A program made the translations under genes and the position numbers. A stretch of 58,079 bases of DNA, the filler included, from Sphacelaria rigidula (lineage: Eukaryota), in assembly GCA_964200075.2 (NCBI GenBank). It is 4 parts of 4 records of this genome, joined end to end, with 100 filler letters (N's around TTAATTAATTAA, not from the genome) between each part and the next. Parts side by side here need not be neighbours in the genome. Positions count along the whole stretch, not along the records: positions 43,636 to 58,079 come from CAXNAA020002239.1; 3 more parts are not named here. The stretch is one strand, 5' to 3'. The notes under the pieces were generated by a model. That model made no database searches. It had not been told where the DNA came from and saw only the letters and a program-made list of their open reading frames with translations. Within the stretch, counting starts at the first letter, position 1. Every line of letters begins with the position of its first letter. Below, piece by piece: positions 1 through 58,079 of this stretch.

Positions 1-34
1 CTATGGCATGCATGATCATGAGTACACCCCCCCC
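1..34 (+). mobile_element. 3' stub of C-tailed LINE-related element (type A), cut by contig start
   Basis: CTATGGCATGCATGATCATGAGTACAC(C)n, the same 3' end as copies at 1732, 4804, 15625, 24891, 28577 and 28716. Confidence 0.75.
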
Positions 35-1112
35 TGTACAGTGTTGCACCCTGCACTGTATCACCCTGTGCAGGCTCGAATCCTGTACAGCTCTCTGCAC
101 AGCCACCCTGCACAGGGTTTGAATCGCCAGACGCGTGTATCGTGTTCTAGACTCGCGCACAAACCCGCGAGCCGTCCACAGCAGTACCCGAGACTGTCTG
201 TCTGACTCTTTCATGCAGACGAACTCGCGTGGAAACTTTCAGAGACTGCTCTGGCATTCTCTAGAAGGATATTCTGGGAAGATGCTGTCCGTACAAGAGC
301 GTCGTCAGGATCGGTATGAAAATGTAGTAAGGGCATAGATGCGAGAATTAGAAAGGTGTGCGGGAGGGCTTTGCGCGTGAACACGACATGTACACTCGAG
401 ACATGCCAGTGGTGAAAGAAGCAACCACAGCGACAGTACGACAAAGCTATGGAATAACATGAAACCACTTTCTAGTGCGACGGACCCCGGTTAGAATACC
501 GCGGGGTACGTCGCCCGTCGTTGGGGAAAGATACGGAACACGATAATATCAACAGGAAGCCCAATGCTTGACTCGGTAAATTTGGTCACAATTGCCCGTC
601 ATCCAACGACCCCACCATGGTACCATGGCACCTGGTATAATGGGATATCCGCTAGCAGCAACTCTCATGGCGCTGATGTTATCTGATATTCAGGAAACTG
701 CCATGACGCGGTGGATGGCTAGGGACGTTTCATATTATGGCAACCAAGATCCTGTGGAATCCTGGCTAGATTCTCCATCTATAAAAATACTAGGATACTG
801 ACCCACCCGGTGGCTTCGTGGAGGCACCAATACGTCCTGTACGTTTGTGGGGGCAGGGTCCTGTACCCGTCCTATGTTTGCTCGTAAAATGTACACATGG
901 TCCTGCCGTGCACCAGGAAGTTGCTTCCGTGGCGACATTCATCACCACAAGCCAGGAAACATTGCCGTGGTAACCGTACGTTTTCCGCGTCCTCCGTTCG
1001 TCGCTGCCGATCTTCCACTTCTGCATCACACGCCTTACGCTAATGGCCCCACCCCCTGAGATACCATTGCCGTGAATCGGTACGCTGTCACCACTTTTTA
1101 CGGTCTTTTCAG

Positions 1113-4100
1113 GAGAGAGAAAAGGAAATGTTCGCGGAGCAGGCAAGCCGGTTTGACTCAATCAACGAAGAGAACGCACACCTACGGAAACAGGTTGCTG
1201 AACTGGAGGGCCGTGTGAGTGAACGGAAGTTCCCATATATGTTGGCTTGAATTACCGACTCTCGAGGTTTATGTTTTTGCTGACGTCAGATGCAGACAAA
1301 ACGTCTCATCGACCGAGTTAAGCAAAATAAAGATCCCCCACAATTCGAATTATAGCCTGGTCCGGCGAAAACCCGGCTTGCTCAGTCCCGGCTTTGTAGG
1401 GCGGACCCCCTGTTCGGTTGGCGTCGGTGGGCAACGACGCGGTACAACACGCCACTCACGGCGTAAGCTAGGCAACTAGGTTACCGATTTGTTTTTGCGT
1501 GCTCGCGCTTTTTTGCGGTAACCATGATGGTAGTCGAGCTAGATCATGATGTGCGGCTTGGGAGAAGCTCAACTCCGCACAGCGGGGATGATCGTACCAC
1601 GTAATCTTTAAATGGTGAGACATCCATGGAAGTGACAATGCCAGAAAATGAAGACACCCATTGGAGCTGTCATCCAAATGCGAGATAGTCAGTAGGCTTC
1701 GGGCCGAACAATCTTAGCAGGATGCAGCTCACCCTTCATACAACTCGCCGAACACGCCACGGCGCTTCGCGCTTCGTGATTGAGTGCGAGCCTGGTCCGG
1801 CGAAACCCCGGCATGCTCCGTCCCGACTTTGTAGGGATGCGAGTCCAATGATCTTATGACTACGGCAGGCGTGATCGTAAGTAACGCCCCTCCCCCTCAC
1901 TATTTGAATCGGAAGGAAGCAGCAACACAGTAATTGTGAGTGATTCCTAAATGGTAAACAAATGTTGAGACACTCGTGATACCGTACGTGTAGGTATGGA
2001 TAAATACGTTTCGTTTATGGGCAATGTCCAGAGCTTGTATTTCCCAACCCACTCCAATCGTTTGAGTCGCGCTCTCCACTATTACTAGCTACATGTCCTT
2101 CTCGTATCCCCCCTATGACAACGTGTTTGCTGGTAGTTGGGACACCTTCAGTCCAAGCTGGTTCAAGCGGAGGCCGGGCGTGCTCTAACCACGACCTTGA
2201 TGGAAACGCTCAAGTCTGCTCAGAATGACCTCCGGAGAGCTCATGGGCAAGTGTCACAAAGGTACTAAACAGTACAGGGGCTGCTTCTTTCGGCGCGAAG
2301 AACGCGGTCGATATGTTCAACCGACGTCCCGTTTCTCCGGATGAGCAAAGTCTCGTTACCCACATTTAGCATATATAGTGGTCAATATTTCTGCGATCAA
2401 GGACTCAGCTCAGTGGCTGTTTGTCGTATTTTTCTCTCAAATCCTTGTTAGTACCAAGACTCGATCGTTGGTTCTGTGGACAATTGGGTGCTCCGAATAT
2501 CTTCGAACAAAGTGTGTCACCAAATCCAGTTGACAACGCGGGTTTTGAAGTTCTGACAACGAAAATGAAGCGCCAACCGAAGCGGAGCATGATTGCCTCT
2601 CAGCCCTCGTTCAAAACGACGAAACCGTATCCCTTCTCCACCAAGGCTTTAGTCCGATTTCCTGCAACTTTATGGCATGCCATTATTTATCAGAATTCCC
2701 CCCCCCTATCGATGTACAACACTTACTGGCCGTTTATGCAGGTGCGCAGAGCTGGAGAACGTTTCGGAAGATACGTGCGAAGCCATTAGACGCGGGGACA
2801 TCCTTTTGCATAATCAGCAAGTGAGTAATGCACAACCGCCCCACCTGAAGAGCACGCGTGGGGCGGTGAAGGTGTTCCTCCTTTCTCGTCAAGAACGTCT
2901 ATCCTTTGGGCTACCGTCCAAAATCGAGTGAATCGCGTGCGACGTGTTTTCGAGATTTATTCACTCCGGAACTGTGCGAATACTTCCCGTGCAATATTCT
3001 CACTCCACAACAAGCGGGCGAGAGACAATCACATCCTACTTCAGTACTAGGTAGGAAAACGCCATAAGCCAACCGTGGCTGTCTCAACAGCCCTCGCTGA
3101 TATCATCCGGTGCCCAAAATTGTCTACTTGACCTCGCCGAATGACTGCTGCAGCTCAAGGTCGACGCCCAGTCTCGCCAGCTGAAAAGGCAAGAAAGTGA
3201 TTTGGCTGCTCTGCGGGAGGAGAGAGAAGTTCAGCTGGTGAGTTGAAATCCTACCGGTGAACTCTTCGCTTCTGACGGAACGATCACAAGTGAGGCGGAT
3301 ACTCACCGCCGGATAGCTACCAATATATAGCTGAGAGAAGCCTAGATATTTATTGTGCTAGCTGTCAAGCTGTTTGACTGAAGTCCCATCCTTTCAGCGT
3401 TGTCTGGATTTTACATACTCAGTTCTCGAAGCTCGTAAAAATGGGAACCTGAGTCACTCATGGTGAGTGAGCGCAGGATTATTCGTGAGAAGTGCCAGTG
3501 AAAATACGCTCCGGTATTTGGAAAGCACTTTGAAGAACGTGGCAATTCAGCACATGGCCGGGGAATACCAGCAGGAATTCGCACGGTTGATTCCGTGACG
3601 ATGCATTTCTCTCACAGAGGATTCTGGCGAGTAGGCTTCGTTGCACGTATGCTTGAATGTGCAAAACAACGGGGTTCACCCATGTGTTTGCAAACCTCAC
3701 ATCAGATTGGACTCTGTGTTGTGTTTTTTTTCTTCATTTTTCTCATTTGTTTCTTTCTGTTTGTTCCGTCTGTTCACTTCGTTCTCTTTTTATTTCCTCT
3801 GGTGAGCGCTTCCGTTTTTTGCCTTGAGTTCATCCATCATATGGCTATGGCTGGGCCCTCCGTGGATCAGTTCGCGTTAGTCACGAGATGAAACGGGTGT
3901 CAAGCTACTTGCATAGATGGGGGTGCTATGTTGGTACCAAGTACCCTCGGATAGACTTTACAGTTGTGCAGCGATGCATCAGGGGGGCACCTTCGTGTGA
4001 GAACTTGCTCGACATACCCTCTCCCGAGCGCACGATCACGTCAACAAGCAGCAATGCACCAAGTCAACGGGTTCTTGTTTGCTCATAATATCAGGGTTAT

Positions 4101-6262
4101 GCTCGCCACGAGTGCCAGTATGTACTGGATCGGCTGCCTTCTGCTGGGGTAGCGGAAGTTGCAATCCAAGATGAAAGTACGGCAACAACACCATTCAAGC
4201 AATACCTGAAATAATCAGAATGAACAGAAAACCTGGAACAAGTGACATCTGTATATGTTCCTTGCTACTCAACACAAAATAGCCGAGTTTGGGGCGAGTC
4301 GTGCCTATCTACTCAGAAGTCGCATTCATACTTGCTGTCGTTCTGTAGACCAAAGCGGACAGAGCGGGGGCGGAGCTAGCTCAGGTGCTTCGAAGAGAAA
4401 AGGCAAGCCGATCGCATCTGACCGATATACAGAGGGAAGTGGAAGAGCTCAAGGCCGAGCTCGATAGCATGAAAGAGGCTTTCGTCAGGTAAGGAAAATA
4501 TATCATGGTGGGGTTGGTGGACGTTTGGGTCTCGGGGAAATACTGCATCGTCCCGTGCACAAATATACGCCTGAAACTTTCCGCGATAGTCCCCCCCCCC
4601 GAAAACAAATAAACTAAAATTGTCACGAAGAAGAGGGTCATACATCGCCTGATGTTTGGTTTCAGGCTGCATGAAGCGCCCCATATGGGCGACACTGGCA
4701 ACAATGAACCCAAGCGTGGGCATTCCTAGCTGCTCGTTGTGCTCGGCTTTCTGCATCCCGATTCACGTGTAGAGTTTGCCTCCCCAAACCAGCCTCTTTT
4801 TTCGGGGGGGGGGGTGTACTAATGATCATGCATGCCAAAGTCATAAGATCATTCACCTCGCATCCCTACAAAGCCGGGACGGAGCATGCCGGGTTTTCGC
4901 CGGACCAGGTTTTTTGGGGGGGGGGTATCGCAGAAAGTGTCGCTTGAGTGCAGCGTAGTCACATATAAACAGACCGAGTAGCATTTAAAGAGCACTGGAA
5001 TGTTTCCCCGATTTTTCATCAGTCGCAACTGCCGAAAGAGCTACCGATGCACGTGATGGGTGTTCAGAACTGGAGCAGTGAGATATGTTGGCTTAATAGT
5101 GCACATTGCGAGCTTTTGATCAACGCTATACTGCCGCGCTGACTCTTATTTTTGCAGGCACAGGAGTGTCGTCCGAAAGAATCAGGACGTGATCGATTCC
5201 CACGAGAAAGCCCTGCAAGGTGCAAGGCGAGTGTTGGGGTACACGTTGGCGTGAAACGATTTGCGGAGGGGACGGGAGAAATTCTAGTGTGCATGAGAGA
5301 GCTTACCGTCCTTTCGGATTGGAGCCTCGGGATGTTAGCCGACATTTTCGAATTGTGGTACACGATGACGCGGCATTCTCTCAATGGTCATAATATTGAA
5401 GACACGGATCCCGGGGGGCTCTATTGTTTCATACTTCGAAGCTACCGAGGACGAGGGTTCTCCCCAAATTTCGCCGATTCCGAAACCCATGCTTTACCGG
5501 CCTCTTGTGCAGAGAAGGCTGACGCTTGTCCACTTCTTTTGTCTTCATGATGATGAACGGCATTCTTGAACTCTGCAGGTCTGAGCTGCTGTCCCTTACC
5601 CTCGAGGCCGAAAAACAAAGCGCACGACACGGACAGGCTGCTGCAGATGCGGCTGCGGAACTCGCTAGGTACTTACGAGAAACTAAATGCCTACAGGATA
5701 CCTTTACTCATTGAAACGAAATTGCGTCGTAGTTTCAATTGCCGAGAATATACTGTAGTACACGGGTTGAACTTGATGGCATACATACCGGGGCGATATA
5801 AATGATTCTCGGAAGTAAAACATACGATGCTGCATGGGCCAATCGTCAACTTTTCGCGCTTTGTTTTGGTGCCAAGTTGCACATGTGTGCGCCCTGGAGT
5901 AATGCGAATATCTGATTTTCAATCTTCGAAGGAACAGTAGCCCAGAAGAATTCCACCGCAGGGCTTGTGCTAGTTTCCCGGGTTGAAGCATGAGCTCATT
6001 GCGTAGGTGAAGTTCGAGCGAACAGGTCTGGTTAGCTGGCTGACATACAGCATGCATTGAGCGATCAGCTTCACAGGCCTCACATATCGCGTTTTTGTAC
6101 ATAATATTTCCTGACTGACGGAGAACAACTATGTGGTGTGTGTATTCCGTCAACAGGGTGACCGCCGAGAAGGACATCGCCCTGGGAGACAACCGTGGCC
6201 TTCGGGTGGAGAACGAGGGACTCAAAGACCGCCTCGAAGAATCTGGCCGCAAGCTTGAAGAA
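1113..6262 (+). CDS. Internal 7 exons of an unknown coiled-coil protein (1113-1214, 2152-2261, 2742-2820, 3154-3237, 4349-4488, 5579-5668, 6157-6262); both ends unresolved
   Basis: All exons are bounded by AG/GT and intron phases are compatible (0,2,0,0,2,2). The joined peptide is E/K/R/Q/L-rich and heptad-like, e.g. EENAHLRKQVAELEGR, IQREVEELKAELDSMKE, LRVENEGLKDRLEESGRKLEE. Confidence 0.8.
1354..1410 (+). mobile_element. Fragment of type A C-tailed element
   Basis: AGCCTGGTCCGGCGAAAACCCGGCTTGCTCAGTCCCGGCTTTGTAGGG matches 1789-1836 and the reverse complement of part of 4804-4909. Confidence 0.65.
1732..1896 (+). mobile_element. Longer type A C-tailed element (intronic)
   Basis: Colinear with the reverse complement of 28716-28878 from CCCTTCAT..CTCGCCGAACAC to a degenerate C tail. 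Confidence 0.75.
4575..4939. mobile_element. MITE with G/C-run-containing TIRs and degenerate 8-bp TSD
   Basis: Left end AACTTTCCGCGATAGT(C)10GAAAA is the inverse of right end TTTTC(G)n..TATCGCAGAAAGTG. Flanks ACGCCTGA/TCGCTTGA match 6/8. A related uninterrupted end lies at ~14556-14601. Confidence 0.55.
4804..4909 (-). mobile_element. Type A C-tailed element inserted in the G-run of the MITE TIR
   Basis: (G)11TGTACTAATGATCATGCATGCC...CCGGACCAGG, flanked on both sides by a T-run plus G-run duplication. Confidence 0.8.
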
Positions 6263-7290
6263 GTGAGTGTTTTTGTCGCCCAGCCTGAGTGTTGTTGGTT
6301 AGTACGACAAGGTAGCGAGACACTAAGGTATATTTATTTGCGTTCTTTCCTGGCTATTGGGCTTCGTCAGTGCTTACGTTGGCTGGTGAGCGAGAGTAGT
6401 AGCCGCCTCGTGATACCTTGGGGTAATTTATTATGGCGCACACACTCATTACGAGTCAATTGCTTTTCGCTCGCGACACCATAGACCCATACCACCGAAG
6501 CACCAGCCGTACAGGATGGCCTCGGAGCACCACCCTTTCCCAGACGCTGTGAAACACGCCGACAACAAAGTCGACGACGCATCATATCGAGTGTTTCAGC
6601 GGTGTCCAAGCTACAAAGGCGAGCACCACGATCTCTGGCGATCCCTGCATTCTTTTACCACTGAAGTTGGCTCCCTTCGTGTTATTCACAGGAAGCGGCG
6701 GCAACAGCAGCTGCCGCGAAACTCAACAGTGGTACCCCATTCAAATCTTTCGACTCACAACGGTGTTCGGCTTCTACCACCCCAAGACTCGGAGCTAGCG
6801 CAACGTCATCCGCATCATGTGAAAGTTTTGCACAACAGGGAGACAGTCTATCAGGGCAAAAGGAGTACTTTCGCCACGATACGCACCGCTATTCAAGCAT
6901 CACCAACAACTCCACTGACTATGACCACTCGCTCCCGCAGCATCAACAGGATGTCAGCTTGGGCACTACACAGTCGTCGACTGCAACGCCTTTATACACC
7001 CATGCCACTGCCAACAACTCTCAGCAACAGCATCAGCAAGTGCAACAGAGTGATGTTCCGGCGTCGCCGGTACACACATCGCAACCGTGGTTTTCCGATT
7101 TGCGACCATGCAACGGCGGCGCGACTATCACCCCAACGGCCTCCAACACGCAGAATTCACAACGGGGCAAGAAGGGTGCTTCTGCCACCAACGGTGGTGT
7201 CGAAAGTGGTGGAGGCGACGCAGGAGCGGGCGATGCAGGCGGGGGAAGCGGTGTAGCAAACGCAGGTGGGAGAAAAAAGGGAAAAAATAT

Positions 7291-7447
7291 TGGGTATGGA
7301 TGTCCATCTGGTATGTCCATCCGGCATATCGATCCGGGATGTGTATATCCCACATAGATATTCTTATTCCAGATGCAACTCGATATTCGGAATATATCTG
7401 ATATCGCACATGGATACCCACATGAATGATCCCCCAAAAGAGGTTGT
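7291..7447. repeat. Repeat built from CATCYGGGAT/ATCCCRGATG motifs
   Basis: Similar in inverted orientation to ~10985-11052. Confidence 0.5.
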
Positions 7448-8752
7448 ACGCTTATGCAAGACTCTGGCGACAGATGGACTACATTGGACTGCCTCACAGT
7501 CAAGCCCCACGTAAGGTAAAGTACGATACTAGCTCGGCTATTTAAGCGCACAAAAAAGGATACAAATATCTCGCTCTTTGTACGAGATCGTCGACCCGGA
7601 AAGGGACAGTCTGTGAAAAAGCAATATTCTTGTTAGACAAGTGGGAGCGATTGCACTTCTCCGAAGTTATCATCAGCCAATTCTTGGCTGACTTGTGCCT
7701 TTCGGTCAAATGGTGTTGCTCACCCCTCTTCGAATCACTCTGCCGGAGGGTTTGGATCACCCTCTGGTACTGAAGAGATGATGCGCGAATGCGAAATCTG
7801 ATAAATGACAGGCAGCTGTAAGAAGCATGGTTCTTGATTAGCATGCGTGAATGATGAGCGTTGCAATACGAAACGTCGCTCGCTGGCTTAGGATTGGCTA
7901 GATCTATTTTGGTTACAAATACTATGTTGTCCGTGGCATATTCCGAAGGGGATTGCAGCAGAGGCCGAATTTCTCCTTGCCCCCACTTTGATTTCTTCTT
8001 GGGTGAGCATTTCACCGCTCTTGTTCAGTGCACCCGCAACGATGTACATAATCAGGGCGCAGGATTTGTTGGAACGGCGTTCAGGTCACTATCTCGGGAT
8101 GCGCTGCAGTTCTCATCCACAGGTAGTGGTATCGCGTGTCACGGCAGTAACAGATACTTTATAGTAGAGTACATTCTGTTGATCCGCTTGGACTGCGAGC
8201 GTTCCGCGAACGCTCTTCGACACGTCACACTTTCAATGTGGCTGCTAGAATATGCGTAGGTACTGTGCTAGATGGCTCGCGGCTTTACTCCTCTTTGTTT
8301 AGTATTAGGCGAACTGTGAGCACGGTGCCCTCTCTCTATCTCTCACTTGAAGCCGTACGTACCATATCTGGTCAATGGCACGAGTTGTGTCCGTTTTTAT
8401 CGGTCATCGCATCTGTGCTCGTACAATAGATACGCGCGGCTAAGAAAATTCGAACATATCCCCGCCCGTCTCTTGTGAAACTCCTCCAGGCGAAAGGTCC
8501 GCCAGCTTAGTCGATGCGATCACTTCAGATGCTACATCCAACCGCAAGAAGGAGGCGGGCAAGGGTCGAAAGGGCGGAAAGTCTGTCGAACGCAGGTCCA
8601 GGCCTTGTGGAGAAAGCAACCCCGCGATCGATGGGTCTGCTTCAGGCATGCCTGGCCGAAAGTCGAGGAAGCTTTCCGAAGGTCAAATAGTTTTTGGGGA
8701 AGGGCCGGCTCTCTGCCACGCGGATGTTTCAGGAATGTCCTGCAAAATCTAC

Positions 8753-9017
8753 CACACGTCGAACAGATCATGATCTGCCTGAAAAATCTAATCTAATGAA
8801 AAAAATGACTCTCTGGTTCGTTGGTCCGAAAATACAGAGTATGTGACCGCGGTTTCAGAAAAGCCAAAGCCCAACGTTTGCGCTAGTCGGCTTGCTCGGC
8901 GGGCGGCGCTGTAGGGAGAAAAGATGGAAAAGGGGGAGGTCAATTGATCCGGATGATCCGGATCAGCACATCGCGAGGAAGTAATTTTCAGATAGATCAT
9001 GATCTGTCCAACGTGTG
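8753..9017. mobile_element. MITE with ~33-bp TIRs and a perfect 8-bp TSD
   Basis: TIR CACACGTCGAACAGATCATGATCTGCCTGAAAA / TTTTCAGATAGATCATGATCTGTCCAACGTGTG; AAATCTAC at 8745-8752 and 9018-9025. Confidence 0.9.
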
Positions 9018-9821
9018 AAATCTACCCGTACGGTCGTTGCGTTGCGTCCAAGCAACCCCTAGGACCCCCTTAGCTGGCGGACGGCATATGCCACTTGCCG
9101 AAGAACAGGAGAGTGACGTAAACACACGCTTTTTCGTACATCTCTGCGCACCGTTATTGTAGGACATTGTTGAAAAGTACAGAGATCATTTCAATATGGT
9201 CTATTTTCAACGATATCTGTATTTCTGCCTTTAAGATGCAAACTATACGCCGCGCTCCAGAAGTTCGAGAAGCGCTTCGCAAGACCTGTTGGGGTGGAGT
9301 TGATGATTCGAATCCCAGCCCATGAGAGGTTTCTAGGAGTACCTGGCTTTCGCCGACGAGAACGTGAAGGCGTGATTAACGAAGATCTACGCAGCGCGGA
9401 GGTGCTGATCCTATCTGCGATGCCGAAATGTCAGGCGTGCACTTGGGGAGAGATGGTCTCATGAGACTGCAGACGGGTCCCGACGGACGGGGGCGACTTG
9501 AAGTATGGCGAAAAGAGGGAAACTGCGGAGGGATATGAGTTCGATAATCATGGTTCCTCTACCCACGAGCGCCACTAACTCTTGTGCATCATGATTTACT
9601 AGTAAGCGTTAACGGCATCAACTACACGTGACTTTTTCAGACGTTGCGGTTCGGAACAAACACACGCACAAACCACGTTGCAGAACTCGACATGGTCGGG
9701 CGTGCGCTTGTAATTCCTGGTTTGCCCCCCTTCCCTATACCCATGCAGGTGGTCGGGAATTCTTGCGTCGTGAAACTGGATCTGTGAGTAGGGGTGGACC
9801 GGACGAGGTGCGAAAGCTGTC

Positions 9822-9987
9822 GATTTGATTTGATTTGATTGATTCATGATTGTCGCACTTTAACTGACCCCCGAGGGATCCAGCCGTGGCCACATGATAG
9901 ACGAACCCGAGACAAAACAAAAATGAAACACGCTATGAAGAAAAAGAAGAAACGGAAGAGAGAGAACAGAACAGCATAGTAGATTAA
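9822..9987 (-). mobile_element. 5'-truncated RTE-type LINE 3' end with (AATC/AAATC)n tail
   Basis: Reverse complement GGCTGGATCCCTCGGGGGTCAGTTAAAGTGCGACAATC..(AATC)n matches the 3' end of the LINE at ~51750-51805. Confidence 0.75.
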
Positions 9988-10459
9988 GAGGTGAAAGCGC
10001 TGTTGTACCCATTTTCTTTTTTTTTCTTTACAGATACGAACGTGACAACCGTTTCTGAACGATGTGCAATAACTGTAACCGCGGAAACCAAAAACGAGGC
10101 ATGGATGAGAAGGTGGAAAGGGTACAGGAACTGTGCCTGGGAGCACCGAAGACGGCATGCTTAGCCGTGGGGCCACCAAAATCTCAGCCCTCTCATTTTT
10201 TATTCACTCTTTGTCGGGTGGAGTTGCACTACAATTTTGAAATTGAAAATTCAATACAGTTGAATAAATTTGTAGCTTTATGCATCTATCTTTTGATACA
10301 TTTAACGTTCTGTTGAACTGTTGCAGTCTCTTACTTACGACTCTGTCCTGCTGCACGTGGACGGGGTGGGGAAAGGGGAGGAAATGAGGGGTTTACCAGG
10401 AAGGTAATCACAACAGGTATAATACAAGGCCTTGGGTTGCGAGGTTCACGTTTATAGTG

Positions 10460-10596
10460 CACACCCTGGACAATAGATTCCATTGTCAAAACATGTACTG
10501 TGCACAGTATGAAATCCATTGTCTATTTCAATAGACGCAATAGTAGATAATGTACCCAGTGCACTTTTGACAATGAAATCTGTTGTCCAGGGTATG
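10460..10596. mobile_element. MITE with ~32-bp TIRs and degenerate 8-bp TSD
   Basis: CACACCCTGGACAATAGATTCCATTGTCAAAA / TTTTGACAATGAAATCTGTTGTCCAGGGTATG; flanks TTATAGTG/TTGTAGCG. Confidence 0.8.
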
Positions 10597-10900
10597 TTGT
10601 AGCGTCTTGTCTGGATTATGCCACTTGACTTTACTTTTACACGAACTGCACCTAGGCAGGTAAATTTCTGATACTTCTCCGTCTGCTAGAACGATACGGC
10701 CGTGTACGTAATTCGTTGGCGACGATGAATTCATTTCCAAAGGACTCACGGGACTTCATTCATTCCGTGATGTGAAGAACGCGACAGAAGTTGGACAACT
10801 GTACCAGTACCAGGACGTCAAAGCATAGTTGACCAAGAACCAGTGCATAGCCCGTATCCAACGCTGACTGTACCACAGTCTTGCGTTATCGTGCAACCTT

Positions 10901-11090
10901 CATCTGGGATTTCAAGCCCATCTGGGATGTCTGTCAGGGATATCAATCCAACTTGAAAGTTCATCTGTGGCGCGGACATCCCTCGAAATATTCATCTGGG
11001 ATACAGACATCCCAGATGAATCTCCTGGATGGACATCCCAACTGTATACCATATCCTTAGGTGAGGGTTGATATCCCCGATGGACGTTTG
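10901..11090. repeat. Second copy of the CATCTGGGAT-motif repeat
   Basis: Multiple CATCTGGGAT/ATCCCAGATG motifs; inverted similarity to ~7295-7362. Confidence 0.5.
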
Positions 11091-12283
11091 CGCGCTAATG
11101 CAAGACCCCTGGGCGTCAAGCCTTGTGCTTGCTTTCAAACACATAGAAGCAGCTGGGTGACAGAGTCGGAGCTCGAAAGAGTTGCGCACGTGCCGCAGTA
11201 CCTGCCTTGAGTACAACATACCGCAGACCTGTACACTACCCGTGTAGTACGGGTCCTACAGAGTCTAGATTCGCTATGTTTTTTTCCCCAATAATCAAAT
11301 CAAATGCATTTTCTATGCTTCACAACCCAGTACAGAGTTGGCGACATCACTACCCAAACAGCTCGCAGTGAGACAACTCCATTTACCATGGATGGCCGAG
11401 ATGCAAAAGCAGTAGCAGTGCATCAAATCCTCACGCGGCACACCATTACCGCAAATCAAAACGCTAGGGTGAAGACGAAACCAGCACAATAAGATGTTTC
11501 ATGCTGTCAGGCTAAGCGCTCATGCTTCGCCTTGAAGGGTGGCTGCTAGCATGACCCCTCCGCGTGTGAGGCGATTATAACCGTTAGGCAGTGCAGCATC
11601 AGTTCTGTAGGATCGCATCCCAGATGACAGAAATGACCATCGCGCTTGTATAATATTCGTATCTGCTGTTCCAGCTACTTCGAAGTGTCCATAGCCAGTG
11701 AGCTGTGGAGTTAGAACTGAGCCAAAGGTTTCAAAGAAGGTAGCTCATGGCATGTCATGTGGATTCAGGACAAAACGGCGGTAGTTTTGTACCTCATAGG
11801 GTCTGTTAACTCCATCGTGTGTTGATTTGTTCAGGTGCGACAAGCACGACACTAGTTCAGACGCAAGACTGGATTTGAATGCTGAAAAACTGACGTTGGA
11901 AGCTGACAAACCTTTGAGCCACGTCTTTTCATCACCTTAAACTTCAAATCCCGTGGTCCGGCGTCGGTTATTTGAAAGCATTTTGAAATCCTCTACGGAG
12001 CCATCCGCAACTCTTCCACATTGAGCGTTTTTCCCTCATCGGCAAGCGGTGTCTTAACATAGTTGCATCTCATGAGTTGTTTGCGGTGGAGGGGTTTTGT
12101 ACTCGTTGTACCACAGTTGAGTTAGTTTTGCACAGGACACCGGCGGGATAGTAGTTGCTCAAAGTCCCTTCAAGGCCCCAATTTGGCCACCCGTGCGTCA
12201 GACACTGAACGCCAGAAGCTCTCTAGCACCCCAGCGGTCAAGAAAGGCACGAACCCTCCGCAAGCAAGACATGTGGTCTCATC

Positions 12284-12541
12284 ATGAAGTTTCCTTTCGT
12301 GTTCGTTGCCGTCACCAACACTAACCCGAAAAAGAGCGAACCGGGCGCGAGCGGGGCTACAGCGTCGATATCGAGATCGACTCCGGAGACGTGCACGAGT
12401 TGTGGCGACAGCCCATACGGCTTGATGATCATCTGTAGAGGGTGTGCGACCCAGCATCACAGCTCGTGCGTCCCCGATGGCCAAAAGGTTGGCAAAGGTC
12501 TAGGGACTGTGTTTTACTGCTCTGCATGCAGCACAACGTAG
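12284..12541 (+). CDS. ORF or terminal exon ending in a PHD finger; gene context unresolved, possibly a relic
   Basis: CTSC-x10-CRGC-x4-HSSC-x16-CSAC followed by TT-stop fits the C4HC3 PHD pattern. The upstream sequence contains stops. Confidence 0.6.
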   Translation: MKFPFVFVAVTNTNPKKSEPGASGATASISRSTPETCTSCGDSPYGLMIICRGCATQHHSSCVPDGQKVGKGLGTVFYCSACSTT

Positions 12542-14373
12542 GCAGGTCTACTCGTTTTGTACGATAACACCTTTCCTTTTCCCGTTTTTATGATTCTCAT
12601 GATTGTGTTTCCAGAGCTGTGAATGGGTGTGGTACAGTTGACTATTTGGGAACGTGAGGGAGCATCGTGGCGAGGGAATCTATGATTATACACTGAATCT
12701 GCAAAACCACCACAGGTATAGGATAAAGGTAGTTCGAAACAATGGGGGAACACTGGGAGGACGCGATGCTGGTTTAGATCGCGCCTCACTTCTAGCAGAA
12801 AGTTGTGAGAACTGTGGCCACGCCAAACTGACTAAGTTTGAATCTATGGCATCATCCACAGGTAACGCGTCACGCGTTAAGACCTCACAACGGCCGCCGA
12901 GTTATTCAATCAGTGCCAAGAAAATGAATCTGTGGGTGTTGTGAAATCTCAACGGAAGTGTGTTCCGATTGTTGTTGCTCGTTCGCTGTGGTACGTGGTT
13001 TGTTGAACGTCGGTGCGAATTGTTCGAGAAGTTGATATCTCCTGCGGGCAACCATGATAATCGGTTCTAATTATACTTTTGCAAACTGGGTGCGTTTGCG
13101 ATGATGTCGGCACAACCGGTCTCCCACCTGCTACTGCGGAGAAGAACGGCTTTTGCTGCGTCCTCTAGGACTGTGAATGCTTGAGGAGTGCGACGATCGT
13201 TGGGCTTTTTGGAGTGTCCTAGCGGACTTTCTCCAACGCTGATCGGTATTCCGGTACAACCGTGAAGCTCTCGATGGTGGTAGTGTGTACGGCGGTATAG
13301 ATTTGTGTCGGTTACGGAAATTGTGTGTGCGTTCTCGTACTTGACGGGTGGGAACACTTCGGCAGATGCACGGGGGAGGTGTGAGTTCTTGTGTGAAGAA
13401 TAGTTACGATGCGTGTCTGGGCGCATCCCTACGTATACATTGCGGGGAATTGGACACCATCGTAGAGTGTACGTTGGGCGACAGATGGCCTGTCGACGTG
13501 GATTGGTGTCGGCACGCGTTTGCGCAGAGTAGGTTCATGGTTGGTGTAAAAAGGAGTATGTACGGTAGTGAAAAAGTCGTCTGGCCATCGGTGGTGTTGG
13601 GATTAGGCAATTTCCCCTTTTTTATACACACACAGTACCAGATCTGGCATTAAAACCCCCCGAGGTTTTGTTCGTACATTCTGAATCCTCGGCAACATGA
13701 TCACCACAAACGTGAGAGTGTATGTTTCAAGCTCCTGACGGCGAGTCTGTCTCACCCCCGAGCTCCCTTTTATGTTATTCGACATGCGTTTCGATGCACG
13801 GAGCATGACCAAAATATCACTTCAGGCGTCCAAATTTGCCGAGCGAACAAAGCATTGAATCGTTCTGGCGGCGCAACAGGACTAAACCTGGACCTTCCCA
13901 TAGATGCTGGCTACCTACAGCCAGGGTTTGCGTTTACGGGCGTGCCACGTATTTCCAGGGGCGCATGAAGGGGTGCTTGAGACACCTGAGAAGTGGAGGA
14001 CATTCGACTTTAGTTTACTGAACGCTTTTGAGTCGTCTTCAGTGCACCTGACCAAGCGTCCGACCAAGCGTCTGGGTGTAGTTTGAATTGGTCAAGAATC
14101 TATGGCCATGAAACGCACGATATTGATATTACAGTATCATAACAAACCGTTGCCGGCTCCCCCCAAGGCAACACCAACTTGGTCTGGATTGTTTCCAAAC
14201 AATTGCGAGAATCTCCAGATGAACCAAAATATGAATATATATATAAATGTAATCTTCGGCCGTCATGTCTGGCCTCGTTCATCTTAATCCATTTCTCCCA
14301 TTTGGGAACTCCCGTGTTGTTAGCATCCTCCATGGAGTTTCGGGTAGGGCGGTACAGAAGTTAAACTTCAAAT

Positions 14374-14445
14374 AACAGTGTTTTCGTGAGATTGAGAGTA
14401 GATAATACGATTGAGAGTGGCTTTGATCATTCGCTTCAAGTGAGT
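14374..14445. mobile_element. End of a MITE (same family as 26308-26603), cut by contig end
   Basis: AACAGTGTTTTCGTGAGATTGAGAGTAGATAATACGATTGAGAGTGG matches 26306-26352. Confidence 0.7.
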
Positions 14446-14545
14446 NNNNNNNNNNNNNNNNNNNNNNNNNNNNNNNNNNNNNNNNNNNNTTAATTAATTA
14501 ANNNNNNNNNNNNNNNNNNNNNNNNNNNNNNNNNNNNNNNNNNNN
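14446..14545. other. Artificial contig spacer N44-TTAATTAATTAA-N44
   Basis: 100-bp gap with a 12-mer that gives stops in all six frames; identical at 28991 and 43536. Confidence 0.98.
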
Positions 14546-15624
14546 AAACCGGGCATTTCTTCGGGGGGGGGGGGGGGGAGGGGGGCTATCGTAGAAAGTG
14601 TCCCCTGCCTTGAGCAAAGCTTGAGAACGCTCGAGGCGCCTAACCCACAGTACTGCCGCGATGCCGTCTAGCCGAGCGTCCGGATAATCGGCGCACGAAC
14701 CCGCTTGCGGGGTGAGGGTTGGGTCAAGTTTCCTCTTTCCTTCAAGGGGAAAAAAAAAAACAGACGGTCCGGACTGAAAGGGGCGGACCTCTCCACCATG
14801 ATCACATCACACTCACCAGAAGCACCCGCCGGCAAACGTCGCGAGGTCATCCCCGCTCTCGCTCTTCGACGGCACCTGCAAAAAGAAATTAATGGTAATA
14901 GTAATGAATAAATAAAAAACAACGCGCAAACAGCACCACAACACAGAAAATAAAAAAGGAGTCAAAAGGTATGCAGTGTGGAATCTACTCTTGATTGCAC
15001 TAGACGAAATAGTCGATATTGTTCTGTACGCAGTACACTTCTAGACAGTGAAATCTATTGCCATCATCACAAGTATTGAAGAACCCGCCGACGAAAACAC
15101 TCGCAAGTTAGAACTTAAGCTGTATAGCCCGATGAAATGATCAAATGTCAGGTAAATGTGTATGTACATATGCATTGTGGGCACGTCATTGATATAATGT
15201 CGTACTCCAGATTCTATCTCACCTCTCCCTTGAGAGCGGCCTTCGCTGCCTCTTGTGCTTGACCTTCCAATTCCTCGTACTTCACCTCCGGTTTCTTGAA
15301 AGGATTCGAGAACATCATTCGCACCGCGTTTCCGGGGAACGCTGTTCGACGACGGGGGAAAATCGCAAAAAAGTAAAACATCAAAAGAGGTACACAAAAG
15401 ACGTAGCAGCTTGACGGGCGTCGGCGCTTGCCGAGTCACAACTAAACACGCACGAAGGGATGCTACAGCATTATCCCTCCGCATACTTTTTTTCATATTT
15501 TTCGTTTCTTTACAGAGGCGTGATTCCTCCCTTCCGCACGAACTCCACCATTTTTTCATGTAATCTACAGTTCTCATCGAGACAAGTATGTCCCTTGCCC
15601 CTCCTCCCCCCCCCTGCCACCCCT

Positions 15625-15731
15625 GCCTGGTCCGATCGAAAACCCAGCGTGCTCTGTCCCGGCTTTGCAGGGATTCAAGGTCAATGGTCGTGTGACTGGG
15701 GCATGCAAGATCATGAGTACACCCCACCCCC
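15625..15731 (+). mobile_element. Type A C-tailed element inserted in a C-rich site
   Basis: GCCTGGTCCG...GATCATGAGTACACCCCACCCCC; flanks CCCCCCCTGCCACC / CCCCTCCTGCGATC resemble a degenerate TSD. Confidence 0.75.
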
Positions 15732-15802
15732 TCCTGCGATCGCTCGAGTCTCGCTACGAGCGTCACCATCACCATCAATACCGCCACAAGCTCACACAGA
15801 AT

Positions 15803-16076
15803 GATTGACGGATTGATTATCGCACATCAACATTAGCTGATCCGCCAAGAACACAGTCTTGGTCAATAGATACAAGGTGGACGTGTCAACCCAAAAGGTA
15901 TACAAACGGGAAACACCCGTAAGAGAAACCTTGGCAATAGCAAGAGAGGCAGAGGAAAAAGAAAGGAGAAGAGCAAACAGATCGAGTAACCTAACTGCAA
16001 GAAGAAAAAAAGATGGGAAAAAAATGGGAAAATGGAAACAACACGAAGACGAAAGAGACGAAGAAGACGAAACGTG
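15803..16076 (-). mobile_element. 3' UTR and tail of a second RTE-type LINE subfamily
   Basis: The minus strand has a pyrimidine-rich UTR ending ATGTGCGATAATCAATCCGTCAATC, like the 51780-51805 tail; AAGCTCA occurs on both flanks. Confidence 0.55.
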
Positions 16077-16186
16077 AAGCTCAAAATCTTGTGCACCGGT
16101 CCCGGGGGGAAAAAAAGAAGGAGAGAAACAAAAAATCAGGGATCTACACGTAGCACACTCTATCATTCACGTTTCAGGTCAAAAGT

Positions 16187-16317
16187 CGTCAAAAGTTAAG
16201 CTGGGCTAGTACTACGGTGGGGGACCACGTGAGGAGCCCTGCTCTGACTTGACTTTTGAACAGGGCTCCCCACGTGGGCCCGTCCCCCACCGTAGTACAC
16301 TAGCCTGGCTTTTGACG
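16187..16317. repeat. Inverted pair of 5S rRNA-derived fragments (3' half including the internal control region); not an intact 5S gene
   Basis: AAGTTAAG..GGCTAGTACTACGGTGGGGGACCACGTGAGGAGCCCTG followed by its imperfect reverse complement; recognisable from memory as the 3' half of eukaryotic 5S. Confidence 0.75.
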
Positions 16318-16585
16318 TGGTAAATGACACGACATGACTCGCAACGAGTGTAAAGTGTTGGTCCCTTACAAAAAATGACAGGCCCCTGTCATATGGCTAT
16401 ATGTCGGAAGGCCGGGGCAGTAGACACGCTAGATCTTTCCAAACTCGGACGCCAGGTGTAACACTCAGTCCCAATCCCACACGACAAGCCCTTTTTTTTT
16501 GTCACACACTGAACCCCTTCCCATCCACGCGACGATCGAGTCCATGGTCTCGAGGAACCAACCCATCTCTCCCCGGCAAACACAC

Positions 16586-16794
16586 GCCTTAAATTACGGT
16601 CTCGCGGATTGGGTCAGTACCTCTCGTTAAACTCAACGCCAACTACTTGTCCTTTACCCACGTACTCACGCAGTTTTTGGCCGTGAAAATTAGACCCTTC
16701 GAAGAGCAAAAAAAAAACTCAACGCATCAGGGATCGAACCCACCTTCTCTCCACTAAAGTGATCGACGGTCGGACCACTACTACACCACCGGGG
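16586..16794 (-). mobile_element. tRNA-derived SINE (family 2); 3' boundary approximate
   Basis: Minus strand CCCCGGTGGTGTAGTAGTGG (A box) ... GGTTCGATCCC (B box), then a T10 run; no full cloverleaf. Confidence 0.6.
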
Positions 16795-18822
16795 CCCGGC
16801 GGCAATCCCAATCTAACGAAACCCAGGTCCCTCTCACAGAACGCCTGCGCAAGCCTTACAGGGGGTTTGAGAGGGTCGGACCCCCACACCGCCTTGACCA
16901 AAGATTGCGGGGTCAGGTTTCCTCCTTCCTTCAAGGACAAACAGAAGAAAAAAAACGCCTGGGCAGGAAAAACCCTCAATAATGCCCAACCCCGACCCTC
17001 GACCCTGGGACACCAGCGCCCTAAACCTTGAACCAACTCACAAAAAGCGGGAGTGGCGGAAGCGCTGGATCCTCCCGTTACCAATACAGCGAAGCCCACC
17101 GCCGAGGCGGCCGGCGCAACGCCGGTAACCTGCGGCAAAGATTTTCCCGCAAATGTGTTGCGAGCTCCCAGGCGGCGCCCGGCCATTCCCCCGGAGCTGC
17201 GCACGAAGGCAGACACGCCGCTTCGCCCTCCTTGCCGCGTGCTTGTCGCCAGCGCTGCATGGTGCGTGGTAAAGACAATTTGCCAAAGGATTTGTTGCTA
17301 CCAAATGGTCGTCCTATTCAGAGTTGGGTGTGAGACACTGGCATTGAGTCGGGTAATTGGGCAATTATACGTATCGCACGAGAGGTAGCTTATTTCTTCA
17401 CACCACGGACTAGTCCCGAGGGAGGGGAGGGGTCGAAATCATCTACAGCACCTAATCCGGGGTTTGTAACCGTGACAAGAACAGTGTGAGGGACGCGGGT
17501 GGCCGTTGCAAATATAGCTCCGGGAGCTTGCTCGTGCTTTGCAGCGTTGTGAAACGCAGGGCGCTTGCCGGACAACGAGTGTTGCAGAATAGCGGTGGGC
17601 CTTTTCCTATTACGTGAACAAGTGAGGCGCATACCGACGGAGATGGTGCTACACATGAAAGCATCAAGGTTATCAAAGACTCTGGAAGTTGGCATAAACT
17701 AACTGCCGCCTTCGAACAGGTACTCGTACCAGGCCTCTCCCTGGATGCTTGTACTCGCTCTGACTGTGTGTGGGCACAAGGAACGTGAGTACAAAATACG
17801 TAACACCGAATATATCGGACCGCCTGGGATGCAAGTATACGAGGACACCCACCGCGTTTCCAAATACGAGGCATGAAAAATATCATTTGTGTTGATGAAA
17901 TTGATTGTTGATTGATGATAGTGTCTGTTGTATGGGTAATCGGTGTACAATCGTAGCATTGACGACAGACACTATTATAGTACAACAGTGATTCCAATCT
18001 GCGGGCAAAAAAACAGCGGCGCAATAAATATCATGACACAGAGGTACGTCATGCGCAGTGTCGACAGTGTACAGTACCCGTAGTCACCTGACATGTTAGG
18101 TGTTCTGTACAAAACATCCGCAAAAATGTATTTCGTAGCCAGAACAGCGATGGTGTACGCCACCAACAAGGAGTATCCTTCTTGGCCGTGCATTGCGAAT
18201 CAGCTCAGAGGGGTTTTTGAATTGGGTATTTCACGCCATGACGACAAGCTGCAACGTACCAGCTGCACGGTGCCGCACCGTGCTCGACTGACTGTCTGCA
18301 TTAGACACGCACGTTCTTCACCACCCTCTTGTTGCTAGATAAGCCATTTCAAAATGACAGCCTCGACCAAGATGAATCAATGCAACATAACAACACAAGC
18401 AGCACTCATACACAAGATTTCAGTCATGGCACCCCGACAGACACTATCGGCTAGTCGTGCACACAAGCAAAAGGCACAGCAAGCTGCTACTCTCTAAGCA
18501 CTCGACGGGCTGATCACCTGCAGACAGGACGATGGCCTGGGCAGTCTTCATGTCGTCGCTTTCCCACCTACGGAGGGCAACGAGGGGCTGGTGGTTGAGT
18601 CGTTGAAGAGAAGTGGTAGTGCAACGACTGCGGCGGGCGAGGGTTACGGCTTGTCTACAATACGACTCGATGGTTGCGCCTTACTTCCTCCGTAAGCTCC
18701 GTTCGTGTGCCCTAGTGCAGCCGCGCATACTGTGCGATGTACCACGCGAACGATTTTGTCATACTCTGATATGGGATCTTTTAGCTCGCTGCTCTTGGGG
18801 CTGAACTGTTTGCGATCCCCCC

Positions 18823-21800
18823 ATGGAGGCTTCTTCGGGTTATTACAGTGAGCAACTCAAGACTGTGCAGGTAATATATTGTCCACTTCATTGTCGTTGC
18901 GTGTATAAGTCATGACAAACTCCAATCTCTTCGATGAAGAACTATGCTATGCCTGTAGAGGCTGCTCGAACGTGGATCATGATCGCCGCGCATCATGTGC
19001 CTGTGAGACATGTTCAGCGGTGTGTGATACTGTACACATATTGGAACGCTTCTCACAAACCTCCGTGTGATGAACATGCGCGGACGTGCTGTCGTGCCTC
19101 AGTATTTTCGCGCGCGGGTGGGGACAAGATTCGACTGTTTGTTGTAGGGTTGGTTGACAGCGCAGCCTTTCCCGCGATAACAGCAGAGATGTCACGATCG
19201 AGCAGCCCAGAAGGAGCACATTGATGCGTAATATGTGCTGTAGTAACGATGACCGCGGACTCGCACCGAGTAAGAGGAAGGGTTGAAAGTGTAACGGGGA
19301 AAAAAAGTATGTCCCGTACTGATGGTGGCATACACGGCATACCACCAGCAATTGTGCTCGCTTTTCGTTTCGGGACACGCATGCGAAAAACATCCACGTC
19401 TTCTGCTATTCCGCTGTAATGTCATCGTAAGTTGCGACAGGAGGCCTCCGTTGTATCCCACCTCGCCGCCTCGTTGCTCCAATCTGCGTGGAGGTTGCGC
19501 CGAAAAAATGAAGTTGTTCAGCAACAGTTCAGTCCGCCGCTACGAGCACCAAGCGAAGGAGGAACACTCGCCCCTTCAGTACCCTCAACTTCAAGCTACG
19601 ACAATGTTGTTGCACGCCACGAGGATTGGAGACGCTCACCACGATTTCTGCTCGGAGACGCCGCGCGGAGGGTGCAGCTGTGGTGGAGAAACCACCTTCG
19701 GTGGAAGCAACGGAGTAGCACCCGCCGTTGTCGATTTTTTCCCGAAAATGGCTCGCTCTGTTCTCCAGCAAGCCAATTCCAAGTCAGCGAGGGTATACCG
19801 AACCGCGTGAGCAGATTATCGAAGTCCCCCTCTGGCAAATTTTCCTGTTCAAAAAAATACTCGCACCATCAAGTGAAGCGTGACGAGTCGCATCGGCCAT
19901 CCTTATCTTTGTCGCCGTCGCCGTCTGAAGATCCGGGTTCGGGGCCGCCAGTGAAGCCCGCCGTGGCACAACGACTGACAAAAGCAGAGGTTAGACGATG
20001 CCGCGATGCCGCCTCAACTTCGCCAGCGATGGAAACACTGTGGCTGAGAGAGAGCGAGGCTGCGGCGTTGCTAGACGCCATCGGTTTGCCTCTCAATCCT
20101 CACTGCAGTATCGACCTTCGTGAACGATCATCGCCACCCAAAATCAAACTCCCGCTTTCAGGCTCAGGGAGTCATAGCAAAGACGAGCGTCAGCGACGGC
20201 CGAGAGATTTCCAAACTATGTCTTCTCATCAGGGTTCGACTACCACAACCGGTAGTATAGCAGGCGCCGAAAATGAACGAACGAGTGGAACGGGTGGGGA
20301 AACAGCACCAGAGATAGACGAGTGCTTCGTCCATGTGGCGAGCGTCCTTTCCGAGGTGGCGACGCGGTCGTCGCTGTTGCCGCATGAATTATTGCCCCTT
20401 AATGCCACATATGGAAGACAGGCTCTCACTTACTTGAAACGGCTGGTTCGTGGACCGCGGGGTGGACTGCGCGTTCAGCAGTTGTTGTTGACGTGTTGTG
20501 ACACGAAGGTGATGGACTGGAAAGACGATCAGGTGAGGCCCACACGTGACATCATCAAAGAGAAGGGCAAGAGAGAGGGATCTACCGGGAGCGAAAAGTT
20601 GAAGAAGAAGCCGACATACTCACGTATCTCTTCGCCTCTCATCCCCTTGTTCGAGCGGAAATCATCATATCAACTCCTTCGTGCTCACCAACATCATGTT
20701 CATCCCCACGATGTATTCGTCCTGTCAAGTACCCTCAAGTTCATATGTTACGTATCGCCTAATCAACGGACGGCGATATGATTTTCTGCATGCAGGTTGG
20801 GAAGTTTTTGGTTGCGGCAGGTATGCCCGAGAATTCTAAAACGCAGCACCTGGCACCAACATCTGGATTCGATCTCTTGCAGCTGACCCTCGCAGCTTTG
20901 ATCTCAACGCAAATGATAACCCGCGGACACGATGACACCGTCAAGTTTTCATGTAGCGATATCTCTCTGGAGGAAACGTTTGACAGAAGCGTTGCAGGAG
21001 GCCAGCCAACTTTACTGCCACCCCAGAGCAAATTACTGCGGAAAGGATTGCTGGGCAGCGGAACCAAGCCGTCAGTGTTACGAAAAAGGCTGCTGTTCCA
21101 TTGTTCCACGGTGAGCTGGGTAGCAGTGTGGCAAGAAACTGGAGTGCTGCCAGAACCCATACGGGTGAACGCACCGGGATCAGAGGAGAGGAGAACCGGT
21201 TCGGCTGACACTCTCGAAGCTTCGCTGCGTCGCGTGCTCACGCGAGAGTTACAGAGAAGAGCTGCTCAACAGGTACGCGATGTGCGATCACCGAGGGGCG
21301 GCTTCGATTCTTCCCTCGGTAGTGGGACGGCCACACAGCAGACAGACGAGCTGTCTGCAGCTCCCTTAGTCTACAGCAACCCCCACATCTCACAGAACAC
21401 GTCATCACAAGACGAATATATCTCTAGCAATTCCGCTCGGCTACAGACCACAGCCCCGCCCAACGGCAACCATCAGATGGCAGTCGTTGTGAGTAATGGA
21501 AGCACGATAGTGGAACAGTCAGCCGTACTCCGAGAGCTTGTGCCGTCTCCTGAATCTCCCTCTGCCACCACCATCCTGATGGAGCATGGCACGGTTGTGC
21601 CCGGACCAACCGCCGATTCAGGCAGCATCGGTCCCGTATCGAGCGTAAGCACGCCCAACACTCCCGCACGGTCATACGCGACGAGGCGAGAACCACCGGT
21701 AGAGGGCGCTAGTGTCCGTGGCACTGGGCTTTTTTCGTGGAAACTGATAGCGAGCACAAATGGACGTCCTCCGCCCACATTTTCGGCATCTTACGTTGCC

Positions 21801-24218
21801 GATAGTGGACAGTTATTGTCGTCTTCACCACGACCAAGGACATCAACACCAGCCCATGGACGCGATTTCCAAGGGGGGGTGACTACTACCTGGTCCGCCA
21901 GTGCTTCTCCTACACCAGATATAGCTGCTGTTGCGCGCACGAATCCAGGTCCTCGTGCTGGACGTGCGTTTGCGGGTGAGAAACCGGTATCTATCCCACT
22001 TGATTACCACGAGCCGGCTGACGTCGTATCCATGACGATGAAAACGATGCGTTCCAGGACGGCACGACCTCTCTATCGCGAAGACGTGATGGGACTGGGG
22101 GGAGCCACACAAAGTGGGGGTGGTTGGCACGGAGAGGGGCGAGTCCTGGGTGCTCCACCTGTGTGTCAACCAAGCACCACTAATGGAACTACGCAGGTCG
22201 ACACCCTCCTATCGTCTCCTATTGTTAAACCCGACATGATTTCGCCACGGAGCTCACCGCCGAGAACAGCCGGAATTGCTAGAAGAAGCAAGCTTCCTGC
22301 TAGGGCGGAGACTCTGGCCTGGACGCATCCCGGAGCAAATCCCATCCGCTCAAACAGGAGTGCAGACGTACCGACAGAAGCGACCAGGAAGACTCACAAC
22401 AGCATCAGACGAGTGCATCGATATCGTCGTGTAGATGTACCGCTGCGGGCGGCAACTATCTACTTCGATCAATACCCGCCGCTGCCAATCCACAAAAATC
22501 GACCAAAACACGCGCGGGGGCAGGTGGGGACGCGTTTAGAAAATGGCTCTTCGCACCCTCCGCCTTGGCGCCCTGCCGGCACGTCGTCGCTCCCTGTTCC
22601 GCCACCGCCGGACGTAAGTAAAGGCCGGGAAAGCGAGGAAGGGAAAAAGCTCCGCGTTTTTCCCGACGATATTTTGGATCCCGATCGCAAGGTCTCTTCA
22701 GCCGATCAACTCTCGAGAGGTCCAAACTATGCACGTCGCGGGAGCGGAAGAGATGCCGGGGCCCGCCGCCGCCGTCCGCGGAGGTTGGGACGACAACAGC
22801 GTGTGGAGGGCGCAGTAAGAGCTGCTGCAGCTACCGCTGCGCCTGGCAGTGGTCGTGAACCGTCCGCGGGCAACGGTGAGGAGGAGCAGAGCGCATGGAG
22901 TCGCATACGAAAGCAAACCGCCCGTAGTATCAGGCGTTCCGGCAGGAATAATGATAATGATGATGACGACAGTGACGGTGAAGAAAATATGAGGAACGGG
23001 TCGTTATCGGACCACGAAAGAGACGGACCCTCCGGGAAACAACGGATGGCGGCATGGCATGAAATGGCCGGAGATCGTAGTCGAGCTGGTGTGATTCCGA
23101 GCGCTGTTGATGATAGTAACAGCAACAACATCCGGGGCACATCACCATCATCGGCGTTGTACGCGTTTGCGAAGAAGAGCAGGATCGCCTGGGACGACGT
23201 GACGCACGATAATCGGCATCTCGATGCCGCGCCGAACCGCACACGGTTTCTCAAAGCGACAGCATCGCCGCCGACCGACATCGGATCTTCGTCGGAAAAT
23301 GGCGGGTCGTCAGCACCGTTGATTTGGGGGAAGAATCATTGGCATGACGAGGAAGCCGTCGGACGACGCAGTGCGTCGGCGGGACGGCCAGGAAAGCGGA
23401 GGGGTGTGACGGCGGCGGGGTACCATTGGAGCGTAAAAGTGCCGGCTTCATCTTTGTCATCAAATTCGAGCAATGATGATGCGCAACTCTCGGCAAAGGA
23501 TCTGAATCAAATCATGGCCGGTGGCGACGTTACCGCACACGGTGAAGCTGAACGACCTCCTACTCCTCTTCAGTATGGGGTGTCCACACGCGATGTGTTT
23601 TGCGGTTCGGACAGGGGCATCGACAGAATGGCCCCAGCCGCGACCAACGCTTCCGGGAATGCGGACCTGTTGACGCCCAGGATCGGCTTGAACACGGATA
23701 CGTGGAAAGTTGACCGCCACGATGAAGAATCTACGAGCAGAAAAAGAATTGAGCAAGATCATGCACGAGCCACAACTACAGCACTGCTTGCTCAAGGGGA
23801 AGATGGGGGAGGAGGAGAAAACGCAATGTGTAAAACTCTACACGTCGCGGCGAGGGATAACATGGTCGGAAACGGTACAGCTATGGAGAGAGATACGAGA
23901 TCAGGCGAAGTGCGATTGGTCGATCGCTCTGCTACCGAAGAGCGTAAGGTTGGGTGGGCGATGGATGTCGCGCGTCGCTTGACAGGCAGTAAAGTGGGAG
24001 ATATCGTCACTTCTTTTCGGACAGAAAGTGATGCGTTGCTCCCCGTCGATATTGCCTGGGGGGATGGCGAGGATGAATTGGCCAACCGAGAGACGGAACC
24101 ATCTTCGGCTGTGGAATGGGATAGGACTGGATTGACCAGAAGAGGGCGGAAGCCGTCTTCTGTTGTCAACGACGCTAAAGCCTGGATGGACAAAGTGAAG
24201 GCAGGTTTGTGTTGGTAG
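18823..24218 (+). CDS. ~1,520-aa largely low-complexity protein with two IQ-like motifs (exons 18823-18870, 19441-20532, 20796-24218)
   Basis: Two long ORFs join in phase 0 (CAG|GTGAGG ... TGCAG|GTT). A putative first exon runs CCATGG..CAG|GTAATA. Motifs AASLLQSAWRLRRK and AARRVQLWWRNHLR. Confidence 0.8.
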
Positions 24219-24890
24219 AGTCATCGATCAGCCTCACCCGGGAAAAAGTATGGCTCAGTGTCGCGCTCAACAAAAAGAAAGAGGGAATTTCCCTACTCTT
24301 GTGCACGTTTTCAAAGCATATCTCCCGTTTTTGTTTTCTTCCCCAATTTGGAAACGTGCACGACTTTTCCTGCATCGCGCTCTTCACTTCCAAATCTGGG
24401 GAGTGGGAACTCCCGAAAATCGTCACTGCTACGTGTTTCATGCGGCTCGGGGCACGCACAGCCCCAGCCAACACCAGACACAGCCCTGGCTACGTATCTG
24501 TAGTAGATAAGATTTCGCCGTTCTTGGGGGTGATTACGATACCATTGGGCGCCGGGCTCCTAGATAGTACCGTTTAATGGGGTGTGGAACGTGCGCCCAA
24601 ACGTGCTCAGCATGAAACTGTCCAAGGTCAGATCCCACTTCCACAGCACCAGTCAGCCTAGTGCTGTTGTACCCCTATCTAAAGCCCATAAAAGTCATTG
24701 TTGCAGACGTGGGCAGATGATGCGTGACTTTCCAATATACCAGAATGTCGGGTATACCCGACATAGCCCGACGCGCCCTTAAAACTGTCGTCTCTTCCTT
24801 TCGCCGGTAAAACAAACGAAGGTGGATGGTAAATTGAAAAACAAAATAAAACTTAATACTTTCGTTCTGGGCGTCACCGACGTGGATCAA

Positions 24891-24920
24891 GATCATGGGT
24901 GAGTACACCCCCCCCCCCCC
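24891..24920 (+). mobile_element. Minimal 3' stub of a C-tailed element
   Basis: GATCATGGGTGAGTACA followed by a long C run. Confidence 0.6.
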
Positions 24921-26307
24921 AAACCAACAACAAAACTGTCACAAAGCAAATGACCATACAGCGCATGACAGCTGGTTTCAGACTTCATGGAAGCCCTCAT
25001 ATATATGGGCGACATTGGCGGAAGCGATACGAAGTATGATGGGAGTTTCCAGCTGCTCGGTCGGTGTGCTCTGCTATCATTTTGCTTTTTGTGTAGCTTT
25101 TCTTCCTCAAACCAGCCACTGTTCTGGGGAGAGCTATCATCGCGGCAACTGCCGAGCCCTCACGTTACCAAAACTTCAAGGCTTCAAAACATAACATGTT
25201 TTTTTTGTAGATTTCGAAGTAGTCTCGTATGTGTTTCGCAGAGGAACGGTTGTCACTGTTTTATGGTAAAACCGTTTGTCCTCAGGATTCATGCTGCGGC
25301 AGGGGTTTCACCTTTGGGCCTAGATCTTCCTCCCTCAGGGGCGCTTCCAATATTACGAGCTGTACAAAAGAATACAAGTGAGGACATTCCCGTGTTCTAG
25401 TCCATTCGGGATACCCCTAGGTCAATGTGATGCTGATTGTGGTGTGCTTTCACATATTCTATGAGTCGTTTTTTGGATGAGATAAAGAGCTCTTCACGAT
25501 TCGAACCTCGGGAAACGTGTCTGCACCCCTACCGTAGCGCACCACTCTGAGATGTATCTCACCCGTCGTGTGTTCTGAGCCTTCTTCATCTGCTTGTCAC
25601 TACTTTTGGGTTGCGGCCGTGCACTGCGAGGACCTTTCCCACGCCGCAGGCTCTCAACTTCTCCGCGCATTACTTCATGTCTTGGGTATTAAGATTCCTT
25701 GACGGGGAGTAGTATCTCGATCCTGGCATCGACCAAAAATGGACCGCAAGAGCGCGGCCTAACCTCTTTGAAGTCAGCCCGCGACGAAGCTCCCGTGGCT
25801 TTGTCATTAGCTCTGTGCCAGGGTGGTGTAAAGGTATTGAAAACGGAAGCAAGGTATATATCGCCCTATCCTTTTTTCTCCGAACGTTGGAATACGATGG
25901 CACCCATACATGTTTGATGGAAAGGGTGTAGTCATGCAAACACGCTCCTTCGATTTTTGGTTTGTGCACCAATCAACATGCATGAAAAAATGTACTTTTG
26001 CGACAAAGTCACTGCACATTGTGTGGACTTTGTCATGGGATCGAGAGAGAGGGAAGTTGATCCCTCTATCTGGAACTCATACAGACAAGGCAAGATGGAA
26101 AAAAAACCAGTTGAAATCTATTCAAATGGTGTATTTTGAGATGCTTCGTTCTCGATGTATTATTATGCTGATTGCCACACCAAGCCAACCAAAGAGAGCG
26201 TAACTGCATGGCCACATGCTTTCCAGCAAAAATGAATGCTCGGGGATACTCACGCTTTGCACAATTGGGAATCAAATCATGCGCTTTCATTGTTTGTGCA
26301 TGTTGAA

Positions 26308-26603
26308 CAACGTTTTCGTGAGATAGAGAGTAGAGCGCGGATTGAGAGTGGCGTTGATGATTCGCTTTAACTAAGCCGATTTTTCATTCCGTGTGTGCTC
26401 TCCGTTACCTCCATCACTGCCGTGTGCTTACACCTACACATCGATATCCTACTCAGGGATATCAAGGGCTTCGGTGGCAAGCTACTACAGAAAGAATATC
26501 GGGCCTCGTGGAGGGACATTTCGGAACTGAAACGATTCAGTCACTAACTGACCGCTTTTCACTTTCAATCGTATCCTCGACTCTCAATCTCGCGAAAACA
26601 TTG
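26308..26603. mobile_element. MITE with ~43-bp TIRs
   Basis: CAACGTTTTCGTGAGATAGAGAGTAGAG..GATTGAGAGTG / CACTTTCAATCG..CTCGACTCTCAATCTCGCGAAAACATTG; no convincing TSD. Confidence 0.75.
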
Positions 26604-27158
26604 TTGTTAGTGGGTGACCCTGCCCTTCCGGCCACATTTTTTTCCTTCACAGCCGATGGTGTCTTTTCATGACGGGTTGGACACGTTCACGTCATTTTGT
26701 GCATGCGAATTTTGGCTGAGGATACAAACCTTCCGTGTCGATGAGAACTGCACCCTCAATACTGTCTGCCCACATAGCGGAGGGGGAACATTGGCTCAAC
26801 CCAGTCCACATGTTAGGTTGAGCATGGGTAAATTCTACACGGCTATGCAATCTCGCGCTTCGCCCAAAAGGAGGCCACGAGACTGTCGCGGTCGGGGTGT
26901 CTTGGCGATGTGATCCACGAAACACGGTTGAACTTTCCAACAATATACGAAAATTGTCCGGGTCAAAATATGTGTGTGCTGATTCGCTTGGACGCCTTAC
27001 AGCAGTATAATGCCCAAAAGCCGACGAGAACCGCCGCATTCTTTTACGTATGTACGGAACCGGCTCCTCACAACGGAAGAGAAAAAAATCAACTCTAGCC
27101 GCAAATCCGCAGAACACTTACTCAAGAGACGACAACTTCTCGCGTGTCGTCTCTATTT

Positions 27159-27420
27159 CAAGGATCGGGCACATTAATAATTCGTCTGGAAATTCCTTGA
27201 TTTTAGTGCCATTGAGTCTTACCGGACGAATCAATCCTTAGGCTTTGTTTTCAGCGTTGCAACCCAGGTACGCGCAGCCCAGCAAGTGGAATGGCGCAAA
27301 AATTGGGTGGAGAACTCTTTGACCAGCGGTATTTTTTTGTTTTTCTCTTTCGAGCAATCAGGCGTGAAAAATCGTCGTGTATTTGGTGATTCGAACCGGA
27401 GATGATTCGTCCGGACCGTT
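27159..27420. mobile_element. MITE family copy 1 (others at 35280 and 43369)
   Basis: Shared core AATCAATCC(T/C)TAGGCT..TCAGCGTTGCAACC(C/T)AGGTAC; flanks CTCTATTT/CTATATTT match 7/8. Confidence 0.75.
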
Positions 27421-27657
27421 CTATATTTGCAGTACTCGTGGACCCGCAAGCAACGCGAAGGGAACATAACGCATAAGAAACAAACCCATCGCGTGCACCG
27501 CCGGCACATATCTTGAAGCGTTTCGCGACAACAGCGGGAGGAAGGCCGGCTTCAGACTGCTATTGTAGGACATATCTGCGAATATCCGCCGACACGGCAT
27601 CCAGCATGAAATCAAACAGAATTCAGCCCACCCACCACACACATCTTGGAAACACTG

Positions 27658-27810
27658 CGCACCCTGGACAACATACATGGTCAAAAATTGCAACAGACAA
27701 ATAGTATACTACGTAGAGTACAGGCCTGTTGTCGGCCCGACAATGATTGCAACAGTCCTATACTCTACGCAGTATGATTTTTGTCTGTTGCAATCAATGA
27801 CCATATGTAT
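27658..27810. repeat. Foldback or MITE-like inverted repeat with ~60-bp arms
   Basis: 27671-27731 is the imperfect reverse complement of 27750-27808; starts CGCACCCTGGACAA like the TIR at 10460. Confidence 0.8.
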
Positions 27811-27954
27811 CGTCATTGTTGAGGATGCCACACACTGTAAATCAACATCGATATTGCGACGGACAAGCAACCGAACACGGCGCCCGCACTTCACCCAATA
27901 CAAATAATCCAAGTTAAACGTCATGGTCAACAAATATCCAAGTAAACGTCATGA

Positions 27955-28335
27955 TCAACAGCAACCCGGGCAGTTGTGCAAAGAATCGTGGATGTACATG
28001 TCGCAATCCAGGCAGAACGTATCGCTACACTCCGGACACCGATACCTAGCCAACCTCGTCAAATCTCGTAAACACGCGGCACAAGAGGCTCTCGCCCCCG
28101 CCCCCGCCCCCGCGCCCGGGGCCGGAGAAAGCCTGCCGTGCGATGTTGCCCCTGCAGTTATCGGGCTGGAACTCCGCGACCTAGCACCGCCACTACCATT
28201 TGACGAGCCGTCCGTTGCAAGGGCTGCCTGCGATGGGTCGGCCGCCGCTGCTGCTGCTGCCGCAGCCGTAAATTCTTGAAAAGGTATCACGGGGAAAAGG
28301 TGATGGTACGAGCGCGCGAGGTGCGGCGACGAGAC
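27955..28335 (-). CDS. GTF2H2: Last exon of general transcription factor IIH subunit 2 (p44/Ssl1); upstream exons lie outside this contig
   Basis: VSSPHLARSYHHLFP signature and C-terminal C1-like Zn domain CAAC..YRCPECSDTFCLDCDMYIHDSLHNCPGC; pyrimidine tract plus CAG acceptor. Confidence 0.92.
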   Translation of the reverse strand, partial: VSSPHLARSYHHLFPVIPFQEFTAAAAAAAAADPSQAALATDGSSNGSGGARSRSSSPITAGATSHGRLSPAPGAGAGAGARASCAACLRDLTRLARYRCPECSDTFCLDCDMYIHDSLHNCPGCC

Positions 28336-28570
28336 CTGTTCAATGCGGGAGCACGAGCACGTGCATGGGGAGGGGGAGGCGGGGGCGGGAACGGGGGAGA
28401 GAAGGGAAGGAGAAGAAAAAAGTGTCTGGGTCGGCCGGAGGACGGGGGCGAGAGGGGAGATTTTGTTTCGATTTGTGAGCAACGAAGTGCTAGCGCGACG
28501 AGTGCAAGATTCAGACGTATCGGGCAAGCGCTCTCTCACCAGGGGAGAACATACACCACCCCGACGAACA

Positions 28571-28906
28571 TGGAGAGGGGGGGGGTGTACTCATGATCAT
28601 GCATGCCATAGTCATCAGACCATTGACCTCGAGAAGGGGAGGGGGTATTCATTTGTTGCTTGCCTTAGTCGTTTGACCATTGACCACGCATCCCTTCCAA
28701 GACGGAGCACCGAGAGGGGGGGGGTGTACTCATGATCATGCGTGCCGTAGTCATATGGCGATTGACCCCGCATCCCTACAGGGCCGGGACGGAGCACGCC
28801 GTTTTTTTGCCGGGCTAGGCTCGCACTCAACCACCAACCACCAAGCGCCGTGTGTGTTCGGCGAGTCGCATGAAGGGAAATTGGAGAGGGGGGGGGGGGG
28901 GGGGGG
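28571..28906 (-). mobile_element. Stack of three C-tailed LINE 3' ends (type A 28577-28630, type B 28636-28711, type A 28716-28878) in a GTF2H2 intron
   Basis: Each junction repeats GAGA(G)n; both outer flanks are TGGAGAGGGGGGGGG. Confidence 0.85.
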
Positions 28907-28990
28907 AACCCTCCGCTTTAAAACCCTGATAAAAATAAAAAGACAAGGGGCCGTAAAAAAAATGTATGTAAACGTATGTTTTAATTAAAC

Positions 28991-29090
28991 NNNNNNNNNN
29001 NNNNNNNNNNNNNNNNNNNNNNNNNNNNNNNNNNTTAATTAATTAANNNNNNNNNNNNNNNNNNNNNNNNNNNNNNNNNNNNNNNNNNNN
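28991..29090. other. Artificial contig spacer
   Basis: N44-TTAATTAATTAA-N44. Confidence 0.98.
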
Positions 29091-29270
29091 CCTGGAGTAG
29101 GAGGGGGGGGGGGGGGTATAAACCGTTTTCCAGTCTGTAAGGCCCCTTGCAGCAGTAGGGCATTGTAGCGTCTGGGACACAGGGCATTGCAGCCGTTGGC
29201 CTCTCGCCCGGCAAGCTACACGCTACAAGTTGTACAAGCTACCACCTTTCCCCCCACACTATCTACCGCC

Positions 29271-31275
29271 GGGTTGACAACGTACTGTTTATTTCTGGAC
29301 GTGCTAAAGGCCTATGACACAGTATGGAGAAATGGACTGTGGAAACACTTGTAGGAAACTGGGATCAGAGGAAAGATGTGGAAAATGGTGAAGAAGATGA
29401 CAGAATGTGCCAAAAGTGTCATGATGCTAGACGGGAAACTGTCGAAATATTTTTATATTTTACAAGCCTGTACGAACCCCGGTGGCTCAGTCGGTTACCT
29501 CGAACCTGACGGTTGGGTCGCGGGTTCAAATCTCGGAGCGACCTGGGATTTTTTCTCCACCATGCCCAACAGTGGAGAGCGACTATGTCATGGGTACTCA
29601 AAATTCGACTCAACGGTCGACGAGGGGAAGGGACTGCTAAACGCCTCTCGCGATCAAAAATAAAGGCGAGCACCGCAGAAGGAAGGTGGAGTACTAAAAA
29701 CAAGCAAGAAAGAAAAAAACTCCTGTGTTGACCTTCCTCCTGTGTGACCCCGGCTGATGCGCCCACCTATACCGAAAGGTGTAGGCCGGCGTCCAGAATA
29801 GATGGGACAACACACACAAGGAGTTGCACACGGATGCACGTCATCACCCCCTTTATTCAAGGTGTTCATCAATGACTTGATACTCGCAACAGAAGCAACA
29901 AGGCAAGGAGTCAAGGTGAGTGAAGATGTGATATCAAGTTTGATGTTCGCAGATGATTTTGTGGGGATTTCAGGAACAGCAGAAGGATTGCAAAAACAGA
30001 TAGCCAAAGCGCTAGAAAACACCAGGAAATGGAGAGTGACAGCGAATGTTGACAAATGCACGGTACTCGTCTGTAACGAAGATGAGAAAAATCCGGTAGA
30101 GTTCAAATGGAAGTGAGGAGAAGAGGAACTGCCGATCGTAGACCAGTATATATACCTCGGCGTAGAGATGTCAAAACAGTGTTTTGGGGATGAAGAAATA
30201 AAAAAGGGTAAGGCACAGATAGGCAGGATGGACGTGATCCTCAGAGATTCGCACCTAGACACAAGGATGAAGAGATGTATCCTGATGATCGTGATTGTAC
30301 CAAAGCTGGGATATGCAGGGGAAGTATGAGAGGGGAACGTGAAATCGGTGAAAAAGTTAGAAACAGTACAGGTTGCAGCAGCTAAGAAGATACTTATATG
30401 CTCGAAAACGACGAGTAATACAGCACGGGGAGCAGAGTTGGGAATGTACTCACTTGAATCAAACAGAGACATGCGGAAATTGATATGGCAATATAGCGTA
30501 AAGAACATGCAGAGAAAGAGGTTGCCAGCTATAGTTGATAGGGCTGTACGAAAGAAAATGATGAAAGGGCATGCTAAAAGGTGGGATAGAGAAGTCGAGA
30601 AAGTATGGAAGGAGATGAGAGGAAACGAAGACGAAATACCGTCCATAAGTGAAGGCGCAGGGTACAAGACAAACAAGGAGAAAATGAGCGCTTAGACCCA
30701 AGGTAGACGAGGAAGAACAACACCTGAAGATATACTGGGGGTTAAGAGAGGGGATCGGAATGAAAATATATCTGCATGGCCCCATGGACGCGGCGAAAAA
30801 ATTGGAACTGCGATTTCGGGTGGGGACCTGGACCTGCCAAAAAGAAGATATAGATATACCAGTAAAATGGTCGAAAGGAGGAGAAGGGAGATAGACAGAG
30901 CTGCCTCTGTGGCAAAGCAATAGATAGCAGAAGCCATACAGTTGCAAAATGTGAATTGTGCAGGGAGGAACGGGACGTGCCATTGAGGGGGAAATGCGGG
31001 ACGTGAACGAAGGTGGCATGAAATCGTTTAATGCATGAGACAGTAGCGAGAAAACGATGTTTATACTAGAAAATAGATGGTGGCCACAGACTGCGAAACA
31101 GGACGGGGATGAGATATGTAGAAGGTTTTTGTGGAATTTATGGAAAAAACGTAATGAGCGCCGGAATGTTGGAGGTCTCTATTAGGAGTAAGAACGGTGC
31201 TCCGTCTAGAGAGGGATGCATGGTCAAGTGTCAAACGACTAAGGCAAGCAACAAATGAGTACGCCCCCCCCCCCC
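29271..31275 (+). mobile_element. 5'-truncated degenerate LINE (RT domain to 3' end; RTEX-like clade is an inference) with a C tail
   Basis: FLDVLKAYDTVWRNGLW, ILQ|GVAHGCTSSPPLFKVFINDL, LMFADDFVG, with stops and frameshifts. Ends ACAAATGAGTACG(C)12. Flanks CCCCCCACACTATCTACCG / CCCCCCATCATCTACCG. Confidence 0.92.
29467..29815 (+). mobile_element. tRNA-derived SINE (family 1) inserted in the LINE RT coding region
   Basis: A box TGGCTCAGTCGG, B box GGTTCAAATCT, (CA)n tail. TSD ACAAG at 29462-29466 and 29816-29820; removing the insert restores ILQGVA. Confidence 0.88.
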
Positions 31276-31518
31276 ATCATCTACCGTCAGTCGACATTAA
31301 AAATATTGTCGAACTGCCGGTACCGGTTGTACGCTGTATAAGTGTACTAGTGACACACATTTTCAAAGACAACATGATAAATAGCATCATGTATGAAGAT
31401 GATAAAATGGAACATTTCACTGATTAGACCCGCAACAAAATAGTTTTCACTTTTCCCGTGGACTTTGACGACACTACTGCACTCCCCTTGACCGTATGCT
31501 CAACGTGCGTTCTAATAG

Positions 31519-32159
31519 GTGGAGAACTTCCACCGAAAAGTGGTGGAGCGCTTGGCTGCCGAACGGCGAATTGCAGATGCGACCTCAGGCCGTAGGAAAC
31601 CTCACCAGATTTATCCAACTTTCGAATCGGCGTTCGCATCACCTGAGCTGTCGGTTGACGTTGTAGAGCCGACGCTTTGGCAAACTTCCCCATCACAAAA
31701 TGAGGTGAGTGTCGACTTGTGGACAGATCTGATGCCATGTACGCGAAGGGACAGCGATGCTTCACACCCCAAGGCTGCTTCGTCAAAGCCGGTTTCACGA
31801 AGGAGCGCATGGGGTTCCCTTCACAGTTACTGCTTTTTTCGAGATGTGCAAGAAGACGAAAGCATACCACAACCCGGTGTGACAAGATTCCACATCACTG
31901 AGTTCCCCATAATAGAGACCACAATGCGCGAAGTCAAAACTGTTTCAGAGGGTTGTTATAAGCGACGTATGTACAAACGTACATCTGAGCTTTCAACCCA
32001 TGGCTTTCAAAATCGGATAGAAGAACTTGGGAAACTCGTTTTTTTTCTTTTGGGGTTTGCTTGATTTTACCTAGAAGCGTTTATTTCTTCCTGCAGTTCT
32101 ACTTGAAGGCTCCAGATGTCCATCGATACTTTCGAGTGCGATCACCCAGGGAAAGATAA
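31519..32159 (+). CDS. Last two exons of an unknown gene (31519-31704, 32097-32159)
   Basis: TAG|GTG..GAG|GTGAGT and TTTCTTCCTGCAG|TTC..TAA join in phase 0: VENFHRKVVERLAAERR...QNE/FYLKAPDVHRYFRVRSPRER*. Confidence 0.6.
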
Positions 32160-32443
32160 GCTGCGTATTTTCCCGCTCGTGTGGCGTATCGTTTGTGTGA
32201 CCTGCAGGCCCTCTACTACAAGCCTGTACAGATCAAGGGGCGACACGGAGATAGTAACAGCTTGTCAGTTGCAGACGTGGAGGCGAGAATGGCACTATCG
32301 GCCTACCGAAATATAGAGACGAGAGATGGATGAGGGAAAGCGAGTTCCCTGCTCCTCAGTAGGCTCATGTCTTATATTTCGACCCACACTCTTGTACTCT
32401 TGAATTTATAGATGAATTGTAATAGACGTTTTAGATATGTAAA

Positions 32444-32749
32444 CCGATGGCTCAGTTGGTAACCTCTAAACCCCCGACGTTTGGGTCGTGGGTTCAAACC
32501 TCGGAGTGATCTGGGATTTTTTCTCACACAATGCCCAACAGTGAAGAGTGACCACGTCGTGGACACACTTCGGCTCAGCAGTCGACAAGGAAAGGGACTG
32601 CTAAACCCCTCTCGCGATAAAAAATAAAGGAAAGCACCGCAGAAGGACGGTGGAGAACTAAAACAAAGATGATAAAATAAAAACCCGTGTTGGCCTTCCT
32701 CCTATGTGACGGCGGCTGGTGCGCCGACACAACAAAGGGGACAACACAC
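32444..32749 (+). mobile_element. tRNA-derived SINE family 1 copy (3' part internally shortened)
   Basis: Colinear with ~29477-29815; A and B boxes present. Confidence 0.85.
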
Positions 32750-34203
32750 GCCTCCATGAGCGTCACGGCGGTGCGCCACGCAAGTTGTTCGGTGTTCATC
32801 CCTCATGAGGAAGCTTCCAAGTACTGTGCACAGAAATTAACTGTAATCGGGGCAGTACATCCACTGCTCGGTCTGGGCAGGAGTATGACAAACGTTATAC
32901 CCCCAAGAGAAGGCAGTCATCATCACAAGAGAACCTTTCCACTGCATTGGACATCTTGAGCAGGGAAATCAGCTTCTCTCATCGGTAGTACTACTTGGGG
33001 AACTGCGGACCCGTGTTGGTGTCTGTTCAACATGTATGGCCCTTTGATGGGCACTACCGTCTCCTCTTTCGTCTCTATTTCCAGCAGTTCAGGCACGATT
33101 ATCATATTCGTGACGGCTACACGTGGATCCATGGAGTGCAGGTTCAACGAGATGGGCTGGCCGTGGGCTGGCCTGAAATCTCTCATGTCAAGAATTGGGA
33201 CGCCACCCGACCGCAGTGTGACCACGCATCGTACTTTCTGCAGGTTGCTGAGTAAATCTGCTACAAGCAGCCACGTAAAGGCTTTATTTGCTACACCACA
33301 AACTACTCAAATGACACATCTCAAAGCGCACGCGTCAGGCGTGGAACTGGCCCACGCATACCGTACACACGTACCGTGACATTGTTGTTGGCAAAAATGA
33401 ATTCTGAGCTACGGGCAACCATCCATCTCTTGTCCCTGCTGCCGCTACCATATTATTTTCACCTGTACAACAAAATATACCCTTCCATTTTTTTGCGTTT
33501 GCACTAGTCGGTGTTGAGATTTTGGTAGTATACGTTATATTTTCATATAACCACGGCTGGATCCCTGGGTGTTAGTTAGCCCTTCGACCGCAAGGATGGG
33601 TCACCCGTGGATTCGGCATCAATTTCACTTGAAAAATATATTGTGTGAACAATCAGTCAATTTGCAAAAAAGGTATGTGTAAAATGATTTATCGTCGCAC
33701 TTGAACGCTTGATTGTCGAGCTGGTCAGAAAGGGTGAAAGGGTAGACTCAAGGCTGATCATGTTGCGTAGTGTCGCAGGACTCGTTTCATCAACCCATCC
33801 TGAACATACACATCCGTCACGGCGCAATAAAGCGGTCAAGCTCGTCAATCTTCACAACACAAATCAATCCCCGTCGCCACGGCAAAGCGGGAAAACCCAG
33901 CCGCTCGGGTCGATCGCGGCTCTTCACTCAACACAAGCGACGCGACAACCGTTTATTAGAATACATTGAAGGCGTTTCCTTCCACGTTCTAGCCAAGTGC
34001 ATAACGAGTTTCGTGATTCACTCTATGCTAAGCATCCAGTACAACACAATACCAGGTACACGATGGATGCATCAACACCTTCGTGAACCGCACGCCCCTA
34101 CCCCGGCAAGTCAATCCACATTGCAAGTCAAAAACGGGGAGCCAGATGCACACGTATCCGCATAATCGGTTCACCGACTAGGAAAAGCCTCCTTTCGTCG
34201 AAA

Positions 34204-37200
34204 TTACCGTTGGAATTCCCCATCAAAACCGGTGAAGCCCGTCAATTGGAACATGGGAAAGAATGGCTTGGTGTTGAGGTGCGAACACCAATTCCATGCA
34301 GATGTCAGGCGACCGTCAATGCAACTGTTCAGTCAAAAGGCGACGGTGACAGACACGGGACGGGGAGAGAAAACGGGGGAAAAGGACACAGAATGATCGT
34401 GTTAACCCGACAAGTAACAACACAAGATCACAACACAAGGGGCGCTTCCACGGTTTGGAACGCCAGCGGGTTGCACGGGCATTGGTACTTGAGCAAGTAA
34501 ATCAACATACTCCAACTGAACAGTGAGTGGAGATGTAGAGAGGTAATGAGCCATGTACAACCACTTGAGGCAATTTGCCCTGTATGAAGGGCAACATAGC
34601 AGATTTCGTTCCGTGTGCCCGCACAGCGCATGCGCAGTAATGACATGGACCCCTACGTGGAGCACCCGCAACCTTCTGTTGCGAGGATCCGGTCCAAAAC
34701 AATCTCGCCAGTGTGTTGGGGTGACCATACCGGCTGGTCCCACGACGTACTTGGGCTAAAAAATGTCACCGGCGATTTTTCGCTCGGGCTCCGAGAATTG
34801 CGGCGTGAATTTTGGCGAGTGGTGCGGATTGACGATAGAAGACAAGACCTACTGATGGGGGAATTTTGCTTCCATTTGATATACTCAGGACTTGAGTCCA
34901 TGCAATCGAATTTCCGAAAAAATGTTCACCCTCATCTTAGAAAAAAGAAAAAAATGAAAATTCCTCTAGGCATGGTCTTCAAAAGGTAGACTCGCACCTC
35001 TTCTCAAAATTTCATGTCTCAACCCTCAAACTTCGAGCGAAAAATCCACGATTTGTGCGTGGATTCTCGGGGGCATTCGTCATTCGTACAGTACCTGGTG
35101 CTCTACATCAAAACGGAAAATGGCGCCCCAGCGCATGTTCGAGTGGAGGATGAAACGACTTTCAGCCCCGGATGAGGGAGCGGTGGGAGGATCGTAGATC
35201 ACCAGGCCAGGGTATGAATATTCTATTGGAGCGATACCTTGGGGGAATCATCATTCAACTGTATGAGAACCAAATGGTGCAAGGGTCGGACAAATAATGA
35301 TTCGTCTGAAAATTGCTTGGTTTTAGTATCGTGAGTCGACTCGTAACAAATCAATCCCTAGGCTATATTTCAGCGTTGCAACCTAGGTACACGCAGCCCC
35401 AACACGTGGAACGGCGCAAAAGTTGCGCGGATACCCCTTGGACCAGCGATCAACNNNNNNNNNNTTGGGCATTCAGGTCGAAGAGATCGTGAATTTGGTG
35501 ATTTCGAGTCATGATGATTTGTCCTAACCGTGAAATGGTGAAACACCCCCATCCGGGACTATGCGGGCATCTTTGGCGGTGAGATTCACCTTCACTCCAT
35601 CGCCGGTTGGGAGGCTATTTTTCACTTCCGGCATCGTTCGCGGTTCAATTTTTGCAACGTATCATTATCGTGATCAAAGACCGCCGTCCGTACGTTTTAG
35701 GCCAAGACGAGACGGTCGAAACCACCTCTCCGCAGTCACCGTATATACCTTCCCTCGGGAACGGCTGTGCTGCCGCACCATACACCTCCCGCCTCCGTTC
35801 AACTAGACTAATGTTTTCTCGACCTTATTTTGGAATGAAACGTATTACATTTTGGAGTCTCAATGCGTTTGGCAGGGTAGTGAACGCGGAAATCCGACAA
35901 GAGTGACCTACTTGATCGGGCATTGCCCCAAGGGTATCCCGCTCAAAGCAACCATGAAGGGCTGCGCAAATCCCACAGTAATACCGCATTCACACGTCAC
36001 CGACAAATGACACTACACTCACAACAAAACACAGTGGATATATTTTCTCGCGTACCCACTCGACAGAGTGATCAATTTCGAAAAAGAAAGACTCCGACAT
36101 CCTTTCTGCCGTGGCTGCCCAGTCGCTCGACACCTCCAAGTCTATCAAATATACACACCTGCCCGCATCGAAAAAGTTATCCGCCCCGCTGCCGTCGAAT
36201 GCCGAGCGGAAGAAGTCGAAGAGGATATCCTTCCTGAGCTTTTCCAGCCCCCCGTAACCCGTGTCAATGAGTGTCTTCAAGGAGGGGTCCTTTTCGTTGT
36301 TGTAGTGCTCTCCAAGCTGCTCTATGCACGACACAATGGGTCCAAGGATACGCGATACCTAGGGCAAACGGTGGCGAAGGTGGCAAAGGCTAAGTTGCAA
36401 ACATGATTACCCACAAAATGGGGGGTTAAAATAGCAGAAAAAAGCCCAGAGCGACTTCAAATAGCTGGCCACGTTCGACGCGTGACCCAATAGTGAAATA
36501 GTGGTGCAGGAAATCTTTTACACAAACCCTTTTGTCACATGACTGTTGCTTAGCTGTGGCCGGTGTTTTCAAAAGATGGGTACGGTATTGCCTAAGCGGT
36601 ACGAAAATGTACCTGGGTATACTTGTCGATGAACATCAGTGCATTGGGCACGTTGTGATCGCCAAGGTGGATTACGCTGCTTCCGACCCAGCTGTCCACC
36701 TCTCGCTGAGCATGGTACAATATCTCCTGCGACGGGTGGTCGGTGTGTGGTTCAAGTTGCCCGGAAACGACGAGATAGTCGGTGTAATGAGGTGCAATTG
36801 TGCTGCAACGAACATGAAAGGTGGGCGACAGCTGACGTGCCAAGCACGAGGTGCATACAGGCAGGCAGTCTAACATTGTTTCTGCCTTATGGTCACTGAC
36901 GAAATGGAATGTGGTACAATGCATATCTCAACGCCACATCAAGTGCATCTGGATATGGGGTTATTTGACGCTTGTCAAGCCGATGTTATTTGTGAACCGC
37001 ATATCTCACAACTCTTGAAAAACCTTCCGTGGTCGTCTGAGACCACAGACGAACAGAATTACTATATATATATTGAAACTTGTCCATATAACGACTCACC
37101 TGTATTCTGTGTGTAAACGGGCAATAATCGTGGGGTGAAAAATATGGGCAGGACGCACTATAATCTTCACCTATTCACGTGCGGTAGTATAACAGAGCAA

Positions 37201-40200
37201 CTTCAGAACGGCAGATACAACGTAAAACACAACACCTGAAATCGACCCGGGGACATAAGAACCGCTGCATCGATCGAGTACTAATGATGGGATGGCGAAA
37301 ATAAAAGATCACCTGCATCGCCTTGAACGTGCGAGGGCTCTGCTGAACTCTTTGTTTCCCTTGCCCTGTGTCGACGAGCTTGTAAGCCGCGGTCTCCGAT
37401 AGTAAGTCCTCCTCTCCCAAGCACCACAGACGGAACATGTCGTGCATGATTTCTCGCCACAGTGTCAACGACTGAGAGGGCGAGGGGGCGGGGGTAGGGC
37501 GGTCAAGAGTTGGCGTTACGCAGTTTCTCGAGAGGCGGGAACTTTAAGATAGTCGCGTGCTGTACATAACTTTGATGGATCGAAATTCAACTACACTCCC
37601 GGCGAAGAGATTCTGCCCAGTCCAACTCGAATCTCGGGACCCCAGCGAAATCAGTGCTTTCACTCCAACTTTCAACAAACACCGGTAACGTGCATCCCCT
37701 CAAAGTGTGCCGTATCAGAATATGCATGCGATTACAACAGTCTCCTGTAGAAAGACCGCGGACCATTTCGAGTACAATTCATGGGTATTTCAAGCTGTCA
37801 TGACGTCCGTTTTTGCCTTTTACTACGGTATCTATACCTGCAAGGCGAAGTTATACTGACGAGCGTGCGAGTGAGTCAGTCGCGCCCCGCCCTCCCCCGC
37901 CGAGATGGCCAAGCAGTACTCGTAATCCACCGGCGTGTCCGGGGAGAAGTAATGCTTCAAATACGCGATCATCTTGTCGATCGGCACCCGGTTCGAGTTC
38001 AGGAAAGAGTCATTATCGCACCTGCAGCAGCACAACCCGAGCACACACATCACATGCACAGTGAGTGGTTCAGTTACGAACAGAGTATCACATACCCTGT
38101 CCCATGGCCAGCTGGTATATGCGTTGCACTATAATTTGCTGCCATGTTCTGCTAAAGCACAACACACTCGCCAAGTGAGCACTTTCCGTGAGGGGCGAAC
38201 TTGCTGGAGAGACGACTCGCTACAAGAACGAGAACGTCGGTGTCTCTCACTCACCCCATTTGAGTCCGAGAACGAAATACAGCGACGCGATTGCTGAGCT
38301 GAATGATCGCGTCGGTTTCTTACTCATAACGCATGATGCGCATGATGCACAAGTGGCTCGAACACACTACACGACAACTCACATGCTGTACAGACATGTG
38401 TGGATGTCCTCCTCCGAGAGCGTATGACTAGCGTAGCGACGCTTGATCTGTGCCACGGCGGTCTCCTATACACCACGATGACGAAGTTGGTGTAATCGTG
38501 AATGCCACAAACAAGTGGGAGAGCATTCGGCAAGGCGTAGAATCGAGACGAGCTTGCACAATGAAGCAAAAATTATCAAGATTGTTTACAATACAGGTTC
38601 AAACGACTGGATGCGGCAAATGCGCGACACGAGTATCTCAACCGTCTCTGCTAGCCTGACGAGTTCGGGGCTGCGAAGCATGTATTGTACATGAAATTAT
38701 ACGGTGCTGTATAGGCGAATCAATGCGTCCATCGGTTTACGTGAACCATCTAGCGCATTTCGGATACCAGGCACATGAGACTCCGGCGAGTGGGTGAATT
38801 TCGCAGTGCACATACGCTCTGGATGATGGTAAGTATTACTGGTACACGGGAATCCTCCCTTAGCACCAGCACATCATCATTTACCTTTCGCCTGATCTCT
38901 TTGTTGATCTGCGGTCTTGACCTCCCATTGGCCAACACCTCTCGCGTTGCCAACTCCGCGTTAGGATCGCTCAGCACTGCCAGCCCCCCCCTCTCCTTCA
39001 AGAACTCGTACACCGACTTGACTCCCCTGTTGTGATCGAAAATATAGTCAGTGTACGCACGATGGTCAGTTCTGCGTGCTCCTTGCGCGACTGAGTGGTG
39101 AGGGTGGGACTGAGGACGTAACAATCGCTCGCGGTCCTGCGCCGAATGAATCATGTAGAGTGCAAACACTCACTAATGATGAAATTGAGATACCAATAAC
39201 CACGACACATACGACGACATCGAGAATTACTGTCACAAGGACCTGCAAATCAGCATTTGAAACATGTACCTCATCTCACCTCTTGATCTTGAAGCCGAGA
39301 ATGTTCTGAATCTCTGGCGACATTGCGTCCTGCATGAGGTAAATCAGCTGTTCAATTCGCCGACCAGAAGGAAAGCAAAGGGAGCAGACGACAGCGAGAT
39401 TCGAAACGACGAGCCTAAGATAAAATGTCACCTCGACGCCTGCTCTCAACTGCACTTGCTCAACAAAGCGCAGAAAACAACCGACGGATACGCGCAACTT
39501 ATCCGTTTCAAGAAAAAGGCACAGCATACATGAAACACAGAATAACAGGCATATGTCGAAGTGGAGGAAGTCGGCAACGGGGCAATGCACACCGCCGGCA
39601 TCATCAAAATGTACCGTAAGAGAATCGACATGGTTGAGGTCAACGCCCGGACTAACAAAAAAAATGTCTTTGCTCTGTTGTGTATGTGCGGGCGATGGAT
39701 GCCGACGATCGAAGTCTGGCGAGGCACTTATCGCCAAATCGATAACATGAAAGGACTACCCGTGGAGACCTGCTAAGCGAGAAAAAACATAACCAAAACC
39801 ACAGGAGATGCCTTTACGTGAAGTAGCCGTGCGTCGAAAAAGCACACGTTCTCATGGCACTCTCCAAGTACTCAACTACTCCAAGGCGCGAAGCAGACAA
39901 ACCTTAGCGTACTCCGTGCGCATCTTTTCTGGGTTCATGATTTTGTGTCTTCGAGCGATCTCCAAGACGTCCTGAAAGAAGGGAGCATGGTCCGCGTAGT
40001 CTCGCTCCTTCATCATCGATATACCATTCTTGTAGTCCATCGCAATCACCACTCCCTCCAGGAAGCGCGTGATCTGGACACGATGAACATGATGGCATGT
40101 AGTGCGACGTGAACGACACGCAAGTTAGCATCAAACTAGCCACCACGTAGCGTTCTTCCCGCGAGCACACCACACGTGAGCGCCAACATGCAGTCCGTTA

Positions 40201-40679
40201 TAAAACATTTGGTCCCTCGGCTTGAACCCTACCGCATACCTCGGTAATCGCGCTTCAATCCTAATACACCATAACGCTTCGCTTTGTCGACACTCACAAA
40301 CTCGTCATGACAACATCTCGCTCCTGAGATAGAGCGAGCAACACAAGCATGAATCTACCTCCCGTATCTCTTGGCGTAATCGATGTCAATGCATGCACGA
40401 TATTTATGAATGCATCGTCAAGTGCAAGCACAAGACACAAATGTGCGCGGCGAATACGTGTTTCACCACCAGTTTGTACACTATACCGCTTACATACAAC
40501 ACACACACACGCGGGCAGTGAAAGTACCTGCTTAAGCATGAGGTTTTGGCGCTTGTTCGAAGAAGGGAAGTCGGCATCAACCCTCCCCGTGTAGTCAGTT
40601 ACAGATATTACAGACTCCACTAACCGCAGGTAACTCCGCTCGTCACTTGTCAGTCGCACCGGGATGAATTTCGATCGCT
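34204..40679 (-). CDS. UPF0652/DUF2009 family protein; 10 exons (40679-40528, 40073-39903, 39347-39280, 39026-38885, 38465-38383, 38021-37838, 37471-37313, 36726-36613, 36358-36159, 34324-34204); first exon unresolved
   Basis: All introns are GT-AG and in phase, giving ~464 aa. Family motifs [106 protein letters not shown]. Confidence 0.92.
35280..35532. mobile_element. MITE family copy 2 with perfect 8-bp TSD (contains a 10-N gap at 35455-35464)
   Basis: CAAGGGTCGGACAAAT.. / ..ATTTGTCCTAACCGTG; AAATGGTG at 35272-35279 and 35533-35540. Confidence 0.85.
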
Positions 40680-43368
40680 CTGAAAAAGACTCCCTGCATA
40701 ATGTTAACAGTAGTTGAGCAAAACGAATCGTCGGAGGTTGTGGGGTGTAAGGGTGATGCTCGCGTCAAGAAAATACTCCGCGAATCGTGACGCATCATGG
40801 TCAAGCGGTATCTCCATTTGAAGTGACTTTTGACGGCGCCGAAAAGCACTATGTGATCTGTATCGAGCTGAGAGGCGAAAACCCACGCATCAAGGCAATG
40901 CGATGTTGTTGGGATTCCGGTATGGGCACCTGGTACCTGCCTACACATCGCCAATTTTGTATGTGGGTGTGGTGGACATTGTTAAGAGTATTTTGAAGTT
41001 TTTTCGCCAAAAATGTAGTATTCTCGGAATCGTGGACGGGCACAAGAGTGCCAACGACAAAGGCACTCATGGTTGATGATTCCACTGTTTTTTCTGTGGC
41101 AGTTCATCTTCTCATCATCTGGCGCGTCTCTCTTCACTAGAAATCACTTGATGCCGTCAGCATCAAGTATCCGATGGCATCCAGTGTATGTCGGCCCGCA
41201 ACACCATGTCCCGGCGTTGAAGGCGGATGCCTGTACCTTGGTTGGACCCGTCGATCCATCGAGCAGTAGCAAAAGTACATGAAGGTACATAAAGGGAGAT
41301 GAAGCCGGAAGGGGCAACGAAGTTTACTTGGACAAAGCAACATTGACAGGGTACGTTGCACAACTGCGGGAACTGCTACGGTGTGTCCCGAGTACAGATT
41401 CAGCAGCATCCACCTCGCAGAATCTCAGGTCGTGTCTTTGCAAAAAAACTGGCCCAACAAAAAAGTAGGGAATAATCATTTCTTCGAGCTAATGTGGGCC
41501 CGAAAACAAAGGTAAATTGCTCAAGTTACGAATACCCCAGAGATCGTCTCCCATGAGGGTGGCGAGAGGTCAGGCTACACGACGAGCACCGGAATGCCTT
41601 CACCAACTCTCGAAGTTGCTGCGGTTCCCTTCAAAGTATTTACTACCAGCCTTTCAACTGTAAGACCTCGAAAATATTCACTTGAATTATTGGAACATGA
41701 GGTCAAGGTGTGGTGACCTGACTCACGTATTTTTTTGAATGTTTTTGCATGGACAGGAGGTTGTGCCCATGTATCGTGGCTAGGGTGACTAGCGAAGACC
41801 CTCGATCCTTTTCCGAGCCAGGCCGGGCGCATATTTCTGCTGTTTGTGACCATTTAATCAGCCTCATACATCTACACTTTGCATTATTGGTACTACTGCG
41901 ATATATGGTGATAACATGCCCTCTGGCTACGAGCTGGGCCAGCCAAGAGTAGGTGTGAATTTCGCTCAGGCGACGCACGGCGCGATATTAGGAATTGGAC
42001 GCTGAAAATTTGACAGCAGCTTTTTATGGTCGAAATGCAGAAGAACACGTGACCGGCAAATAAAAAAATAAAAAAATGAAGAAGTTTCATAAGTCCAGGG
42101 GAAAAATGATAATCTGCAGCTGGACACGTGAAGTGTCAGTTCCCTGGTTGCAGACGGTCTTCCTGAATTTTCAGCTCAAGAGTCGTCGAATTGGGCCGTG
42201 CGTTCAACATTTTCCGTGACGTTGCTGCACCCCTGTAAATCAAGTGTTGGGATACTCCAATTATGGAGGTCATGAGTTCGAATACCGATAGATTCTCTCT
42301 TTTTTTTCGTCCGTTGTTGAGGTAATACATTATGCAGTACATTTTTTTTTTCATGTTTTGCTTTATTCAGGGGCGGTGCCGTGTGTCACCAGGTTGGTAT
42401 GCACTTCACAGTGATATGCTCACATCGGGTTCATATGTTGGACTACGTTACATACCTTTTGAACTGTCCCGTACTTGAGCCACACGGTACCGCACTCTTG
42501 TTGTGCACTACACGGGGCTCGTTTTTTTCGTCAACGAACGGCTAAATACGACGCTACAGTCAGTGTGCCATCGCTCGGTCACTAGCACATAGTCTACGCT
42601 GCTTCCTGTGCCCGCTTTACTCCAGTCAGTGCTTAACCTCAGTGTACAGCTTCTTGGCAAGCGATGTGGGCACCTGGACTGCGCAGCAGTAGCTCTGTAC
42701 TGCACGCTTGAATGGTCGACGCTGGTCGTGAGGAAATTATTACGTCAGCCTCACGGCGGCACAGTCCAAATTATTCAAATCGTACAGACTCTTGAGCCGA
42801 AGTTTACCGGTCATCTGGTTATACTCGGCTTGTTTCCTGGGCCGTTCTGCGCGTCCTTGAACACGTCCCTTCCCCTTAAACCATATACCCCTTCCTCAGT
42901 AATCACCCACTAGATTGGTTTTGAAAATGGTGTTCTGAATCGCAGTCAAAGGGTTGACCTGCTTTTCGGCCAGAATGTAAAATATTTCCACAGGGCCAAA
43001 CAAGGGGCGTTCACTGTGGTATCGGAACTGAGACATGTGACACCATTTGTATCGACTAACTTACCTCTTGTTTGAGCTTGCATTGCATCGCATGGGGACG
43101 GTTACGGCATTCGGTACAGGTTCGACAATGAAGAGCACCACTTCGCGTGTGTGGATCGGGTGGGGGGTGTCGGTCTTGGATCAGCTCTCTGTGGTTATGG
43201 ACGTACGAATCAGCTGTGCGATTCTTTCCCGAAAGGTGGATCGTGATCACCTCATGATACGTCGGCACAACCTGTTCGGCACAATTTTCCTACCCTTGAT
43301 TCGCACAGCGCGATTCTTTCGCGTGCTGTCCCCACCCTTTTCTCTACAGTATGGGACGAGGAACACTT

Positions 43369-43535
43369 CAAGGATCGGACAAATCATGACTCGTCTCGAT
43401 ATGACTTGGTTTTAGTATTCTTGATTCGACTCGTAGGAATCAATCCCTAGGCTTTGTTCTCAGCGTTGCAACCCAGGTACACGCAGCCCAGACACATGGA
43501 ATGGCGCCAAAGCTGCGTGGATACCCCTTGGACCA
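43369..43535. mobile_element. MITE family copy 3, cut by contig end
   Basis: CAAGGATCGGACAAATCATGACTCG.. colinear with 35280-35445. Confidence 0.8.
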
Positions 43536-43635
43536 NNNNNNNNNNNNNNNNNNNNNNNNNNNNNNNNNNNNNNNNNNNNTTAATTAATTAANNNNNNNNN
43601 NNNNNNNNNNNNNNNNNNNNNNNNNNNNNNNNNNN
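43536..43635. other. Artificial contig spacer
   Basis: N44-TTAATTAATTAA-N44. Confidence 0.98.
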
Positions 43636-43885
43636 AGTAGGTCTCCTGTAGTTTAATGGGTCTCGTACGGATCTTTCGTAGTGTGGGTGCCCTTTTTTTC
43701 GTGTAGATGTTTTTGTTTATTGCCTTCTTCTGCGGGCTGTTTCGGTTATGGGTATATTGCTCCTCGCACTTTGAGACCACGGGTTCGAGAGATCGAGCTA
43801 ATGTGATGAATACAATAATAATAATAGTAATAATCAACCTATGAAGGCCGTTCCTGTGGCAAAACAAAGAAGTAACCGGTATTGC

Positions 43886-44103
43886 CTTTTTGGTCCTTCC
43901 GCGTCGTTTTACGCCTTCAAAGAGGGCTAGGCGGATGTGGACACCTTGGAGTACCTTGCTATGCTCATTGAGATGGTTCCAGGACATGCCTTTTTGGTTC
44001 TTCTGGGTCGTTTTACACCCTTCAAGAGAGGTCCGTTGTATGCGCATGTTGACACCTTGGAACGACTCGCTATGCTGACTGAGACGGTGCCAGGACACCT
44101 TTG
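43886..44103. repeat. Two diverged tandem copies of a ~105-bp unit
   Basis: GTCGTTTTAC..GACACCTTGGA..GCTATGCT..TGAGA.GGT.CCAGGACA occurs twice. Confidence 0.7.
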
Positions 44104-44513
44104 CGTTTTCCGGTGGCCGCAGTTTATTTTTCGGCCACAAACTTACATTTTTGTCCACCATGGATGCACTTGCTCTTGTACCTTGCTGGTTCTCCCGCAC
44201 TGAACTGCCTCACCTGACTCATCACACAGGCAATCGTTCAGACTAGTGTGTTCTGAAATGGCTTTTAGATACTGCAACCACTATCAACATCTGGGAAAAT
44301 GTTTCTCGCTCCTGCCGGAAACAAGGGTTTTTCACTTAATTTTTTGAACAAATATCGATATTTGGATCTTTAGTGGGGCTGACAGTCCCAAGTGCACCTA
44401 GCTCGCCCAGAGCGCGTTTTTTCCTGGCGCCGATTTCATGTCTGCCAACGCACACTTTGCCTAGGGCACCCTCTGCACCCTCCGTGCCCGAAGGTCGTCT
44501 TGAGACTTGGTCG

Positions 44514-44540
44514 GGGTTAGGGTTAAGGTTAGCGTTAGGG
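44514..44540 (+). repeat. Short degenerate interstitial (TTAGGG)n-like tract
   Basis: GGGTTAGGGTTAAGGTTAGCGTTAGGG. Confidence 0.55.
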
Positions 44541-47095
44541 CTGCACCTCAGTCACAGTACTAACTTTTAGACCAGATGGTGAACAGCTCTCCAAACAGAA
44601 GCGTTCTCAACGAGTGCCAGCAACGAAGAGTTGTGCTCGCCAACGCCCTAAAAAAAGCCGTGCACGCAAAATCCCTACGACCAACGGCAATGAATAGTGG
44701 CGGGGAAGTAGGCGGTAAAATAGCACGGGTTCAAGTCGTCAGTGCAGTATCTCCGTCGCAGACGCTGGTGCAGTGAGAGTACGTACTCATGTATGTACGC
44801 AGACGGTACTGTACAACGCACACTACCGTACATTTGGCAGTGATGCACTACTTACTCATTTTTGTTCGCGTTTGAAAGCCAGTATAATACTGTACTGTGT
44901 TAAATATCTTGCGCACACAACGGTGCTGTCTGCATTGTCAGTCCTTGATAGTGTCACCCTTTGAGTCATGCAGTCCCCACGTACTCCGTTGGTTTTCCAC
45001 CTGGTCGTGGCACTTAGCCGTGACCAAAACTTCAGCACTTCCACACTGCAGAATGAGAGTGCAGCATGGATAATTCCTTGAGAATCTATCGGCTGTGGGG
45101 TATTAATGTGAGGCGGTTTCGTTCAGGGGCAAGGCACCCATGTATCCTATCGTCATTAGAATAGCCCTCGTCCAGTGGGCGAGAAAGTGGTTCGCCGACA
45201 ACAAGAACGGGCACCGGTTTGCATGTGGACGTTCACACGAAGTAATTAGTGATGTTGACCTCCCAGCTGATAGGCAGAGGTCATTGCTTGTTCGTGTCTC
45301 AGCCAGGTGACGTGGTATACGACGAAGTGCCGACGGTGAACCACTCGGATTCGCCTTTGGGGAAATGTGACGTTGGCCGTACATTTTGGCTTCATTTATT
45401 TATCGATTTGCCGCTTACTGCCAATGGTGCATCTGGCTCTACTACAAGAAATGTAACGGAAACAAAACGAAACGGCGATGAACACCCACTCCCTGGATAC
45501 ACCTTCATTCGTGCTTCTGCGTCAGGAGCTCTTCCTATCCCGGCAGAATGTATCGTGTACTGTGTTGGTTCTACATCAGCACAACGAGAGTAGCTTCGCT
45601 GCGGGTAAATATCCACCCTGCCCTACGCCGTGTCTGCGCGAGCGGCGCTTGCGCCGAGGCTTGGGTGCTGGTCGAGTAGTACCAACTGGAAATATAGCGC
45701 GCCTGTATTTTTCTGGTCGTTAGCCTCCCTCCCCCTTTTTTTGCCCGTTCCGTGGTAACCACCGCGTTGACGCCTTTGATCGGCCTTCGAGGGTCTGAAT
45801 GTGGCTCCTCTCGGCGCGCAGTAGTACGAACAAAGGCTGCGATCCGGGGCAGTCGTGAAGCGTAAAAATTCTTCACGGGAGATGTCGCCGTTTTTTTTTT
45901 CACGGAGTCATGACATTTCCCGGTTTTTTGCTGAAATTTCAAATCGCTCTTAGCTTTCTGTTTGTCTTATTCTTGGCATCCCGTGAGATGTTGCGCGTAT
46001 TGATGATAAAAATGTCCGTTCGAAATTTCAGCGCCGTACTCCTCAAATTGAGCACCGCGTCACCCGGTTACCGACAAAAAACCACCGTCAGCTAACCTAG
46101 CTTGTACGTTGGACCGTTTTGGGCATGAGCAAAACACGTACTTTTGCGGAAGGGGGAAGAGACGGCCGCGAAGACCACCAGGACTATATTTACGGCGGTT
46201 TTGTGATGAAAATCGGAGTTCGACGGCCCCCTCGTACATGTCCTCAATCCACTGTTTTGGTGAGATGTTTGCGGGCTAGGAGGTAACCACGCGGCACCAC
46301 GTATTGGCCGTCGTTTACAGGGGTATCGCCATAGCACACAAAAAGTCGAAGCCGAGCAAGAATACTCCTTGGGTCACTGTAGACATGCTGGACGCAAGAT
46401 GGATGAGGGAGAGGAGTCGGTAGCCGAATGAATCAGCCTTCTTCGAGGATTCCGAACCCGCTATTGCAGGACGACCGGAAACTAGAAAATCCCGCGTGTA
46501 TGAGTGACTGTACTATATCCTTTTCTTTTTGTGCCTCTCTTTGCTGTCTTCCTGGCACAAGGGGGGAAGAAAGGGAGATGTCGCGCAGTTCTCGTGTTTG
46601 TTGCTCCCGCCTCGTCGTGACAGACCATACCACGTCGTCTTATCTCTATTTTGCTAGTGGATATTGTAATATGAGTGCGAAAATGTCTTTTCTTCGATCA
46701 CCTATGCTGTAGTTCGTCCAATCGAGTTCTCCCGTCAGCCCACCTCCGGTTTGTTGAACCTACTGTTGGGGTCGAGACTCTGTCGGCGAACGTATCCTCC
46801 GCTCCGCGTATGTGTTTGGGCGACCGGGCAACCAATCGGACGCGATTTGGATCCACCCCATCATTCTCATCATTAGGCTGGCACGTCTATCCCGCGAGCT
46901 ACCGCATCTATTTGCCCAAAATACAGTCGACAATTTATCTCCCCGCATGAACACGAGCCCACCTCGTTCGCCGGGTACTCCTATGGACACGTGGACAGGG
47001 CAGGCCGTTATGATCGTCCCACGTTGCTCTGGGAGATAGATGGCGATTGCGCAGGTTTATCTGATTCTCGCTTTTTTTTTTACTTCGATAGTTAG

Positions 47096-50000
47096 GGCGT
47101 GTACCAGAGCCTAGCGCCAGAGGGCTTCATGCTTCGGGCAGTAGTCAGCTACGGCTTCTAGACGTTCTGCCAGGGCGAAAGCGGTGCGCTGGGAGATTCC
47201 CTCAGCTCGAGAAGTTGGTGATCAATTACCCACTTCCAAAACGCGACGTCTCCGTGGAGTTCCCAACCTAGTCTTACTCGTGTTCGGTGTTTTCGTTTTC
47301 CTCCGAGTAGTATAATCATCAACTCCTGCTCCCTGACCACCGTCCGACTGGGGATGGCTGTGTCGAGAAAAACTAACCCCAACCAGCGATCACGACACAG
47401 CACACGCGTAGAAGGGAGGGACATGAACTATACACTGGTCTGTGTCCGGTGTCAGCGTGATGCAGCACACGAGCTACTTAGTGAGCCATGTCGACGGTGT
47501 CGAACTCTGGGCTCCACCCTGCAGCTGCTGAGTTTTATCCGGCACTGGGACCCAAACTTAACCCCGCAGCTGCTGAGTTTTGTCCGAAGTTGAGGCACTG
47601 CCACGGAAAACATGTTGGTGGCGATGAGATATTTGTGAGTACGAGCCAGATTCTGCGGACTGGAGCTAGCGGCCGACGCGAGTTGGAAAGGCTGCGCCCT
47701 TACCGCGAGACCAAGACGCAAGGCAAGTACCATGACCGACGTGCCAACGAAAATCGGAACAGAAAAACAGTCGCGCGTAAGATTAGAAGAAGAAATAGAC
47801 CCGAAAGGACGGTGGAACAAAGAGGGAAACGTGTAAATATAGTTGAGCCAAGGGATAGATCGCATATAAGGGAAGCTAAAGGTGGCCACCTACAACGTCC
47901 ATACACTGTCCCTCACGGGAAAGAACGGGGTTGGCCATGCTGGGGTGATTCTGTAAAAGTGTTCAGCGACGGGATGTGACATCATCGGACCGCAGGAAAC
48001 GAGGAGACCGGGCCGAACTGAGTTGCTGCCGCAGGAGGCCGTGTCTTTCGATGCAGAGCGAAGGGGGGCAAGGGGACGGAAGGTGTAGGCAATATGAGGT
48101 CGGGATGGCGGTCAAGGAGTCGGTCACCAATAAGGCGACGTGAACTCAGGTGCTCATCAGCGAACTTCTTATGTCGATGACTTTCAACGTCGCAGGCAAA
48201 TCGAGCGCTGCACCTTTGTAGTTGCCTATGCCCACACGGAGACAACAGAGAAAAGAGATATATATCCTCTGGAATGAGTTGGACAACACTGTGAACCGAG
48301 TTCCTGTCAAACAGCACTTGTTGATTTCGATGAATGCTACCGCTAGGACTGGGGTAAGAACAGGAGAGAACGACAGTAAAATGGTGGAGGCGTACGGCCG
48401 GGACTCCCGAACCAACGACGAGGATGGGTAGTACACATATGCTATCCGGACAGCAAGGAGATTCCTTTGCTACAATTTGTGGGTGACAATAGGCATGCCT
48501 TGGTCAACACGTTTTTTCCCACCCCCAAGGGAGGCATATCGCGTACGTTCAACGGTATTGCGGATCGTCCCGCGGACAAAAAATGCGTTTACTCCATCCT
48601 CACACGGCAAGATCACTGCACGCTTGTTTTCAATGTCACCGTCCACCTTCAACCACCCAACTTGCCGGACTCTGCTTGCAAGACCGTATTCGCCTCAGTA
48701 CGGCTCCTCGGTCGCTTCGAATCGAAAAACCTTGGCGAATGGCAACTGGGCGCAAACCGATCGACAGCCGGGCAATAATATCTAACACCGATAGGCGCGA
48801 GCAACTCACCCAGCTTATCATCAGCGAGCTTAAGCAGTTAACTTTTATACTGTTGGTGTGCTGGCGGCGAACTTCGCTGACATGTTCCTGAGCTCCGCTG
48901 AGGAGGTGATGCCCCGTCAGATCCGAAAGCCACGTATGCTGGAGTGGTTCAAGGATGCTGCCATCCGAATGGAGTTCGAATAGGCCTGGGATGAGAGGGA
49001 ACAGACGAGGTCGACGGTGCGACTGGGACCTAGAGATAACTCTGCATGACACACATTTGGAGCAGCGTGCAGGAAGCTCAAAGGGGTGACGCACGCTGGG
49101 GTGGACAGGTACCTGGAGGTGCATGCCAAGGTACTCGAAGGGTATGTTAGAATTGGGGACATGCGAGGATGGTATAGACACCTGAAAGGAGGGTGGAATC
49201 TGGCGGGTTGGTACTTAGAGAGCGAGTGATGCATTGAGGACGAGGACGGGAACCTACTGCTGGACAAAGGCTCAATCTATGAGAGATGGGGACGGTACTC
49301 CTCCACCTTGCTAGTTGCTATATATCGGTAAGTACTGAGCGAGCCGTCATGCGGAACATCGCGCAATGACCGACAGCGTTGCCACTTGGAGACCCGCCGA
49401 GCCCAAGTGAAACTGAGGAGGCCCTGAGAGCAATGGCAACGGCGAAGCGACGGGTCTAGATGGTCTACCGGCTGAACTCCTCAAGCTTGGATTGATCGGG
49501 GAGCCTTCGGAAATTATTCACCACTTCCACAGCGTCATCGCTGCGGTCTGGACGTCTGGCGAGGTGCCGCAGGAGTGTAAATATGCCACCATCAAGTGCT
49601 GCACAAGGAAAAGGGTAGGGCCGGGTGTGGTAACTACAGGAACATCTCTCTCGTGGCAATGTCTGGCGAAGTTCTCCTCAAGACCGTAGCCAGCAGGCTC
49701 GATAGTTTCTGCGAGGCGGCAGGGATGTTTCCGGAAGAGCAGCGCCGATGCAGGTGCCAACGATTGACCACCACGATGTTTGTGGCACGCCGATTACAGG
49801 AGTCGGGACAGACGGTCACACTGTCCTACTAAACACGTGCTTCATCGAGCCGCAGAAGGCCTTCGATACCGTAGACGGCACGCTCCTGTGGCGAGTGCTT
49901 GCCCGGTTCGTAGTCCCGCCGCGAATGATCACGGTCATCCGTAAGTTTGACGATGACATGGAAACTATCAGCGTTGTCCCACGGCGCCGCCGGACTCAGA

Positions 50001-51810
50001 CAAGGATGCGCTTCGCCCCCACTAGTGTTCAACATCTTCCGCGCAGCCCTGGTTCACGTGATACTACAACAGTTCGCGGCAGACTCAGCCATCATCACAG
50101 ACTTGATATATTTAGATGATACGCCAAAAGGTAATGATTGTGAAGTCCGGGAAGAGATGCTGCTGAAGAAGGTGCGGTGTGCGCGCGTCGCGGGCAATGC
50201 TGTATGTGGACGGCGCTGGAGTTGTGTCGAGGCCCGGTGACGGGCTTGCTAGTACGATGTCCGTGGTAGGGGTGACCTGTCAGGAGTTCGGATTGACGGT
50301 ATCGGGGGGCAAGAAAGAGTCCATGCGCCTGTGGTCAGTACCAGCTCCGCGGAGACCGCCCTGCACATCAGCGCGGCAGGCCAATGGTATAAGCAGACGG
50401 CAGAGCTTACCTACCTTTGTGATGCTGTCAGTCCGGATGCGAACATGTTCATCGAAATCAATTGCCGCATTTGCGCTTCGTGCACACGCCTCCGGCATGG
50501 TTCCCAATTCTATGGTCGGCCCAACGCCCAGCTATCTCTGAAACTCTGGCTGCTTGAAGCATGAGCGGTGGAAGCTATGCTGCACGGATGTGCTACATGG
50601 ACGCTACGTTCCGAGGACTTCAAGAGTCTGCGCGTTGCCCACCACAAGCTACTGCTGCGAATGATCGGATTCCCCAGGACAGAGCCAACCGACTCCAAGA
50701 CTCTTGCGTATAGAGATATGCTCAAGATGACCAACTGAGAACGTAGTAAAACGGCCACCCGCAAGCGATAACTCTGGTTCGTGGGGGGCCTTGTCCGGCA
50801 GGACAACACAGGTATTCCAAAACGTCATGCTCGGACGATCAGCTGCACAAGAGCCCATGGAGGATGGGCGCCCCCCGAAATATTGGGGGAACAACTACCA
50901 GAAGAAAATGCGAGCCCTGGGGGCCACTCCGCACAAAGGACCACGACGTAAATGGTCCGTCCATGGTGTAGAGGTTAACGAGGCACACGAGTGGGTCACT
51001 GCGGCGAACAAAAAGGGCAAATGGCATCGTGCAGTCGAGAAGGACTCGCGAGAGTTCGAGGACACTGATGGAAGGTACACGCGAATCGGACCTCCGCCAC
51101 AAGCGAGAGGCTGCTGCGTCGAGAGCTACCCATTGGAGAGCTGCTACCGCTAACACAACAACAGCCAAATCTCGCGAGGAATCCGTGATGAAAATGGCCG
51201 CGAGAATGTCACGATTTGTACCCGACTAGGGATGAGTGGCGGAAGCTGAATTCACACGGAAACTGATGTACCCTGTATTTTCCTATTGGTTGTTGACTTT
51301 GTCCTTCGTGGGTGCTCTTGCGGTGTTCCCTGGTTGTGCGTGTGTACCTGCTCTACTGTGTTCTTGGGTCTCATTGCTGCCGTTGTTTCCTTCCTCTTTG
51401 CTCCCTCCTTCTCTCCATCTGTCTCTCGTTCCTCCCCGATATGTGTGTCGCAGTTCAGTGTCTCGCTTTCGAAGGGCTCATGAGAGAGAGTTCAAACCCA
51501 ATAGAGTGTGGCGGAAATAGCTGAGCCGCAATCGGTTCCCTCGGCTTTTAATTTCTTTTGGTATTGTATAGATTTCTGCCTTTTGGTTTATAAGTGCATG
51601 CGCTTGTTTTTGCGCAAGACCTTGTTCAGTCTTATTCTCTGTCTCCTCAGTTCACTCTGTCTGTTCCCATCTTTCTGCTTCCTTCGCTTATTTTTTCACG
51701 AGCGAGCGTTTCCCTTTTATTTTACCTCGAGTATATCTATCTTGTTACCGCAGCTGGCTCCCCCGGGGATCAGTTAATGTGCGACAATCGATAATCAATC
51801 AATCACACAA
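47096..51810 (+). mobile_element. Apparently full-length but degenerate RTE-clade LINE (APE endonuclease + RT, long 3' UTR, (AATC)n tail)
   Basis: APE motifs VATYNVHTL, DIIGPQETRR, FVVAYAHTE, NATARTG, LVNTFF. RT motifs KATGLDGLPAELLK, NYRNISL, QKAFDTVD, GLRQGC..PLVFNIF, MLYVDGAG. Many stops and frameshifts. Candidate TSD ATAGTTAG at 47088-47095 and 51811-51818. Confidence 0.92.
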
Positions 51811-51938
51811 ATAGTTAGCATCGCCGTTCAACGCAGCAACACCTTGATATGACGCCTTAACCGTACCTCATATGTTCGGGAACCGCGAACACTCCACTAC
51901 TGCGAATGCTGCATCACAAGTGTGACCCTTCCCACAGA

Positions 51939-54900
51939 ATGGCTCGTACCGCTGTTCGTTCTGCTGCTACTGCTATTGTACGTTGGCTGCCTGTTGTGCC
52001 TACTGTAATCCATATCACCAAATCAGTCAATGGAAGGAATACCGATTGGGCGGACGTTGCGTAGCAAGCCGCATTGGCGAGGCTTGCAGGCCACCACCAC
52101 ATCGCCATCGAGCCTTGGCCTCGAGTCTCGGCACGAAGAGAAGCAGAACCCTGCATCAAGTAGCCCGGCGAGCGGTCGTGGAGAAGAATGGGCCTACCGC
52201 ACAGGTTTTGTGTGTGTTTGTGTATGAGGGGGGTGTTTGCATGTAGTCGAGATCCCGCCCACTCGCCCGATAAGCCTTGTTGAATTATATTTGTAATATC
52301 GCGATGGACGATATCATGGCCTTGAGCGTGGGATGGGCATCGTTCACATGATAGTATGCTGCAGAGGATGTGGATCGGCCCGCGAGGAATGTGTGCGAGG
52401 CGGGGGGAATGCTCTCCGCGCGCGCGTCTGTGTATCAACTCCCCCCTCGAAGGAGTCCCCGCTTGAATATCACGGGCCTTCTCGTGAGAGAAGAACACGC
52501 CGCGATGCAGTTGGATACAGGAAAACATACTCCCAAATTTATGTTGATATCACTTCGCTGTCGAAGGGCATTGCAACGCTATTCCGCGTGAGGTTATTGT
52601 AAAATCATCCTCATGCCCTCTTCTCGCACAACGAGATAAAGCTCGAAAAACTCACAGTCAAGCTCTTCCTGCCCATTGAAAAAATCTCACTTCTTGTACT
52701 GCGAGCAATCGACTCTCTTGATGAAACTCTGACGCGCCACTATGACCAGCGCGTGTGTACGACACGGTCCCAATTAAATAATCACAGACTGTACCTCTTG
52801 ACTTGGTCAAACTAAATCAACTACGGTTCGACCGTGCAACACATATTGCCAACTGCGGGGGAGGCTCCAGGGTTTAGGTTAGCGACCGATTACTCGAGTG
52901 CCGTATCCGTCGTTGTCCACGCCGTGAAAAACGTCCCTTCTGGTTCACGTATTTCCGTCGTTTAAGGGTCCAGATGCCGGTTTGGAGGATGCACGTGGAA
53001 GGATCACTGACGGTGACGACGAAGAGGGCGACGAGAGTGCTCTAGATTCCAAACATAAGGGTGGTTCATTGCTGGAGACGGAGAGGGCCCTGCGGGATGG
53101 GCTTGCCGCGTGGGAAGAATTGGGAGAAGGGCTGACCGGGGTACGTTTGTGTGTGGTCCGTCGCTGTTTATTTCTGACGGTGCAGGGTTGACCGATATGA
53201 CCAATACGACCAATGCTTCTATGAAATTGAAAGTGTAGGATACGATCGAGCGTGAGAAGTGATCATTTAATGAATTACATATTTTCAGTTCCGAAATACC
53301 CCTCCGCGTCTTATATAGCTTTTTGTAGAAGCTCGCCACTGAAAGGCTTTGATATCCCTGAGTAGGATATCGATGTGTACCTGTCAGCAGACGACAATGT
53401 TAGAGGCAAAGAAAAACATCCACAAAATAAAAAGATGTTCAACTTAGGCTTCATGATAAAACTCACTAGTGCCGGTCGTCCCGGTGGCTCAGTTGTTGAC
53501 CCCGAAAACTTCTGACGGTTGGGTCGTGGGTTCGAATCTCTCGAGTGACCTAGGATTTTTTATCACACAATGCCTAACAGTGGAGAGCGACTATGTCGTG
53601 GGTACACAAAATTGGATTCAACGGTCGACGAGGGAAAGGGATTGCTGACCTCCTCTCGCGATAAAATATAAAGGCAAGCACCGCAGAAGGAAGGTGGAAA
53701 ATTAAGATCAAATAAAAAGTAAAAACTACTGCGTTGACCTCCCTCCTGTGTGACCCCGGCTGGTGTGCCCACATATACCGAAAGGTGTAGACCGACGTCC
53801 AGAACGAATCGGATGACAATACACACACCCTCTCTCTCTCTCGATCAACGCAAGACTCTCTATCTCACGAAAGCACTGTTTACAGCAGGACGCACGACCG
53901 CCGCGCAGTGGTATACCAACAAGAGAACATGTTTATTCAAGACACAAAATGTTTTTATTGGACGTACCCACAACTCATGAGCACGGCAACACCCGAAAGG
54001 TACTGACACCTGCACAGCTATAGGATACTTCTCCCTCATGATTCTGCGTCGATATCCTGGTATCCCGATATCTTTCGCCACTCACCATTCGATGTGAGGT
54101 GAAGCAGATCACTTCGACACACACTCTCCCGTGTTTCCACTCAGCATCAACGAACTGACGAACCGCCGACAACACTACACTACTAGGAGCTGAAAGAGAA
54201 AACCTGGGCCCGTCGCGAAAACAAAATTTCCAGCCGCGTATTAACGCCGCAAACTGAACTACTGAGCAATCGGAAAATCAGAACCTGAATTCCCTCCTCA
54301 ACGTCACACGCATCGATCCTTAGTCGTTTGACCATTGACCACGCATCCCTTTCGAGACGGAGCACCGAGGGGGGGGGGGGGGGGGGGTCTTAGTCACAAA
54401 AGTGGCATGAACATCACTCACTGTCCAACGGCAAGCAGCGGCAGGTCAGCGGTGACATGAACACCACTCGAAGCCCAACGGCGAGCAGTGACACTCCAGC
54501 GGTTCCAGGGCAGGCATTGCCCAACAGCCGGGTCCTCAGCAGATTTCGAGGTCCAGTGAAGCAAAACGCTATTTTGCTGTAATGATTCTGGTACGCACTG
54601 CTCTGCTGTCTGTACATGTGATACTATAATACTCGGTACTGCGTAGTCACCCTTGTTGTGCTTTAGCTTGCCTCACCGTATCGACTTTCCTGCGATGCGG
54701 GTGCGGAGTGAACAACGTGGCTCCAGCGACTGTCTGCGTGCTAAGTTGACAGATAACGTGACTCTGGGATTATTCCCAGTCGTTTAGTAGAGAATAACTG
54801 TGCAGTGTATCGTGTGTTGGCTGCCAATCCCGAAAATCGGACCGGATGTGTGTGTGTTGTCACCCCATTTATTCTAGACGTCAGCTTACACCTTTCGGTA

Positions 54901-56289
54901 TATGTGGGCGCATGAGCCGTGTTGCAGTCCTCTATTTTGCTGTAATGACTCTGATGCTCTACTGCTGCTCTGCTGTCTGTACATGATTCATGCCATGTTG
55001 ACACCCCACTCTTGAAAACCACGCGGGTGCAAGCACCCGACAGTAAGATTACAGAGCGTTTCACAGCAATGCACCACGCTTGTTCGTCACACCATTGTAG
55101 ACATCACGTTTTTGTTCCAGCGCGTAAAAATTGCTGTGCATGGGTGTAGTGCGTCGTATCGGCAGTGTCTATGGGGTTTTGAGATTCTGTGGGTAGACAT
55201 AGAACTCGACCGTTAGTCACGGATCATGTTTTGCCCTGCTTCTGCGGGAAGATAGAGAGGGGGGACAGTTCTCTCCTCTTCAGTCCGAGCGTCTAGTGTA
55301 AAATCATGTTCCGAAAATGATCATTTTTTATTTGGATAAAGTATGGGAAAAGCGGACGCAAATATACTGATTTGGGTGTCCAGCGGCGAGACATTTACGT
55401 ACGCTAATAATAATTTGATGCGGCAGATCTGGGCTCCGCATGAACGCAACCTGCAATCACTCTGTGTCGAACACAGGTGCACAATGTGTACATCCAACTT
55501 GATTTATTTATTGATTGATTGTCGCACTTTAACTGACCCCCCAGGGGTCCAGCTGTGGTCTCATGATAGACGTACTCAAGAAAAACGGAATTCAAACACG
55601 CTCTAAGGAAAAACGTACATACACAATAATAGATGCGCAATATTTGACACCAGTCGCAGGCTTCAAATCCTGTTTTCGACTGCTCTCCCTTGTTTCCCAA
55701 GGACTTCAAGGCACCTCTCCGTATTGTATGCTTGGTCTGTTTCGACAATCATTGCAGTTGTCCCTCGTAGCACCGATATTTATATCAAGATATCAAACAA
55801 AAATCGAGTGTTCACTACTCGAGGACTGTCGAACTAGCTCACCTCCGAATGCCGAGGAAATGTTTTCCCAACTACTCAAGCGGCACTGTCCACTATACGT
55901 GGTAACAAAGTACATTGCAAAATGACAGTAATGAAGACCCGTTGACCTGCGCATCAATGGGCCGTCATACACCCTTCATCCCACGTCATTTACCGTTCTA
56001 CTAAAGAATGATCGGGCACCAGTTGGTATGTAACCCCGGACATGTTTACAAGGTGTACAGCTTCAGTACGTTGGTTCTGGGTTGCAAATTCTGAGTATCA
56101 TTCTTAACAAAAGGTCCGAGCTTGTACGTCGGAATACCGCCTCTCTACGCATACTTTCGGGAACGTTCCTCAGGAACGGATATCCTTCATTTCTGTGATT
56201 GTCCACTCCGTCGCCAGACTTTTGGCGTTTTCTTTTGATAGGGGCAGGCTCGCAAGTGTCCCCACCTCCCGCGACCCTTCACAATAGAA
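51939..56289 (+). CDS. Putative 5' exons of an unknown gene (51939-51977, 52090-52204, 52974-53140, 56242-56289)
   Basis: Canonical AG/GT boundaries with compatible phases; acidic exon DAGLEDARGRITDGDDEEGDE..; no recognisable domain; frame of the first two exons is ambiguous. Confidence 0.45.
53480..53828 (+). mobile_element. tRNA-derived SINE family 1 copy
   Basis: TGGCTCAGTTG.., GGTTCGAATCT, body colinear with ~29477-29815, (CA)n tail. Confidence 0.88.
54318..54387 (-). mobile_element. Type B C-tailed LINE 3' fragment next to a G19 run
   Basis: CCTTAGTCGTTTGACCATTGACCACGCATCCCTTTCGAGACGGAGCACC closely matches the reverse complement of ~31196-31243. Confidence 0.75.
54569..54985. repeat. 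~50-bp direct repeat (54569-54618, 54932-54985) flanking a SINE family 1 3' fragment (54838-54911, minus)
   Basis: CTATTTTGCTGTAATGA..CTGCTCTGCTGTCTGTACATG occurs twice; ACACCTTTCGGTATATGTGGGCGC is the inverted SINE tail region. Confidence 0.6.
55499..55612 (-). mobile_element. RTE-type LINE 3' stub
   Basis: TTGATTGATTGTCGCACTTTAACTGACCCCCCAGGGGTCCAGCTGTGG nearly identical to ~9839-9890. Confidence 0.75.
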
Positions 56290-56452
56290 GTAAGTCTTCA
56301 AGCGCAAGAACGAATACGAAACCAAGTCACAGGGGCCATTTCACAGCGACCCACGTGACTGTCTTGAAACCCGACGTTATCACACCTCCTGATGTCATTT
56401 TTCAAGCTCGATTTCGTCGAGCAGCAGGATTATTCATTGGCGAAGGATCAAG

Positions 56453-56500
56453 TTGATTGACGCACATGAACTGACCCCCCGAGAATTCCAGCTGTTGTCA
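56453..56500 (-). mobile_element. Diverged RTE-type LINE 3' stub
   Basis: TTGATTGACGCACATGAACTGACCCCCGAGAATTCCAGCTG. Confidence 0.5.
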
Positions 56501-58014
56501 TTATCAACAAGACAGACCTACCCAAGGTGAACGATACGGAAACATTCGCTGAAGGAAACTCTAGAAAGGATCAGGAAAGCAAAGGGCAAGGGCGTGCGCA
56601 TTTACCCGTACAGCACCGTCGGGCCAAGCACTCGCAACGGTGATGTGCACCCGACCAGACTATTGAGGTCATGTAAGGTGTCTGAATAATATAGATATTT
56701 TATTCAAGGTTTCCCTTCGGAAAGTTGGTACGGGCCTCCCGGGGGTGACGCAAGTCGAAAATATATTGTTGAGAAAAGCTACTGTTATACCTCAATGTAC
56801 AGCAGTGGTCGTGGCTGTACATAACATCGCACGTGTTATCGAATGTCGTTTGGAAATATGGGAATTCGGACGGAGGCCAACGGCGGAACCGCCGGCGTAG
56901 GACATGTGTGGTATACCCGAGGTGCCAGACGTGGGAACGCACTATACTGTCTGTAGTACACAGTATGCTGTACACATATTGGACCACACCCTATACTGTG
57001 TGTTAATTAGACTGCATAGATGTATTGATCCCAACTATTGTATTCTTCATGTGTACGACTGTACTTGTTGAGTGCCCCCAGGGACATCCCTGCATAGTTA
57101 CGTCACTGTTGCACTGCCTTGTATACGCCCACCAAAGCAGCGGGCTAACTCACAGGTATCAACCTGTGACCCACCGGCGCAGAGATCCTGTAATCCCTGT
57201 CAAGAGGACATCCCTTCGCCGGTACTTCACAAGTGCATCCTGTGGAGAAACTCTCTGTTACGGGTTGCATGATCACAGGGATGTCGGTACCGATCACAGG
57301 GATGTCGGCACCCCCCTGCGCTGGTCCTACACAGGTGACGCACAGTGGGCACGTTTGCCCACGTGTAAGCCTTGTTCAACTCGCCAACGGCTCATTGCAC
57401 GGTCTTGTGTTTGCTGGTGACTAAGGCCAAGGCAATTTTTATTTGTTCCCAGCTACTTTGCTCTCATGTTTTCGTAACATTGGCGACATAACCGGTGTGC
57501 TCTTCCCAAATGAAAACTCAACGTTTTAACCCTGGATTTGATCACCCAGTTTTACATTCATCAGGTACTAATCATATTCAATCGAATCCCCTCCCTTCAA
57601 AGGAGAGGAAGTCATGTAGTGCAGTTTCTCCCGAATCAGGAGCCAAAATATCTTCTGGTACGATAGACACTGCTGAACGAGAACGCGACAAACAGAAAAG
57701 CGGGGGGAAAATACCCCGCCAAAAGCAATCCTGTTAAGATATTCTACAGGCTTTTTTGCGGGTGGGATTCTTGTCTTAAGTTTTTCACGATGTTGAAAAG
57801 GCTTTTATGGTTCGGGATCGACACCGCGTTACAAAGAACCAGTTTGAGCGACTTTCGGTGGCCGGAACACGCGCCACAGGTATCAGATAACACCCAAACC
57901 TGAACGGTAATGCACCGCTGAGCCTTCTTAGTTTGCTGCAAAATAAAGCGTGGGAAAAAATGCCTTGCCGCCAGAGAAAACACGGCAAAAGTGGTGAAAA
58001 ATGTGAAATGATAT

Positions 58015-58079
58015 GTATGTGTTGTCGTCCCATCTATTCTGGACGCCGGTCTATACCTTTCGGTATATGTGGGCGCACC
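58015..58079 (-). mobile_element. 3' end of SINE family 1, cut by window end
   Basis: Closely matches the reverse complement of ~29757-29815. Confidence 0.8.

Follow-up and report, generated by a model that had tools for sequence, protein, structure and literature searches.

A poly(C)-tailed LINE in the brown alga Sphacelaria rigidula whose truncated 3' stubs mostly adjoin C runs

The stretch of Sphacelaria rigidula DNA analysed here (58,079 bases, hereafter the window) carries at 29268-31275 a 5'-truncated and decayed LINE of the APE type, the ORF of which ends 5 nt short of a tail of twelve Cs. Some eleven additional 3' stubs, which fall into two sister types, and a third, ultra-short family likewise end in a C run. 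The best explanation, to which we assign a probability of roughly 0.7, is that the element is a brown-alga LINE of the RTE-X type that integrates much as L1 does, with C replacing A.

Sequences and counts

The window consists of four pieces of ~14.4 kb each (1-14445, 14546-28990, 29091-43535 and 43636-58079), separated by linkers (N/TTAATTAA). All counts are drawn from this window and from foreign loci, i.e., L-numbered contigs of other assemblies; 79 of these loci encode relatives of the LINE, and seven of the 79 matched a C-terminal query. Stub copies were collected with the pattern ATGAGTACRCCCCC plus BLAST. The main features are listed in Table 1.

Table 1 Coordinates of the LINE copy, its flanking duplications and the 3' stubs in the window
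Feature	Position	Strand	Remarks
Type B 3' end	1-34	+	with (C)8; cut by window edge
Type B fragment	1354-1401		
Long type B copy	1732-1898	+	older, decayed; tail CGCCCCTCCCCC
B-like end	about 2660-2706		judged by eye
Type B stub	4804-4909	-	stub 4815-4909 with (C)11 tail; whole region 4804..4925
Family C stub	14563..14602	-	ultra-short, ~17 nt GACACTTTCTRCGATA with (C)n
Type B stub	15626-15731	+	stub 15626-15721, tail CCCCACCCCC; (C)9 and CCCC within 20 nt upstream
Very short type B stub	24885-24920	+	about 23 nt with (C)13; no upstream C run
Array of three stubs	28573..28906	-	(C)n+TCTC four times around three elements
Type B stub	28577-28630	-	stub 28586-28630 with (C)9; array member
Type A stub	28636-28711	-	
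B-long stub	28716-28877	-	stub 28725-28883 with (C)9; array member
LINE TSD, 5' copy	29250..29268	+	CCCCCC with ACACTATCTACCG; last G ambiguous with first LINE base
LINE body	29268..31263	+	RT C-terminal half, CCHC region, ORF end; RVT_1 and blastx
Nested interspersed repeat	29469..29816	+	348 bp; foreign to the LINE; splits the RT ORF
LINE (C)12 tail	31264..31275	+	
LINE TSD, 3' copy	31270..31286	+	last Cs of the run with ATCATCTACCG
Type A stub	54318-54367	-	cut at 3' side; preceded by (C)19 and TC; whole 54318..54387

Results

The LINE copy and its coding capacity

Between 29268 and 31255 the window aligns, in several frames, to residues ~807-1360 of full-length relatives with 47-75% identity (blastx; relatives used: P0004, 1360 aa, and P0006, 1328 aa), i.e., the copy starts at about residue 807 of the 1360-aa relative. 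In-frame stops interrupt its ORF, in which a reverse transcriptase domain is recognized by Pfam (RVT_1, E 2.3e-07), the same domain occupying residues 740-989 of P0004 (E 9.8e-31). The truncated window copy lacks the APE-like endonuclease region, which is seen in P0004 and P0006 (Exo_endo_phos/Exo_endo_phos_2, PF03372/PF14529, residues 170-414), N-terminal to the RT. The marks of a LINE were found: an RT domain, an APE-like endonuclease in the full-length relatives, and 5' truncation with a tail and a target-site duplication (TSD). One ORF encodes the whole of the element, comprising an N-terminal region, an endonuclease of the APE type, an RT and a C-terminal CCHC motif.

The repeat nested within the LINE falls between residues 872 and 873 of the relative, the blastx HSPs stopping at 29468 and restarting at 29817. 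Other copies of this ~340-bp repeat were found by BLAST at 32444-32728 and 53480-53827, with partial ones at 54849-54919 and 58018-58077. It contains what by eye is a tRNA-like stretch, for which neither ARAGORN nor Rfam returned a match.

At its 3' end the window ORF reads ...AAC AAA TGA (31250-31258), with the stop TGA at 31256-31258 followed by GTACG, and the ORF of the relatives terminates in ...NGAPSRKGCVVNGQMTKASNK and the stop. The block GCTCCGTC..GGGATGC..GTCAATGG..GACT..TGAGTAC, which the original prediction had described as shared by the 3' ends, turns out to be the coding sequence for the ORF C-terminus, so that the 3' UTR of type A is only 5 nt long (GTACG). A conserved 3' hairpin is unsupported: RNAalifold on nine ends gave -6.38 kcal/mol and 0 compensatory pairs.

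Two further observations concern the foreign copies. On the LINE coding strand a (G)10 lies in the endonuclease region (L001:315-324 and L003:313-322), and its opposite strand is a potential C-run target for nested insertions. The near full-length copy L084 (88% aa identical to P0004) has, in the first ~215 bases of its reverse strand, two or three direct repeats of ~65 nt, each ending in T8-T10 and situated upstream of the region shared with L002; the contig stops before the true 5' end, and the direct repeats may be those of a 5' UTR or promoter with a repeated structure.

The tail is made of C in several assemblies

The expectation of a tail of C instead of A was borne out, as the LINE ends (31255-31275) in ...AACAAATGAGTACG followed by the (C)12. 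Type B tails range from C8 to C13. With at most one mismatch, the pattern ATGAGTACRCCCCC has seven matches in the window vs 0.03 expected. C/G runs of at least 9 number 13, in comparison with a mean of 0.39 (maximum 3) over 200 shuffles, and 13 of the 15 runs of at least 8 are, by our own reading, either a stub tail or directly 5' of a stub.

Five foreign LINE copies likewise end in C8-C13 or C10TC9: L001, L002 and L005 finish with ...GAGTACG and C8, C10 and C10, respectively, and a DNA pattern scan of contigs binned with bacterial MAGs gave C13 for L081/L084 and C10TC9 for L080. The protein encoded by L005 falls in a second lineage (72% identity to Ectocarpus P0011), and given that the C tail is found there too, this tail characterizes the group rather than a single family. 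The (C)n tail is a conserved trait of the family, seen in both protein lineages and in several assemblies. More distant loci (L041 and L043, ~29% identity) end in (TAATG)-like repeats, and no clear tail was seen in L004 and L067, which are among the seven loci matching the C-terminal query. The type-A pattern was found twice in genome contigs and not in viral contigs; a pattern with type-B spacing, which is one base too long for type A, had no matches in metagenome and viral contigs. L080 and L081/L084 place a eukaryotic LINE on contigs filed under bacterial MAGs, and these contigs are likely mis-binned algal DNA.

Homopolymer G runs are a known read artefact and tail lengths are hard to assemble, so that one might take the C/G runs for a poly-G artefact of sequencing or assembly, or for ordinary microsatellites unrelated to the element. 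We regard this as highly improbable, as the runs are flanked within their contigs by unique sequence on either side, come after the same ORF end in every case, and turn up again in five or more foreign assemblies as well as in a library curated by hand.

Two sister types of stubs and an ultra-short family

The forecast of about ten further stubs in two sister types agrees with what was recovered, namely three copies of type A (including the LINE), eight of type B and one B-like end. In most copies the 5' truncation is extreme, with 17-160 nt left. The last ~75 nt are common to the LINE and to type B, a high-copy sister family for which blastx returned no protein-level match to the LINE proteins; for this reason type B was treated as non-coding or non-autonomous, and it is apparently non-coding. 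Family C has other copies at 4916-4941 (minus strand) and at about 4574-4600 (plus strand), the former providing, with its tail, the upstream C run of the type B stub at 4804. C/G runs were also said to occur at the other end of several stubs, and they do so at 4916-4925, 15606-15614, 28888-28906 and 54369-54387.

Two neighbors of the stubs deserve mention. Both copies of a ~205-bp repeat (4601-4803 and 24921-25125) begin right after a stub C tail, the first moreover extends up to the G run of a stub on the opposite strand, and the ends of this repeat resemble short inverted repeats beginning with CCCC. Abutting the stub array is an ORF with poly-Ala and Pro-rich stretches (27955-28590, minus strand), which by eye looks like a C4 zinc-finger host gene.

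C runs precede the insertions and open their duplications

Stubs adjoin C runs far more often than by chance. A C run of at least 5 lies within 25 nt upstream of 8/9 window 5' junctions vs 2.0% of all positions, and a run of at least 8 at 5/9 vs 0.28%, in a small sample of non-independent junctions, one array accounting for three of them and three or more of the upstream runs being tails of other stubs. The longest upstream runs at the nine junctions are 10, 9, 5, 2, 5, 9, 15+, 6 and 19. This count excludes the end at 1-34, which the window edge cuts, the copies at 1732-1898 and 2660-2706, for want of a defined boundary, all three family-C stubs, and the foreign copies L001, L002 and L084, the contigs of which do not extend to the 5' end. 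When foreign junctions are added, 9/11 have an upstream C run, with a type B stub following the C10 of the LINE in L005. The remaining two are the stub at 24885, with neither an upstream C run nor a TSD, and L080, with no upstream C run and no clear TSD.

The LINE itself had been credited with a degenerate duplication that starts with a C run, and both flanks, CCCCCCACACTATCTACCG (29250-29268) and CCCCCCATCATCTACCG (31270-31286), were found in the form given. Common to them are the C run and, beside the junctions, ATCTACCG, the duplication being degenerate and 17-19 nt long; a shared word of at least 8 anywhere in the 30-nt flanks arose in 42 of 5000 shuffles of the 3' flank. Clear TSDs, each with the C run first, were recognized in three cases, i.e., the LINE, the 4804 stub ((C)10AAAAAA upstream vs (C)11GAAAAAA downstream) and the array at 28573-28906, and that of the 15626 stub is ambiguous. 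In L002, CCTTATCA (L002:313-320) was considered as a 5' TSD and rejected; the full-length L084 aligns with L002 from L002:121 onward, and the 5' ends of both lie beyond their contigs. Taken together, the junctions and the three C-first TSDs sustain the claim of homopolymer-C targeting as a preference, and the two junctions that have no run (24885 and L080) show that it is not absolute.

These same two junctions, with their tails of C13 and C10TC9, would fit a different origin of the tail, in which the C run is not borne by the RNA. Instead, untemplated Gs would be added at the nicked DNA end, by the RT or by some enzyme of the host, before the RNA is copied, and the target would need no C run at all. 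The LINE's 3' C run, which is longer than its 5' one (12 vs 6), points in the same direction. However, the addition of Gs alone predicts neither the inclusion of the C run in the clear TSDs nor the excess of runs upstream of the window junctions over background, and we consider this origin unlikely.

An array of stubs and the abundance of their relatives

On the minus strand the array begins with (C)19TCTC, a B-long stub (28725-28883) with (C)9 and TCTC, and continues with a type A stub (28646-28711) with CCCCCTCCCC, (T)TCTC, a type B stub with (C)9, TCTC and the flank. Four copies of (C)nTCTC are expected if insertions occurred repeatedly at one and the same C run, each of them duplicating (C)xTCTC. 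Such arrays could also be single events, in which the RT, on reaching the 5' end of one short RNA, switches to the C tail at the 3' end of a second, and the mixing of families (B, A, B in this array, and family C beside B at 4804-4941) is in keeping with jumps of this kind, as are the many contigs from other runs that join the tail of one stub family to another stub. But the TCTC that follows each of the four C runs and the AAAAAA that brackets the 4804 stub have the appearance of TSDs left by separate insertions. Template jumps would not regenerate flank bases from one unit to the next, and we hold single events to be slightly less likely still than the addition of untemplated Gs. Separate insertions into C runs are the reading that we retain.

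Abundance and empty sites were assessed by comparing Logan contigs of four other runs with 14546-28990. In run X1 the summed contig depth, which is not a copy number, was 50,105, 79,604 and 3,409,676 in stub-bearing bins vs ~67 in single-copy bins. Near-identical stubs thus exist at very many other places, and the family-C stub at 14563-14602 is joined to type B tails in contigs of other loci (joints 14602->28577..28583). No clean joint across a stub, i.e., no empty site, was found in the contigs of the four runs over 14546-28990. In run X4, the match of one contig breaks off at 24888, where 30 unlike letters follow, and that of the next begins at 24955 after 23 unlike letters, leaving a gap at 24889-24954 through which the contigs of X1 and X3 run. 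This break at the 24885-24920 stub may be another allele.

Discussion

A proposed route of integration through C runs

The annealing of an RNA C tail to a nicked G strand, as originally proposed, fits these data and is a plausible way to account for them. The endonuclease would nick the bottom DNA strand within or adjacent to a G run, and the exposed G-rich 3' end would pair with the C run near the 3' end of the RNA and prime reverse transcription. Because polyadenylation cannot supply C, the C run of the RNA would have to be transcribed from the genomic run of the donor. Cutting of the top strand 2-13 nt past the C run would then give a TSD composed of (C)x and a few bases. Each insertion would leave behind a new C run and hence a new target, which would explain both the mixed-family, head-to-tail arrays and the excess of C/G runs.

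Mammalian L1 has a poly(A) tail, its endonuclease nicks at T-rich sites, and a T-rich primer pairs with the A tail. The element described here resembles it in the homopolymer tail, in TSDs that begin with the tail base, in frequent 5' truncation and in the mobilization of short partners, and its RT is distantly similar to L1 ORF2p (E 6.6e-21). The tail, however, is C and not A, so that polyadenylation cannot be its source and it has to be either read from the genomic run of the donor or built at priming. Moreover, the 3' end is conserved between the LINE and its partners, as in LINEs of the stringent type, whereas recognition by L1 is relaxed.

LINEs with simple-repeat tails, such as eel UnaL2 and the microsatellite-targeting elements of the R1 clade, offer a second comparison, to which RTE-1/2_Ec32 and CRE-1_Ec32 of Ectocarpus may be added. 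With these the present element would have in common a non-A tail copied from the donor locus, the pairing of tail repeats with the nicked target and a tendency to land in the same repeat, but here the repeat unit is a single base, C.

Relation to the RTE-X elements of brown algae

RTE-X is a clade defined phylogenetically. The name is used in that sense in published work (PMC10294476), and its application to the present element is provisional, resting on the shared tail, the architecture and the host group and not on the position of its RT among labelled references in a tree. Of the named relatives, proteins of Ectocarpus are the closest (44-61% aa identity); they share a C-terminal ...NGAPSRKG.V.NG..T.A motif and carry no clade names. 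Solved relatives are distant ones only (L1 ORF2p and R2) and are uninformative for clade assignment.

The question of a prior description, raised together with the original prediction, has an answer in the curated Ectocarpus library. Its supplementary file 1 (PMC12477816) lists RTEX-1_Ec32 with a 'single EN-RT ORF; (C)n 3'' and a 'C-rich' TSD, RTEX-2_Ec32 with '(C)n termini/TSD', and the non-autonomous RTEX-N1/N2_Ec32, which have a common 3' 60-100 bp, 'can be present in tandem' and likewise have a 'C-rich' TSD; RTE-1/2_Ec32 are given a (CAA)n tail and CRE-1_Ec32 a (CA)n tail. Going by these entries, the kind of LINE found in the window was already annotated, and the novelty that the original prediction implied does not hold, as (C)n-tailed RTE-X families with C-rich TSDs had been curated for Ectocarpus. 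By the same token, the Ectocarpus curation independently records C-rich TSDs for such families, and the preference for C tracts is thereby supported. In its accessible portion, the main text of the library paper mentions neither the C tail nor a mechanism (PMC12477816). The S. japonica genome paper names RTEX-1 in kelp (PMC4421812), and no LINE or RTE passages were found in the available part of the Phaeoexplorer preprint. Within the accessible open literature we found no paper on a poly(C)-tailed LINE, the sole record being the Ectocarpus supplementary table (PMC12477816).

Both features of the brown-alga (C)n group were recovered here, namely the (C)n terminus (in the window LINE and the five foreign copies) and C-rich TSDs, and the tail separates the element from RTE proper, being (C)n vs the (CAA)n listed for RTE-1/2_Ec32. 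A single EN-RT ORF, a (C)n end, a C-rich TSD and a brown-alga host are features that the table entries for RTEX-1/2 and RTEX-N1/N2_Ec32 share with the present element, and the correspondence extends to short non-autonomous partners with a shared last 60-100 bp, to tandem copies and to a high copy number. The Ec32 elements differ in belonging to another species and in being diverged, the comparison being one of table descriptions and not of consensus sequences. Judged against those descriptions, the ultra-short stubs of 17-50 nt and the (C)nTCTC array are described here only.

Implications

Homopolymer-C tails are rare among the LINEs described in print, and the window independently supports the conservation of both the C tail and the C-tract preference in different lineages of brown algae. 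An ORF that stops 5 nt short of the tail and the accumulation of ultra-short stubs into arrays with repeated TSDs are shown as well. For annotation, the element accounts for most of the long C/G runs in such genomes and flags eukaryotic LINE contigs that have been mis-binned in bacterial MAGs. A further-reaching proposal, to which we would give an even chance, is that RTE-X elements of brown algae have a distinct mode of integration, i.e., target-primed reverse transcription primed from G runs through a C tail that polyadenylation cannot supply, with every insertion, even a stub of 17 nt, planting a target. If so, these families would create landing sites for themselves and fill the genome with homopolymers of C/G and with arrays of mixed stubs. 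The family could serve as a natural system for learning how far the pairing between primer and tail can by itself direct LINE integration.

Follow-up and report, generated by a model that had tools for sequence, protein, structure and literature searches.

We found that the single ORF of a LINE from Sphacelaria rigidula opens with two tandem motifs of the PAM2 type, the ligand of the MLLE domain in poly(A)-binding protein (PABP), and that proteins of a younger sister family begin with one such motif, in frame with the endonuclease and reverse transcriptase (RT). To judge from the sequences compared here, it is somewhat probable that the N-terminal PAM2 tethers the LINE protein to its own mRNA through the host PABP. 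Docking to PABP by a LINE protein has already been reported for the PIE of human L1; for an N-terminal version of the PAM2 type, no such report was found in the open full-text literature. Positions refer to the window, i.e., the whole stretch of 58,079 nucleotides analyzed.

PAM2 Motifs at the Start of the ORF

Translation of positions 47488-47976 (+) gave a Met at 47488, the PAM2-like motifs, and an Arg/Lys-rich run. The sequence-only reading of this DNA, in which two tandem PAM2-like motifs, a basic stretch, one frameshift, and the peptide VATYNVHTL had been described, was thereby confirmed. As defined in PMC2854688, PAM2 comprises 12 residues with a hydrophobic residue (usually Leu) at position 3, Asn or Ser at 4, Pro or Val at 5, Ala at 7, preferably Glu at 9, Phe at 10, and Pro at 12; Ala7 and Phe10 are given there as invariant. 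Motif 2 (PKLNPAAAEFCP; 47551..47586, +) satisfies every position of this definition; its counterpart in the alignment with the sister family is the one PAM2 present there. Motif 1 (SGLHPAAAEFYP; 47506..47541, +) misses it at position 4 only, with His instead of Asn/Ser; the majority residue at this position is Asn, present in 13 of the 19 family sequences.

Across the window, translated in six frames (116,154 codons), the strict pattern [LFP][NS][PV].A..F.P gave a single match, motif 2, where the composition predicts 0.05. When any residue was allowed at position 4, three matches were obtained, two of them being motifs 1 and 2. No further strict match was present elsewhere in the window or in the long relatives. 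The scan with the Pfam PAM2 model (PF07145) that had been suggested gave a divided result: motif 2 was matched with 16.1 bits (E 0.0089), below the gathering score of 20 bits. Both motifs lie in a segment of 45 nt that is repeated in tandem (47497-47541 and 47542-47586), the last 26 nt of which are identical at 24 of 26 positions, and their starts are spaced by 15 residues. This DNA duplication is recent, and, as the two motifs come from it, they do not constitute independent evidence.

The region between PAM2 and the endonuclease (47587..47868, +) is a strongly basic conserved spacer of about 95 residues with a His/Cys-containing start followed by Arg/Lys runs. The Arg/Lys-rich stretch of the window holds 27 K+R in 93 residues (29%) and has a pI of 11.6; the corresponding share in the APE (apurinic-type endonuclease) domain of the relative P0033 is 13%. 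PAM2 is placed at the extreme N-terminus, and the stretch that follows it contains 29-35% K+R and 13-19% hydrophobic residues. Such a spacer could bind RNA or, equally, act as a nuclear import signal. Neither the first 40 residues nor the family profile found a match at E up to 10 in sequence searches of the PDB. The AlphaFold2 model of P0033, built on a 24-row alignment, was poor throughout (mean pLDDT 35.3), the endonuclease itself being unfolded.

Conservation of the Motif in Two Families

An exhaustive HMMER search yielded 25 matches, with 22 homologous ORF fragments sharing the same N-terminus, three of which (P0001, P0002, and P0013) continue in frame into the endonuclease. The majority consensus of this family, to which the window copy belongs, holds two full PAM2 matches, and PAM2 is the Pfam family most often matched among the family sequences (6/23). 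The gathering score of 20 bits was reached by two of the 20 sequences scanned (20.6 bits for motif 1 of P0010 and 20.0 bits for motif 2 of P0004); motif 1 of P0008 scored 19.7 bits and others 17.7 and 16.7 bits. Within the family, the majority residue accounts for a share of 0.43-0.86 in the motif columns and of up to 0.94 in the neighboring ones; that the motif columns are kept no better than their neighbors is expected for the neutral decay of dead copies. Three members (P0004, P0005, and P0015) are internal-deletion derivatives in which the N-terminal head is joined to the 3' UTR tail. The same search also caught an unrelated sequence, P0022, with seven strict PAM2 repeats and a Pfam PAM2 score of 64.7 bits.

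Queries with the N-terminus, alone or as an alignment, led to no long relative, and the long relatives were reached via the endonuclease part of P0001 only. The endonuclease of the sister family is ~60% identical to that of the window family; the sister family is known from called proteins alone, not from DNA, and their start codons may be GTG or TTG. In P0026 (1163 aa), Exo_endo_phos (residues 87-338, 48.7 bits) and RVT_1 (652-931, 106.8 bits) lie in one frame. At 90% identity this protein represents 2648 sequences, a number indicative of recent amplification of the family. Six of the 16 sister-family proteins retrieved begin with a single PAM2 at residues 3-14 and run in frame across both the basic stretch and the APE domain; in P0035 the motif is shifted to residues 4-15 by one extra Met. 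The frame of P0035 (663 aa) extends from the PAM2 start to the N-terminus of the RT, and the PAM2-bearing sister proteins overlap P0026. The strict pattern is matched in four of the six proteins with this N-terminus. Two sister-family copies lack a defining residue, P0027 having Leu at position 10 and P0041 having Ser at position 5. The Pfam scores for PAM2 were 15.8, 14.8, and 11.6 bits in three of the six, the other three giving no match, and none reached 20 bits.

The sequence-only reading had envisaged PAM2, basic stretch, APE, and RT as one frame. This arrangement was found in the relatives, where three family fragments carry it into the APE domain and the sister proteins (up to 663 aa) into the RT. 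The motif was neither gone from younger copies nor out of frame, the younger sister family keeping an in-frame PAM2. The doubling of PAM2 applies to the window copy and to its family consensus, not to the younger sister family, which has one motif. A location of the motif in a separate upstream ORF was considered and rejected, since the motif and APE share one frame in P0001, P0002, and P0013 and in six sister-family proteins.

The conservation of L/A/F/P relative to the neighboring residues, the comparison proposed at the outset, differed with the level of comparison, being seen between the family consensuses and not within the family. All seven PAM2-defining positions are identical between the consensuses, versus one of the five free positions and 39 of the 85 positions in the rest of the extension, whose spacers are collinear; since within the family the motif columns are no better kept, the argument for selection rests on this one comparison of ORF-fragment consensuses. 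Seven columns drawn at random were all identical with P = 0.005 in a permutation test (Fisher p = 0.01), and when the PAM2 mask was shifted elsewhere in the extension, 7/7 was obtained in 0 of 73 placements. By all appearances, the PAM2-defining residues are kept between the families while the free positions vary.

The LINE Carrying the Motifs

As far as its sequence tells, the segment 47416-51806 (+) is a LINE copy of full length, now dead, with a single ORF for APE and RT and with RTE-like features. The 5' untranslated leader covers at least 47416..47487 (+), and two in-frame stops stand immediately 5' of the ATG. Its extent is supported by the upstream-extended relatives P0024 and P0019, which align from 47416 and 47464, respectively. 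The contig depth is about 71-80 in the flank, climbs to 420 in the bin 47334-47500, and is back at the flank level past about 51842; copies in the host assembly number in the thousands. The runs X6 and X7, which may be RNA, cover the flank as well as the element. The start ATG (47488..47490, +) is conserved, with Met in 14 of the 18 family members that have a residue at this column. The endonuclease frame, bearing KVATYNVHTL, opens at 47870, one base off the N-terminal frame, so the two readings are separated by a single 1-nt indel near 47866-47870 (+), a point through which P0001, P0002, and P0013 read uninterrupted.

The remainder of the copy is heavily decayed. The tblastn alignment of a full-length relative to 47671-51060 was broken into a dozen pieces switching across all three frames, and because of this decay Pfam found almost no matches in the stop-to-stop pieces. 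The decayed APE domain was located at 47870..48718 (+) by tblastn of P0026 residues 82-351, and the RT domain, also decayed and with several frame switches, at 49608..50415 (+) by mapping the RVT_1 of P0026 in the same way; the window piece 49929-50237 retains a weak RVT_1 match in Pfam (16.5 bits). The C-terminal region of the ORF follows at 50416..51153 (+), its frame closing at 51150 before the stop 51151-51153, and P0026 residues 1062-1146 align to 50806-51060 (tblastn).

The 3' UTR (51154..51789, +) is common to two 5'-truncated copies in the window and is followed, according to the three-copy alignment, by a microsatellite-like (AATC)n tail without poly(A) (51790..51806, +). One of the truncated copies (55475..55650, -; repeat family D6) consists of the end of the 3' UTR and an (AATC/AAAT)n tail, and the other (9806..9918, -) is a 3'-end fragment with an (AATC/AAATC)n tail. 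All three copies therefore end in (AATC)n or (AAATC)n, and the loose-end consensus past 51789 is likewise (AATC)n, in 61 (X1) and 55 (X4) records. With this repeat instead of poly(A) at the end of the DNA copies, the priming site cannot be occupied by PABP in the way it is in L1. No target-site duplication was found at the window LINE, the sole shared word being a 7-mer.

One ORF with APE and RT and a microsatellite-like 3' end are features that the element shares with LINEs of the RTE clade (Bov-B, plant and animal RTEs, Saccharina RTE-1/2/3, and RTEX-1). An N-terminal APE joined to an RT, with no separate ORF1, was found in P0026 and P0035, and RTE elements usually have no separate ORF1 either. 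The ORFs of RTE elements typically start close to the endonuclease, and the elements are typically about 3.2-3.5 kb long; in contrast, the window LINE has 115-130 extra residues before the endonuclease and a length of about 4.4 kb. Short microsatellite-like 3' repeats in place of poly(A) are described as an RTE feature in PMC6007223; they are common to other stringent-type clades as well and hence not RTE-specific. Young and abundant RTE families are reported for brown algae in PMC4421812. We call the element RTE-like, a label that rests on the single ORF and the microsatellite-like 3' end.

Scans for DNA relatives gave one distant RT fragment in metagenomes (L001, 34% identity), no match among viral contigs, and one irrelevant match in prokaryote genomes (L002). 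The matches in the ESM Atlas were confined to eukaryotic clusters without a name and to APE-RT clusters of a generic kind. With the MLLE model PF00658, no match was obtained in the one genome and the 14 control genomes scanned.

Discussion

The N-terminal PAM2 would bind the MLLE domain of the host cytoplasmic PABP. As the motif emerges from the ribosome before the rest of the protein, it could take hold of PABP on the tail of the same mRNA that is being translated. The protein of roughly 1200 residues would thus be held on its own transcript, which would favor RNP formation and cis-preference without an ORF1 protein. Tandem motifs could engage two neighboring PABPs and add avidity; the two PAM2 of the window family would stem from the 45-nt duplication, the younger sister family having one. 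The start of reverse transcription would still lie in the 3'-terminal (AAUC)n repeats rather than in poly(A).

The sequence-only reading knew of no earlier description of this idea for RTE elements, yet it is less novel than that suggests. No PAM2 or other MLLE ligand in a retrotransposon protein was found in searches of the open full-text literature. Human L1 ORF2p, however, is already reported to dock PABPC1 by its PIE, the mutation of which abolishes activity and co-localization, and the authors propose that PIE sets cis-preference co-translationally (PMC7617806, 2025). The likeness is that of a LINE endonuclease/RT protein with its own short, early-placed element for docking to cytoplasmic PABP, predicted in our case. 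The PIE (residues 272-297) lies after the endonuclease and is predicted in that paper to bind RRM1, whereas the PAM2 of the window LINE, an MLLE-ligand type, precedes the endonuclease; as an EN-RT linker element contacting PABPC RRM1, the window motif does not qualify. L1 also has ORF1p and priming in poly(A), in contrast to the one ORF and (AATC)n tail described here. With no homology implied between PIE and PAM2, the two would represent convergence and be alike at most in outcome.

Cellular PAM2 proteins, among them Paip2, eRF3, ataxin-2, Tob, and PAN3 (all in PMC2854688) as well as LARP4, have the same 12-residue motif, with Leu3, Asn4, Pro5, Ala7, Glu9, Phe10, and Pro12. These are host regulators of translation or mRNA decay with proven binding, while for the LINE motif binding is predicted. 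In eRF3, two N-terminal PAM2 sites raise the affinity; they overlap and share one Phe, according to PMC2854688, unlike the two separate motifs of the window LINE. A PAM2 in the N-terminal extension of Leishmania eIF4E4 binds PABP1 and likewise links the protein to the PABP-bound 3' end of the mRNA, though eIF4E4 is a host translation factor bridging cap and tail, not a mobile-element enzyme (PMC6379680).

The same sequence evidence would suit a PAM2 that binds PABP and serves the element mRNA instead, by raising its translation or stability or by blocking MLLE against those PAM2 proteins of the host through which deadenylases or silencing factors are recruited; the sequences compared here do not separate this from tethering. 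We consider it unlikely. MLLE is a platform common to factors that act in opposite ways, PAN3 and Tob among them (PMC2854688), protection from deadenylation is raised as a possible consequence of PABPC docking in the L1 paper (PMC7617806), and poly(A) is not used for priming where the tail is (AATC)n, which weakens a role in template positioning. On the other hand, one protein per mRNA would be a weak competitor for such an abundant platform unless it acted in cis, i.e., by tethering. It is rather improbable that the PAM2 likeness is coincidental and that the N-terminal 115-130 residues form another domain (for nucleic-acid binding, nuclear import, or multimerization) that happens to retain LNPxAxEFxP. 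Most Pfam PAM2 scores do fall below the cut-off, the PDB searches and the AlphaFold2 model offered no help, and the entire extension is 46% conserved between the families, including His/Cys and Arg-rich blocks unrelated to PAM2. Against coincidence, the strict pattern is expected ~4e-7 times per residue and only 1.5e-5 times in a 35-residue N-terminus, the two families agree at exactly the seven positions that contact MLLE or define the motif and differ at four of the five solvent-exposed ones, and two copies attain the curated Pfam threshold.

The stretch might also derive from an exon of the host, captured at the 5' end and encoding the beginning of one of its PAM2 proteins, and be functionless or kept as DNA, as an internal promoter or leader. 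The stretch does occupy the extreme 5' end of the element, the usual site of a LINE promoter, and P0004, P0005, and P0015 retain nothing but this head, fused to the 3' UTR tail. Yet, starting from a conserved ATG, it shares one frame with APE-RT in two families, its identical and changed residues track the protein motif and not simply the DNA, and capture accounts for the origin of the motif, not for its retention; we regard this explanation as very improbable.

We return to tethering as the preferred reading. More tentatively, and with considerable doubt, PABP docking may be a general need of endonuclease-type LINEs, satisfied on at least two independent occasions. L1 would have satisfied it with PIE on RRM1, and the ORF1-less algal lineage would have copied the canonical PAM2 of its host onto the start of its protein and then duplicated it, so that the nascent chain seizes one or two MLLE domains on the tail of its own mRNA, giving cis-preference without an ORF1 protein despite (AAUC)n priming.

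The way in which a LINE protein recognizes its own coding RNA (cis-preference) is an old open question, hardly addressed for LINEs without ORF1; it becomes directly testable with a host motif at the protein start whose partner, structure, and knock-out residue (Phe10) are known. Without MLLE binding, the finding would be reduced to an N-terminal extension that is conserved in an algal LINE family. If tethering is true, then, beside the PIE of L1, PABP capture would have arisen in LINEs on more than one occasion and in distinct ways, and retrotransposons would join those that exploit the PABP platform through short-linear-motif mimicry.

The LINE N-Terminus and Its PAM2-Like Motifs

Translation of 47488–47976 (+) reproduced exactly the protein quoted in the sequence-only reading. 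The start Met lies at 47488 (+) and is followed by two motifs resembling PAM2, the 12-residue ligand of the MLLE domain in poly(A)-binding protein (PABP): motif 1, SGLHPAAAEFYP, at 47506–47541 (+), and, three residues after it, motif 2, PKLNPAAAEFCP, at 47551–47586 (+). Downstream of motif 2 there are ~93 strongly basic residues (K+R = 27, pI 11.6). The endonuclease begins with KVATYNVHTL in a frame that opens at 47870, offset by one base from the N-terminal frame; since the related proteins P0001, P0002, and P0013 pass without a break from basic stretch to endonuclease, the frameshift is private to the window copy. The window copy as a whole is dead, and a full-length relative, P0026, covers 47671 to 51060 in a dozen pieces alternating across three frames. 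Another full copy of the LINE was not found within the window; two 5′-truncated 3′ ends of the same family, both ending in AATC/AAATC repeats, lie at 9806–9918 (−) and 55475–55650 (−).

The refined PAM2 definition requires hydrophobicity at position 3, where Leu is usual, either Asn or Ser at 4, and Pro or Val at 5; Ala at 7 and Phe at 10 are invariant, Phe mattering most for binding; Glu is preferred at 9, and Pro is usual at 12 (PMC2854688). The strict pattern derived from this definition matched once (motif 2) among the window's 116,154 six-frame codons, with 0.05 matches expected by composition. With position 4 free there were three matches, motifs 1 and 2 among them. Both motifs are contained in a 45-nt tandem duplication, 47497–47586 (+), and hence represent one invention that was then doubled. 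The final 26 nt of the units are identical at 24 positions and the initial 19 nt at only five, a pattern suggesting that the duplication was partial or recent, or that the motif core underwent conversion.

Relatives of the Window Copy

Residues 1–131 were searched exhaustively with HMMER against 1.84 billion representative proteins (E up to 1e-3), giving 25 matches, 22 of them homologues of the window copy's N-terminus, 62–256 aa in length, and two repeat junk. The remaining match, P0022 (256 aa), is unrelated and carries a tandem array of seven strict PAM2 repeats scoring 64.7 bits with Pfam PAM2, so multi-PAM2 arrays do occur among the proteins searched. The start Met is common to 14/18 aligned sequences of the family, and their majority consensus contains two complete PAM2 matches. 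Pfam PAM2 was the commonest Pfam family among these sequences (6/23). No window-type N-terminus was found on a protein >256 aa in the N-terminus searches, and the family appears to persist only in wrecked copies. Three of the 22 homologues (P0004, P0005, and P0015) are internal-deletion derivatives corresponding to window positions 47488–47751 and 51660–51791. Their first 86–106 residues, the PAM2 head with part of the basic stretch, are fused directly to sequence matching the 3′ UTR end, a layout that may be a short LINE derivative, non-autonomous and made of head plus tail.

With the endonuclease region of P0001 as query, a search among longer proteins retrieved a younger sister family of 16 matches (452–1163 aa, mostly 54–63% identical, one 65%). 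P0026 (1163 aa), representing 2648 sequences at 90% identity, combines Exo_endo_phos (87–338) and RVT_1 (652–931) in a single frame. Six of the 16 (P0027, P0033, P0034, P0035, P0036, and P0041) open with Met-Gly-FKLNPDAVEFFP or a sequence close to it, placing PAM2 at residues 3–14 (4–15 in P0035, owing to one extra Met), and are in frame from the motif across basic stretch and endonuclease. P0035, 663 aa long, extends to where the RT region begins and is almost identical to P0026 where they overlap. The other ten begin further downstream, several where the longer proteins carry Val, and probably reflect either alternative start calls or upstream breaks in the copies. Four of the six fit the strict pattern, the exceptions being P0027 (Leu at 10) and P0041 (Ser at 5). 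The N-termini of both families are collinear in alignment, the single sister motif pairing with motif 2.

The tandem arrangement claimed in the sequence-only reading holds for the consensus of the window copy's family but not for the sister family. The curated 20-bit Pfam PAM2 cut-off was reached in two of 20 scanned relatives (P0010 motif 1, 20.6 bits; P0004 motif 2, 20.0 bits; P0008 scored 19.7 bits); motif 2 of the window copy (16.1 bits) and three of the six sister proteins (15.8, 14.8, and 11.6 bits) fell below it.

Possible Constraint on the Motif

The two consensus 12-mers, PKLNPAAAEFYP and FKLNPDAVEFFP, are identical at 7/7 defining positions but at 1/5 free positions, described as solvent-exposed (PMC2854688), and the rest of the extension at 39/85 (46%). 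A draw of seven random extension columns showed complete identity in 0.5% of cases, the same position mask placed elsewhere in the extension gave 7/7 in 0/73 placements, and Fisher's test for defining versus free positions gave p = 0.01. Within the window copy's family, on the other hand, motif columns were conserved no better than adjacent ones; this alignment is uninformative on selection, because neutral decay of dead copies gives the same pattern. The best argument that residues were kept for PAM2 function is therefore the consensus comparison, a single one drawn from ORF fragments, which suggests such retention.

Extent and Clade of the Element

Contigs from four public runs ("organism A", "algae metagenome") were placed on 47000–52000. 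Contig depth, which does not equal copy number, was 71–80 in the flanks and 420 to 43,372 across the element, climbing toward its 3′ end, the usual picture for 5′-truncated LINE copies. Run X1 alone gave 2465 pieces, 1756 of them under 90% alike. The repeated part starts inside bin 47334–47500 (the alignment of relatives from 47416) and stops near 51790–51842. Loose ends at 51789 had the consensus (AATC)n in 61 records (X1) and 55 (X4), and the tails of the three window copies are AATC/AAATC repeats without poly(A). Microsatellite-like terminal repeats are described for RTE-clade LINEs (PMC6007223), and young RTE and RTEX families for brown algae (PMC4421812). One APE+RT ORF and such a tail are consistent with an RTE-like element, the clade label being provisional. 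RTE elements are typically smaller than the ~4.4 kb of the window element.

Elsewhere in the window, a weak RT-like match at 29265–29465 (+) (31% identity to P0026 residues 722–789, E 3e-4) is probably a piece of a different retroelement. An open frame at 20763–24215 (+) (1151 codons) is Ser/Pro/Arg/Gly-rich and apparently largely low-complexity; neither this frame (E up to 0.01) nor the adjoining 453-codon frame, 19420–20778, had a Pfam match. The window is rich in interspersed repeats, and several of its N runs (14446–14545, 28991–29090, 35455–35464, and 43536–43635; 274 N in all) adjoin repeat families D3 and D7.

Discussion

A PAM2 motif stands at the extreme N-terminus of the element's sole ORF, in frame, and is retained between two families. 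The sequence-only reading proposed that tandem PAM2 motifs and a basic patch dock the EN-RT protein on its own PABP-coated mRNA. Its motifs proved real, family-wide, and in frame with APE (P0001, P0002, and P0013) and up to the RT region start (P0035); their greater conservation than their neighbors was seen between families but not within the window copy's family. The proposal itself is supported in part.

Judged from its sequence, the motif would bind the MLLE domain of cytoplasmic PABP. The partner system is probably present, because brown algae are reported to have ataxin-2 orthologues, and stramenopiles the usual multi-domain build including PAM2 (PMC12898128). As the N-terminus of the LINE protein leaves the ribosome first, the simplest interpretation is that the nascent chain becomes tethered to PABP on the mRNA encoding it. 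The basic stretch may contribute RNA binding, in line with the original proposal, or may act in nuclear import. The main difficulty for tethering is the (AATC)n tail: since copies end in it, priming would occur outside poly(A), and the transcript is assumed to be polyadenylated.

In a rival reading, the motif might serve mRNA stability or competition at MLLE. The PAM2 likeness might be coincidental, inside a domain of other function, a reading to be set beside the unchanged defining positions between families. The stretch might also be a captured host exon or promoter leader; it is in frame with the endonuclease in both families.

For tethering there is a parallel in human L1, where the PABPC1-docking element (PIE) of ORF2p is predicted to bind PABPC1 RRM1, its mutation abolishes activity and co-localisation, and the same co-translational logic was proposed (PMC7617806); the PIE is also mentioned in bioRxiv 10.1101/2025.10.09.680815. 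The LINE studied here differs in clade, motif, and PABP domain, and has no ORF1. A full-text literature search, judged from titles and abstract starts, gave no report of a retrotransposon protein carrying PAM2 or an MLLE ligand. For L1, PABP docking by a LINE protein has been known since 2025, and the PAM2 route in this family would be a variant of it.
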